Assembly (NCBI GenBank): GCA_963704705.1
Contig: OY969931.1
Span: 120,001-152,000, forward strand
Source of the DNA: an uncultured bacterium
GTDB lineage: Bacteria > Patescibacteriota > Gracilibacteria > UBA1369 > PNNO01
Direction of reading: 5' to 3'
Length of the DNA stretch: 32,000 nucleotides
Positions 1 through 32,000 of this stretch are shown one piece after another. A program made the translations under genes and the position numbers. The notes under the pieces were generated by a model. It saw only the letters and a list, made by a program, of their open reading frames with translations. It was not told the origin of the DNA and did no database searches. Position 1 is the first letter of the stretch; every line of letters starts with the position of its first letter.

Positions 1-576
1 GATTAGTACGGCGTCATACCAAGCTCTCATTTCGTGAACAAAAGTTCTGCTTTTCTGATTTGTGATGTGCGGGCAGGAGCCATCCGGGTATGCAATGAAG
101 TGGTCAGATGTTTGTGCAATTTTTAAGGTAACATATGGAAGCCCTGTTTTAATAAATTTAAAGAAAAATTGATTAAGCAAAATGCATTCTTCTTCTAAAA
201 TTCCGGTTTCAACTTCAATTCCTGCTTTTTGAAGTGCTTCCACACCTCTTCCAGAAACCTGTTTATTTGGATCAAGACTACCCACAACAACATTACTTAT
301 TTTTTCTTTGATAATTCTTTCAGTACATGGGCTTGTTTTGCCTTTAAAGCAGCATGGTTCCAAATTAACATAAAGAACTGCGCCTTCTGCCCCCCCTTTT
401 ATTTTATCCAGAGCATCGATTTCTGCATGTTTGTCTCCGAATTTATGATGATAGCCTTCGGCTAAAATTTTACCGTCTTTTACAACAACACAACCAACCA
501 AAGGATTTGGGCTTGTTAATCCCTTTCCTTTTGAAGCAAGTTCTATGCATTTTTTTATATAATCTTTTTTATCCAT
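1..576 (-). CDS. ribD: Bifunctional riboflavin biosynthesis deaminase/reductase RibD. The N-terminal 192 codons are present and the 3' end runs off the window.
   Basis: My own minus-strand translation from the ATG at 576-574 gives MDKKDYIKKCIELASKGKGLTSPNPLVGCVVVKDGKILAEGYHHKFGDKHAEIDAL...LEPCCFKGKTSPC...PYVTLKIAQTSD...VHEMRAWYDAVLI. The deaminase HAE and PCxxC zinc motifs and the start of the reductase domain are present. It is absent from the ORF track because there is no stop codon in the window. Confidence 0.85.
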   Translation of the reverse strand, partial: MDKKDYIKKCIELASKGKGLTSPNPLVGCVVVKDGKILAEGYHHKFGDKHAEIDALDKIKGGAEGAVLYVNLEPCCFKGKTSPCTERIIKEKISNVVVGSLDPNKQVSGRGVEALQKAGIEVETGILEEECILLNQFFFKFIKTGLPYVTLKIAQTSDHFIAYPDGSCPHITNQKSRTFVHEMRAWYDAVLI

Positions 577-654
577 GGCCTTCATTCTAGAAAAAATTCA
601 AAAACAATACAAATTAATGTATAATTTTTAATTGAGTATTCTTAACCGACGATT

Positions 655-945
655 ATGTACAAATGTCAGTCATGTGGATTCACATCTGAACAAGCGGGTG
701 AACATTGTGGTATGCCTATGGTAGAGGTAGCTACAACACCTACGGAAGGAGCGCCAGCTCCAGCAGAATCAGCACCAGCGCCTGAAGCGCCAGCGCCAGC
801 ACCAGCACCTGAAGCGCCAGCACCAGCACCAGCGCCTGAAGCGCCAGCACCAGCTGAACCAGCTCCGGGCACACCAGCGTCTGCGCCTGAAATGCCTGCA
901 ACTCCGGCTGCTGAGCCGCCTGTTGAAGAAAAACCTCCAATGTAA
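655..945 (+). CDS. Small protein with an N-terminal Cys-rich zinc-ribbon-like segment and a long Pro/Ala/Glu low-complexity tail
   Basis: 96-aa ORF beginning MYKCQSCGFTSEQAGEHCGMPMVE (CxxC...HC), followed by APAPE/APAPAPAPE repeats encoded by a 27-nt tandem repeat. No family was recognised. Confidence 0.5.
   Translation: MYKCQSCGFTSEQAGEHCGMPMVEVATTPTEGAPAPAESAPAPEAPAPAPAPEAPAPAPAPEAPAPAEPAPGTPASAPEMPATPAAEPPVEEKPPM
781..861 (+). repeat. 27-nt tandem repeat, about 2.8 copies, encoding PEAPAPAPA units
   Basis: The units cctgaagcgccagcgccagcaccagca (781-807), cctgaagcgccagcaccagcaccagcg (808-834) and cctgaagcgccagcaccagctgaacca (835-861) are read directly from the sequence. Confidence 0.85.
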
Positions 946-955
946 AACTAATTCA

Positions 956-1816
956 ATGCTAAAAATATTTTTAAAAGCATTTAAGGAATGGGGTAATGGC
1001 AGAGCATCAAATTATGCCGCTGCCCTTACGTTTTACGCATTATTTGCCCTTGCACCTATAATCATTATTGTGATTGCGGGTGCAGGGGCTATTTTTGGTG
1101 AACAGGCAGCAAGAGGAGAGATTGTTGTACAAATTCAATCTCTTGTTGGACACGAAATTGCTTCTGCGATTCAGGTAATTATTGAAAATGCAAATATAAG
1201 CAGCGGTAATATTATCATTGCTACTTTAAGTTTCTTATTGTTCTTATTTGCTGCAAGCAGAATAGTAACAAGTTTAAAATATGCTTTAAACAGAACATGG
1301 GATAAAGAACTAACAAGATTTAAAAAGGTCCATCACGCTATAAAATCACAATTTTTATCAATGCTCGCAATAGTCGCTTTTGGATTTTTGCTTGTTTTAC
1401 TTATTTTAGTAAGTGGAATTATGGCTACTGTATGGGTCTATTTGGCAAATTTTTTGCCAGTCGGATCATCACTGTTTCAAATTTTGAATATAATAATTTC
1501 TTTCGGTGTAATAACTTTTGTAATTGCGGCAATAAATAAATATTTACCGGATATTGAGATAGCATGGAAAGATGTTTGGATTGGTGCCGCAGTAACAACA
1601 ATACTCTTTATGCTTGGAAATTATTTGATAGGTTTATATTTGCGCAATGTTTCAGTTGGTTCGGTTTATGGAGCTGCCGGATCACTCGTGCTTATATTGA
1701 TTTGGCTTTATTACAGCTTCCAGATTTTTCTTTTCGGAGCTGAATTTACAAGGGTATATTCGGAAAACAAAGGTACATACCGTGGAATTTTTAAGAAAAT
1801 TTTAGATTTATTTTAG
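956..1816 (+). CDS. YihY/BrkB (virulence factor BrkB / RNase BN-like) family integral membrane protein
   Basis: The N-terminal signature NYAAALTFYALFALAPIIIIV is followed by multiple hydrophobic helices. The ORF track starts at a TTG at 923, overlapping the upstream ORF; the ATG at 956 (MLKIFLKAF...) is the more plausible start. Confidence 0.8.
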   Translation: MLKIFLKAFKEWGNGRASNYAAALTFYALFALAPIIIIVIAGAGAIFGEQAARGEIVVQIQSLVGHEIASAIQVIIENANISSGNIIIATLSFLLFLFAASRIVTSLKYALNRTWDKELTRFKKVHHAIKSQFLSMLAIVAFGFLLVLLILVSGIMATVWVYLANFLPVGSSLFQILNIIISFGVITFVIAAINKYLPDIEIAWKDVWIGAAVTTILFMLGNYLIGLYLRNVSVGSVYGAAGSLVLILIWLYYSFQIFLFGAEFTRVYSENKGTYRGIFKKILDLF

Positions 1817-1824
1817 ATTTTTTT

Positions 1825-1856
1825 AACAGAAATTTAATTTTTTTCTGTTTTAATTT
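1825..1856 (+). terminator. Candidate intrinsic terminator downstream of the YihY-family gene
   Basis: An 8-bp stem, aacagaaa (1825-1832) with tttctgtt (1842-1849), is followed by a T-rich tract. The stem is AU-rich and therefore weak. Confidence 0.35.
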
Positions 1857-1875
1857 AGCCCCTAACTAATAAATC

Positions 1876-2340
1876 ATGGCTGAACTTTTTCTTATTTCCC
1901 CGCATTATCCCCTTAAATTTTTACAGTTTATTAAGAAGCAGATAACAGAACAGGGGTTAAATTGTGAAGTATTAAGTTCACCAATTGAAGCGCTAACTAA
2001 AGTAAAAGAATGTTTTGGAATTAAAGCTAAGAGACTGCCTAATCTTAAAGTAATTAATTGTGGTCCCTTTAAGCTAAAACAGGCTAACTATACGCTTATT
2101 CAAAATGGTAAAACCAAACGACTTCGAAAAAAACAATTTGAATTATTACGATTTTTTATCGCTAATCAAAATCAAGTGCTTTCACGATATACAATTCTTG
2201 AAAATGTTTGGGGACCAAAAACAAATCCCTTTTCAAATACGGTTGATGTACATATTGCTGGTCTTCGAAAAATTTTAAATACAAAAGAAAAAACCTATTT
2301 AAAAACAGTTTACGCAGCCGGTTATATTTTAGAGATTTAG
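1876..2340 (+). CDS. OmpR/PhoB-type winged-helix DNA-binding protein with a truncated, degenerate receiver-like N-terminus
   Basis: The C-terminal sequence KKQFELLRFFIANQNQVLSRYTILENVWGPKTNPFSNTVDVHIAGLRKIL...YLKTVYAAGYILE matches the Trans_reg_C pattern. Only about 55 aa precede it, and there is no DD...D phospho-acceptor pocket. Confidence 0.7.
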   Translation: MAELFLISPHYPLKFLQFIKKQITEQGLNCEVLSSPIEALTKVKECFGIKAKRLPNLKVINCGPFKLKQANYTLIQNGKTKRLRKKQFELLRFFIANQNQVLSRYTILENVWGPKTNPFSNTVDVHIAGLRKILNTKEKTYLKTVYAAGYILEI

Positions 2341-3549
2341 CAGATAATTATATGCTTCCTTAAGCTGACTATCATATTCATCACCTTCCTGCATATCAAA
2401 TTTAATTACTCTGTCAGGCATGATTCCGGTCTCATCAATATCGCGGCCTTTAGGTGTAAGCCATTTTGCAATTGTAAGACGCAGACTTGAACCATCATCA
2501 AGTAGTTCAACTTCCTGCACACTGCCTTTTCCAAATGTCTGTTCTCCAATAATCAACCCTCTTTGATAATCCTGAATCGCCCCTGCAAGTATTTCAGATG
2601 CTGAAGCAGAACCATTATTAACAAGTACAACCAATGGTAAATCAGGCAGTCTTGCATTTCCTAAAACCTGAATAGATTCATCTAAATCAGCATTTCGTGT
2701 AACAATTTCAACCGCATCTTTATTGCCATCCAGAAATTCCGACACAATATCCACTGCAATATCAAGATAGCCTCCGCCGTTAAATCTCAAATCCAAAATC
2801 AAACCTTTCGGATTATCAAGCAATATTTGCTGCACAGCATTATCAAATTCAGTTGTTGTATCATCGCTGAACTGACTGATAGCAACATAACCTATATCAC
2901 CATCAAGAAGTTCATAGTAAACGCTGTCTTCATTGATTGTATCGCGTGTAATAGTGACTTCAAAAGGCTCTTCAACATCTTTGCGAATAATAGTTAAAGT
3001 TACATCAGTTCCTTTCTCGCCGCGAATCGCCATGATTGCTTCAAAAAGAGTCATATCGCTTGCCACTGCACCGTTAATTGAAAAGATTGTATCTCCCGGC
3101 ATCAAACCAGCTTTTTCAGCCGGCGAATCTTTTAATGGTGAAATTACAACCAGCATGCCATCTTTTACAGTAAGCTCAGCGCCAATTCCTTCAAGATTTC
3201 CATTTAAACTTTGTTCAAAGTCTTTCGTTTCATCAGGTGTCATAAATACCGTGTATGGATCGTCAAGTGATTCAACGAGCCCTTTTATCGCTCCATAAAC
3301 AAGAGTTTGATCATCCTGAAGTTTGGTTTCACGAAGATATGATTTGTCGAGTTTATCCCAAACTTTCCAAAATAATCCGAGATCAACCGACTGCGGATTG
3401 TTAAAATCCTGAACCACAACATCACCATTTTCCTGAACAGTTATTGTAGGTTGATTCGAGTAATAATAATATTCCGAAGCTTTCCATCCAATTGCAAAAA
3501 TCAGAATGAAAGAAAGAATTGTAAAAAAAAGTTGTTTTTTAGCGTACAT
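2329..3549 (-). CDS. ctpA: S41 family C-terminal processing peptidase (membrane anchor, PDZ domain, S41 catalytic domain)
   Basis: N-terminal TM helix; PDZ segment GIGAELTVKDGMLVVISPLKDSPAEKAGLMPGD; catalytic Ser region NNGSASASEILAGAIQD; Lys region TFGKGSVQ. Confidence 0.9.
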   Translation of the reverse strand: MYAKKQLFFTILSFILIFAIGWKASEYYYYSNQPTITVQENGDVVVQDFNNPQSVDLGLFWKVWDKLDKSYLRETKLQDDQTLVYGAIKGLVESLDDPYTVFMTPDETKDFEQSLNGNLEGIGAELTVKDGMLVVISPLKDSPAEKAGLMPGDTIFSINGAVASDMTLFEAIMAIRGEKGTDVTLTIIRKDVEEPFEVTITRDTINEDSVYYELLDGDIGYVAISQFSDDTTTEFDNAVQQILLDNPKGLILDLRFNGGGYLDIAVDIVSEFLDGNKDAVEIVTRNADLDESIQVLGNARLPDLPLVVLVNNGSASASEILAGAIQDYQRGLIIGEQTFGKGSVQEVELLDDGSSLRLTIAKWLTPKGRDIDETGIMPDRVIKFDMQEGDEYDSQLKEAYNYLLNL

Positions 3550-3552
3550 ATT

Positions 3553-4350
3553 TTAATTGTTATCAAAGTTTTGAATAATCGGAGTGATATTTTCAGCTTT
3601 GCCATCGGTATCATTAATTTCTATAAGTACTGCGTTAAACGTTGTTGGCCCTTCAGCTATATCATATTTAAAAGGCATTTGTGTTAAAAAGCCTTCGATT
3701 ATATCTTCTTTTTTCGCTCCGATAATTGAATCGCTCGCTCCAACCATTCCAATATCAGTTATATAAGCTGTGCGGTTATTTAAAATTTGCGCATCAGCTG
3801 TTGGTACATGAGTATGCGTGCCAACAACTGCACTTACACGATCACTTAAATAATGAGCCAAAGCAATTTTTTCAGATGTTGCTTCTGCGTGCATATCAAC
3901 AATAATTGCCGTAGGCTGATCACCTTTTGTTTCCTGAATAATTTCGTCAGCCTTTCTAAAAGGGCAGTCATAATTTTCTTTAATAAAAACTCTTCCATGC
4001 AGATTTAAAATAAGAATTTTCTGCATTTTTGCTGTTTCGTATATGTGATATCCGCGCCCTGGATTTCCCGGAGGAAAATTTGCGGGACGAATTACCGGAA
4101 AGCTTTTATCGTTTAATTTTTCAACAACGGTTCGGTTATCGAAAATATGATTTCCCGAAGTAAAAAAATCAATTCCAGCCTGCTGCATCTCTTTAATCGA
4201 CTCTTCAGACATACCTCTGCCATGAGTAAGATTCTCGCCGTTTGCAAGAACAAGGTCGGGCTGATGCTCTTCTTTTAGCTTTGGAAGTACTTTTTTTACT
4301 GTTTCTCTTCCGGGTCTGCCAACAATGTCTCCTATAAAGATAATTTTCAT
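3553..4350 (-). CDS. ymdB: YmdB-like metallophosphoesterase (2',3'-cyclic-nucleotide phosphodiesterase family, TIGR00282-like)
   Basis: MKIIFIGDIVGRPGR...DLVLANGENLTHGRGM...FTSGNH...DMHAEATSEK...VGTHTHVPTAD. These are the characteristic calcineurin-like metal ligand motifs, in the YmdB order. Confidence 0.85.
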   Translation of the reverse strand: MKIIFIGDIVGRPGRETVKKVLPKLKEEHQPDLVLANGENLTHGRGMSEESIKEMQQAGIDFFTSGNHIFDNRTVVEKLNDKSFPVIRPANFPPGNPGRGYHIYETAKMQKILILNLHGRVFIKENYDCPFRKADEIIQETKGDQPTAIIVDMHAEATSEKIALAHYLSDRVSAVVGTHTHVPTADAQILNNRTAYITDIGMVGASDSIIGAKKEDIIEGFLTQMPFKYDIAEGPTTFNAVLIEINDTDGKAENITPIIQNFDNN

Positions 4351-4488
4351 CAGACACGATTTTATTAAAACTTTAGTTTGCTTATCAAAATGCGAAATCT
4401 AGCTTATCATATTTTAGGTTTTTTTTAAAAATATTTTAAAAAGTTATGTTATTCTTTACGCGTAAATTAATTTTTAACGCCCCTTGAA

Positions 4489-5019
4489 ATGGATCAAATA
4501 TTAGGAATTTTTATAAATTTCCTTGTGTTCATAAGTGACAGAACAGACTGTCCAGAAACACATTATGTTAGATATAATTATGAGTATGAGGTGCCGGAAG
4601 GGCTGAATGTAAGGAATGAATGGGGTGCCCGCGGTCCATTTACAGTTGATGATGGATTTGGTAATTCGATGTATATTGGATTTTTAAATTCAGATTCAAT
4701 AGAAGAAAACATTAATTGGTATAGAGAAGCTGAATATATGACAGTATTAGATGAATCACCAATTGGAGAAGATGCATATAAAGTAATTTTAGATAATCCA
4801 AGTCTATATGATCCTTATAATGAAATTATGTGGGTTAAAAATTCTAAAGGGTTTGTTGTAATGACAATGTTTAATCAGGGCGATCCTTCCAAGCATGCTG
4901 CTTTTGAGGAGAATGCCCTTCAATTGGCACGTTCAGTCGTGCAAGGAGATCCGTATGAGACACGGAAAAATCGCGATTGTGATCACCCTTCTCTTTGGGA
5001 TTTGCTTCCTAGGTGGTAA
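4489..5019 (+). CDS. Hypothetical protein whose last ~48 codons are encoded by compositionally foreign DNA (chimeric or truncated 3' end)
   Basis: 176-aa ORF with no recognised domain. Codon usage switches from AT3-rich to GC3-rich at about 4876 (cag ggc gat cct tcc aag...). The ORF then overlaps the M23 gene and its RBS. Confidence 0.4.
   Translation: MDQILGIFINFLVFISDRTDCPETHYVRYNYEYEVPEGLNVRNEWGARGPFTVDDGFGNSMYIGFLNSDSIEENINWYREAEYMTVLDESPIGEDAYKVILDNPSLYDPYNEIMWVKNSKGFVVMTMFNQGDPSKHAAFEENALQLARSVVQGDPYETRKNRDCDHPSLWDLLPRW
4943..4948 (+). promoter_or_regulatory. Canonical Shine-Dalgarno (AAGGAG) 6 nt upstream of the M23 peptidase ATG
   Basis: The sequence reads gcAAGGAGatccgtATG. Almost all other genes in the window lack such a motif; rpsP has a weaker AAAGGA. 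Confidence 0.6.
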
Positions 5020-6001
5020 AGCAAATTCCAGCCCACTCATCTTCATGCCCTTCGAATACGGCGGGTACTGGTACTGTCCGCAGGGGCAAAACGGCACCTA
5101 CACCCACAATACGGATCGTTTGCGATACGCTATCGATCTGAACGGCGGGCACGGTGTCGACAACGATGCCTTCGGTGAACAACTCTTTGCTCCAGTCAAT
5201 GGAACAATCGTCGAAGTTCGTGATGGCCTCATGGATTTTGACAACAATGGAAGCAGCAATGCTGCCAACTACTACGGCTGGGGCAATACCATCGTCATCC
5301 TGGACGAAGGAGGGGACTACTACATTCGGTTTGCTCACATGAAGTATCTCTCAACCGAACACCTGATGAAAGGTGACGAGGTGAAGATGGGTGACTACAT
5401 CGGCCAGGTTGGTCAGACCGGACATTCCACCGGCTCCCATCTTCATATCCAGGTCATGCTCAAGACGCAGGAGTGGAATGATATCATCGGAGAGGATTCC
5501 TCCCCCTTCACCTTCGCCGAGGGCTACATCGACACTGGTGACTGGATCAAGTCTGGCCTCAGCTACAACATGTCCATGCTGGACAACAACGGCGAGACCA
5601 CGCTCAGTCATTTTTTTGATGACTACTATACCTACTACAACTCCACTCAGTGGCAGACCAAGTACGGTACATACGGCTACGCAGGCAAGGACTTTCGTCG
5701 GCACTACGTTTCTTCGTACAACGACAATTCCATGTTCAGCTGGCACTTCTCTGTGAAGCAGTCCAGTCTGTATATGCTGTTCGTTACGTTCGAGGACAAC
5801 GCAGCCAACGACACCAAAGTCGAGTATTATCTCGACGGTCAGAAAATCAGGACGCTCACCCAAAAAGTGGGCGGGCAATTCTACAAGTACATCGGCCTCC
5901 GCTACATCAGCGCCGGTGCTTCGCACACTGTTTCGGTTCGCGGCACTTCGCCTGGCAAATACGTGATCGCTGATGCACTGGTGCTGCGGAAGTTTGGCTG
6001 A
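4955..6001 (+). CDS. Secreted M23 family metalloendopeptidase (lysostaphin/LytM-like) with a non-catalytic C-terminal beta-rich domain
   Basis: Signal peptide MRHGKIAIVITLLFGICFLGGKA. M23 core YAIDLN...YIRFAHMKYL...GDYIGQVGQTGHSTGSHLHIQV (HxH motif). The C-terminal ~140 aa end in KYVIADALVLRKFG, which is reminiscent of golvesin-C-like or carbohydrate-binding modules (low confidence). The ATG at 4955 is preferred over the track start at 4895. Confidence 0.85.
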   Translation: MRHGKIAIVITLLFGICFLGGKANSSPLIFMPFEYGGYWYCPQGQNGTYTHNTDRLRYAIDLNGGHGVDNDAFGEQLFAPVNGTIVEVRDGLMDFDNNGSSNAANYYGWGNTIVILDEGGDYYIRFAHMKYLSTEHLMKGDEVKMGDYIGQVGQTGHSTGSHLHIQVMLKTQEWNDIIGEDSSPFTFAEGYIDTGDWIKSGLSYNMSMLDNNGETTLSHFFDDYYTYYNSTQWQTKYGTYGYAGKDFRRHYVSSYNDNSMFSWHFSVKQSSLYMLFVTFEDNAANDTKVEYYLDGQKIRTLTQKVGGQFYKYIGLRYISAGASHTVSVRGTSPGKYVIADALVLRKFG

Positions 6002-6008
6002 TAACTGT

Positions 6009-6055
6009 CGTACTACCGAAATCCCGTACTAGTACTACGGATTTACGATAGTACG
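6009..6055. repeat. Imperfect ~47-bp inverted repeat built from four GTAC motifs, centred on the perfect palindrome GTACTAGTAC (6026-6035)
   Basis: The sequence is cGTACtaccgaaatcccGTACtaGTACtacggatttacgataGTACg. The outer arms cgtacta (6009-6015) and tagtacg (6049-6055) are exact complements. Confidence 0.6.
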
Positions 6056-6067
6056 CAATATAACCTT

Positions 6068-6112
6068 AAAGGCACGGTAAACAACCTGTTTGTTTTGCTG
6101 TGCCTTTTTTTA
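6068..6112 (+). terminator. Rho-independent terminator of the M23 gene
   Basis: The stem aaaggcac (6068-6075) pairs with gtgccttt (6100-6107). An inner pairing joins aaacaa and ttgttt. A T-run follows at 6105-6111. Confidence 0.75.
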
Positions 6113-6138
6113 ATTACGGATGTTGTTTATACGCACTC

Positions 6139-6209
6139 CATCCCCGGGGATGAACTGTAAATTCCGCATAAATAAACTCAATGCCAAATCTAATCTCCTC
6201 CCGGGAGGA
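6139..6209. repeat. Two perfect 14-bp GC-rich palindromes 57 bp apart: CATCCCCGGGGATG (6139-6152) and TCCTCCCGGGAGGA (6196-6209)
   Basis: Both are exact reverse-complement palindromes read from the sequence. They lie between the island terminator and the pcrA stop. Function is unknown. Confidence 0.6.
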
Positions 6210-6262
6210 AAATGTTTAGGCAAATGAATGGCGCATAAACAGCAATTTTTTAGCAATTTTCG

Positions 6263-8452
6263 CTATTCCTCTATCTTAACCAACGGCGCCACACTCAAAG
6301 CCAAACGCTTTATTCCAACAGCCGCATCTTTAAAGGCAATCGTGGCTACTTCACCTTGAACACTAACAACTACTCCTTCACCGAAAGTTGTGTGAATAAC
6401 CCGGTCGCCGTCACGCAAATCAATGCATGTTGAAACTTCTTCTTCCGGAACAGCCTTCATTGAGCCGCCAAGTCCAGCCATGAATCCGCCGCCAACAGAC
6501 ATATGAGTTCGCGGCTGTCCATAAATATAAACCAAAGCATCAGGTATATCTCCGATAAACTGCGAAGGCGCATTTGACTGAGCTTCTCCGTATAGCATTC
6601 TCTGGCGGGCATTAATCAAAAATAGTCTTTCCATTGCTCGGGTAATCGCCACATACATTAAGCGTCTTTCTTCTTCGAGCTCTTCAGGCTCGAGCATTGA
6701 ACGCGAATGCGGAAAAATTCCTTCTTCAAGTCCAATAATAAATACATTATCAAATTCAAGGCCTTTTGCGCTGTGAACAGTCATTAATACAACAGCGTTT
6801 TCTTTGTCATCCATTGAATCCACGTCGCTGATCAACGAAATTTCCTCTAAAAATACCGAAAGGCTAACCCCCGGATTTAGCAAATCATACTTTGAAGCAA
6901 CTGAAATTAATTCCGCGATGTTTTCGTAGCGTGCTTCGCCTTCAGGCGTGCCGTCCATAACAAACTCGCGGTAGCCCGATAATTTAAGTACGTGTTTGAT
7001 AACACCGCTTGCGGAAAATTCGTCATTTGCTTTTTTGAGCTGCTCAATTAATTTCACAAACTTTTTTATTGCTGCAATTTTGCCATCGTTAAGGTCGCTT
7101 ATTTCTTCGCATCTGCGCATTGCATCGTAGAATGATAACCCGTTTCGCCCCGCGTGTGTTTGCAAAGCTTCAATTGTTTTTGTGCCGATTTTGCGTGCCG
7201 GAGTGTTGATTATTCGGAGCAAGCTAACTGAGTCAGCAGAGTTTTGAACAACACGTAAGTAAGCAACCATGTCTTTAACTTCTTTTCGTTCGTAGAATCT
7301 TATCCCTCCAACGATTTTATATGGCAGGCCGTATCTTAAAAACACTTCTTCAATTGCGCGCGATTGTGCGTTTGTTCTGTATAAAACAACAAATTTATTG
7401 TATGGAGGAGCTTCATAATCTGCTGTGAGCTCACGTATTTTTTCAGCGATTAATTCGCCTTCGTGGCGTTCGTTTCTTGCTTCGATCACAGTGATTTTTT
7501 CTCCGCCTTCTTTTTCTGTCCACAATTTTTTGTCTTTTCGTTTTCTGTTTTTAACAATGATTTCGTGCGCAGCTTCAAGAATGATTGAAGTTGATCTGTA
7601 ATTTTGCTCCATCATTACAATTTTCGCATCAGGATAATCTTTTTCAAAATCCAGAATATTTCGGATATCAGCGCCGCGCCAACTGTAAATGCTTTGGTCG
7701 CTGTCACCGATTACACAAATATTTCTGTACTTTTCAGCAAGCAATTTAACAAGAGTATACTGCGCATGATTGGTATCCTGGTACTCATCCACGCAAATAA
7801 ATTTAAATTTTTCCTGATAATAATCGAGCACATCCGGATTTGCCTGAAAAAGCTCAATTGTTTTCATTAATAAATCATCAAAGTCGAGCGCATTATTTTT
7901 TCGTAAAGCATCCTGATAAGGCCCGTATAATTCGGCAACACGCTCGGTAAAATAATTGTGCGCCATTGATAAATATTTTTCAGGGTCAATAAGTTCGCTT
8001 TTCGCATTTGAAATATGATTCAAAATCGCTTTTGGATTTATCTGTTTTGAATCGATATGCCTTTCTTCCATCAGTCTTTTCATAAGGATTTGCTGGTCCG
8101 CAACATCGTAAATAGTAAAATTATTTTCATAATCGAGTAAGTGTAAATTTCGTCTTAAAATCCTTACGCAAGTCGAGTGAAAAGTGCCCACAGTTGGTTC
8201 ACTTGTTAAATTCGAACCTTCCAATAGCTTTTTTATTCTTTCTTTCATTTCATTGGCAGCCTTGTTCGTAAAAGTCACAGCCAGAATATTCCAGGGTGAA
8301 ATACCATGTTTTTTTATAAGATAAGCAACACGATGAGTCAGCGCGCGGGTCTTGCCGGAGCCGGCTCCCGCAATAATAATCAGCGGCCCAAGCTCGTGGG
8401 TAACCGCTTCTTTTTGCTTATCGTTCAAGTTTTTTAGGATTGCTTCCGGCAT
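6263..8452 (-). CDS. pcrA: ATP-dependent DNA helicase PcrA/UvrD (SF1)
   Basis: Walker A AGAGSGKTRALTHRVAYLI, DEYQDT motif, YRS, VMTVHSAKGLEF and a C-terminal Tudor-like GDRVIHTTFGEGVV. The protein is 729 aa. Confidence 0.92.
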   Translation of the reverse strand: MPEAILKNLNDKQKEAVTHELGPLIIIAGAGSGKTRALTHRVAYLIKKHGISPWNILAVTFTNKAANEMKERIKKLLEGSNLTSEPTVGTFHSTCVRILRRNLHLLDYENNFTIYDVADQQILMKRLMEERHIDSKQINPKAILNHISNAKSELIDPEKYLSMAHNYFTERVAELYGPYQDALRKNNALDFDDLLMKTIELFQANPDVLDYYQEKFKFICVDEYQDTNHAQYTLVKLLAEKYRNICVIGDSDQSIYSWRGADIRNILDFEKDYPDAKIVMMEQNYRSTSIILEAAHEIIVKNRKRKDKKLWTEKEGGEKITVIEARNERHEGELIAEKIRELTADYEAPPYNKFVVLYRTNAQSRAIEEVFLRYGLPYKIVGGIRFYERKEVKDMVAYLRVVQNSADSVSLLRIINTPARKIGTKTIEALQTHAGRNGLSFYDAMRRCEEISDLNDGKIAAIKKFVKLIEQLKKANDEFSASGVIKHVLKLSGYREFVMDGTPEGEARYENIAELISVASKYDLLNPGVSLSVFLEEISLISDVDSMDDKENAVVLMTVHSAKGLEFDNVFIIGLEEGIFPHSRSMLEPEELEEERRLMYVAITRAMERLFLINARQRMLYGEAQSNAPSQFIGDIPDALVYIYGQPRTHMSVGGGFMAGLGGSMKAVPEEEVSTCIDLRDGDRVIHTTFGEGVVVSVQGEVATIAFKDAAVGIKRLALSVAPLVKIEE

Positions 8453-8524
8453 AATCTGCGCACTTTAAAAATTACAGTCGGAAACTGATTATAACCTAAA
8501 AGTCCTATATAAAAAATATCAAGT

Positions 8525-9505
8525 TTACGGATGCACCCAAACAGGTGTACCAACATCAGTGAAGTCGTATGCGAATTCCGCGTCCTGAGGCAAAAGCCTG
8601 ATGCAACCGTGACTTCTTGGCTGACCAATGTGGCTTAATGCTTCACTCCAAAAATATCCGTTATCCCATGAAATACTTGGAAGTGCATGAATGCCATAGC
8701 CGCCAGCCCTGAAGTTCATCCATTTCGGCATTATGTAGTGAGGCCATGCAGCGCTTACACGAACTTCCTGTTTATAATAAATTTGAGTATTTCCATATGG
8801 CGTTGGGGTTGCCCATTTACCTGAACTAACAGGGAATTCACGTATTATAATGTCGCCTATTTTTAGGAACATTTTTTGCTCCGAAATGTCCACTTCAATT
8901 GACTTTGCTCCGTTAAAATCTTCATCGCTTACTTTTTTTGATTCATTAACATAATTCAAGAATTCTCTGTTTTCATTCATATATTCGCCAACATCAAAAT
9001 TTACAGCAAAAGGTTTTTCAATCCATTTCTGTCCTTCTACGACAATATCAAAAAATTCTCTGTAAACTCCTTTTTCATAAGGTACTTTAATATCAAATGT
9101 AAATGAACCTTTTTCTCCAGGTTTAACAACCGCCTGATCCAACTCGATTCTGCTTGGAGAGATCCAGTCAGTATAGAATACACTTTCTCTGTCTTTCCAT
9201 TTATCAGTTCCAAGTCTTGTTAAAGGCCTGAAATTACATCCGCTTTTATCCGAAAACATAGGAATTGTACCTGTGTTTTTAAAGTAAATTGTAACCTGTT
9301 CAATCGCGCCTGGGGTAAGTGTAAGCTTCTTTTTTGACCCAAGGTATTCAAAATCATAATTCAAATTAACATTTTCATCATATTGATAAGAGCAGATGTC
9401 AGGTTGCGCAGTTACATAATCCTGAGCCATAACCGTAAAATTTCCGAACACAAATATTGCAATAGCGGTTGTAAGTCCAAATCCAAATATTAAAAGTTTT
9501 TTCAT
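8525..9505 (-). CDS. Secreted L,D-transpeptidase (YkuD domain) with an N-terminal Ig-like/beta-sandwich domain
   Basis: Signal peptide MKKLLIFGFGLTTAIAIFVFGNFTVMA. The catalytic motif is GIHALPS...SHGCIRLLPQDA. Confidence 0.85.
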   Translation of the reverse strand: MKKLLIFGFGLTTAIAIFVFGNFTVMAQDYVTAQPDICSYQYDENVNLNYDFEYLGSKKKLTLTPGAIEQVTIYFKNTGTIPMFSDKSGCNFRPLTRLGTDKWKDRESVFYTDWISPSRIELDQAVVKPGEKGSFTFDIKVPYEKGVYREFFDIVVEGQKWIEKPFAVNFDVGEYMNENREFLNYVNESKKVSDEDFNGAKSIEVDISEQKMFLKIGDIIIREFPVSSGKWATPTPYGNTQIYYKQEVRVSAAWPHYIMPKWMNFRAGGYGIHALPSISWDNGYFWSEALSHIGQPRSHGCIRLLPQDAEFAYDFTDVGTPVWVHP

Positions 9506-9559
9506 ACATTTGTGTTTTTATTTTTATATATAATATTGTACAATAATTTTGCTTTATTG

Positions 9560-10015
9560 TCAATTATTCTGAGCTTTTAATTTTTCTAATTCTTCCTGGA
9601 AACTAGCCACATCTTTAAAACTTCTATAAACCGAAGCGAATCTTATATATGCAACTTCATCAAGTTTTTTTAATTCTTCCATTATTCCTTCGCCAATAAC
9701 ATCAGAAGGTACCTCTTTGCCGTAGTTTCTCCATCTTTCTTCAAGATTTTGGATTATCCCGTCAACCTGAGCCTGAGTAACAGGTCTTTTTTCGCATGCC
9801 CTCCAAATACCCTTGCGCACTTTTTCCTGAACATAAGGTTCACGCGAATCATTTCGCTTAATCACAATCAAATTATTGTGTTCCAGACGTTCAAAAGTAG
9901 TAAACCTTAGTTTACAATCCGGGCACTCGCGTCTTCGTCTTGTTGACTTGCCTTCTCCGGTCTCGCGCGAATCAAGAACACGAGTATTTTTAGCTTTGCA
10001 TTTGGGACATTTCAT
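9560..10015 (-). CDS. nrdR: Transcriptional repressor NrdR (zinc ribbon plus ATP-cone)
   Basis: MKCPKCKAKNTRVLDSRETGEGKSTRRRRECPDCKLRFTTFERLE, followed by an ATP-cone. The first 26 nt overlap the end of the upstream dgt-like gene. Confidence 0.95.
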   Translation of the reverse strand: MKCPKCKAKNTRVLDSRETGEGKSTRRRRECPDCKLRFTTFERLEHNNLIVIKRNDSREPYVQEKVRKGIWRACEKRPVTQAQVDGIIQNLEERWRNYGKEVPSDVIGEGIMEELKKLDEVAYIRFASVYRSFKDVASFQEELEKLKAQNN

Positions 10016-11159
10016 CTACTTCTTGTTGAGTAATAATATTATGCTTTAAAGCTTGATCAATGGCAAACCGATCTGTCATGCCGGCAACATAATCTCTCAC
10101 CACCAATAAGTTATTGCGTTCATTGCCTTCAATAATTCTTTCAGAATAATGCTTTTGCATTTCGTTTGGATTTTTAAGATAAAAATCAAAAAGAGGACCA
10201 ATTATATGATCAGCAATTTTAAGTAATTTAACAACGATAGAACTATTATATAAATTTTCCACTAAAAATTCCCTTGCTTCCTTAAGCTCTTCCAAAAATT
10301 CTTTACTATGAGTTATTAATTTTTCTTTTGCATTTCTTACATCTGCAACAGTTTCAATATGATTTCTTTTTAGATTAACAACACTTGCATCTTCAACTTC
10401 GTGCATTAATACATGCACTATTGAGCTTACAACTTTGGAAATATAATTAACTTCATCGGCTGGTTCAGGAGTATCTTTAAAGGCAAATTCATGTGCTCTT
10501 TGCCAAAGTTTCAATTTTTTTACTTCATCAAGTTTTAAAATTCCCGCTTTAAGGCCATCTTTAAGATCATGTGCTGTATATGCAATTTCATCAGCCAAAT
10601 CAACGACCTGAGCTTCCAAAAGCGGCTTAGGCCCATCTTTTTCATATCTGTTTGTAATCGGATCATGCGGGCTTTCATGCTTTAAATAACCCTCAAGAGA
10701 TTCTTCGCTTAACCCCAGATTTTTGCAAATTCGCCAGCTTTGTTTATTGTGATCAAACCCTTCTGCAATGCCTTTTTCTTTAAGCTTTTTATCAAGAATT
10801 TTCTCACCTTTATGCCCGAAAGGAGTGTGCCCCAAATCATGCCCCATGGCTATTGCTTCAGCCAAATCATGATTCAACCTTAAAAGTTTGCAGAGGCCTT
10901 TGGCAATTGATCTAACTTGATCTGTATGTGTGCTTCTTGTTCTGAAATGGTCATGATAATAAGAAGGAAAAACCTGCGATTTACCCTGCATTCTGTCATG
11001 TGCCTCGCTATAAAGAATTACATCCTGGTCATGATGAAAAACAGTCCTTTCATCTTTGGGTTTTGTTTTAGAATCCTTACTTTTAAATGCATATCCTGCA
11101 AGGATTTGCATTTCATGTGCTTCTAATTCTTGTCGCGTACATGTAGCAGTGAATTCCAT
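9990..11159 (-). CDS. dgt: dGTP triphosphohydrolase-like HD-domain protein
   Basis: RTRSTHTDQVRSIA...MGHDLGHTPFGHKGE...DLADEIAYTAHDLKDG...RDYVAGMTDRFA. These are the typical Dgt/HD phosphohydrolase family motifs. Confidence 0.85.
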   Translation of the reverse strand: MEFTATCTRQELEAHEMQILAGYAFKSKDSKTKPKDERTVFHHDQDVILYSEAHDRMQGKSQVFPSYYHDHFRTRSTHTDQVRSIAKGLCKLLRLNHDLAEAIAMGHDLGHTPFGHKGEKILDKKLKEKGIAEGFDHNKQSWRICKNLGLSEESLEGYLKHESPHDPITNRYEKDGPKPLLEAQVVDLADEIAYTAHDLKDGLKAGILKLDEVKKLKLWQRAHEFAFKDTPEPADEVNYISKVVSSIVHVLMHEVEDASVVNLKRNHIETVADVRNAKEKLITHSKEFLEELKEAREFLVENLYNSSIVVKLLKIADHIIGPLFDFYLKNPNEMQKHYSERIIEGNERNNLLVVRDYVAGMTDRFAIDQALKHNIITQQEVDEMSQMQS

Positions 11160-11224
11160 TTTATTACATTAAAAGTGTTATTGGTGTTGAATTATTGCAT
11201 AATAATCGTATGTTTTCAAGAAAG

Positions 11225-12190
11225 TTATGCAACCAGACTTTTACCGCCAATACCGCCCATTTCACCACTGCCTGTAGTGCGCATATAAATTTTCGCAGCA
11301 GGGGAGTCCTCAGGATAAAGAGTTGCAGGATCCTGCATTACATCAACAACATAATATTTACCATCTTCCATCATCACAATGTTCCATGCGTGCCCGAAAC
11401 CTTTTTTATAAAAATGACCTCTAATCAAACGCGATCTTATGCCATTTACATCAGCAAGCAGCTTATATAAAATCGCTCTGTGTCGGCAAACCCCAAAAGA
11501 CAAATCACCTAATTTAACTTTTTGAGTATTTCGTTTTTTCATTATTTTTTCAATTTCATCCTCGGTATCTTCTTCGATTTTTGGGTTTCTTGAGCCTCCA
11601 AAATGATTAGACACAAACATAGCAAGAGCAGAGATTTTTTGTTTTTGTGTAGAGAAATTGCTTAACCATTTTTTTGATTCTTCGATGATTATATTTAATT
11701 TATGATCATTTTCAACATCAACAACGATCACTTCTCTGTTTGGAGATATTGGCTCATATTTCCCTTTTTTATTTCTTTCATATTTCATTTTTCTGCCACC
11801 ATCAACAAACCCATTTGGAATTCTGTCTGCAAAATCCAAAAACCCTTTTTTTAAATAATCCAGACTCACTTTTCTATCTTTAACTTCACTGTCATAACCT
11901 ATAACTTTATATAAAGATCTTTGTGTTAAAAATGTAATTTCACCGCTTTTAGGATCAACACTAATCTGGCGGATAGGACTTAGTTGGTCGCCCTCTTTAA
12001 ATGTCATAACTTCACCTACTCTAACTGTACTTAAAACCTTCCCTCTAATAAAATCGCCGATAGATGTAATGGTGTGCTTTTCGTTATCCAATTGCAGTTT
12101 TCGAACTGTTATTTCAGCTCCTTTGGGAATAAGAATCTGGGTGTAATCAGAATCGCTATGCGCAGGATCTAATAATATTTTTTCATGCAT
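11225..12190 (-). CDS. Hypothetical protein with a C-terminal transglutaminase-fold, EDR1/CTR1-N-terminal-like putative cysteine peptidase domain
   Basis: The segment FVSNHFGG...LGDLSFGVCRHRAILYKLLADVNGIRSRLIRGHFYKKGFGHAWNIVMMEDGKYYVVDVMQDPATLYPED follows the pattern I recall for plant EDR1/CTR1 N-terminal domains (HMGG...G.CRHRALLFKVLAD...R.V.G...N......Y.VDLM..PG.L.P.D). Candidate Cys, His and Asp residues are all present. Confidence 0.6.
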   Translation of the reverse strand: MHEKILLDPAHSDSDYTQILIPKGAEITVRKLQLDNEKHTITSIGDFIRGKVLSTVRVGEVMTFKEGDQLSPIRQISVDPKSGEITFLTQRSLYKVIGYDSEVKDRKVSLDYLKKGFLDFADRIPNGFVDGGRKMKYERNKKGKYEPISPNREVIVVDVENDHKLNIIIEESKKWLSNFSTQKQKISALAMFVSNHFGGSRNPKIEEDTEDEIEKIMKKRNTQKVKLGDLSFGVCRHRAILYKLLADVNGIRSRLIRGHFYKKGFGHAWNIVMMEDGKYYVVDVMQDPATLYPEDSPAAKIYMRTTGSGEMGGIGGKSLVA

Positions 12191-12301
12191 TTTTGTTTGT
12201 TTTTGTTGATTAAATTATACCATAAAATAAGTTTTTCGCCAATAGCGGTGCATTTCCCTCTCAACCCAGTCGTCCTGGTCGACCCATCCGAGCGAGAAAT
12301 A

Positions 12302-12330
12302 TTGTGCAAAATTCGCACACGCGCTAAAAT
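12302..12330 (+). promoter_or_regulatory. Candidate sigma70-type promoter (TTGTGC-17 nt-TAAAAT) placed so that transcription would start at or next to the recombinase ATG, giving a leaderless mRNA
   Basis: -35 at 12302-12307 and -10 at 12325-12330, with the ATG at 12337. There is no SD between them. Confidence 0.3.
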
Positions 12331-12336
12331 ACGGAT

Positions 12337-13251
12337 ATGGACAAACTTTCGCAACACATTCGCAAATTTCTTGAGCATGTTGAGGTTGGCAAAAACCAAT
12401 CCCAAAAAACCATCGAAAACTACAACCACTACCTCACGCGATTTCTTGAGTGGTATGGAGACAAACAACCACACCAAATAAAACTCGACGACATACACAA
12501 ATATCGGCTTTATCTAAACCGATATGCTGATGATCGCGGAAGAACTCTTGGCGTAAAAACGCAAAATTATCATATAATTGCACTTCGGGCTTTTCTCAAA
12601 TATCTCACAAAAAACGATATTGCCACGCTTCCGCCTGAAAAAATCGACCTTCAAAAAATTCCGGAAAGAACAGTAGAGTACCTGACCCGTGAAGAGCTCG
12701 AGCGGCTTTTTAAAGCAATTAATGCAAACACTATTAAGGGCAGGCGCGACCGCGCAATTGTTGAAACTCTCTATTCAACCGGGCTTCGTGTTAGCGAGTT
12801 GGTGAGCCTGAATCGTCAGCAGGTTGATCTTAAACGAAAAGAATTTATGGTCAGAGGAAAGGGCAGAAAGCCACGCATTGTTTTTCTGTCAGAACGTGCC
12901 GCAAAATTTATTAAGGATTATTTGGATGAACGCCGTGATAATTTTGATCCGCTTTTTATTAATCATGGCAGAAGCAGAAAAGGCGATGATATAACTTTGG
13001 GAGAGAAAAAGCGATTAACCACTGTTTCAGTGCAGAATGTAGTTAGAAATACAGCTTTAAAAGCAGGTATAATTAAAAAAGTTACACCGCATGTTCTCAG
13101 GCATTCATTTGCAACCGAGCTGCTTCTTAACGGCGCAGATATCCGTTCGGTTCAGGAAATGCTTGGTCATGCTTCAATCACGACTACGCAAATTTATACG
13201 CATGTAACTAACAAGCGTCTAAGAGAAATCCACGAGAAGTTTCATAGATAA
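12337..13251 (+). CDS. xerC: Tyrosine site-specific recombinase, XerC/XerD type
   Basis: N-terminal SAM-like domain plus the catalytic domain RDRAIVETLYSTGLRVSEL...HVLRHSFATELLLNGADIRSVQEMLGHASITTTQIYTHV (R..HxxR..H..Y). XerC and XerD cannot be told apart by eye. Confidence 0.88.
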   Translation: MDKLSQHIRKFLEHVEVGKNQSQKTIENYNHYLTRFLEWYGDKQPHQIKLDDIHKYRLYLNRYADDRGRTLGVKTQNYHIIALRAFLKYLTKNDIATLPPEKIDLQKIPERTVEYLTREELERLFKAINANTIKGRRDRAIVETLYSTGLRVSELVSLNRQQVDLKRKEFMVRGKGRKPRIVFLSERAAKFIKDYLDERRDNFDPLFINHGRSRKGDDITLGEKKRLTTVSVQNVVRNTALKAGIIKKVTPHVLRHSFATELLLNGADIRSVQEMLGHASITTTQIYTHVTNKRLREIHEKFHR

Positions 13252-13253
13252 AT

Positions 13254-13544
13254 TTACCCTTTAAGTGCTCTTGAAGTTCCGAATTGAGCGCTTCTTTGTA
13301 TAGCCATTCTTTCAAAACTTTGGCTTTTTCTTTTTAAAACTAATTCAGTCACTTTAGATGCTATTTCCATTCCAAGTTTATTAATCAGCGATATCAATAT
13401 AGGTTTTGCCAGTTGATAATCGCCTTTAGCTTCAGCAAAAATTACATTTGCAAGGCATTCTAAATCCGATTCCGGATTTTCAATAAATTTTTTTATTTCA
13501 CCCTCCACTTTATCGAGCGGAGTAGGTTGAGTAGAAGTTTCCAT
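13254..13544 (-). CDS. Hypothetical protein (96 aa)
   Basis: The ORF is tightly packed 3 nt downstream of the flippase gene on the same strand. No motif was recognised. Confidence 0.4.
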   Translation of the reverse strand: METSTQPTPLDKVEGEIKKFIENPESDLECLANVIFAEAKGDYQLAKPILISLINKLGMEIASKVTELVLKRKSQSFERMAIQRSAQFGTSRALKG

Positions 13545-13547
13545 GTA

Positions 13548-15029
13548 CTATTTTTTTAACATTGATAAGTGTTCTTTGGTTACAGCCTTGGTTGCAAACA
13601 GCGCGACTACATATACCAGGGCACCCAAAGGTACCAATACTAGCACATTCCAGTTTTGAATCAAGCCAAAAGTTGGCTCTTTAAGTAGATAAACAAAAGC
13701 CCCCATTATCAAAGCAGAAAAGCCTATGCGTAATGCTCTCCAAATTTTTATTTTAAAAGGCAGAAAGCGCTTTACTGTTGTGAATACCAATATGAAAACC
13801 AATACCTCGCTCGCTACTGTTGCCAATGCAGCACCTCTGAATCCTATCCACGGTATAACTATTAAATTCGCAATAATATTAAAAGTCGCGCATATCCCGT
13901 TAATCCATACCAAATGTGCTTGTTTGCCGATCGCAATTAAAGTGAAATTGAAAATCACATTTAATGCTATCATCACAAAGCTAAATAACACTATTTGTAA
14001 GGCAATATCCGAACCATAAAATCCTACATCCAAATTGCTCACAAACTCTGGTTTCGCAATCAAATAAATCAATGGAACAGCAAGAATATATCCTCCAACC
14101 AGAAACGGCAGAGATAAAATCAGCTGAAAATCAAAAGTGTATTGAAGAATTCGCTTATAAGATTCCAGGCCTTGTTTTATGTGTTTTGTTAAAGTCGGCA
14201 AAACCGCATTCATAAAGAAAATCGGAAGAATCGCCAATGCCTCCAATAAACGCGCGGCAACACCGTATAGGCCCGCTTCTTCACGACCCCGAATATTGAA
14301 AACCAAAATCGCGTCAGCTCTAAAGTAAATATTGCTAAAGAATAATGCCAGGCCATATGGCGCAGCTTGTTTTAAAATATATTTTATCCTGTCTCCGTCC
14401 CATCTGAACCTTACAGGGGTATAACGCTTTATTACCGCGATGGTGAATAGAAGCATTGCAAAATTTCCAACTACTCCGGCCCAGAATAAATGATAAAAAC
14501 CAGTGTAAGTATCAGCGGCGAATAAAACAAACGCCACTAAAACCATATATCCAACCTGAATAATTTTACCAAAAATTTGCGCGCTCGCAGCATATTGCAT
14601 TTTATATTTTTCCTGCAAAACGCTCGTTAAAGTTCCGTTTATTAAAGCAATAAACGAGGCAGTTGTTGCAATCATAATCGCAAAAGGTATTTGTGTTCCC
14701 TGATGTGAAGGAACAAAAAATCCTCCTGTAATAACTCCGATAAGAACTATTATCCCGACCAAAACACGAATCGATAATATGTTACCGAGAATTTTTGGAA
14801 TGTCATCTTCATTTTTGGACATTTCCCTAACAGCAATTGTGTAGAGTCCAAAGTCAGCGATGATTGCAAAAAGCGCAAGGAACTCATAAACATTAGTATA
14901 TTCACCATATTTTCCAACGCTTAAGTAAGAAGTGATAATTTTGATAACCGCCAGGCTTAACAGTCCAACTCCGGCCCGTCCAATTATCTGAAAAATCGTA
15001 TTTGATAATATTTTTCTTGCAATCGTCAT
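13548..15029 (-). CDS. MOP-superfamily oligosaccharide/lipid-linked precursor flippase (Wzx/MurJ-like polysaccharide biosynthesis protein)
   Basis: 493 aa with about 12-14 hydrophobic helices. The N-terminal sequence ILSNTIFQIIGRAGVGLLSLAVIKIITSYLSVGKYGEY is typical of the Polysacc_synt/MOP family. Confidence 0.75.
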   Translation of the reverse strand: MTIARKILSNTIFQIIGRAGVGLLSLAVIKIITSYLSVGKYGEYTNVYEFLALFAIIADFGLYTIAVREMSKNEDDIPKILGNILSIRVLVGIIVLIGVITGGFFVPSHQGTQIPFAIMIATTASFIALINGTLTSVLQEKYKMQYAASAQIFGKIIQVGYMVLVAFVLFAADTYTGFYHLFWAGVVGNFAMLLFTIAVIKRYTPVRFRWDGDRIKYILKQAAPYGLALFFSNIYFRADAILVFNIRGREEAGLYGVAARLLEALAILPIFFMNAVLPTLTKHIKQGLESYKRILQYTFDFQLILSLPFLVGGYILAVPLIYLIAKPEFVSNLDVGFYGSDIALQIVLFSFVMIALNVIFNFTLIAIGKQAHLVWINGICATFNIIANLIVIPWIGFRGAALATVASEVLVFILVFTTVKRFLPFKIKIWRALRIGFSALIMGAFVYLLKEPTFGLIQNWNVLVLVPLGALVYVVALFATKAVTKEHLSMLKK

Positions 15030-15154
15030 AGCCAGTTTAAGATATCAGAAATGGGACTTCATTTCCAGCGGTTAAAAAGTGCGCTATGCAAATTGCTATT
15101 GATCTCTCCTGCACTATTTGTTTAAATTAATCCTCGATTTAATAACCTAATTTC

Positions 15155-15457
15155 ATGAATCCGACTGAAAATTTAACAAGACAACTTGAAAGTATTATTA
15201 CAACTCCAGATGTATTTGAAAAAACACTTTTAAAAAATCCAAAATTAATTGCAATAGTTGAAGACACGCTTGCCAAAGTTAAAAAAATTATGGCTGAAAG
15301 CGTTACAGTAACAGAAGATGGCCGCACAATGGAGCCGGTTGATTCTAACCAAAGCCCAATTCGATTTTTAGCAAAAAAAATCGAGGATGATCGCAGAAGA
15401 AGAGAGCACCATGCAGCCCAGGCCGGCCAGGTATTTGAAGGAGATGAAGATGCATAG
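15155..15457 (+). CDS. Hypothetical protein (100 aa, charged C-terminus)
   Basis: ORF only; no recognised motif. Confidence 0.45.
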   Translation: MNPTENLTRQLESIITTPDVFEKTLLKNPKLIAIVEDTLAKVKKIMAESVTVTEDGRTMEPVDSNQSPIRFLAKKIEDDRRRREHHAAQAGQVFEGDEDA

Positions 15458-15512
15458 TATACTAAGTATACCCTGGGTTACTTAGTAACCCCTACCTTAC
15501 TTAGTATATACT
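15457..15512 (+). promoter_or_regulatory. Cluster of three TACT(A/T)AGTA-core palindromes filling the spacer directly upstream of the prfB start codon
   Basis: The three elements are GTATACTAAGTATAC (15457-15471), GGGTTACTTAGTAACCC (15475-15491) and TACTTAGTA (15498-15506). The outer elements are also mutually complementary. The ATG is at 15514. Confidence 0.4.
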
Positions 15513-15513
15513 C

Positions 15514-16629
15514 ATGCACGAACTTAAAGAAAAACTTGAACTCGCAAAAACCGAGATTGCGAAAGCTTTAAAAACAGTTAACCCGCAGGAGCTTAAAAAT
15601 CGTGTGACTCAGCTTGAAAGTGTAATGTCTGAGCCTCGGTTTTGGGATGATAACGAGAAAGCGCAAAAAATAAGTCAGGAAGCATCCGAACTTCAAAAAA
15701 TCATTGAAGCCTGGCAGACAATTGAGCGTGATTGCGATGAGCTTTTGGGCCTTGTTGAGACTATTTCTCCTGAAGAAAATCCAAAAGAAGCAGAAGAATT
15801 GCATCAAATGGTGGATAAATTTGACGCCAAGTGGAAGGATTTGAGTATTAAATCTTTTTTGGGAGGTGAGTATGATAAAAATAATGCGATCCTTTCAATT
15901 CATTCCGGTACAGGTGGCAAAGATGCTATGGATTTTGCGGATATGCTAATGAGAATGTATTTACGATACGCTGAGAAACATGGGTTTGCAGTTGAGATTT
16001 TAGAAAAATCCGAAGGTGAAGAAGTTGGACTTAAATCCGCAACATTAATAATTAAAGGCTATCTGGCTTATGGATATCTGAAGTCGGAAAATGGGGTGCA
16101 TCGACTTGTGCGACTGTCGCCATTTAACACAAAACACACACGCGAAACATCTTTTGCACTTGTTGAAGTTTTGCCTGATCTTGACCTCGAAAAACCGCTT
16201 GAAATAAACGAAGATGACCTTCGCATAGACACATATAGAGCCAGTGGACACGGTGGACAATCCGTAAATACAACTGATTCAGCGGTGCGTATCACTCATA
16301 TTCCAACCGGACTTACCGGTCAGTGCCAAAATGAGCGAAGTCAGCTGCAAAATAAAGAGCAGGCAATGAAAATTCTTTCTGCGAAATTAACAAAATTAAT
16401 GCAGGAAGAAGCAGCCGAAACCCTTGATGATCTTAGGGGCGGCCGCAAAGAAATCAAGTGGGGAAGCCAAATTCGCAGCTACGTGCTTCATCCGTACACC
16501 ATGGTTAAAGACCACAGAACAAATTATGAAACCAGCAAAGTCGCAGAAGTACTTGACGGCGACATAGAAGGTTGTATAAGATCATATCTTGAAATGAATT
16601 TCGAATCACCTAAAGCAAACTTATCGTGA
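15514..16629 (+). CDS. prfB: Peptide chain release factor 2, encoded in a single uninterrupted frame
   Basis: The SPF tripeptide is present (RLSPFN), as is the GGQ motif (SGHGGQSVNTTDSAVRITHIPTG). The full N-terminus is in frame and there is no CUU UGA shift site. Confidence 0.95.
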   Translation: MHELKEKLELAKTEIAKALKTVNPQELKNRVTQLESVMSEPRFWDDNEKAQKISQEASELQKIIEAWQTIERDCDELLGLVETISPEENPKEAEELHQMVDKFDAKWKDLSIKSFLGGEYDKNNAILSIHSGTGGKDAMDFADMLMRMYLRYAEKHGFAVEILEKSEGEEVGLKSATLIIKGYLAYGYLKSENGVHRLVRLSPFNTKHTRETSFALVEVLPDLDLEKPLEINEDDLRIDTYRASGHGGQSVNTTDSAVRITHIPTGLTGQCQNERSQLQNKEQAMKILSAKLTKLMQEEAAETLDDLRGGRKEIKWGSQIRSYVLHPYTMVKDHRTNYETSKVAEVLDGDIEGCIRSYLEMNFESPKANLS

Positions 16630-17126
16630 GTATTCTCGAAATACAAACAGGCGCAGATAATCCGATTTTAAGGCAAAAGTCGACAAAGGTTGATAAAATC
16701 GACAAATCCGTAAAAAAACTTGCAAAAAATTTGCTTAAAACAATGGTAAAAGCCAATGGTCTTGGCATTGCCGCGCCCCAGGTTGGAGTAAACAAGCGCC
16801 TATTTATTACAACTTTTGATGAAGGCAGCGAACATGCCATGCATGTTTTAATGATAAATCCCGATATTTTGTGGAAAAGCCCTGAAACCGATATTGCAGA
16901 AGAAGGTTGTTTAAGTCTGCCTAAATTATATATGCCTGTGCCTCGCAGCACTGCGATTAGAGTAAAGTTTTTGGACCTTAAAGGCACTGAGCATGTTCTT
17001 GAACTTAAGGGCCTTAATGCGCGTGTTGTGCAGCACGAAAATGATCACCTTGACGGTATTTTGTTTATTGATAAAGCTGTTGAAAGTAAGTTACCTGACG
17101 ACGATTCTAGCCACGTAGCTTTTTAA
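16626..17126 (+). CDS. def: Peptide deformylase
   Basis: GIAAPQVG, EGCLSLP and QHENDHLDG motifs. The GTG start overlaps the prfB TGA (GTGA). Confidence 0.95.
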   Translation: MSILEIQTGADNPILRQKSTKVDKIDKSVKKLAKNLLKTMVKANGLGIAAPQVGVNKRLFITTFDEGSEHAMHVLMINPDILWKSPETDIAEEGCLSLPKLYMPVPRSTAIRVKFLDLKGTEHVLELKGLNARVVQHENDHLDGILFIDKAVESKLPDDDSSHVAF

Positions 17127-17961
17127 TTATTCGCATCACCCAGTACCAAAAGGGCTTGTAAATGCGTTCTTTGGCATGTTCATATTCTACAATTTCACCT
17201 CCGAATTTTAGTTTGAATTCTGTTACACCCTGCCAGGGATGATTTTTTGCGCCTTCAGGTGCTATCCCCAAAAAGTCATAAAATTTGCAGCCTTTTGCCT
17301 TTGCTTCCTGGATGGCATGCCACTGCAAGAGGTATGGTGCCATTACATTTCGATGTTTGTTTGATGAAGCTCCGTAATAATATGTGGCAGTGTCTTTATA
17401 GAAAGTTGCAATTATACCAGCGATTATTTCGCCTTCATATTGAGCATAATATAGTTTGGCACCATCAACCATATCAATCATTTTTTGATAAAAATCCGGC
17501 CCATGGCCCTTAAATTTATCGCGCTCCCAGGTTTGCTTTAGGATATTATAAAATTCTTTCGCGTCTTTGGATTCAATAATTTTCACATTATTCTTTTTTG
17601 CTATTTTTATATTGTATCTGCCTTTTTGTTTCATTTGAGCCAATATTTCCTGTTCGGATTTTGTGAGATCAATAACCAATGTTACTTCTGGCTGATAATG
17701 CGCATGCGCATCTTTGAGATTTTTATGGAATTTGTGATTATCTGATTTTAAATACGGATGCTCGAAACGAACATAAACAGCATTTTGCTGAATAGCTAAT
17801 TTATCCAAATCAACAATTGGTCCGCGATTAACATAAAGCCAGCATTTGCCTAAAGGAAGCGGCATTTTTTGAATAAATGTGCCTTCAATTTCAAAAAAAT
17901 CTTCGTTTTTTGCGCTTTTACGGAATGCCGCCCAGTTTTTAGTTTGTTCAATGTAATGCAT
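17107..17961 (-). CDS. FemAB-family peptidoglycan interpeptide-bridge aminoacyltransferase (lipid II:amino acid transferase-like)
   Basis: Starting from the ATG at 17961, the product reads MHYIEQTKNW...KGRYNIKIAKKNNVKI...YYYGASSNKHRNVMAPYLLQWHAIQEAKAKGCKFYDFLGI. The 196 codons upstream in the track ORF are a Ser/Phe-rich antisense artefact of the gene at 18056-18556. Confidence 0.85.
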   Translation of the reverse strand: MHYIEQTKNWAAFRKSAKNEDFFEIEGTFIQKMPLPLGKCWLYVNRGPIVDLDKLAIQQNAVYVRFEHPYLKSDNHKFHKNLKDAHAHYQPEVTLVIDLTKSEQEILAQMKQKGRYNIKIAKKNNVKIIESKDAKEFYNILKQTWERDKFKGHGPDFYQKMIDMVDGAKLYYAQYEGEIIAGIIATFYKDTATYYYGASSNKHRNVMAPYLLQWHAIQEAKAKGCKFYDFLGIAPEGAKNHPWQGVTEFKLKFGGEIVEYEHAKERIYKPFWYWVMRIIKKLRG

Positions 17962-17998
17962 AGCGCGCGTATTATAGCATAAATTTAAATCTAAAAGT

Positions 17999-18027
17999 TT
18001 GAAAAAAAGCTTAAAATGTAGTATAAT
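17999..18027 (+). promoter_or_regulatory. Near-consensus sigma70-type promoter for the 18056-22783 operon (TTGAAA-17 nt-TATAAT)
   Basis: -35 TTGAAA at 17999-18004, a 17-nt spacer, and -10 TATAAT at 18022-18027. It sits 28 nt upstream of the first ATG. Confidence 0.5.
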
Positions 18028-18055
18028 AACTAATGAAAAATAAACATAAATAAAA

Positions 18056-18556
18056 ATGCCGGACGAAACAAACTTACCGGGACTACCAAGCACAGTTGAC
18101 CTTGGCGCACCAACAGCAACAATTGAGGGCGATCCTTTGGCGTTTATGCAAAAGACAGCCCGCGATGCTATTGAATCAATTAGTAAAAATGCAATCGTTG
18201 ATGAACCGAATAAACTTAATTTTAAAAAGAAAGTACTTGAAGATTTGAAAGTGGGCATTGATGCAATGACAGAAATAGATAAAAAATTTGAAGCTAAAAA
18301 AGCCGAGGAAGAAACAAAAAAACCCGAAAGTGATGCAGTCGAAGAAGATCCTTTCTCTGATATTTTTGGAGAAGAAGGCGCAGCACCTGATGAATCAGTG
18401 CATGAAAAAACAAAGATAGCACAGGATTTTGTTTCAGCATTAAAAATGTACAAAGAACAATTTCTTAAAAAAATAAGAGTAAAAAAAGAATCAATGCAAA
18501 AGCAAAAAGATGAACAAGAACTACAAAATTTATTAGGTAAACTCGACACTATTTAA
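18056..18556 (+). CDS. Hypothetical acidic protein (166 aa), first gene of the orphan operon
   Basis: Coding-like sequence rich in E, D and K (…EAKKAEEETKKPESDAVEEDPFSDIFGEEGAAPDE…). There is no TM segment or signal peptide and no recognised family. Confidence 0.6.
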   Translation: MPDETNLPGLPSTVDLGAPTATIEGDPLAFMQKTARDAIESISKNAIVDEPNKLNFKKKVLEDLKVGIDAMTEIDKKFEAKKAEEETKKPESDAVEEDPFSDIFGEEGAAPDESVHEKTKIAQDFVSALKMYKEQFLKKIRVKKESMQKQKDEQELQNLLGKLDTI

Positions 18557-18582
18557 TTTTCATATAATTAACAAAAATAAAA

Positions 18583-19509
18583 ATGAAAAAACCAAATTTT
18601 AATCCAATGTTCTACAGTTTAAATCTTTATAAGATTTTTAAGCCTGGAGAAAAGCCGAATGAACCAACTTCAGTAAAAGCTGAAAGCATTGAAAAGAAAG
18701 AAATAACTAATGAAGACAGAACAAAAGTGCTTGATTACATTTCTACTCGAGCTTCAATAATTCAAGGTAAATCAGCTGAAGCACATGGAATATTTGAAAA
18801 AAATGCGAGTACGTTTCAATTTACTAAGGGTTTTGTAAAAGTAAAGAAAGAATTAGAGACCCTTAAAAGTGCTGCGGCTAGAAAAATATACTCAATGCGT
18901 GAAATAAAAGAACTTGAAGCTTATCAAATCGTACTTTTAAAGAATCTCGATAAAATTGAAAGAGACATCGATACTTTAAAAAATAAAATCGAATTACATA
19001 CTAAACTTAAAGAAAAAGCACAGGAAGAAATCAAAAGACATTTGGATAATTGGGAAAATGATGTTCCTCCGGGTATTAAAAAAGCTGCTTCACGAAGAGA
19101 AGTATTAATAGTTGTAACAGGTTATATCGGCAGATGGTATAAAGTTAATTCTGCTGCGATTGATAGAATTACTGATATGGCTGATAGCGGTATTATTCTT
19201 AATGGTTTTAATCAAAATCCACCTAAAGGGGAACTGTTTGAAGATTTAAAAACTCTTAATAAAGAAATTGAAAATGAAGTATATGCCAGATGGATTACCG
19301 GGCTTGAACATAAAGACGTATTAAGAACTGTTTTCAGTAAACTTGGGTGGGAAGATAAATTTATCAAAGAGATTAAGGATATAAAATTAAGAAAATTAGT
19401 TCAGGAATTTAATGAAAGCAGACAGATTGGATATAATCGTGGAGCCAGAAAAGATTATAAGGATATTGTAGATGCATTGGTTAATTATATCGGAAGAGCA
19501 CCAAGATAA
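18583..19509 (+). CDS. Hypothetical Lys-rich coiled-coil-like protein (308 aa), possibly the N-terminal part of a disrupted larger gene
   Basis: It shares the N-terminal motif (MK..N..N.P.F....L..F...GEKP) and the 17-nt leader with the 20501 gene. The frame stays open for 82 codons beyond its TAA. Confidence 0.6.
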   Translation: MKKPNFNPMFYSLNLYKIFKPGEKPNEPTSVKAESIEKKEITNEDRTKVLDYISTRASIIQGKSAEAHGIFEKNASTFQFTKGFVKVKKELETLKSAAARKIYSMREIKELEAYQIVLLKNLDKIERDIDTLKNKIELHTKLKEKAQEEIKRHLDNWENDVPPGIKKAASRREVLIVVTGYIGRWYKVNSAAIDRITDMADSGIILNGFNQNPPKGELFEDLKTLNKEIENEVYARWITGLEHKDVLRTVFSKLGWEDKFIKEIKDIKLRKLVQEFNESRQIGYNRGARKDYKDIVDALVNYIGRAPR

Positions 19510-19758
19510 ATTCTCAAGTTCCCGGAAGATTTACCTGATTTTCCTGATAAAAAGGATGCGATTAAAGCTGATTATATAACTTCAGGCATAAAAGTCGGTA
19601 AAATGGGTCCGTTTCCAAAGCCTGGAACTGAGACAAAAGAAAAAGATAAAGATAAAGAGAAAATAGCAGGAAAACCAAAAGCTACCGGATTAAAAGTAAG
19701 TACAAGTAATGGAAAAGTTCACTTGGAAATTGAAGGTGAAAATTTAACGAAATATTAA
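19510..19758 (+). pseudogene. ORF segment of 82 codons with no start codon of its own. It is in frame with and directly follows the TAA of the 18583 gene, and it bridges to the 19808 ORF through a +1 frame change.
   Basis: My translation is ILKFPEDLPDFPDKKDAIKADYITSGIKVGKMGPFPKPGTETKEKDKDKEKIAGKPKATGLKVSTSNGKVHLEIEGENLTKY*. The only internal ATG is at 19603. The frame of the 19808 ORF is open from 19748. Confidence 0.45.
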
Positions 19759-19807
19759 TCCTGTTAAAGTAAATTTAGAACTTAGTACCGTTGATCTTGC
19801 TGCAAAT

Positions 19808-20479
19808 TTGGCATCAGGCAAGGTTGATGTAAATACAGCTTTAGATTTGAAAGGTTTAAACGATAAAGTAACTCAGGGTATAAGAAATGCTACGCTACAC
19901 GGAATAAATTTAATTTCCATGGCTAACCCTGAATTAGCCAATAGTATTACTGATAAAATGCTAAATAATCAAAAAATAGAAGAATTACGAAAGGCTTTGT
20001 TTCCTAAAAAAACTGTAATTACTGTTGAAGGAACCGCAAGTATGGAAGGGGACCTTTCTGAAAATTTAAAAATTGCTGAAAATAGGGCTAAAGCTGGTGA
20101 AAAAGCGATTAAATCTAAAATGAAGCCTGGAGATTTCGATAAATATTTTACAGTTGTAAGAAAAACAAAAGTAGTTGGACCTGAAGGCCAAAATGCACAA
20201 GGTATTACCAATGCCGCAGAATTAAGAACAGCTCAAAGTAAAATGATCGATAAATTCAATAAGCAAGCCAAAAATGCAAAAGTTAAGAAAGAAATAAAAA
20301 CCTGGAAGGATATGCTTGCGATTCTTAAAAATCCACAAAATAAATTTGAAAAAGAGTTTGTTGAAAATAATTTTAATTACAACAGAAGGGTATCCTTGAC
20401 ATTCTTACCACCTAAAACAGGGGCACAGGAATTTTCTATTACTCCTGTTGATAAGTCGACATCGAGAACAGTATCATAA
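19808..20479 (+). CDS. Hypothetical protein with a divergent OmpA/MotB-like module. No convincing start codon, so it is probably the C-terminal part of the disrupted 18583 gene.
   Basis: TVITVEGTASMEGDLSENLKIAENRAKAGEKAI...NYNRRVSLTF (about 20012-20404) mimics the OmpA_C pattern (I.I.GHTD..G....N..LS..RA..V......NRRVEI). The track start is a TTG with no RBS. Confidence 0.55.
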   Translation: MASGKVDVNTALDLKGLNDKVTQGIRNATLHGINLISMANPELANSITDKMLNNQKIEELRKALFPKKTVITVEGTASMEGDLSENLKIAENRAKAGEKAIKSKMKPGDFDKYFTVVRKTKVVGPEGQNAQGITNAAELRTAQSKMIDKFNKQAKNAKVKKEIKTWKDMLAILKNPQNKFEKEFVENNFNYNRRVSLTFLPPKTGAQEFSITPVDKSTSRTVS

Positions 20480-20500
20480 GGTTAATTAACAAAAATAAAT

Positions 20501-22783
20501 ATGAAAAACTACAATCAACATAATGAACCGTTATTCATTCCTTCCAAGCTTATTTATTTTAGCAGTACAGGCGGAGAAAAGCCAAAAACAACCGAAGAAG
20601 CTCAAGATTCACCTAAATTTAAAGAAGCTTTTAATAAAACAAAAGAAAAACTCAATAAAGATTTTAAGGCTATTAAAGATACAAAGGAGTTCAAAGAGCT
20701 TAATAAAGTTGATTCGGATTTAGCTGATCATTATCTTGAGGTTTTTAAAGAAAGAGCATTCGGTCCTGATAGCGAAATTGCCGGAAATCTTAATACAGCT
20801 AAGCTTAATGAGTCCAACAAGCCATTAAACAAATTAATGACTGATTTGAATTCTATAAATATTAAATTTGCTAATTATTCTGCCAAATTTTTGAAAAAAA
20901 TAGAGCAGGTATCAACTGATATTAAAAAACAAAGAAAAGAAGCTTTAGATACATTTTTCAAAAAAACTTTGCCAAAAGATTTTGTTAAAGAAAAGGTTGA
21001 GAGTTACGCAGAGGGAACTGAAATTTCACCTGAAGTACGTAAACAGGCACTTGATTTTGGAGAAAAATTGGCTTTGGAAGGTGCGGATAAATTATCAAAA
21101 ACTTTAATTTATAAAGATTTTGCATTTAAAAAAGATCCGAATAATCCAAAGAAATTAATTGTTGATAATATGTCTGATGAGGTTAAACCACATGTTGATA
21201 AGGTTGATAAAGGGATTAAAACATTTATTAATAATGAAATAAAAAGAGCTAATGCAATGCCTGAAGAAGAAAAAAATACCTTAATAACTTATGCAAAGGT
21301 TAATGAATCCTCAAATGAAAACAAAGAGACCAGATCCGCTAATGAGAAATTCATCAAAGATCATATTGAGAAAAAAATAAAAGCAGGTGAAAAAGTAGTA
21401 ATTACACTTACGGGTAATTCAAGCGCCGAGGGTGATCCTAAAATAAATAAAGCTTTGGCTAAAAAAAGAGCTGAAGCAAAAAAAACAGCAATGGTTCAGG
21501 CTTTAAATAAGGTTTTGGGTAATAAATGGAAAGGTAAGGTTGATTTTGTATTAAAAACGCAGCAGGTTGAGCCAAAACTTGCAAAGGCTGACCTTCCAAG
21601 CGATATTCAAAAGAAATACGAAACAGACCCGAAATATAAAAAATTAAAATCGACTTTAGGTTCAAAATTTCAAGATGCAATGAAATATATTGATTCACAA
21701 AAAAAACCCGCAGATAAATTAAATGCAATTGTTAAACTTTTAGCAGGTAATGTTAATGTTAGAGCTGTACTTAGTGAGTACAACAAGTACATGAACATCA
21801 AAACAAACAGTAAGCTTGCTGATGCCGAAAAATGGCTTCAAACAAAGTCAAGATATCTAAAAAACAACCCTGATTTATTAGTTTATTTACATAAATATAT
21901 CGGCCGGGCCAGAAGCGCGGAAGTTAGAGTGCAAACAGCAAAAGAGGCTAATGAAAGCAAGGAGCAGTCTAAGTTTATTAGCGAATGGAGTAAGGATATT
22001 TTGAAGTATGATCCTACACTTGTTAAAAGATTAACACCGGCAGACAGAAAAGATGTAGTTACTTATCAGGTGCTTTCACAATTTGGTGATAGTGCAATTA
22101 AAGTAACCTTTGATGCTAATCTTCAAACAGCTATAGTAACAAATTTAGATAATAAATTTATAAAAAAGTTTAATAAAAATCAGAAAAATGATTTTAAATC
22201 AATGATTTATGGCTTTAGTGATAATAAGCTTGCCAGAATTGCAGATAAGAATTTAGTAAAAGGCAATAAAGAAAAAATAGCTGAAGCAACCAAAAATCTA
22301 AAGGACAGATTTCAAAGAGTTTATAATGCAAATAGAGCTACATTGAATAAATATAAATTAACTTTCAAAGCTAGAGGGAATTCTCTTGATGCCTTTGTAG
22401 ATGAAAAACATTATGGAACAATACTGTTGTCTTATAGCGGGGATATTAAAACAGACGCCGATGTGTTAGCTAAATTAAAAGGTTGGCAAAAAGAAAAACA
22501 AGATAGTTTAAAGAAATTTGCTGCAGATATGCCAAAATATGAATCAAATTTGAAAAAATTAGGTTTCAATTTTACAAAGCGTAATTTGGGAGAAAATAAA
22601 GGCTATGAATATACCTTAAAAGATGGGGATGGAAAGGTAAAAGGCTATCTTACTTACAGTATAAATGGATGGTTAAATATCAAAGATGCCAATAAGAATG
22701 ACACTTTCGAAACTATATTTAATACTGATAATACTGACGATGTTACTAAAAAATTTAAAGAGGCCAAAATTAATATTGCTTAA
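20501..22783 (+). CDS. Large hypothetical Lys-rich protein (760 aa) with a central divergent OmpA-like module. It is a paralogue of the 18583-20479 locus.
   Basis: VVITLTGNSSAEGDPKINKALAKKRAEAKKTAM...GRARSAEVRVQ (about 21395-21935). It shares the N-terminal motif and GGAGAAAAGCC with the 18583 gene. No signal peptide or TM segment is present. Confidence 0.75.
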   Translation: MKNYNQHNEPLFIPSKLIYFSSTGGEKPKTTEEAQDSPKFKEAFNKTKEKLNKDFKAIKDTKEFKELNKVDSDLADHYLEVFKERAFGPDSEIAGNLNTAKLNESNKPLNKLMTDLNSINIKFANYSAKFLKKIEQVSTDIKKQRKEALDTFFKKTLPKDFVKEKVESYAEGTEISPEVRKQALDFGEKLALEGADKLSKTLIYKDFAFKKDPNNPKKLIVDNMSDEVKPHVDKVDKGIKTFINNEIKRANAMPEEEKNTLITYAKVNESSNENKETRSANEKFIKDHIEKKIKAGEKVVITLTGNSSAEGDPKINKALAKKRAEAKKTAMVQALNKVLGNKWKGKVDFVLKTQQVEPKLAKADLPSDIQKKYETDPKYKKLKSTLGSKFQDAMKYIDSQKKPADKLNAIVKLLAGNVNVRAVLSEYNKYMNIKTNSKLADAEKWLQTKSRYLKNNPDLLVYLHKYIGRARSAEVRVQTAKEANESKEQSKFISEWSKDILKYDPTLVKRLTPADRKDVVTYQVLSQFGDSAIKVTFDANLQTAIVTNLDNKFIKKFNKNQKNDFKSMIYGFSDNKLARIADKNLVKGNKEKIAEATKNLKDRFQRVYNANRATLNKYKLTFKARGNSLDAFVDEKHYGTILLSYSGDIKTDADVLAKLKGWQKEKQDSLKKFAADMPKYESNLKKLGFNFTKRNLGENKGYEYTLKDGDGKVKGYLTYSINGWLNIKDANKNDTFETIFNTDNTDDVTKKFKEAKINIA

Positions 22784-22794
22784 TTAATAATTTT

Positions 22795-22826
22795 AAAAGG
22801 CCCCACTCAAGTGCGGCCTTTTGTTT
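22795..22826. terminator. Bidirectional intrinsic terminator between the convergent 760-aa gene and ftsZ
   Basis: The hairpin is aaaaggccccac (22795-22806), loop tcaa, then gtgcggcctttt (22811-22822), with one mismatch. An A-tract lies 5' and a T-tract 3', so it would work on both strands. Confidence 0.7.
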
Positions 22827-22863
22827 ATCTTTATTAGTGCGCTCTCGCGCTCTCGCGCCTTCT

Positions 22864-24069
22864 CTATCCCATCTTCTTCCTTATAAACGCCGGAATATCC
22901 AATTCGTCTTCTGCGTTTTTCATAACTGTTTGAGGTTCGCCTGCGCTAGAGCCTGCTTCGCTTCCCATTCTTGAAGGTGAGGCATAATTGCTGTTGATGC
23001 CCGAGTGGCTTCTAAAATTAGCTATATCGCGTGGAGAAGCATCGAATCCTGTTGCAACAACAGTGATTTTAACTTCGCCTGTGTATGAGTCGTTAATTAC
23101 AGCACCGAAAATAATGTTTGCTTCAGCGTCACTAGCTTCAGTAATGATTCTTGCAGCTTCATCAACTTCGTACATTGATAAGTCGTTGCCACCGGTGATG
23201 TTGAATAATACGCCTTTGGCACCGTCAATTGATAGTTCAAGTAATGGGCTTTCAATTGCAGCTTTTGCTGCTTCGATTGCTCTGTTTTCGCCTGTGCCGT
23301 ATCCGATACCCATTAATGCGCTTCCTGCGTTTTCCATAACTGTTCTAACGTCCGCAAAGTCCACGTTAATCATACCGTGAACAGTAATAAGGTCTGCAAT
23401 GCCCTGTACACCTTGTCTTAACACGTCGTCTACAACCATAAATGCGTCGGTAATAGGTGTTTTTTTGTCGATTATAGATAAAATTCTGTCATTTGGAATA
23501 GTAATAAGCGTGTCCACTTTTCCTCTTAAGTTTTCAAGACCTTCATCAGCCTGAGTTTTTCTTCTGTGTCCTTCAAATGCGAATGGTTTGGTTACAACAC
23601 CTACTGTTAAAATGCCTTGTTCTTTAGCGATTTCAGCAATAACAGGCGCTGCACCTGTACCGGTTCCGCCTCCCATACCACATGTAATGAAAACCATATC
23701 AGCTCCGCCGATTGCTTCTCTAATTTCTTCTGCGCTTTCTTCTGCAGCCTGTCTTCCAATGTCAGGATTGCTTCCTGCACCAAGACCTTTAGTTGTTGCC
23801 TTGCCAATATTAATTTTGTGAGGAGCCTCTGAATGATACAAAGCCTGGGCATCTGTATTTACAGCAATAAACTCAATTCCCTGCAATTTGGCACGGATCA
23901 TTCTGTTAGTGGCGTTAGTACCGCCGCCTCCAACACCAATTACTTTAATTGATGCAACCGGAGTCATTTCCGGTACAACTTCCTGAGGTCTGATACTTGG
24001 AATAGAACTGTGATGATGAGAAGATGCCTTAGATGAGAATAAGTTTCTTAATTGTGATTTATCATCCAT
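22864..24069 (-). CDS. ftsZ: Cell division GTPase FtsZ
   Basis: GVGGGGTNA, the tubulin signature [20 protein letters not shown], and the C-terminal FtsA-binding peptide [12 protein letters not shown]. Confidence 0.97.
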
Positions 24070-24137
24070 TGATATGTGATTTAATTAATTAAGTGGGGAC
24101 TATTCTGCTTATTTTTTTACAGAAAGTCAATATTTAA

Positions 24138-25376
24138 TTATGGGAGCAAATTTCTAGCCCAGTCCTTGATGCCACCGAAGGCTTTTTTAAGCCCAAATCC
24201 TTTAAAGCGGAATCCGTAAGAACGGGTCTCGAGCCTTGACCCCCAGATTAGTAGACCGATTGCAGTTGCGTATGCCGGATCATCTATCTTATCAACAACA
24301 CCGTCAAAATTCTGCGGGAACCCGATTTGAACCGGCAGATTTAGTGTGTCGCGAGCAAGATCAATAGCTCCGGGCATTTTAACTCCTGCACCAGTTAATA
24401 TAACACCGCCCGGAAGCATTCCGTCGCGGTGGATTTTTGCAAGTTCGTCCTTGGCAAGCATAAAAATTTCATGATATCTGGCCTGAATAATCTCAGCCAT
24501 GTGACGTTTGCTTACTTTATGGGTATCTATTTTGCTAACTAAACTTAAATCAATGGTTTCGCGGTCATTTATATCTTCCGGAATCACACTTCCGTACTCA
24601 ATTTTAACTTTTTCAGCTGTGTCGATTGAAGTTCGAAGTCCAATTGCTATATCGTTTGTTACGCTTTCTCCTCCAACCGGTAAAACAGCTGTGTGAAGCG
24701 TAGTTCCTTCTTCGAAAACCGAAAGCGAAGAGCCTCCGCATCCGATATCCAAAACAACAACCCCCAATTCTTTCTGACGCTTAGTCAAAACAGCTTCAGG
24801 TGCTGCCAAACTTGTAGGAATTATATCATCAATATCAACACCTGCCTGCAATACACATTTTTCAATATTTTTAATAGATGGAACAAGCCCTGTAACAATG
24901 TGGGCTTCAACCTCAAGGCGGATACCGGTCATTCCAACCGGATATTTAATGCCTTTTTGTTCATCAACTGTAAATGATTTTGGAATAATTCTAAGAATTC
25001 TTCGATTACTCGGAATTGAAACCGCTTGTGCAGCTTCAAGAACTCTGTCTACATCATCTTCGCTGATTTCGTTACCAGAGTGTGAAACAGCGATTACACC
25101 TTTACTGTTCATTGATTCGATGTGACTTCCGCCAATGCCCAAAAACACGTGATTAATCGGCTCTCCGGCCATTCTTTCAGCGTCTTCTAGCGATGTGGAA
25201 ATACTGTTGATTGCCTCTTCAACATCAATTACCGAACCTTTTCTCAGTCCGGCAGACGGTGTAACCCCAACTCCGATTATGTTAGGAGTTTGAGATTTTT
25301 CTTCGAGAGTTCCTACTACTGTGCGTATTTTGGAACTACCGATGTCGAGACTGGCAATAATGCGTGATTTTGCCAT
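24138..25376 (-). CDS. ftsA: Cell division protein FtsA (actin-like ATPase)
   Basis: ASLDIGSSKIRTVVG...VLDIGCGGSSLSVF...GGVILTGAGVKMPG. The gene lies immediately upstream of ftsZ on the same strand. Confidence 0.95.
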   Translation of the reverse strand: MAKSRIIASLDIGSSKIRTVVGTLEEKSQTPNIIGVGVTPSAGLRKGSVIDVEEAINSISTSLEDAERMAGEPINHVFLGIGGSHIESMNSKGVIAVSHSGNEISEDDVDRVLEAAQAVSIPSNRRILRIIPKSFTVDEQKGIKYPVGMTGIRLEVEAHIVTGLVPSIKNIEKCVLQAGVDIDDIIPTSLAAPEAVLTKRQKELGVVVLDIGCGGSSLSVFEEGTTLHTAVLPVGGESVTNDIAIGLRTSIDTAEKVKIEYGSVIPEDINDRETIDLSLVSKIDTHKVSKRHMAEIIQARYHEIFMLAKDELAKIHRDGMLPGGVILTGAGVKMPGAIDLARDTLNLPVQIGFPQNFDGVVDKIDDPAYATAIGLLIWGSRLETRSYGFRFKGFGLKKAFGGIKDWARNLLP

Positions 25377-25496
25377 TGGTAAAAGAAAAATTAATATAAA
25401 AGGCCCTATAATCTATAGCCTGCGCGAAGAATATACAGAAAAAATAACTTAAAAGCAAGGCTTATTTATGCCAAATTGAACTAATTATGTATACAC

Positions 25497-26408
25497 TCAA
25501 AACAAACTTTCCTGCACGGGATTTTGGCTTACCACTGCGGAATCAGGCAACATTCTGCGTAGTCTGCCAACAAGGGATCGAAATTCCAATTTTTCAAAAA
25601 GTGGTAAAACCTTTACAAAATCTTCAAGATGGTACCTGGTTTTTTCCAAACTGAAATCTATAGGCACATCGCGAACCAAGGTTACTAATTTTTGACTAAA
25701 ATATGCTTCGTTTTTTTGATTTTCAAGTTTGTCATGTAAAGCGCCTTTGATTTTATCAAGATTTCCATAGATTCCATCCAGAGTTTTGTATTCCTGTAAA
25801 AGTTTAGTAGCGCCTTTTTCTCCTATACCCTGCACACCCGGAATATTATCGGATTGATCACCCATGATCGCTTTAAAATCAACAATTTGATCAGGAGTTA
25901 ATCCAAATCTATCAAAAACCGCTTTTGGAGTATAAATTTTTCCATCATTGCCGCCCTTTGCAGGACTGATCACAACAACATGCTCGTTAATCAGCTGAAA
26001 AGAGTCTTTATCTGAAGTAACAATATTAACCTGAATATCTTTGTTTGCTACTTTTTCGCATATTGTAGCGATAACATCATCTGCTTCAAAACCTTCAAGT
26101 TCATGAATCGGCACTTCAAGCAAATCAAGAATTTCGCGGATTCGTCCGAACTGCTCATATAATTCATCAGGCGCTTTTACCCTTTTGGCTTTGTACTCTT
26201 TGTATTCTTCATGCCGGAATGTTTTTTTGGATACATCAAAACTTACAGTCAGATAATCCGGCTTAATTCTATCCAAAATATTCAAAAGTGTTGAGCAAAA
26301 GCCATAAACCGCATTTACAAGCTCACCTTCTTTGGTTTTAAAAGGCGGCAAGGCATGGAATGCTCTGTGAATTATTGAATTTGCATCTACTAAAACTAGC
26401 TTTTTCAT
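25497..26408 (-). CDS. Stand-alone 5'-3' exonuclease / flap endonuclease (Pol I N-terminal domain homologue)
   Basis: LVLVDANSIIHRAFHALP...EADDVIAT...TSDKDSFQL...GDQSDNIPGVQGIGEKGATKLL (PIN-like plus H3TH). At 303 aa there is no polymerase domain. Confidence 0.9.
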   Translation of the reverse strand: MKKLVLVDANSIIHRAFHALPPFKTKEGELVNAVYGFCSTLLNILDRIKPDYLTVSFDVSKKTFRHEEYKEYKAKRVKAPDELYEQFGRIREILDLLEVPIHELEGFEADDVIATICEKVANKDIQVNIVTSDKDSFQLINEHVVVISPAKGGNDGKIYTPKAVFDRFGLTPDQIVDFKAIMGDQSDNIPGVQGIGEKGATKLLQEYKTLDGIYGNLDKIKGALHDKLENQKNEAYFSQKLVTLVRDVPIDFSLEKTRYHLEDFVKVLPLFEKLEFRSLVGRLRRMLPDSAVVSQNPVQESLF

Positions 26409-26475
26409 GGCCTAAACATTAAATCATCTCTGCGCGGACTGTCAATTATATAAAATAGCAAAAACCCCTGTTTTT

Positions 26476-26484
26476 TGCTATAAT
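26476..26484 (+). promoter_or_regulatory. Extended -10 promoter element (TGcTATAAT) upstream of the 26516 gene
   Basis: TG at 26476-26477 and TATAAT at 26479-26484, overlapping the right arm of an 8-bp inverted repeat (agcaaaaa / tttttgct, 26457-26479). Confidence 0.4.
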
Positions 26485-26515
26485 ATAGTGAAAATAAAAA
26501 TAAAAACCCCTCTAA

Positions 26516-26950
26516 ATGCAAACAACATCTTCAGAAACTTTCGAGTCTCAAACAGAATCAAAAGATTCAAAGACTCCTATAATTTTCCTTGCATCTTCAA
26601 TTAAAAACGAAGTACTTAAAACACTTCAGCAGGGATTAAGTCATCTAAATGCCGAGATCATAACTGAGCAGGATTTTGAAGCTGGTCTTAAAAAAGCTCA
26701 TATGGCTGTTATTTTAGATGAAAATTTCGACCAGATTCGTAAAGCCTGGGAACACGGAGTGGTTACAATCACTTCAAAATTCAATGACAAAATTGAAGAT
26801 TATAATCCAAATTCAGAAAGCGGAAATTCTTTTGTTTTTGAAAATGCGAACGAATGGGAAGTTTTTGCTGCGATTGTACGCGCACTTGAAACGTATAAAT
26901 TTCCATATGACTGGAAATTCATTGTGCGGACATGCAAAGCAAGCGTTTAA
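26516..26950 (+). CDS. Hypothetical 144-aa protein resembling the C-terminal half of a GT-B (glycogen-synthase-like) glycosyltransferase
   Basis: AHMAVILDENFDQIRKAWEHGVVTITSKFNDKIEDYNPNSESGNSFVFENANEWEVFAAIVRALETYKFPYDWKFI parallels the GT-B C-terminal pattern (aD..l.PS..E......G.vPi......d.v.d......GF.F......l..ai.rAl..y......w). The conserved EX7E-type acidic motif is missing. Confidence 0.45.
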   Translation: MQTTSSETFESQTESKDSKTPIIFLASSIKNEVLKTLQQGLSHLNAEIITEQDFEAGLKKAHMAVILDENFDQIRKAWEHGVVTITSKFNDKIEDYNPNSESGNSFVFENANEWEVFAAIVRALETYKFPYDWKFIVRTCKASV

Positions 26951-27309
26951 TTCAAAGTACTTGTTCCGCTATTCGAAAGATCACCTCCAATATCGGTGAC
27001 GGTTTGAACTATTTTTCCTAAATCAATATATTTTATTACATCCAATCCGAATATTCTTCCAATTACCTGAATAATCACAATTGCCAAAAGAGTTACGATC
27101 AAACCAATAATTGCATATCGAATTGTACTTACGGCTTGTTTGATTTTTTCTTCTTGTCCTCCCGATAAAATAAATGAAATACCTCCTATGAAAATAAAGA
27201 AAACTGAAAGGGCGCCGGCAACAATAATGGCATATGCTAGTCCGATGTTTATAATCGTTACAATGTCATAACTTTGTGCAGCCTCAATAATAGAGGTTGA
27301 TTCGTGCAT
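26947..27309 (-). CDS. TrbC/VirB2-like (T4SS-pilin family) small membrane protein
   Basis: Two TM helices flank a Gly-rich loop: IVAGALSVFFIFIGGISFILSGGQEEKIKQAVSTIRYAIIGLIVTLLAIVII. This matches the pattern of the pilin family that is abundant in CPR genomes. Confidence 0.55.
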   Translation of the reverse strand: MHESTSIIEAAQSYDIVTIINIGLAYAIIVAGALSVFFIFIGGISFILSGGQEEKIKQAVSTIRYAIIGLIVTLLAIVIIQVIGRIFGLDVIKYIDLGKIVQTVTDIGGDLSNSGTSTLN

Positions 27310-27327
27310 GATTTGGTATTTTAATTA

Positions 27328-27618
27328 TTATGCTTCAGTAGCTACTTCAGATCCTTCTGGTTCAACAATTCTAAGATTTACCCTAGCATTGTTTTTAGAA
27401 CCAATGACCCTTAGTAGTATACGCAAAGACTTAGCGGTTTGTCCACTTTTACCAATGATTTTTCCCATGTCGTCTTTTGCAACCTGCAAAGTGATGAGCA
27501 CTCCCATTTCATCAACATCACGAGTGACTTTTACTTCATCAGGATTGTCAACGATCATTTTTACGACATGTTCGATAAAATCGCGGTCAGGACCTTCGCT
27601 TTCTTTAGTAGGGTTCAT
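27328..27618 (-). CDS. khpA: KH-domain RNA-binding protein (KhpA/YlqC, UPF0109)
   Basis: IVDNPDEVKVTRDVDEMGVLITLQVAKDDMGKIIGKSGQTAKSLRILLRV. It occupies the conserved position directly downstream of rpsP. Confidence 0.85.
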   Translation of the reverse strand: MNPTKESEGPDRDFIEHVVKMIVDNPDEVKVTRDVDEMGVLITLQVAKDDMGKIIGKSGQTAKSLRILLRVIGSKNNARVNLRIVEPEGSEVATEA

Positions 27619-27666
27619 AACAGTATGGTTTTAGGTTTAGAGAGGTATAGATTTAAGATGAATAGC

Positions 27667-28131
27667 TTATTCCTTTTTTTCTTCTTCAGGATTGTCGGCA
27701 GGCGCTGGCTCCTCGGCAGGCGCTGGCTCCTCAGCAGGCGCTGGCTCCTCGGCAGGCGCTGGTGCAGCTGCCGCTTCTTCTTCAGATTTCGCTTCACTTG
27801 CTTTGCTCGTTCCAGAGGCCTCCGCTGTCGCTTCGTCCTGTTCTTTCTTTTTCTTCTTCTTTTTGTCTTTTGGTTCAATATATTGTTCTAGTCCGGTCAT
27901 TCCGGCATTCTTTAATAATGAAGCAACGGTGTCTGATGGTTTAGCACCTTTAGAAATCCATTCCCTAATTTTTTCCTGATCAAATTCGAGCACTTTTGGA
28001 TCGCGGATTGGAATATAATGTCCAACTACATCAATGAATTTTCCTTTTACTGGCCTTGCATGTTCTGCAACTACGATTCTGTATGAAGGGTAATTTTTTC
28101 TACCAGTTCGAGATAGTCTGATTCTAAGCAA
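27667..28131 (-). CDS. rpsP: 30S ribosomal protein S16 with a ~70-aa Lys-rich and PAEE-repeat C-terminal extension
   Basis: TTG start preceded by AAAGGA. MLRIRLSRTGRKNYPSYRIVVAEHARPVKGKFIDVVGHY...WISKGAKPSDTV, then KDKKKKKKKEQDE...APAPAEEPAPAEEPAPAEEPAPA. Confidence 0.95.
   Translation of the reverse strand: MLRIRLSRTGRKNYPSYRIVVAEHARPVKGKFIDVVGHYIPIRDPKVLEFDQEKIREWISKGAKPSDTVASLLKNAGMTGLEQYIEPKDKKKKKKKEQDEATAEASGTSKASEAKSEEEAAAAPAPAEEPAPAEEPAPAEEPAPADNPEEEKKE
27697..27762. repeat. 18-nt tandem repeat (ggcaggcgctggctcctc), about 3.7 copies, encoding the EEPAPA units of the S16 tail
   Basis: Copies lie at 27697-27714, 27715-27732, 27733-27750 (one substitution) and 27751-27762 (partial). Confidence 0.9.
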
Positions 28132-28223
28132 TTTTTCCTTTAGTTATGTGAATAATAAATATTTGTGCCCTTTAAAAGGCGCTTCTAGTTTATCTAACTT
28201 TTATGCAAAGTCAAGTTTTTATT

Positions 28224-29059
28224 TCATAGCCTGTAGCCGGCTAATTTATATTTTCTGAATTTTTTATCTATCATCGTGTCGCCCTGATGCTCAAGCTCAT
28301 GATGGCCTTTGCAAAGCGCTTCGAGTTCTTCGTGCTTTTTAAATATCGCCCATGGTTTGGGATGATGGATTTCTTCAGCAGGTTTGTTGCATCCGGGAAT
28401 TGAACAAAGGCCATTTGTTTTTTTAAAGCTTCGCGTTTTTGTTTTGCTGAAGCCTGCCGCGATTTTGGATTTGCAGGTTTTGGATTTTTTTGAGGACGCG
28501 GTTCGGGAATCGCCGCAAGACGACTAAATACATCATTCCAGGTTGTGCCTTTGCCCATTTTTTGCTTGATTATTTTAAGCTTTAGAATGATTTTAGGATC
28601 AAGTTTTGCAGCAAAAGTTTCATAATTATTGTCAAAAATTGCTACTTGTTGTGGGGTAGGTTTACCTGGCCCGGGCCAGGAATCTTTGATATGTAATTCT
28701 AGCGCTGGTTTTGACATTTTTTGAACTTTTTCAACCCATTCATTTTCTGTTTCTTTGTTTGCTATGCAAACTACTCTTCTTAATTTGCTTAAACCCACTT
28801 TTGGTAATAAAGCTTTTAATTTCGGCATGTCTTTTAATTTTTCATCAACTCGGATCACATCATCAACCATTGTATGGCTTACCCCGCAAAGCTTAGCCGC
28901 ATATTCATAAATCGACCCAAAACTATACTTTTTATATAGATGTCTTTTATAAACTTCCGGCAAAGCTGCTATAAACTTTTTTCTGCCTTCAAGGCTTTGC
29001 GCGCCCGAATTCTTACACCATCCATGTAGTTCTTTATTATCCATTTTTTCAAAATCCAT
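28224..29059 (-). pseudogene. DUF222-like HNH endonuclease split by a frame change at an A7 run. The 0 frame ends at 28271, and the HNH motif lies in the -1 frame ending at 28224.
   Basis: The 0 frame reads ...SAKQKREALKKQMAFVQF...*. My translation of the -1 frame from the A7 run (T7 on the + strand, 28418-28424) reads KKTNGLCSIPGCNKPAEEIHHPKPWAIFKKHEELEALCKGHHELEHQG, a canonical C..C...HH...H..H HNH core. Confidence 0.7.
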
Positions 29060-29154
29060 AATTATATTTGTTAACTTTTATGTCAAAATTATACAAAATA
29101 TATCAAGAGATTTCCAGCATTTTAACTGGACTTTTCGAGATAAATGGTGTGCTT

Positions 29155-29439
29155 TTACTCACCTAAATTTCTAATGTTTATTTTTTTAACTAAATCGATA
29201 CGTTTTATTATTTCTACCCGCCGCATATGCAAAACCGATGCCCAGGAAGACCCTCGTGCCTCAACTTTTAAAACACCATCTTTAAATGAGCGTGGAATCA
29301 AATACTGAACAGCTTCATCGCCTATAACCTCCCGCGCTACTTTTTTATATTCATTGATTACATTGATCGCGCGAAATTCCGAAGCCAAGCCAGCCTTATT
29401 TACACTAACTCCGATTATGTCTTTTAACTGCTTAAACAT
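29155..29439 (-). CDS. DUF721 / DciA-like protein
   Basis: SFKDGVLKVEARGSSWASVLHMRRVEIIKRI matches the DUF721 core (dG.L.v.v.ss.wa.eL.....eil.ri). The protein is 94 aa. Confidence 0.65.
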   Translation of the reverse strand: MFKQLKDIIGVSVNKAGLASEFRAINVINEYKKVAREVIGDEAVQYLIPRSFKDGVLKVEARGSSWASVLHMRRVEIIKRIDLVKKINIRNLGE

Positions 29440-30551
29440 TCCAGATATAAATTATGTGTAAGTTCCGCCATAGTCTGCCATGAAAATTCACCAACCCTTA
29501 TTAAACCTTTGCGCACCAATTCTTCCTGCATGGCTCTATCTTTATATAATGCAAAAATTACCTGCGCCATATCGTGATGGTCTTTTGGATTGAAAAAAGC
29601 CGCATTACCTTTTCCGCAAACTTCAGGAATTGATGAAGCCTCAGATGCTGCAACAGGTGTGCCGCATGCCATTGCTTCCAAAGGCGGCAATCCAAATCCT
29701 TCATATAATGAAGGGAATACATAAATTGAAGCAGCATTATATAAATCGACCAGTTCATTTTCTTCAACCAGCCCTGTGAAAACAACACTATCTTCAATGC
29801 CGAGTTCTTTTGGAAGGGCTTTAACTTCCGGATAATATGGATCTTCTTTTCCTGTAATTACCAATTTAATATCATCACTTGTCAGTCCGCGGATTTCTTT
29901 AAATGCTTTTAGCATATTTGGAATATTTTTATGAGACCGCCACACGCCCGTATATAAAAAGAACGGCGATCCAGCCAAGCCATATTTTTCCAAAGTTTTT
30001 TTAATGCGGATTGGATCATCGATTTTTTTGAATTCATCAGAAACACCCTGGTAAATAACTTCGATTTTTTCTTCGGGGGTTCCAAGAAGTTCTTTTAAGT
30101 CTTTTTTGCTGTTTTGAGAGATGGTTATTATTTTTTTTGCTTTATTAACAGCTGAACGCAAAGTAATGGCATATCCAAAACGATGAAAAATCGAACGTTT
30201 TTTATTGCCGGGATAAAACGAAAGCGTTAAGTCGTGGATTGTCACAATTGAAGTTCCTTTATAAAAAATTGGCGCATTAAAATGTGTAAAATGCATTAAG
30301 TCCAGTTTGTACTTTTTAAGAATTTTGTTGAAGTGTGTCTGTTCCCTTAAACTGTAAATTGGGGCATCGGCCAATACTTTTTTAAATCTTGGAGAAGGGG
30401 AATGGTAGTCGTCAAATTCAGGTTTATTGAGAAAAAGATAATAATCATTATCGTCATTCATCTTTGCAATACGGTCGGTTAATTCAAAGACATATCTGCC
30501 AATTCCCGTGAATTTACTTGAATATATTCTACAATCAATCCCGATTTTCAT
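29424..30551 (-). CDS. Glycosyltransferase family 4 (GT-B, group 1)
   Basis: VFPSLYEGFGLPPLEAMACGTPVAASEASSIPEV (EX7E region). The protein is 375 aa. Confidence 0.88.
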   Translation of the reverse strand: MKIGIDCRIYSSKFTGIGRYVFELTDRIAKMNDDNDYYLFLNKPEFDDYHSPSPRFKKVLADAPIYSLREQTHFNKILKKYKLDLMHFTHFNAPIFYKGTSIVTIHDLTLSFYPGNKKRSIFHRFGYAITLRSAVNKAKKIITISQNSKKDLKELLGTPEEKIEVIYQGVSDEFKKIDDPIRIKKTLEKYGLAGSPFFLYTGVWRSHKNIPNMLKAFKEIRGLTSDDIKLVITGKEDPYYPEVKALPKELGIEDSVVFTGLVEENELVDLYNAASIYVFPSLYEGFGLPPLEAMACGTPVAASEASSIPEVCGKGNAAFFNPKDHHDMAQVIFALYKDRAMQEELVRKGLIRVGEFSWQTMAELTHNLYLECLSS

Positions 30552-30630
30552 AGTAATTTAGATAAGGATTTTAAATTTTACTTGAGTTTCATTTAAAAGT
30601 ATATTAAATTTAGTCGTGCTTTTACAACTC

Positions 30631-30707
30631 GGGGTGGTAGTTCAGTTGGTTAGAACGCCTGCCTGTCACGCAGGAGGTCGCGAGTTCAAGTCTCGTCCAT
30701 CCCGCCA
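30631..30707 (+). tRNA. tRNA-Asp (anticodon GTC) with genomically encoded CCA
   Basis: The acceptor stem GGGGTGG pairs with CCATCCC (one G-T pair). D-arm TAGTTCAGTTGGTTAGAAC. Anticodon stem-loop CCTGCCTGTCACGCAGG. T-arm GCGAGTTCAAGTCTCGT. Discriminator G followed by CCA. Confidence 0.95.
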
Positions 30708-30805
30708 TTCAATTCCACTTGCTACGAGTGGAACCTCTTTGAGGTTTCATCGAGTAGGAAGAGAATTAATCTCGAGCTCGAAGAGCGAGAGGCAAAATAG
30801 TCAGT

Positions 30806-31636
30806 TTATTCCAATAATTTAAAGCTTCCTTTAACTTTCAAAAATTCATCTTCTGAAAGCTGATAACTATCTGGAGTTCCCCCGCTAGTTTGTTTAACTG
30901 CGAGAATGTATAATGCTCCATCCTTATTAATTGTCCCCATCCTATCATCTTCAAATCCAACACCCGCTAAATCTGCATCTTTTAATTTGCTTGCAATTTC
31001 AGGAGTAGCATTTTCAGCAATTACCTCATATCTATTTTCTCCAGTTAAATTTAGGTCTCCTTTTTCGCTCATTCCTGGCATATACTTTTTTATTATACTT
31101 GAGGTTACTTCTTTATCTTTTATTTTTTGAGGATAAAGAACGATAGTATCTCCTTCAATAACATCAAATTCATCTAAATTTTCTGACAATATATCGTCTA
31201 TTATGCTTTGTGGAGCATTGCTCAAAAGCCTAAATTCGTCGATTGTTTTATTATTAACTTTTTCCAAAATTTCTTCATATTCTTGATTTGGAAAAATTTC
31301 CGATAACGTTTTTGCTGTTGATTCTTCATCAATAACAAGTTTCGGATCAACAAATACTAATTTATTAGCAATTTTATCCCATTCATCATTTGTATATACT
31401 TCAATTGAAAGAAATCCATTACCATTAAGTAGAAAACCTATAGTTTGAACTGCTTCAGGAGGGATGGGATTATTATCAACATTCGTTGTATATCCTTTTG
31501 CTGATTCAGGAAGTTCAATTTGAAATCCAAATTCATCATTTTGATATACAGTATTTTCATTAGGTTGAGAAACCCCACAACCAACCATTCCAAATATCAG
31601 AATAGTTAAAGCCGACAATGAAATTATTTTATTCAT
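30806..31636 (-). CDS. Putative lipoprotein (276 aa), function unknown
   Basis: Signal peptide with the lipobox MNKIISLSALTILIFGMVGC|GVS. The mature part is acidic and has no recognised domain. Confidence 0.65.
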   Translation of the reverse strand: MNKIISLSALTILIFGMVGCGVSQPNENTVYQNDEFGFQIELPESAKGYTTNVDNNPIPPEAVQTIGFLLNGNGFLSIEVYTNDEWDKIANKLVFVDPKLVIDEESTAKTLSEIFPNQEYEEILEKVNNKTIDEFRLLSNAPQSIIDDILSENLDEFDVIEGDTIVLYPQKIKDKEVTSSIIKKYMPGMSEKGDLNLTGENRYEVIAENATPEIASKLKDADLAGVGFEDDRMGTINKDGALYILAVKQTSGGTPDSYQLSEDEFLKVKGSFKLLE

Positions 31637-31747
31637 AATAAGTAGGATTAATATATTATTTAAAACTTTAAATGATAAAATTCATTACATGAACATTATA
31701 ACATAAAAAAAGTTCTGATTTCGTTTACTACGTTCCGCCACTAAAAA

Positions 31748-32000
31748 TCACTTATTTATTAAGTGGTTTTTTATTATTGATAATTTCAAAACATAATACC
31801 CGCTAAAGCATGCAAAGAAGGTATTTAGCCAAAAGAATATCCAGTTCATTTCTATATAACTGAACACTGCGATTAATATGCTGCCGAGTGTAAGTGCAAG
31901 ATTTCTTCTGACAGTGCCCATTTGAAGTGCGTAACCGAGTCCAACTCCGGTTAATCCTAAAATGAAAATTATAGTGTTGTAATTTTCAAAAAGATAAAGT
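31748..32000 (-). CDS. Integral membrane protein, C-terminal 83 codons only (5' end outside the window)
   Basis: My minus-strand translation from 31999 gives LYLFENYNTIIFILGLTGVGLGYALQMGTVRRNLALTLGSILIAVFSYIEMNWIFFWLNTFFACFSGYYVLKLSIIKNHLINK*, with the stop at 31748-31750. The family was not determined. Confidence 0.45.
   Translation of the reverse strand, partial: LYLFENYNTIIFILGLTGVGLGYALQMGTVRRNLALTLGSILIAVFSYIEMNWIFFWLNTFFACFSGYYVLKLSIIKNHLINK

Follow-up and report, generated by a model that had tools for sequence, protein, structure and literature searches.

One gene in the window, the whole 32,000-nucleotide stretch of DNA from an uncultured bacterium analysed here, is far richer in G+C than its surroundings, raising the question of whether it was inserted from elsewhere or is an old resident, and which force accounts for its composition. 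GC content is 0.519 over positions 4955-6001 versus 0.366 elsewhere in the window, where the next-best 1047-nt segment reaches 0.438 (mean 0.364, standard deviation 0.034). The first-pass annotation described a high-GC single-gene island that carries its own expression unit and is joined to a host ORF on its left, and every sequence feature that it listed was found where it had been placed. These include the jump in GC from 17/60 at 4741-4800 to 34/60 at 5101-5160 and its onset inside the ORF at 4489-5019, which lies at about 4865-4895, some 60-90 nt upstream of the M23 ATG. Another rise in GC, at 701-900, is due to a small protein with an Ala/Pro-rich tail and does not mark an island. The features of the locus are as follows.

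4351-4488, forward strand: AT-rich divergent intergenic region between ymdB and orfX (GC about 0.27)
4489-5019, forward strand: orfX, putatively exported protein of unknown family, 176 aa (synteny, AlphaFold model)
4870-4950, forward strand: conserved C-terminal motif of orfX, GDPSKHAAFEENALQLARSVVQG (two independent orfX alignments)
4927-4942, forward strand: 5-bp hairpin GCACG-N6-CGTGC directly 5' of the Shine-Dalgarno (SD) site (pairing across orthologues)
4943-4948, forward strand: SD site AAGGAG, 6 nt upstream of the ATG at 4955
4955-6001, forward strand: GC3-rich coding sequence of a predicted secreted M23 endopeptidase with a Golvesin_C domain, 348 aa (Pfam)
4955-5026, forward strand: signal peptide, aa 1-24, predicted cleavage after GKA (n/h/c layout, by inspection)
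5045-5524, forward strand: predicted lysostaphin-type M23 catalytic domain, also the mosaic block (invariant residues, fold matches)
5636-5986, forward strand: Golvesin_C / CBM6-35-36-like beta-sandwich (Pfam PF25275, model, fold matches)
6006-6057, forward strand: first 3'-UTR hairpin (dG -18.4, z -3.7)
6068-6113, forward strand: intrinsic terminator, a hairpin with 14-bp arms (6068-6107) followed by U7 (dG -19.6, z -5.7; inverted repeat)

The M23 protein and its predicted function

The product of 4955-6001 is very probably a Sec-exported, lysostaphin-type zinc peptidoglycan endopeptidase, as predicted from its sequence. Its N terminus, MRHGKIAIVITLLFGICFLGGKA/NSS, shows on inspection the n/h/c layout of a Sec signal peptide (MRHGK, IAIVITLLFGICFLG and GKA/N) with a small-x-small motif, and this layout recurs in 20 orthologues with the consensus A-x-A/DPL. 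The nucleotides at 4902-5081 are unusually conserved, with identities of 0.86-0.94 in all pairs. The catalytic core matches Pfam Peptidase_M23 (PF01551) at aa 74-173 with 55.2 bits against a cut-off of 28.7, and the predicted zinc ligands and catalytic residues H51, D61, H128, H162 and H164 are invariant in 25 sequences. The HLH motif, HLHIQ, aligns to APHLHFQ of lysostaphin, while the first zinc motif is spaced H-x9-D, not HxxxD. In Foldseek searches, the M23 domain matched lysostaphin, LytM, ShyA, Csd1/2 and zoocin A at probability 1.0, the model being of moderate quality (block-mean pLDDT 54-88 over aa 71-170).

The C-terminal putative binding domain can now be assigned to Golvesin_C (PF25275), which matches aa 228-344 with 41.3 bits, above the curated Pfam threshold of 31.6. 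The same residues are modelled as a beta-sandwich (block-mean pLDDT 67-97), with fold matches to 6f2p, 7ehg and 3zm8 (including MiXBM, CBM35 and CBM6) and a sequence match to the C terminus of a Paenibacillus xanthan lyase (6f2p, residues 909-1038, E 2.7e-6). The CBM6-CBM35-CBM36_like_2 class has been found in xanthan lyase, golvesin and the Bacteroides lectins Cbeg4/5, and is described as carbohydrate-binding (PMC9166713). By analogy, the module probably targets wall glycan. The two-domain architecture is common to 35 close homologues, and about 30 full-length M23/Golvesin_C clusters at 50% identity were found among 1.84 billion representatives, which carry no organism names. The annotated identity of the gene, a predicted secreted M23 endopeptidase with a putative C-terminal binding domain, an RBS and a terminator of its own, is upheld.

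Residence of the orfX-M23 unit between ymdB and pcrA

The composition step inside the ORF at 4489-5019, here called orfX, had been taken to mean that its last ~48 codons are foreign and that an insertion replaced its native 3' end. This is refuted by the conserved tail and by synteny in the loci examined. From 4876 on, orfX encodes GDPSKHAAFEENALQLARSVVQG, the best-conserved block of its family, with F139, E140 and G153 the same in every sequence and H136 and R148 in almost every one. orfX and the M23 signal-peptide coding sequence share 65 nt (the last 22 codons of orfX), read in different frames, and the orfX stop codon falls within that coding region in 14 of the 18 loci examined. The AT-rich region at 4351-4488, which holds a weak sigma-70-like match (9/12) at 4382-4410, is presumably the promoter region of the orfX-M23 unit.

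orfX is syntenic in all loci, ranges from 132 to 211 aa in length, and has a dN/dS of 0.19-0.31; both orfX and M23 evolve faster than their flanks. The protein has no Pfam match, and its family counts only 16 database members. It has an N-terminal hydrophobic helix, the conserved cysteines Cys21 and Cys164, and a PsbP/DUF1795-like alpha/beta core. The helix and the two cysteines are consistent with export of orfX to the same compartment as M23. The AlphaFold model (pLDDT 76) gives weak fold matches to PsbP, LpqN and EagT6 (TM 0.36-0.42). We infer that orfX probably works with M23 as a partner, an inhibitor or an immunity factor.

The wider neighbourhood is equally conserved. The block S41 peptidase - YmdB - orfX - M23/Golvesin_C - PcrA - YkuD - NrdR is present in 20 lineages of Peregrinibacteria/Peribacteria, and the order ymdB - orfX - M23 - pcrA holds across these lineages, two single-cell genomes among them. 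M23 identity to the window protein decreases from 85% to 27% across them, and M23 divergence broadly follows that of the flanks. None of the 20 lineages examined had an empty site, M23 lying between ymdB/orfX and pcrA in all of them. A scan of 185,579 species genomes found 16 full-length M23 loci, all in AT-rich Patescibacteria; orfX flanks M23 at the same site in 12 of these, the other four contigs being too short to judge. All full-length relatives with a readable source are Patescibacteria (Peregrinibacteria/Peribacteria, with one short contig labelled Saccharibacteria), and relatives outside that group share only 30-45% identity over about 100 aa. For the suggested acquisition from a high-GC donor, neither a donor clade nor a phage copy was found, a search of viral contigs for M23/Golvesin_C having returned none. 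The first-pass annotation itself had named M23 homologues of similarly high GC at this position in low-GC relatives as the sign of ancient residence; such homologues were found, and they speak against recent transfer.

At the junctions of M23, neither direct repeats nor mobility genes were found, the only repeats there being short, imperfect and attributable to chance, and the single tRNA gene in the window lies at 30631, none being nearer to M23. A XerC-like gene at 12337-13251 is syntenic in eight of the nine lineages that reach that far (it is absent in L006), and two lineages have an intein-bearing version. A chimeric assembly, which had been offered as the alternative to insertion, is excluded by Logan contig L065 (run ERR11571143), which is 100% identical to window positions 1-12618, and four other sequencing runs yielded the identical architecture on assembly. 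Either a chimera or a recent insertion of one gene at the expense of the 3' end of ORF 4489-5019 would explain the sharp GC change and the self-contained expression unit. Against both readings stand the synteny and the conserved orfX tail in all loci examined, the independent identical assembly across both junctions, the single-cell genomes and the lack of junction repeats, and we give them next to no credence. What stands of the "island" is its atypical composition; absence of the gene from the site in relatives, mobility borders, a bias at all codon positions and in the adjoining non-coding DNA, and a donor clade were not found. With high confidence, 4955-6001 is the second gene of an orfX-M23 unit that has been inherited vertically, clade-wide, between ymdB and pcrA.

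Forces acting on the silent sites of M23

The GC excess of M23 is purely synonymous and extends from the ribosome-binding site to the stop codon. GC1, GC2 and GC3 of the coding sequence are 0.50, 0.38 and 0.68, the excess being confined to the third position, for which the 29 other window genes range from 0.16 to 0.37 (z = 7). GC3 shows no gradient, being flat at about 0.65 along M23 and at about 0.35 along PcrA, and mean GC over 18 loci rises at the SD/ATG and regains the baseline within 30 nt of the stop codon. The anomaly also misled gene callers: in three examined contigs, they placed antisense ORFs where M23 lies.

GC3 of M23 exceeds that of its neighbours in 20/20 lineages and is a clear outlier in 17 (z 3.7-20 or, for L060 and L063, values of 0.84 and 0.70 against flanks of 0.28-0.39), being weak in L014, L016 and L021. 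It ranges from 0.37 to 0.86 among lineages and is barely raised in L016 and L021. Between the window and lineages L005, L009, L010 and L011, four-fold sites match at 0.24-0.32, where saturation predicts 0.21-0.29. The silent sites have therefore been fully turned over and yet GC3 is high, indicating that a gene-specific force renews the excess. This saturation contradicts the idea that the gene entered the clade's ancestor once, long ago, from a GC-rich donor with SD sites and has simply not yet ameliorated. An SD site and GC-rich codons that look foreign in an SD-scarce, AT-rich genome would fit such an event, as would the loss of GC now under way in three lineages, but GC3 of up to 0.83-0.86 in some lineages, its rise in L060 and the host-like GC1 and GC2 would not, and we regard it as highly improbable.

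Recent silent changes are strongly biased from S (G or C) to W (A or T) in three of four close lineages (S>W to W>S 14:2 in the window, 14:1 in L001 and 23:6 in L063), so that the window's M23 is now decaying towards genomic GC3. Constant equilibrium selection does not fit this decay, and fluctuating selection or episodic renewal is needed. In L060, the changes go the other way (13 W>S versus 1 S>W), and about 70 G/C-ending codons stand in a run, with G>C changes among them; the L060 gene has a block with a GC3 of 0.98. This directional sweep outpaces flank dS, and GC-neutral processes would not predict it.

Alleles have been exchanged by homologous recombination within M23. Relationships among four close relatives switch along the gene; nucleotide identity to L001 is 0.47-0.82 in the catalytic block and about 0.90 in the flanks, and dS is 1.9 in the N-domain, 0.39 in the C-domain and 0.5 in the flanks, with dN/dS unchanged at about 0.1. 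Renewal could consist of recurrent import, in which the resident M23 is repeatedly overwritten, as a whole gene or in blocks, by GC-rich alleles that arrive by homologous recombination from outside (a mobile element, another lineage or a host of higher GC) and then ameliorate. The mosaic gene with a phylogeny in conflict with its flanks, the L060 block together with the S>W decay in three lineages, and a GC-rich small gene inserted beside M23 in L060 favour this scenario, and recombination limited to the homologous coding sequence would explain the composition step at the gene ends. However, no carrier rich in GC turned up: the 16 full-length loci in the 185,579 species genomes are all from AT-rich Patescibacteria, viral copies are lacking and outside relatives are distant. 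Moreover, nearly all differences of the L060 block from its relatives are W>S or G>C changes, its S sites being otherwise kept, a pattern that resembles in-place directional change, not a saturated foreign allele, and the promoter region of the L060 small gene is AT-rich and host-like. Recurrent import is judged unlikely.

GC-biased gene conversion, in which biased heteroduplex repair at a recombination hot spot pushes silent sites to G/C, draws on the same signs of recombination within M23. It would also raise both G and C in all codon families, as observed, leave GC3 alone free to respond where GC1 and GC2 are constrained, and act in an episodic, lineage-specific manner. Nevertheless, the step falls exactly at the ends of the coding sequence, none of it spilling into orfX, the 3' UTR or PcrA; the G>C changes and the preference for C over G in the window's subclade are GC-neutral and so not predicted; and the L060 small gene has the same signature without a homologue in the other loci compared. 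The GC3 shift of +0.2 to +0.5 also lies, to our knowledge, far above any described for bacterial GC-biased gene conversion, which counts further against this process. We consider it quite unlikely.

The codon pattern bears on selection for translation. FtsZ shows an NNC preference only (0.61), with a four-fold GC of 0.20 and G-ending K/E/Q codons at 0.21, whereas in M23 all three are elevated (0.67, 0.65 and 0.61). Codons of ribosomal protein S16 are unbiased, and when 18 orthologous loci are pooled every codon family is shifted in M23. The M23 bias is not ordinary translational selection. Extremely high expression with use of optimal codons would suit the strong SD, the favoured C-ending NNY codons, which FtsZ likewise prefers, and the L060 sweep towards NNC, G>C changes included. 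It does not suit the lack of any rise in four-fold or K/E/Q GC in S16, FtsZ, FtsA and a pilin-like gene, nor the use by M23 of the genome's rarest codons (CTG/CTC 0.31/0.30 versus 0.09/0.08; AAG 0.58 versus 0.21), nor the excess of G-ending over C-ending codons in several lineages. It is improbable.

Selection on the transcript or coding sequence is the force on the M23 silent sites that we tentatively consider most likely, though with clearly less than even confidence. AAGGAG is the sole 6-nt SD in the window, in which an SD core of at least 5 nt precedes 3 of 31 genes, in agreement with the rarity noted earlier. AAGGAG, GGAGG or AGGAGG lies 4-9 nt before the M23 ATG in 20/20 orthologues, and a strong SD is kept even in the four lineages in which the site is intergenic. 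Ca. Peribacter riflensis is entered as SD-scarce, with 7% SD genes, and a relative is entered as lacking a conserved CCUCC (PMC10783764). In the hairpin at 4927-4942, 88.8% of cells are paired across 16 orthologues versus 78.8% in shuffles (0/500 reach 88.8%), and sliding the partner column lowers pairing to 5-54%. Pair 20-31 occurs as G-C in eight orthologues, A-U in six and U-A in one. The hairpin appears moderately well supported as conserved, with few independent events. The strong terminator noted after M23 was recovered, and a comparable hairpin plus T-run (dG -17 to -25) follows M23 in 17/20 orthologues, those of L021, L025 and L027 being weaker; its stem sequence is almost identical throughout the window's subclade.

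As a whole, a resident orfX-M23 unit under transcript selection is the best explanation, and we hold it with nearly even confidence. The M23 mRNA would belong to a small class of SD-led, GC-coded messages within an SD-scarce, AT-coded genome, a class that would be marked by a strong SD behind a 5' hairpin, a body poor in A/U and a strong terminator. Such traits may set the stability or translation mode of M23 apart from bulk mRNA, and distinct handling of this kind would be in keeping with close control of an enzyme that is potentially self-lytic or antagonistic. Within-gene homologous recombination may carry GC-rich blocks between lineages, and AT-biased mutation would wear them down between exchanges.

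Other genes may belong to this class. Unrelated genes with AAGGAG and a GC3-rich coding sequence are located at 12128-12415 of L060, adjoining M23 with AT-rich flanks and an AT-rich, host-like promoter region, and at 47-706 of L014, with a homologue at 59-736 of L016; the class thus comprises three families within about 300 kb of sequence. It is a speculative and rather unlikely idea that Peregrinibacteria keep a small, orthogonally coded expression class with GC-ending codons and strong SDs in genomes otherwise AT-coded and SD-scarce, and equally so that its members so far would be the M23 hydrolase, a 95-aa membrane protein beside it in one lineage and a ~220-aa protein in others. If true, silent-site composition and SD would form a regulatory device gating mRNA survival or translation according to a particular state of ribosomes, tRNAs or RNases, an enzyme with lytic or antagonistic action would stay silent until needed, and M23 would be a locus of arms-race-type allele shuffling.

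Significance and comparison with known systems

One gene that stands out as a sharp GC island, RBS and terminator included, can still be an ancient resident, and in genome scanning codon-position analysis and synteny tell a resident from an inserted gene within minutes. Silent sites held 0.2-0.5 above genomic GC3 clade-wide despite saturation are direct evidence of a strong gene-specific synonymous force, and this force occurs in slow-growing, small-genome bacteria, in which such forces are usually taken as negligible. The coupling of GC3 with a conserved SD in a phylum reported to be SD-scarce points to unrecognised translational or mRNA-level control. Whether selection, biased conversion or import drives GC in bacteria is a long-standing question, for which the M23 locus offers a compact test case. 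In addition, M23 and the fast-evolving orfX are candidates for wall remodelling or attack by putative episymbionts.

Among known systems, M23 resembles genomic islands in its atypical composition and its own RBS and terminator; it differs in lying at the same site in all relatives examined, in being atypical at codon position 3 alone, and in having no mobility genes or junction repeats and no donor found. Special genes that carry an SD are known from SD-scarce bacteria, as are mRNA stabilisers of the 5' stem-loop or STAB-SD kind, and M23 shares with them, as seen in its sequence, a rare strong SD, a hairpin directly 5' and a strong 3' terminator. We know of no described case in which an SD is coupled with gene-wide GC-rich synonymous coding. 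As in T6SS Tse/Tsi pairs and DUF1795 Eag chaperones, orfX is small, adjacent to, co-oriented with and translationally overlapping its hydrolase gene. EagT6, SciW and Tsi3 are among the low-ranking matches of its PsbP/DUF1795-like model, the fold similarity being weak (TM 0.36-0.42); orfX has no sequence homology to known immunity or adaptor families, and no secretion-system genes are adjacent.

The C-terminal module belongs to the same domain class as those of the Golvesin_C systems (xanthan lyase, MiXBM, Cbeg4/5), with a beta-sandwich and a Pfam score above threshold; here it is fused to a peptidase, whereas elsewhere it occurs on a glycan-active enzyme or as a free lectin. The closest likeness of the whole protein is to lysostaphin, zoocin A and LytM, which among solved structures match it best in sequence and fold, have the same layout of signal peptide, M23 zinc domain and C-terminal targeting module and share the H...D motif, the catalytic His and HxH. 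Their targeting module is SH3b, in contrast to the Golvesin_C/CBM6-35-like beta-sandwich here, and their first zinc motif is HxxxD, not H-x9-D. The lysostaphin-type gene has a FemABX-type immunity enzyme as its neighbour and is plasmid- or strain-specific, whereas M23 is accompanied by the small, putatively exported orfX and is a chromosomal core gene, syntenic throughout the clade.

Gene layout and residence of the M23 gene

Mean GC is 0.519 over 4955-6001, against 0.371 for the whole window, and equal-length stretches elsewhere in the window reach at most 0.438. The first-pass annotation had described a G+C jump from 17/60 to 34/60, which was exact on recount, and a gene with an AAGGAG ribosome-binding site, an M23 core, a C-terminal putative binding domain and a strong terminator, all of which were recovered.

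Features of the GC-rich stretch
4943-4948, + strand: AAGGAG ribosome-binding site
4955 (ATG) to 5999-6004 (stop, TGA-TAA), + strand: M23 coding sequence, the single ORF filling the GC-rich stretch
Amino acids 74-173 of the M23 protein: Peptidase_M23 (Pfam, above the curated cut-off)
Amino acids 228-344 of the M23 protein: Golvesin_C (Pfam, above the curated cut-off)
6006-6057: earlier 3' hairpin, between the M23 stop and the terminator
6068-6107: terminator hairpin at the gene 3' end, then U7 (dG -19.6, z -5.7)

A GC spike of 0.62 at 701-900 was ruled out as a second island, since the residues of an Ala/Pro-rich, APAPE-repeat tail account for it; it is unrelated to the M23 anomaly. The 96-aa protein carrying this tail (655-945, + strand) has a zinc-ribbon-like N-terminal start (CxxC...C).

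The nearest M23 homologues are 85-45% identical (tblastn), and all have the same two-domain architecture. In every contig long enough to judge, BrkB, a Trans_reg_C regulator, an S41 peptidase, YmdB, a small ORF, orfX, and M23/Golvesin_C are followed on the opposite strand by PcrA, YkuD, NrdR and an HD-domain protein. A further 16 family loci, with identity down to 27%, came from scanning one genome per species. They are labelled Candidatus Peregrinibacteria, Peribacteria or Patescibacteria group, together with one short contig labelled Saccharibacteria, and their carriers include two single-cell genomes. An exhaustive profile search recovered only about 30 full-length M23/Golvesin_C clusters at 50% identity, and matches outside the family cover only the generic M23 core, at 30-45% identity over about 100 aa. 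No relatives turned up when viral contigs were scanned with the family alignment, and a phage origin was rejected on this ground. Exact look-up of the M23 protein returned no record, and an Rfam search of the window returned no RNA family other than its only tRNA, at 30631.

The feature first described as a GC-rich island is real, but its reading as a recent island is wrong: M23 is a resident and conserved gene across lineages, with homologues at the same position in relatives that are GC3-rich in most of them. Neither flanking direct repeats nor mobility genes were found at the M23 junctions, so insertion scars were rejected, and recent insertion is unlikely as the source of the enrichment. 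Chimerism is likewise an unlikely cause, and the proposed chimeric assembly is excluded by independent contigs: exact look-up of the window NrdR led to a Logan contig (L065, run ERR11571143) that is 100% identical to window 1-12618, and the sister lineage L001 was assembled identically from four runs. Same-lineage contigs from different runs are identical, with no polymorphism between them.

The window also encodes an intein-free XerC/D-like tyrosine recombinase of 304 aa (12337-13251), and its syntenic 727-aa counterparts in two related lineages (L010 11506-13689 and L063 7676-9859) carry an intein in the catalytic domain (Intein_splicing and LAGLIDADG_3). Three consecutive genes at 18583-22783 (+ strand; 308, 223 and 760 aa) are without Pfam matches, have the lowest GC of the window (about 0.30-0.32) with strong positive AT skew, adjoin a FemAB-family gene and lie upstream of ftsZ/ftsA.

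Expression signature and the overlapping gene orfX

The genome is SD-scarce. Only 3 of the 31 window genes carry an SD core of at least 5 nt, namely M23 (AAGGAG), ribosomal protein S16 (AAGGA) and a 108-aa ORF (GAGGT), and most starts lie in A/T-rich leaders; M23 alone has AAGGAG, in line with the original observation that this site is missing from most window genes. A 108-aa ORF lies in the roughly 360 nt between the S16 gene and a small T4SS_pilin (PF18895) protein gene (26947-27309, - strand). SD scarcity is also described for Ca. Peribacter riflensis, with 7% SD genes and without a conserved CCUCC (PMC10783764), and bS21 loss is frequent in the phylum (PMC9297842). The SD of M23 is nonetheless conserved, a strong SD being found 4-9 nt before the ATG in 20/20 orthologues, including four lineages in which the site is intergenic. 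A 5-bp hairpin with compensatory changes abuts its 5' side, and a strong terminator follows M23 in 17/20 lineages, with a weaker one in three. The terminator stem is nearly identical across lineages with saturated silent sites. In many orthologues (e.g. L001, L013, L015, L010, L007, L017, L018 and L021) a conserved motif, AGGAGG or GGAGGAA, precedes the terminator hairpin by about 10 nt, and in the window a palindrome, CCTCCCGGGAGG, occupies 6194-6211 between the terminator and the pcrA stop.

AAGGAG combined with a GC3-rich coding sequence recurs in two genes unrelated to M23. The first, in L060 (11919-12415, + strand), is a lineage-specific insertion between M23 and pcrA with a perfect consensus sigma-70 promoter of its own, TTGACA-17-TATAAT; AAGGAG stands 8 nt before its ATG and its GC3 is 0.80 amid DNA of 0.23-0.31 GC. 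The encoded 95-aa hydrophobic membrane protein could be a holin-like or immunity-like partner. The second is a conserved family of 219-225 aa, 36% identical between L014 (47-706, - strand) and L016 (59-736, - strand), for which no Pfam match was found. AAGGAG stands 7 nt before the ATG, and GC3 is 0.74 and 0.54, against genomic values of about 0.26-0.37. Each contig stops about 50 nt past the gene.

The composition switch inside the ORF at 4489-5019 (orfX, + strand) had been taken to mean that its 3' end was foreign. On the contrary, this part (window 4870-4950) is the best-conserved orfX block, GDxxxHxxFExxAxxLARSxxQG, showing that the tail is native and the ORF intact. orfX is present in all loci (132-211 aa); its N-terminus forms a hydrophobic helix, and it carries two cysteines that are nearly invariant. 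In 14/18 loci its stop falls 11-77 nt ahead of the invariant M23 Cys41 codon and thus within the M23 signal-peptide coding region, which starts about 120 nt before that codon. Nowhere in the locus is the DNA more conserved than in the overlap region, 4902-5081. Around the orfX stop, inside the signal-peptide coding region, a 12-nt inverted repeat (4996-5030; 92% complementary, 11-nt loop) may be relevant to translational coupling. The orfX family, with 16 members in the databases, has no match in Pfam, and its predicted model (pLDDT 76) weakly resembles PsbP/Mog1/DUF1795-type proteins. dN/dS is 0.19-0.31 for orfX, 0.10-0.13 for M23 and 0.03-0.10 for the flanks. Adjacency, overlap and joint fast evolution with M23 suggest a functional link to the peptidase, for which orfX may serve as partner, inhibitor or immunity factor.

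A maintained, synonymous GC enrichment confined to the coding sequence

GC1, GC2 and GC3 of the window M23 are 0.50, 0.38 and 0.68, and GC3 of the other 29 window genes is 0.16-0.37. Among orthologues, GC3 is 0.37-0.86 for M23 and 0.23-0.45 for the medians of its neighbours; z is 3.7-20 in 17/20 scorable rows, and the effect is weak in L014, L016 and L021. When 18 loci are aligned on the gene and averaged, GC climbs at the SD/ATG and is back at baseline no more than 30 nt past the stop codon; GC3 stays level along each gene, at about 0.65 in M23 and about 0.35 in PcrA. A regional GC effect was rejected, as PcrA GC3 shows no gradient by distance from M23 and orfX no rise.

Every codon family is shifted in M23, with four-fold sites at A.16, C.32, G.28 and T.25 compared with.31,.16,.18 and.36 in the neighbours. 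Ordinary translational selection, which would favour the codons of expressed genes, is an unlikely cause, because FtsZ has no bias beyond the NNC preference usual in such genes, and S16 lacks even that; standard codon optimisation was rejected by comparison with FtsZ, S16 and FtsA.

An antisense overlapping gene was also rejected as the cause. The long antisense ORFs sit in the exact reverse-complement frame of M23, contain 0-13 stops each (mean about 4) and are interrupted in 18/20 orthologues. High GC3 depletes this frame of stop codons and makes its first codon position G-rich, and the stop number matches the prediction from NNA codon depletion, indicating that these ORFs are a by-product. 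Automatic gene callers annotated them instead of intact M23 in L061 (5501-6412), L063 (1941-2459) and L065 (6693-7268); sense M23 is full-length in L061 and L063 (tblastn), and L065 is identical to the window.

Between the window and each of L005, L009, L010 and L011, four-fold sites are saturated or nearly so, and flank dS is 0.5-0.6 even for the closest relatives. The composition left by a single ancient transfer would by this point have ameliorated, which makes that origin unlikely. Over the short term, polarised silent changes are unbalanced: they run S>W in the window (14:2), L001 (14:1) and L063 (23:6), and W>S in L060 (13:1), where GC3 of M23 reaches 0.84 and some 70 successive codons are all G- or C-ending, with G>C changes involved as well as T>C and A>G.

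The gene is also mosaic. Nucleotide identity between the window and L001 is about 0.90 across the locus and 0.47-0.82 over 5050-5520, where dS is 1.9, compared with 0.39 in the C-domain and 0.5 in the flanks, with unchanged dN/dS. The nearest neighbour switches along M23 among four close relatives, and in the catalytic domain L063, the outgroup by its flanks, lies no farther away than the rest, indicating allele exchange by recombination. Recurrent import of GC-rich alleles would accord with this mosaicism and with the S>W decay, but no donor is present in the databases, and we consider it rather doubtful. Biased gene conversion accords with recombination and is less probable still, as the sharp boundaries and G>C changes do not fit it. 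We tentatively favour, at somewhat below even odds, a small class of SD-led, GC-coded genes under selection on their transcript or coding sequence. This would account for the step at the ends of the coding sequence, for the G>C changes, which are GC-neutral, and for the reappearance of the signature in genes unrelated to M23.

The encoded enzyme

H51, D61, H128, H162 and H164 of the M23 protein are invariant among 25 sequences, and its HLH motif aligns to lysostaphin. The predicted model matches lysostaphin, LytM, ShyA, Csd1/2 and zoocin A in the N-domain, and the Paenibacillus xanthan lyase C-terminus, MiXBM, CBM35 and CBM6 in the C-domain (block-mean pLDDT 67-97), a carbohydrate-binding domain class (PMC9166713). 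The signal peptide of the first-pass annotation is borne out by a leader common to 20/20 orthologues, K/R-rich, then hydrophobic, then A-x-A|DPL. Given these residues, the lysostaphin alignment, the fold matches and the conserved leader, the protein would work like a lysostaphin-type secreted endopeptidase with a putative glycan-binding targeting module, and the wall it acts on could be its own or that of a host.

Literature searches on Peregrinibacteria with M23 or Patescibacteria with GC3 yielded no account of this phenomenon, and those on golvesin and on Shine-Dalgarno with Peregrinibacteria gave CBM-domain and SD-scarcity context only. Such persistent, gene-specific enrichment of GC at synonymous sites, coupled to an SD that is kept in an otherwise SD-scarce lineage, is unusual. 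The enzyme itself is a new representative of a known kind.

Follow-up and report, generated by a model that had tools for sequence, protein, structure and literature searches.

The window analyzed here, a 32,000-nucleotide stretch of DNA from an uncultured bacterium (contig OY969931.1, positions 120,001 to 152,000), encodes a protein that is well supported as a genuine member of the EDR1/CTR1/ARMC3 peptidase-like family (PF14381), in a new stand-alone bacterial architecture. Named members of this family are the plant Raf-like kinases EDR1 and CTR1, Toxoplasma TgTKL1, and animal ARMC3. The gene belongs to a genome of Peregrinibacteria (CPR/Patescibacteria), and its product is a soluble protein of two domains, with coding sequence and features as follows:

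11225..12190, minus strand: coding sequence, with stop codon, of P0001, the 321-aa EDR1-type protein, from the open reading frame list and its translation, with an ATG start
11876..12190, minus strand: N-terminal domain, residues 1–105, a small beta-barrel in AlphaFold models
11318..11872, minus strand: EDR1/CTR1/ARMC3 peptidase-like domain (PF14381), residues 107–291, from Pfam, with identical coordinates in a six-frame genome search
11486..11488, minus strand: codon TGC for Cys235, predicted nucleophile in the motif G-V-C-R-H-R-A, from conservation and alignment with the transglutaminase-core Cys of 9crn
11390..11392, minus strand: codon CAC for His267, predicted general base in G-H-A-W-N, from conservation and its place in strand 265–273
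11342..11344, minus strand: codon GAT for Asp283, predicted third triad member in V-V-D-V-M, from conservation and its place after strand 279–282
11228..11266, minus strand: conserved C-terminal tail, G-G-x-G-G-x-S, approximately residues 309–321, found in most Peregrinibacteria-type and some eukaryotic-type proteins

The open reading frame is genuine, with an ATG start that is supported by homologs alignable from residue ~5 through the C-terminus, and every motif quoted in the original prediction was found in its translation. Pfam matched PF14381 (EDR1_CTR1_ARMC3_pept) with an E value of 9.3e-31 and 107.7 bits against a cut-off of 27, spanning profile positions 4–202 of 203; the domain is already recognized by automatic Pfam annotation. 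Overlapping this match were those to PF01841 (Transglut_core; E 6e-6, 26.9 bits against a cut-off of 23) and PF04473 (DUF553; E 3e-4), such that the Pfam check proposed against PF14381 and the transglutaminase-core families returned strong profile matches. The domain had been placed in the C-terminal ~130 amino acids, behind an unrecognizable N-terminal region of ~190. While the family assignment stood, the boundaries did not, as the PF14381 domain covers ~185 amino acids from residue 107 and just ~105 residues lie outside the model. No other Pfam domain was found in the 321-aa protein, which has no kinase or armadillo fusion, and an NCBIfam search of it gave nothing significant. The reported absence of a signal peptide was borne out, and there is also no membrane segment (highest Kyte–Doolittle 19-mer mean, 0.78). 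Cys235 is the sole cysteine of the protein.

Comparison of 172 domains showed that the window protein carries all of the family motifs: DGF-DGG, RE-x-I-x-VD, G-x-C-R-H-R-A, H-A-W-N, and the Asp. A metagenomic homolog, P0002, is 76% identical to it. The ESM Atlas supplied weak leads, the top match (0.89) being a chordate PF14381 cluster, and no solved structure of any PF14381 member was detectable by sequence search.

We then examined the predicted structure. An AlphaFold2 model built with a 62-sequence alignment reached a mean pLDDT of 95.2 and a pTM of 0.93 for the whole protein, and shows the domain with a predicted transglutaminase/papain-like fold in which the triad residues occupy canonical positions. 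In the model, Cys235 opens helix 235–248, His267 lies in strand 265–273, and Asp283 directly follows strand 279–282; judged by secondary structure, these placements are those that a transglutaminase-like fold would require, and neither of the two refuting outcomes set out in the original prediction was seen. Only two Foldseek matches fell below an E value of 1e-3 (E 3e-4), namely 3isr, a putative cysteine protease from Cytophaga, and 9crn, Streptococcus pyogenes TglA, followed by TgpA and animal transglutaminases. Superposition with VIA-align, an aligner independent of Foldseek, likewise returned top matches that were all transglutaminase-like, including TglA (Z 10.8) and LapG (Z 9.0), with TG2, TG3, and factor XIII at Z 7.8–8.2 and arylamine N-acetyltransferases at Z 6.3–7.3. 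Transglutaminase and acyl-transfer chemistry are both supported by this same fold.

Residues 1–105 form a small beta-barrel that occurs in this family only. The predicted barrel consists of helix 13–20 and a six-stranded bent sheet, gave a pLDDT of 91.5 when modeled alone, and has a conserved N-terminal motif, “LDP..D.DY.” In profile and genome searches, the N-terminal profile matched only proteins or open reading frames (proteins of 290–390 aa) that also carry an EDR1-type domain. A fold search against 48,161 chains yielded at best Sm/LSm (Z 5.0), followed by Hfq (4.2) and PH domains (3.4–3.8); as these scores are under the noise guide of the tool, no family was assigned to the barrel.

The Cys (GVCRH), His (GHAWN), and Asp (VVDVM) on which the original prediction rested are all present in the translation and alignments. 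Cys235, His267, and Asp283 are invariant in a seven-sequence alignment, and His is invariant across 62 sequences. Among 172 non-identical domain sequences, the triad residues are retained in at least 90% of each group. Cys is kept in 21 of 22 Peregrinibacteria-type domains, in 33 of 35 kinase-fused eukaryotic-type domains (where the label “eukaryotic-type” is an inference for fusions without an organism name), and in 28/28 domains from named genomes of other bacteria. His is found in 170 of the 172 sequences, and His and Asp are present in essentially all members of every group, including 35/35 of the kinase-fused relatives, so that an intact triad is the rule among the nearest of these. Also nearly invariant across the 172 domains are G127, G132, E153, D162, R236, H237, R238, K243, D247, W269, N270, and Y302, with DGF-DGG, C-R-H-R, and W269-N270 shared in this way by bacteria and eukaryotes. 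Some exceptions were seen: Cys is lost in P0018 and P0052, and the C-R-H-R motif is altered in P0024, P0031, and P0043, suggesting that catalysis is not needed by all members.

The suggested survey of phyletic distribution, carried out from genus to phylum and with one genome per species, showed the family to be rare in prokaryotes. PF14381 was found in 0/4 genomes of the same genus, 0/12 of the same family, and 0/400 drawn evenly from the phylum; it was present in three of 48 other genomes of the same order, one of them with a tandem pair, and in a single genome out of 150 other Planctomycetota. When one genome per species was scanned with a pattern, 39 loci came up, three of them full-length Peregrinibacteria loci; domain-only matches came from Verrucomicrobiota, Planctomycetota, Margulisbacteria, Myxococcota, Actinomycetota, Pseudomonadota (including an uncultured gammaproteobacterium), and a DPANN archaeon. 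PF14381 thus also exists outside eukaryotes, in Planctomycetota, Verrucomicrobiota, and others. The description of the domain as “eukaryote-type” is not supported in the sense of eukaryote-only, given the several bacterial phyla and the DPANN archaeon that have it. An exhaustive profile search collected 5,535 representatives at E ≤1e-3, 73 of them at ≤1e-30. The full two-domain architecture was confined to ~20–25 clusters, nearly all metagenome singletons, and every named full-length protein was from Peregrinibacteria or Peribacteria.

Next, we examined the locus. The host genome is small, as had been proposed, at 1,374,545 bp in one contig (99% complete), and named relatives of the protein put it in Candidatus Peregrinibacteria. 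The same strand continues downstream with an HD-domain dGTPase-like gene (dgt), nrdR, a YkuD L,D-transpeptidase gene, and a PcrA/UvrD helicase gene, with nrdR overlapping dgt by 26 nt; the dgt and nrdR neighbors match the earlier description. Upstream lies a divergently transcribed XerC/D-type recombinase gene. Two further features were located around the coding sequence:

11202..12298, minus strand: extra segment of ~1.1 kb (the gene and its upstream region), absent between xerC and dgt in relatives, from comparison with G002 and G007
12214..12242, minus strand: promoter-like site TTGGCG-17-(TG)TATAAT, ending 23 nt before the ATG, from a consensus scan (10/12 matches, extended −10 TG)

The promoter-like site is a pattern match only, and such sites are no commoner in the region than in shuffled sequence. 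In both G002 (same genus, 99% complete) and G007 (same family, 100% complete), xerC directly neighbors dgt. The window can be matched to G002 as far as ~12299 on the xerC side and then again from ~11201, at a conserved box before dgt, which indicates that ~1.1 kb is extra in the window genome. In G002, the spacer in this comparison contains tandem 18-bp repeats broken by a stretch of N, yet the whole G002 genome is without a PF14381 match. The gene has a GC content of 0.352 and GC3 of 0.261, as compared with 0.351 and 0.244 for dgt, arguing against its recent acquisition from a donor of different base composition. These comparisons show a rare accessory gene inside an otherwise conserved xerC|dgt-nrdR block and, for the genome itself, an ordinary accessory gene.

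Other accounts of the locus were considered and set aside. A conserved operon with dgt-nrdR is contradicted by the four Peregrinibacteria homologs, which sit in four different neighborhoods (SLT/PNP/DHPS, a tandem copy with RelA, and PrsW/UvrA), and by dgt, which retains a conserved box of its own upstream in relatives without the gene. No conserved gene neighborhood hinting at a substrate was seen among the Peregrinibacteria homologs compared. Cargo of a mobile element was rejected, as phage records, plasmid records, and viral contigs contained no relatives and the adjacent recombinase is a resident XerC/D-type gene, present also in relatives that lack the insert. A defense system was rejected in the absence of any PADLOC match.

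To place the window protein relative to eukaryotic members, we compared profile scores and built phylogenies. With the family profile, the next-best matches after the full-length family were kinase fusions, and all of those with names were eukaryotic: Balamuthia and Cavostelium (Amoebozoa), Diacronema (haptophyte), Lentomonas (euglenid), Anaeramoeba (metamonad), and Pseudoscourfieldia (green alga). Against the Pfam PF14381 model, Peregrinibacteria proteins scored 90–107 bits over the full profile, and Planctomycetota-, Verrucomicrobiota-, and DPANN-type proteins gave partial profile matches of 46–65 bits. A 172-row tree set the other bacteria apart from the Peregrinibacteria-type and eukaryotic-type sequences (SH-aLRT 99), and a 78-row tree (LG+C20 PMSF) did the same, with the other bacteria forming a clan at 100/100. 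The eukaryotic-type sequences were supported at 95/88 in the 78-row tree and formed a single clan in 92% of bootstrap trees. A Peregrinibacteria-type clan was never recovered in the bootstrap trees, while an AU test did not reject its monophyly (p 0.29), so that “sister to eukaryotes” and “eukaryotes nested within Peregrinibacteria-type” both stand. With the other bacteria serving as the outgroup, the earliest to branch were the window protein and P0002 (94/89), and the eukaryotes emerged beside a long-branched pair, P0031/P0043 (94/83). Plant and animal members were not among the 150 best representatives.

No prokaryotic proteins in our sample are closer to the eukaryotic domain than those of the Peregrinibacteria type, which did not split off recently from any eukaryotic lineage that was sampled. 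An origin by recent capture of a eukaryotic gene was rejected, since GC and GC3 match those of the neighbors and the bacterial proteins are not nested among eukaryotic ones. The earlier suggestion of kinship with the ancestor of the eukaryotic domain thus gains real, though not conclusive, support, as the bacterial proteins share one clan with eukaryotes (100/100) without being nested in them. We raise only tentatively the further idea that the family might be the closest surviving prokaryotic relative, and possibly the source lineage, of the eukaryotic EDR1/CTR1/ARMC3 domain. Under this idea, transfer of the domain between a CPR-like bacterium and the stem lineage of eukaryotes would predate the divergence of the supergroups, and the bacterial proteins would still do what the domain first did, acting as active cysteine hydrolases that stand alone.

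We can also postulate what the protein does. It is somewhat probable, in our assessment, that the window protein is a cytoplasmic cysteine hydrolase (a protease, isopeptidase, or deamidase) using Cys235-His267-Asp283, with the N-terminal barrel aiding substrate selection; here, we infer both catalysis and its chemistry. Such a cysteine-dependent amidohydrolase would act in the cytoplasm, where His267 would activate and Asp283 orient the thiolate of Cys235 for its attack on the amide carbonyl of the substrate. In a protein or peptide substrate, this amide could be that of a peptide bond, of an isopeptide linkage, or of a Gln side chain, and water would then resolve the resulting thioester. The barrel, rigidly packed on the core in the model, probably selects or positions the substrate.

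In plants, the N-termini of CTR1 and EDR1 are known to bind proteins. By analogy with the role assumed for those regions, the window protein could be a non-catalytic scaffold, a protein-binding module in which the triad is kept for structure. This reading is consistent with the statement that the function of the domain in eukaryotes is unknown, with no activity known for any member (PMC5874906), and with the loss of the Cys or of the C-R-H-R motif in some relatives. We nevertheless consider it improbable, as the triad and about ten surrounding residues are kept in at least 90% of bacterial and eukaryotic sequences that are otherwise 25–40% identical, and the predicted nucleophile is the only Cys in the protein, a pattern typical of active enzymes. 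There is a similarly small chance that the triad serves a transferase, not a hydrolase, performing protein cross-linking as in transglutaminases or acyl transfer as in arylamine N-acetyltransferases. Structurally, animal transglutaminases (Z 7.8–8.2) and N-acetyltransferases (Z 6.3–7.3) are nearly level with peptidases. However, to our knowledge, most bacterial transglutaminase-like proteins characterized so far are hydrolases, and this weighs against a transferase. So does the position of the family, which is closest by profile to peptidase families C71 and C93 and, in the published classification, is highly similar to them and placed beside them (PMC10318531).

Of the rivals, the least supported is an effector that would be exported or injected to reach the cell of a host or partner, which might be eukaryotic, and would there mimic or attack an EDR1-type pathway. 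CPR bacteria are often symbionts, and this habit, along with a patchily distributed accessory gene inserted in a conserved block and a domain closest to eukaryotic ones, would suit such a role. The protein has no signal peptide or membrane segment, however, and signal-peptide-like starts are seen instead in Planctomycetota- and Verrucomicrobiota-type homologs. Nor are there secretion-system genes among the annotated neighbors, or relatives in phage, plasmid, or viral-contig records, and bacterial proteins that are not nested in eukaryotic ones run contrary to recent capture of a host gene. The “effector-like” role in the original prediction, lacking both an export signal and neighboring secretion genes, is thus one we regard as very unlikely, and a cytoplasmic cysteine hydrolase is the reading carried forward.

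Known systems share parts of this protein. The best structural match is S. pyogenes TglA (PDB 9crn; Z 10.8), with 201 residues aligned over model residues 23–318. TglA is also the only solved structure matched by sequence (E 2.8e-7, with Cys/His/Asp aligned), though identity is 15%, the sequence match covers the 50-residue catalytic core only, and TglA has C-N-G-Y where the window protein has C-R-H-R. A literature search found no paper on TglA function. LapG (MEROPS C93; PDB 4fgo) has the fold and triad order in common with the window protein (Z 9.0, rmsd 3.7, 126 residues, 10% identity), which is evidence that the two share a fold but not that they belong to one family. In the periplasm, LapG cleaves a surface adhesin in a calcium-dependent manner. 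In contrast, the window protein has no export signal or hydrophobic segment that would take it to the periplasm, and the annotated genes at its locus include no adhesin or LapD-like neighbors. Similarity to PeiW/PeiP (MEROPS C71; PDB 8jx4, 8z4f) is weak (Z 5.2–5.5) and lies in the transglutaminase-like Cys-His-Asp core; these enzymes act extracellularly, bear wall-binding repeats, and cleave isopeptide bonds of archaeal cell walls.

Closer relatives are found within the family. The EDR1-type domains of Planctomycetota, Verrucomicrobiota, Margulisbacteria, Myxococcota, and DPANN belong to the same Pfam family and keep the triad (28/28), but these proteins form a separate clan (100/100), have no N-terminal barrel, and in many cases start with signal-peptide-like sequences, which the window protein does not. 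In eukaryotes, the domain occurs in well-studied regulators, among them plant kinases for ethylene and immunity, a kinase essential in Toxoplasma, and a sperm/cilia protein. As the window protein is small (321 aa) and soluble, with a single Cys, all of the conserved residues, and a very high-confidence model, it is a practical test object for the activity of the domain, and thus a tractable, triad-intact model for an unexplained eukaryotic domain. As its subfamily groups with eukaryotic domains, the window protein also offers a specific instance in which ancient gene exchange between eukaryotes and CPR bacteria can be tested, its direction depending on the root and on long branches. The window protein and the eukaryotic EDR1/CTR1/ARMC3 proteins hold the hallmark motifs in common (DGF-DGG, RE-I-VD, G-x-C-R-H-R-A, H-A-W-N, and V-D). 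The window protein differs in being bacterial and stand-alone, without a kinase, ankyrin, kelch, or armadillo part, and in its N-terminal beta-barrel, which is absent from all eukaryotic proteins examined.

Three features lie on the minus strand of the window, one in front of dgt and two within the 321-aa EDR1-type protein.

11183-11219, minus strand: promoter-like TTGAAA-17-AATAAT and, after it, the box TGCAATAATTCAACACC, in front of dgt
11228-11266, minus strand: conserved G-G-x-G-G-x-S tail, residues ~309-321, the C-terminus of the EDR1-type protein
11630-11872, minus strand: DGF-DGG region, the initial sub-domain of the EDR1-type domain, residues 107-187

Genomes G001 and G002 (the latter of the same genus) both conserve the box before dgt, so dgt-nrdR retains a separate control region beyond the downstream end of the inserted EDR1-type gene. 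Where the window has this gene, the xerC/dgt spacer of G002 carries a tandem array of an 18-bp unit, GCCTAGCCTGGCTACACC (L050:4730-4990), broken up by a run of ~100 Ns. A GC-rich stretch of ~60 nt at window ~12245-12300 is unlike these repeats.

In sequence, the DGF-DGG sub-domain of the protein weakly resembles Aquifex aq_1966 (PDB 2arh) over the C-terminal part of the latter, as well as the engineered aq_1966 fusions 4zsv, 4zsx, and 4zsz, but at E 0.014-0.06 the resemblance is not significant. The G-G-x-G-G-x-S tail, which recurs in most proteins of the Peregrinibacteria type and in some of the eukaryotic type, could be a pseudo-substrate or autoprocessing site near a papain-like active site.

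Among relatives, a Peribacteria MAG (locus L007) carries a tandem pair of two-domain EDR1-type genes (4697-5686 and 5968-7131), with diverged products of 329 and 387 aa, adjoining a RelA/SpoT gene; the same applies to G033, L003/L005. Several protist architectures are unusual, including P0049 from the green alga Pseudoscourfieldia marina (1006 aa; EDR1-type domain, protein kinase, and five DUF285 repeats) and others with ankyrin or kelch repeats preceding the EDR1 domain and kinase. Whereas Peregrinibacteria-type proteins lack signal-peptide-like N-termini, many members of the Planctomycetota/Verrucomicrobiota-type clade have them (P0074, P0079, P0100, P0102, P0103, P0110, P0117, P0152, and P0153), and these sequences suggest exported enzymes.

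What the first reader, a model, noticed from the sequence alone, without database searches (positions are those of the whole stretch)
17999..22826. Orphan operon: an acidic small protein plus two paralogous Lys-rich proteins with divergent OmpA-like modules, a shared N-terminal motif and no Sec signal
This transcription unit is well delimited. It starts at a TTGAAA-17-TATAAT promoter (17999-18027) and ends at a bidirectional terminator (22795-22826), between femAB-like and ftsZ/ftsA. It encodes a 166-aa acidic protein, the 18583-20479 locus and a 760-aa protein, none of which I can assign to a known family.

Three sequence-level facts indicate that the two large loci are paralogues.
- An identical 17-nt leader, TAATTAACAAAAATAAA, sits exactly 1 nt before each ATG (18565-18581 and 20483-20499). 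Each ATG is followed by AAAAA.
- They share an N-terminal peptide pattern (MKKPNFNPMFYSLNLYKIFKPGEKP versus MKNYNQHNEPLFIPSKLIYFSSTGGEKP), including the identical stretch GGAGAAAAGCC (18646-18656 and 20573-20583).
- Each carries a segment that mimics the OmpA/MotB peptidoglycan-binding core: VITVEGTASMEGDLSENLKIAENRAKA...NRRVSLTF and VITLTGNSSAEGDPKINKALAKKRAEA...RARSAEVRV. In each case a long Lys-rich insertion splits the module.

A peptidoglycan-binding fold without a signal peptide or TM helix is contradictory. The conserved N-terminal motif could be a non-classical export or targeting signal, and the acidic first gene could be a chaperone for the very basic cargo. Both ideas are inference. 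The position between cell-wall and divisome genes suggests an uncharacterised envelope or division module.
Basis: partly seen in the sequence, partly recalled or inferred. Interest (0 to 1): 0.75.

Follow-up and report, generated by a model that had tools for sequence, protein, structure and literature searches.

The report
Tagged wall-binding protein cassette, Patescibacteria
A small group of ultra-small (Patescibacteria) bacteria carries a fast-changing gene cassette for lysine-rich proteins that have a cell-wall-binding (OmpA-like) fold and a conserved N-terminal tag but no ordinary export signal, so how they reach the wall, or what they do if they stay inside the cell, is an open question.

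Summary

- **Fold.** AlphaFold models of the 760-aa protein and of an intact relative of the middle gene show a beta-alpha-beta-alpha-beta-[helical insertion]-beta module. The best PDB matches for both are OmpA, Pal and YfiB domains. The canonical wall-binding Asp is Ser; the Arg is kept.
- **Export signals.** No Sec signal or TM helix is present. Envelope proteins in the same window have classical signals.
- **Conservation.** The N-terminal tag and the A-rich leader are conserved in about 20 related loci. The order is always femAB / acidic 166-aa gene / 1 to 5 or more cargo genes / ftsZ-ftsA.
- **Rarity.** The family is tiny: 9 hits among 1.84 billion representative proteins. All hits that carry a source name are Patescibacteria.
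- **Variability.** FtsZ and FtsA are 96-99.5% identical between strains, while cargo genes can be only 25-30% identical. This is cassette replacement; dN/dS of 0.15-0.2 shows real genes.
- **Middle gene.** The window's copy is a recently broken copy (TAA at 19507, extra base near 19747) of a 603-aa type that is intact elsewhere.

The best guess (about 0.4) is variable wall-associated proteins delivered or docked through the tag and the acidic partner. A core division role is unlikely.

The parts
17999..18027 (+). Operon promoter, TTGAAA-17-TATAAT, in the 94-bp divergent region between femAB (start codon at 17961, minus strand) and gene 1
   Evidence: 11 of 12 consensus positions match. The same box lies 25-30 nt upstream of the first operon gene in L001, L007, L004, L012 and L015.
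18038..18054 (+). A-rich leader of gene 1, a relative of the cargo leader
   Evidence: Matches the 17-mer with 3 mismatches and ends 1 nt before the ATG.
18056..18556 (+). Gene 1: conserved acidic 166-aa protein (pI 4.8). It has invariant short motifs LPxLPxTVDL, EGDPLEFMQ, EEDPFADIFG and ILGKLN, and no signal peptide
   Evidence: 19 homologues of 160-169 aa at 42-100% identity. No Pfam, NCBIfam, PHROGs, PADLOC or PDB match. dN/dS is 0.145 against L001.
18565..18581 (+). Cargo leader TAATTAACAAAAATAAA in front of gene 2
   Evidence: Exact repeat. The consensus (T/A)TAAC(A/C)AAAA(T/C)AAA(A/T)ATG stands in front of nearly all cargo genes in all loci. The leader is unstructured.
18583..18657 (+). 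N-terminal tag of gene 2 (MKKPNFNPMFYSLNLYKIFKPGEKP)
   Evidence: Tag alignment and HMM. The tag is present on the first cargo gene of the metagenomic loci in which that gene could be read.
18583..20479 (+). Gene 2 (cargo, 'type A'), disrupted. It is colinear with the intact 603-aa protein encoded at L011:12137-13948
   Evidence: tblastn: residues 1-372 align to 18583-19746 (29% identity, reading through the stop), and residues 370-592 align to 19748-20440 (39% identity). Identity to the 'type B' middle genes of L001, L004 and L007 is only about 25-29%.
19507..19509 (+). In-frame TAA nonsense codon inside gene 2
   Evidence: Homology continues in the same frame after the stop.
19744..19750 (+). 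Frameshift site in gene 2 (one extra base near 19747, in TTAACGA)
   Evidence: One tblastn segment ends at 19746 and the next starts at 19748 in the next frame, with contiguous query residues.
20009..20413 (+). OmpA-like module of gene 2 (VITVEGTASMEGDLSENLKIAENRAKA ... about 60-aa helical insertion ... NRRVSLTFLPP)
   Evidence: Pfam OmpA 16.4 bits. It is homologous to the P0005 module, whose model matches OmpA domains.
20483..20499 (+). Cargo leader in front of gene 3
20501..20584 (+). N-terminal tag of gene 3 (MKNYNQHNEPLFIPSKLIYFSSTGGEKP). It is predicted disordered
   Evidence: pLDDT below 50 for residues 1-31. The tag is conserved in P0002-4, P0016 and P0018.
20501..22783 (+). Gene 3: intact 760-aa cargo protein
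   Evidence: Only 4 proteins match at E <= 1e-3 in the word-indexed collection of 5.8 billion non-redundant proteins, and 9 representatives match in the exhaustive search of 1.84 billion. dN/dS is 0.21 against L001.
20597..21256 (+). Helical domain of gene 3 (residues 33-252, including a 60-residue helix)
   Evidence: AF2 pLDDT 75-90.
21278..21937 (+). OmpA-like module of gene 3 (residues 260-479). It has the G-N-S-S-A-E-G...N..LA..RA motif (S308 replaces the canonical Asp; R323 is kept) and the final strand RSAEVRV
   Evidence: AF2 topology. All of the top 50 PDB matches are OmpA-like domains. S308, G311, N316 and R323 are invariant in 10 sequences. After the family's own members, the profile search next retrieves bona fide OmpA proteins.
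21569..21913 (+). Helical Lys-rich insertion of about 115 aa between beta3 and beta4 of the gene 3 module
   Evidence: AF2 helices 369-470, pLDDT 75-87.
21938..22780 (+). Variable C-terminal region of gene 3. It is replaced by TPR repeats in P0003 and P0004 and by another domain in P0015, P0016 and P0018
   Evidence: Alignment A3. TPR hits. pLDDT below 50.
22794..22830 (.). Bidirectional intrinsic terminator shared with the convergent ftsZ gene
   Evidence: Fold energies and z-scores on both strands.

Best explanation
This is a lineage-specific cassette operon of one Patescibacteria clade. It is fast-evolving and exchanged by recombination.

**What it encodes**
- A conserved acidic 166-aa protein (gene 1).
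- A variable number of basic, largely helical 'cargo' proteins. Each cargo protein carries a conserved, disordered N-terminal tag of about 25 aa. The tag has an aromatic core, [FLM]-F-Y-S-x-x-[IVL]-[YF] or F-x-P-S-K-L-[IV]-[YF], usually followed by a Gly hinge and E/G-K-P. Each cargo protein also carries a divergent OmpA-like module of the S-x-E-G subtype with an enlarged helical insertion.

**Most likely mechanism (inferred)**
The cargo proteins are cell-wall-associated envelope or surface proteins. The OmpA-like module holds them non-covalently on the peptidoglycan. The helical and C-terminal parts are the exposed, selected and therefore variable portion. Because there is no Sec signal, the conserved tag would be the element that a dedicated Sec-independent route or docking partner recognises. 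The conserved acidic gene 1 product would be the partner, acting as chaperone or adaptor for the very basic cargo.

**State of the window's copy**
Gene 3 is intact. Gene 2 was recently inactivated by one nonsense codon and one frameshift, unless these are assembly errors.

**Shown versus inferred**
- Shown: the fold, the tag, the leader, synteny, rarity, hypervariability, purifying selection and the lesions.
- Inferred: localisation, the export role of the tag and the role of gene 1.
For: **Fold**
- AF2 models reach pLDDT 70-90 across the module.
- Foldseek against the PDB returns OmpA, Pal, YfiB, OprF, RmpM, MotB and TagL domains. These make up all of the top 50 for gene 3, with probability up to 0.99. 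For the gene 2 family the top hit is 4erh, probability 0.98.
- Pfam OmpA reaches up to 25.5 bits in relatives.
- The first hits of the profile search outside the family are true OmpA proteins that share the S-x-E-G variant.

**No Sec signal or TM helix**
- The best 19-residue Kyte-Doolittle window is below 1.6 in all members.
- The best 15-residue N-terminal window is 0.2-0.8, against 2.3-2.9 for YkuD, S41, M23 and a lipoprotein in the same window.

**Tag conservation and specificity**
-.
- The tag HMM hits only operon cargo among 462 ORFs.
- A precise tag-less variant starts right after the Gly hinge.

**Conserved partner and synteny**
-.

**Hypervariability**
- Window against L001: FtsA 99.5%, FtsZ 97.8%, gene 1 81%, gene 3 78%, gene 2 26%.
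- Window against L007: gene 1 91%, gene 3 30%, gene 2 28%.
- Copy number ranges from 1 to at least 5.

**Real genes**
- dS is similar across the locus (0.3-1.0).
- dN/dS is 0.145-0.21, against 0.025-0.10 for neighbouring genes.

**Context**
- Patescibacteria widely carry a relaxase-less monoderm-type T4SS whose substrates are unknown (PMC12102498).
- A VirB2-like pilin gene lies at 26947-27309.
Against: - No export machinery is linked to the operon in any of the DNA held.
- The tag matches no known secretion signal.
- The canonical diaminopimelate-binding Asp of OmpA-like domains is replaced by Ser in every member, so peptidoglycan binding is not assured.
- Gene 1 has no detectable chaperone fold or family, and its structure was not modelled.
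- Two cargo genes lack the tag: gene 3 of L007 and the 866-aa protein of L011.
- The absence of any signal is, at face value, evidence for a cytoplasmic location.
- Foldseek E-values are weak (0.05-1) because whole chains containing the insertion were used as queries.
- The AF2 alignments were shallow, with 4 and 7 sequences.
Confidence: 0.4

Rival explanations
1. The proteins stay in the cytoplasm as membrane-associated scaffolds. The aromatic, basic N-terminal tag would be an in-plane membrane-targeting or partner-docking peptide, in the manner of the SepF, FtsA or MinD targeting sequences. It would tether these basic helical proteins to the inner face of the membrane near the divisome and the wall-precursor machinery (FemAB, flippase, FtsA/FtsZ). 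The OmpA-like module would bind the stem peptide of lipid-linked precursors, or would be repurposed. Gene 1 would be a regulator or adaptor. This is the closest version of the first reader's 'envelope/division module'.
For: - No Sec signal or TM helix in any member. Gene 1 also lacks one.
- Synteny femAB / operon / ftsZ-ftsA is invariant even where gene 1 is only 44-52% identical.
- The tag cores are rich in F, Y, L and I and are preceded by Lys. By the Wimley-White interfacial scale, applied from my own knowledge and not as a tool result, such a peptide should favour the membrane interface.
Against: - Cassette replacement and copy-number variation occur between strains with 96-99.5% identical FtsZ and FtsA. 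This is atypical for partners of a conserved machine.
- No cytoplasmic ligand is known for OmpA-like domains (established knowledge).
- The operon is convergent with ftsZ and separated from it by a terminator, so the two are not co-transcribed.
- The synteny is seen only within a narrow clade, so it is weak functional evidence.
Confidence: 0.28
2. The proteins are secreted effectors aimed at the host cell of the epibiont. Tagged cargo would be handed by gene 1 to a contact-dependent apparatus such as the relaxase-less T4SS. The OmpA-like module would bind the host's peptidoglycan, and an arms race with hosts would drive the variability.
For: - Hypervariability and tandem expansion.
- A Patescibacteria T4SS with unknown substrates (PMC12102498).
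- A VirB2-like pilin gene 4 kb away, syntenic in L001 and L004.
Against: - Known T4SS signals are C-terminal (established knowledge).
- No VirB4 or VirD4 gene is adjacent in any locus held.
- There is no toxin or enzyme domain and no immunity-like gene.
- The pilin gene is separated from the operon by housekeeping genes.
Confidence: 0.1
3. The tag is a double-glycine-type leader peptide. It would be cleaved at the Gly hinge by a peptidase-containing ABC exporter. This is a specific form of the Sec-independent export idea.
For: - The leader is about 20-30 aa long and has no hydrophobic core.
- GG lies within about 5 residues after the core in roughly half of the tags.
- The tag-less variant P0015 begins exactly after the GG(G) seen in its relatives.
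Against: - GG is absent in the window's gene 2 and in about half of the tags.
- The hydrophobic pattern does not fit the LSxxELxxIxGG consensus (my knowledge of that family).
- NCBIfam gave no leader-family hit.
- No C39/ABC transporter gene is present in the loci held.
- Known substrates of such exporters are small peptides, not proteins of 600-1600 aa.
Confidence: 0.07
4. The operon is a mobile element, a phage remnant or an anti-phage defence island that happens to sit in a variable hotspot.
For: - Variable gene content between conserved flanks.
- A XerC-like integrase lies about 5 kb away, at 12337-13251.
Against: - No significant PHROGs or PADLOC hit.
- No relatives in IMG/VR.
- BFVD matches are only OmpA-like domains.
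- The integrase is a conserved syntenic housekeeping-type XerC/D.
- There are no repeats or att-like boundaries.
- dS in the operon equals that of its neighbours.
Confidence: 0.05

Closest known systems
OmpA-like (OmpA_C / Pal / MotB) peptidoglycan-binding domain, Pfam PF00691, especially the 'S-P-E-G' subtype of Bacteroidota OmpA proteins (e.g. P0019, DUF3575 + OmpA)
   Same: - The beta-alpha-beta-alpha-beta-beta fold.
- The motif spacing G-x-x-[D/S]-x-x-G-x4-N-x2-L-[SA]-x2-R-A.
- The closing strand (N)RRV-like.
- The same Asp-to-Ser plus Glu variant as in bona fide family members retrieved by the profile.
   Different: - Scores stay below the Pfam gathering score (16-25 bits against 27.2).
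- A helical insertion of 55-115 aa lies between beta3 and beta4.
- There is no signal peptide, lipobox or TM anchor.
- The module is embedded in 600-1600-aa helical, Lys-rich proteins.
- Peptidoglycan binding is untested.
Non-covalently wall-bound, variable surface proteins of monoderm bacteria (e.g. pneumococcal choline-binding PspA/PspC, SLH-domain S-layer proteins); named from my own knowledge
   Same: - A conserved wall-binding module combined with elongated helical, highly variable regions.
- Mosaic or cassette-like exchange between strains.
- High pI.
   Different: - Those proteins have Sec signal peptides and different wall-binding modules.
- No partner gene or N-terminal tag is involved.
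Secretion substrates paired with small acidic chaperones or adaptors (type III effector-chaperone pairs; T7SS LXG-Lap pairs); named from my own knowledge
   Same: - A disordered, non-hydrophobic N-terminal recognition segment on otherwise unrelated cargo.
- A small acidic protein encoded immediately upstream.
- A conserved 'handle' with a variable payload.
   Different: - No T3SS or T7SS components are seen.
- Gene 1 has no detectable chaperone family.
- The tag is a conserved sequence motif, whereas T3SS signals are not.
Double-glycine leader peptides exported by peptidase-containing ABC transporters
   Same: - A short Sec-independent N-terminal leader.
- A Gly or Gly-Gly boundary in many tags.
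- A tag-less variant that starts right after that boundary.
   Different: - The GG is not universal.
- The consensus pattern is absent.
- The cargo is ten or more times larger.
- No transporter gene is nearby.
Peripheral membrane-targeting sequences of division proteins (SepF N-terminus, FtsA and MinD C-termini)
   Same: - A short aromatic or amphipathic, basic-flanked terminal peptide on a cytoplasmic protein encoded near ftsZ/ftsA.
   Different: - The tag contains prolines and is not predicted to be helical (pLDDT below 50).
- It is a strict sequence motif shared by hypervariable proteins.
- Membrane binding is untested.

Membership tests
OmpA-like peptidoglycan-binding domain (PF00691) | beta-alpha-beta-alpha-beta-beta fold | tested here: met
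   - AF2 gene 3: E260-264, H275-294, E299-308, H313-339, E347-356, then an insertion, then E472-479.
- AF2 P0005: E552-559, H565-586, E596-604, then an insertion, then E666-672.
- The top Foldseek PDB hits are OmpA-like domains.
OmpA-like peptidoglycan-binding domain (PF00691) | Score at or above the Pfam gathering threshold (27.2 bits) | tested here: not met
   - Window gene 2: 16.4 bits. Window gene 3: 16.7 bits.
- Best relatives: 25.5 bits (P0005), 22.3 bits (L011 866 aa) and 18 bits (P0016).
- PDB hmmsearch gives E of 0.05-0.8 at best.
OmpA-like peptidoglycan-binding domain (PF00691) | Conserved ligand-binding pair: Asp of G-x-T-D-x-x-G and Arg of L-S-x-x-R-A. These are Asp271 and Arg286 in A. 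baumannii OmpA, PDB 3TD5; residue numbers are from my own knowledge | tested here: not met
   - The Arg is invariant (R323 in gene 3).
- The Asp position is an invariant Ser (S308), with a near-invariant Glu two residues later.
- Gene 2 shows the same pattern.
- The same S-x-E-G variant exists in true Pfam OmpA members.
OmpA-like peptidoglycan-binding domain (PF00691) | Delivery outside the cytoplasmic membrane by a signal peptide, lipobox or TM anchor | tested here: not met
   - Hydropathy only; SignalP was not available.
- The best 19-residue window is 0.6-1.6.
- The best N-terminal 15-residue window is 0.2-0.8, against 2.3-2.9 for known envelope proteins of the same window.
OmpA-like peptidoglycan-binding domain (PF00691) | Binds peptidoglycan | not testable with these tools
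   Needs sacculus or muropeptide binding assays.
Genes 2 and 3 as paralogues of one family | Homology over the whole length | tested here: not met
   - BLASTP finds only the 26-34-aa motif.
- hhalign with rich profiles aligns only the module.
Genes 2 and 3 as paralogues of one family | Homologous OmpA-like module with the insertion at the same site | tested here: met
   - hhalign of A8 against A9 aligns 139 columns with probability 75.9% and E = 2.3e-5.
- The insertion lies between beta3 and beta4 in both models.
Genes 2 and 3 as paralogues of one family | Shared N-terminal tag and shared leader | tested here: met
   - Tag alignment and HMM.
- Leader consensus.
Type III-like effector-chaperone pair | Small acidic protein encoded next to its cargo | tested here: met
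   Gene 1 is 166 aa with pI 4.78 and always lies directly upstream of the cargo genes.
Type III-like effector-chaperone pair | Chaperone alpha/beta fold and a T3SS apparatus in the genome | not tested
- No T3SS gene lies in the 32-kb window.
- The whole genome was not available.
Double-glycine leader peptide | GG (or GA/GS) at positions -2/-1, and the LSxxELxxIxGG hydrophobic pattern | tested here: inconclusive
   - GG follows the core within about 5 residues in roughly half of 26 tags.
- It is absent in window gene 2.
- The consensus pattern is not seen.
Phage structural protein or anti-phage defence system | Match to PHROGs, PADLOC, IMG/VR or BFVD families | tested here: not met
   - One weak PHROG of unknown function (E = 0.005), located over the OmpA motif only.
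- No PADLOC match.
- No IMG/VR match.
- BFVD matches are only OmpA-like domains.

The most novel reading that the evidence does not exclude
The conserved tag of about 25 aa, together with the conserved acidic 166-aa protein, defines a previously unrecognised Sec-independent targeting or export route in Patescibacteria. This route would place large, hypervariable, OmpA-like wall-binding proteins on the cell surface of the epibiont or on its host. A variant of this reading is that the tag is a donor strand that polymerises the cargo proteins through their OmpA-like sheets into a wall-bound lattice.
Probability: 0.25. Interest if true: 0.8.

Novelty: new variant of a known kind. Interest (0 to 1): 0.55.

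Why it matters
Patescibacteria (CPR) make up a large share of bacterial diversity. As far as is known they live as epibionts with tiny genomes, and how they build and vary their surface is largely unknown.

This locus gives a sharply defined and testable case:
- a wall-binding fold with no classical export signal;
- a strictly conserved N-terminal tag and a conserved partner protein;
- a strictly conserved leader;
- strain-level cassette replacement.

If the tag proves to be a targeting or export signal, it would identify a new class of substrates and possibly a new route. If the proteins stay in the cytoplasm, it would be the first case of an OmpA-like domain working on the inner side of the membrane. 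Either way, the locus is a useful marker of strain-level diversification in this clade.

Tried and rejected
- **Family libraries.** Pfam, NCBIfam, PHROGs and PADLOC scans of all operon products and relatives gave only sub-threshold OmpA hits.
- **PDB sequence-profile searches.** Four alignments gave nothing significant apart from TPR hits caused by the C-termini of P0003 and P0004.
- **TM anchor in the middle gene.** A central glycine-zipper segment is borderline in two relatives (Kyte-Doolittle 1.57-1.59) but is not conserved and is absent in the window's type. I rejected it as a general anchor.
- **Missing central region.** My first reading was that the window's gene 2 lacks about 175 central residues compared with L001. 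I dropped this once the colinear intact 603-aa relative in L011 was found.
- **RNA element in the leader.** There is no structure and no Rfam family.
- **Phage or mobile origin.** Rejected.
- **Literature.** Two searches found nothing on this family, only context on the Patescibacteria T4SS.
- **Window genome.** The scan of GTDB representative genomes did not retrieve the window's own genome, only one related single-cell genome.

Full report
**Anatomy and check of the observation**

The + strand between femAB and the convergent ftsZ/ftsA carries three genes. The femAB gene runs 17107-17961 on the minus strand; Pfam FemAB matches at E = 4.5e-35.

- Gene 1 is 18056-18556 and encodes 166 aa with pI 4.78.
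- Gene 2 is 18583-20479 and is disrupted.
- Gene 3 is 20501-22783 and encodes 760 aa with pI 9.6 and 17% Lys.

The promoter TTGAAA-17-TATAAT at 17999-18027 is the best consensus match in the region, 11 of 12 positions. An equivalent box is seen in related loci. The hairpin at 22794-22823 is flanked by A and T runs and is stable on both strands (-15.1 and -17.0 kcal/mol, z = -4.1 and -4.7). The transcription unit is therefore well delimited.

The 17-mer leader occurs exactly twice, each time 1 nt before an ATG. The shared GGAGAAAAGCC encodes G-E-K-P in both genes.

**Organism and rarity**

The genome is from Patescibacteria.

- The only hit among GTDB representative genomes is a Patescibacteria single-cell genome.
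- The only proteins that carry a source name are called 'Patescibacteria group bacterium'.
- The release factor is a single ORF. Its product carries an SPF motif, read by eye in the translation, which marks it as RF2-type by my own knowledge. UGA is therefore a stop codon and table 11 is appropriate.

The family is extremely small.

- Gene 3 finds 4 proteins at E <= 1e-3 in the word-indexed collection of 5.8 billion non-redundant proteins.
- A profile of its conserved residues 1-480 finds 9 representatives among 1.84 billion in an exhaustive HMMER search.
- Gene 1 has 19 homologues, and 10 more loci were found in metagenomes.
- No viral contig carries either gene.

**The OmpA-like module**

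- Pfam OmpA and the NCBIfam Pal, YiaD and PA1041 models all hit the same 50 residues of both large proteins at E of about 0.01.
- Relatives reach 25.5 bits against a gathering score of 27.2.
- After the family's own members, the next hits of the gene 3 profile are bona fide OmpA proteins, with Pfam E of 1e-18 and 1e-24.
- The AF2 model of gene 3 has pLDDT 70-90 for residues 31-488. It shows strand 260-264, helix 275-294, strand 299-308, helix 313-339, strand 347-356, a helical insertion of about 115 aa, then strand 472-479.
- All 50 best Foldseek PDB matches to that model are OmpA-like domains (YfiB, Pal, OprF, OmpA, RmpM, MotB, TagL, PorE), with probabilities up to 0.99 but weak E-values of 0.07-1.
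- The model of an intact middle-gene relative (P0005) has the same module with an insertion of about 55 aa. Its top PDB hit is the OmpA domain 4erh, probability 0.98.

The motif spacing equals the canonical G-x-T-D-x-x-G-x4-N-x2-L-S-x2-R-A. The Asp position, however, is an invariant Ser followed by a conserved Glu (S-x-E-G), while the Arg is invariant. True OmpA proteins of Bacteroidota retrieved by the profile show the same variant, 'SSPEG' or 'ASPEG'.

So the fold is OmpA-like. Formal family membership and ligand binding are not established.

**Are genes 2 and 3 paralogues?**

Pairwise BLASTP and a first hhalign run see only the motif of about 30 aa. With richer profiles of 10 and 12 sequences, hhalign aligns 139 columns across the whole module, with probability 76% and E = 2.3e-5. 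The helical N-terminal regions do not align.

The two gene types share three things: the module, with its insertion at the same place; the N-terminal tag; and the leader. The rest is unrelated or too diverged to tell.

**The tag, the leader and the partner**

In every related locus the gene after gene 1 starts with the same kind of peptide. Examples are MKKPNFNPMFYS..., MLQPKFNPFFYGKFVF, MKKQNFTFFYSLPVF and MKKPLFNLFYSLPVF. Gene 3-type proteins start with ...LFIPSKLIYF or ...FALCAPSKLVFF.

- An HMM of the tag hits 16 operon cargo ORFs and nothing else among 462 ORFs in about 150 kb. Part of this result is circular, because several of those ORFs were used to build the model.
- The tag is predicted to be disordered.
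- It is usually followed by a Gly or Gly-Gly hinge and E/G-K/R-P. GG is present in roughly half of the tags.
- One cargo protein (P0015, gene 3 of L007) begins exactly after that hinge. Another (L011, 866 aa) has no tag.

The leader consensus (T/A)TAAC(A/C)AAAA(T/C)AAA(A/T)ATG precedes nearly all cargo genes, even where gene 1 is only 45-50% identical. It is unstructured. The genome shows no Shine-Dalgarno use. I take the leader to be an A-rich translation-initiation element; this is inference.

Gene 1 is the conserved anchor of the locus. It has four invariant short motifs and no detectable family.

**No classical export signal**

No member has a 19-residue hydropathy window of 1.6 or more. 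The N-terminal 15-residue maxima are 0.2-0.8 for genes 1, 2 and 3. In the same window they are 2.3-2.9 for the L,D-transpeptidase, the S41 and M23 peptidases, the pilin and a lipoprotein-like ORF. The organism therefore uses ordinary signals, and these proteins lack them.

**Hypervariability**

Percent amino-acid identity of the window's products to two related loci:

| Gene | vs L001 | vs L007 |
|---|---|---|
| FtsA | 99.5 | not compared |
| FtsZ | 97.8 | 96 |
| RF2 | 95 | not compared |
| Def | 91 | 92 |
| FemAB | 88 | 91.5 |
| gene 1 | 81 | 91 |
| gene 3 | 78 | 30 |
| gene 2 | 26 | 28 |

Synonymous divergence is similar along the whole locus (dS 0.3-1.0). dN/dS is 0.025-0.10 for the neighbouring genes, 0.145 for gene 1, 0.21 for gene 3 and 0.17 for gene 2 types compared with each other.

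These are therefore real genes under purifying selection that evolve faster than their neighbours. The comparisons at 25-30% identity reflect replacement by deeply divergent cassettes, not vertical decay.

Copy number also varies:
- one cargo gene in L022;
- two in the window, L001, L011 and L020;
- four in L006;
- at least four in L012, including a protein of at least 1592 aa, plus an untagged 114-aa ORF.

C-terminal regions of gene 3 types are swapped between TPR repeats, a second unassigned domain and the window's unassigned domain.

**The window's gene 2**

It is colinear with an intact 603-aa protein of L011. Residues 1-372 align in one frame through the TAA at 19507-19509. Residues 370-592 align in the next frame starting at 19748.

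There are therefore exactly two lesions, a nonsense codon and one extra base in TTAACGA. Long open stretches remain in 37% G+C DNA. This points to a very recent pseudogene or to assembly errors. The source record's annotation apparently called two separate proteins of 308 and 223 aa.

**Interpretation**

*Extracytoplasmic reading.* In every characterised case the OmpA-like fold works outside the membrane; this is established knowledge. The following features fit wall-associated, externally selected proteins that are recognised through the tag by a dedicated partner or route:
- strain-level cassette replacement;
- tandem expansion;
- high pI;
- a conserved 'handle' (the tag and gene 1) with a variable payload.

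I put this at about 0.4.

*Cytoplasmic reading.* The complete lack of export signals and the invariant position next to femAB and ftsZ/ftsA keep a cytoplasmic, membrane-docked scaffold alive, at about 0.28.

*Other readings.* More specific or exotic versions are host-directed effectors, a double-glycine-like leader, and a mobile or defence island. They are less likely, and the mobile or defence reading is largely refuted. Patescibacteria do carry a widespread relaxase-less T4SS whose substrates are unknown (PMC12102498). This makes a Sec-independent route conceivable but does not link it to this operon.

**Verdict**

This is a new, clade-restricted variant of OmpA-like domain proteins in an unusual genetic arrangement. 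It is of moderate to good interest as a lead into Patescibacteria envelope biology.

Noticed in passing
window 17107-18549 (minus strand): The mechanical ORF list shows a 480-aa GTG-start ORF that runs antisense across gene 1. It is the femAB frame extended upstream. The real FemAB-like gene is 284 aa and starts at the ATG at 17961, as in L001 and L007.
   Followed up: yes
window 11225-12190 (minus strand), leader at 12196-12212: A transglutaminase/EDR1-peptidase-like gene has a leader that matches the cargo 17-mer with 2 mismatches (TAATCAACAAAAACAAA), directly after a TATAAT box. It is the only gene outside the operon in the window with this kind of leader.
   Followed up: partly
window 26947-27309 (minus strand): A VirB2-like T4SS pilin gene (Pfam T4SS_pilin, E = 1.9e-8) lies 4 kb downstream. 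It is syntenic in L001, L004 and L011. No other T4SS gene is in the window.
   Followed up: partly
L004:6809-7303; L012:8505-8999; L017:410-904; L018:676-1149: Some related loci have an extra small acidic gene ('g0', about 157-164 aa, pI about 5.3, no family) between femAB and gene 1. It is absent from the window.
   Followed up: partly
L004:1-1187: The syntenic XerC/D-like recombinase of this relative is 727 aa. It carries an intein with a LAGLIDADG endonuclease (precomputed Pfam hits). The window's copy (12337-13251) is an ordinary 304-aa recombinase.
   Followed up: no
window 15155-15457: A 100-aa ORF with no family sits just upstream of the release-factor gene. It is conserved in position in L001, L004 and L011 (83-103 aa). 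The RF2-type gene (15514-16629, SPF motif) is a single ORF with no programmed frameshift.
   Followed up: no
window 2329-9505: The left part of the window is dense in wall-remodelling genes that have normal signal peptides: S41 C-terminal protease with PDZ, M23 peptidase fused to a Golvesin_C domain (4895-6001, overlapping the ORF at 4489-5019), and a YkuD L,D-transpeptidase. Also present are YmdB, a UvrD/PcrA helicase and a BrkB-like membrane protein.
   Followed up: partly
P0005 residues 378-475 (L001:7868-9979): 'Type B' middle-gene proteins contain a confidently modelled beta-rich domain (pLDDT about 80-85) and a poorly modelled Gly-rich central segment. Neither has a counterpart in the window's 'type A' gene, and no fold could be assigned to either.
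   Followed up: partly
window 30631-30704: One tRNA gene is the only Rfam match in the window.
   Followed up: no
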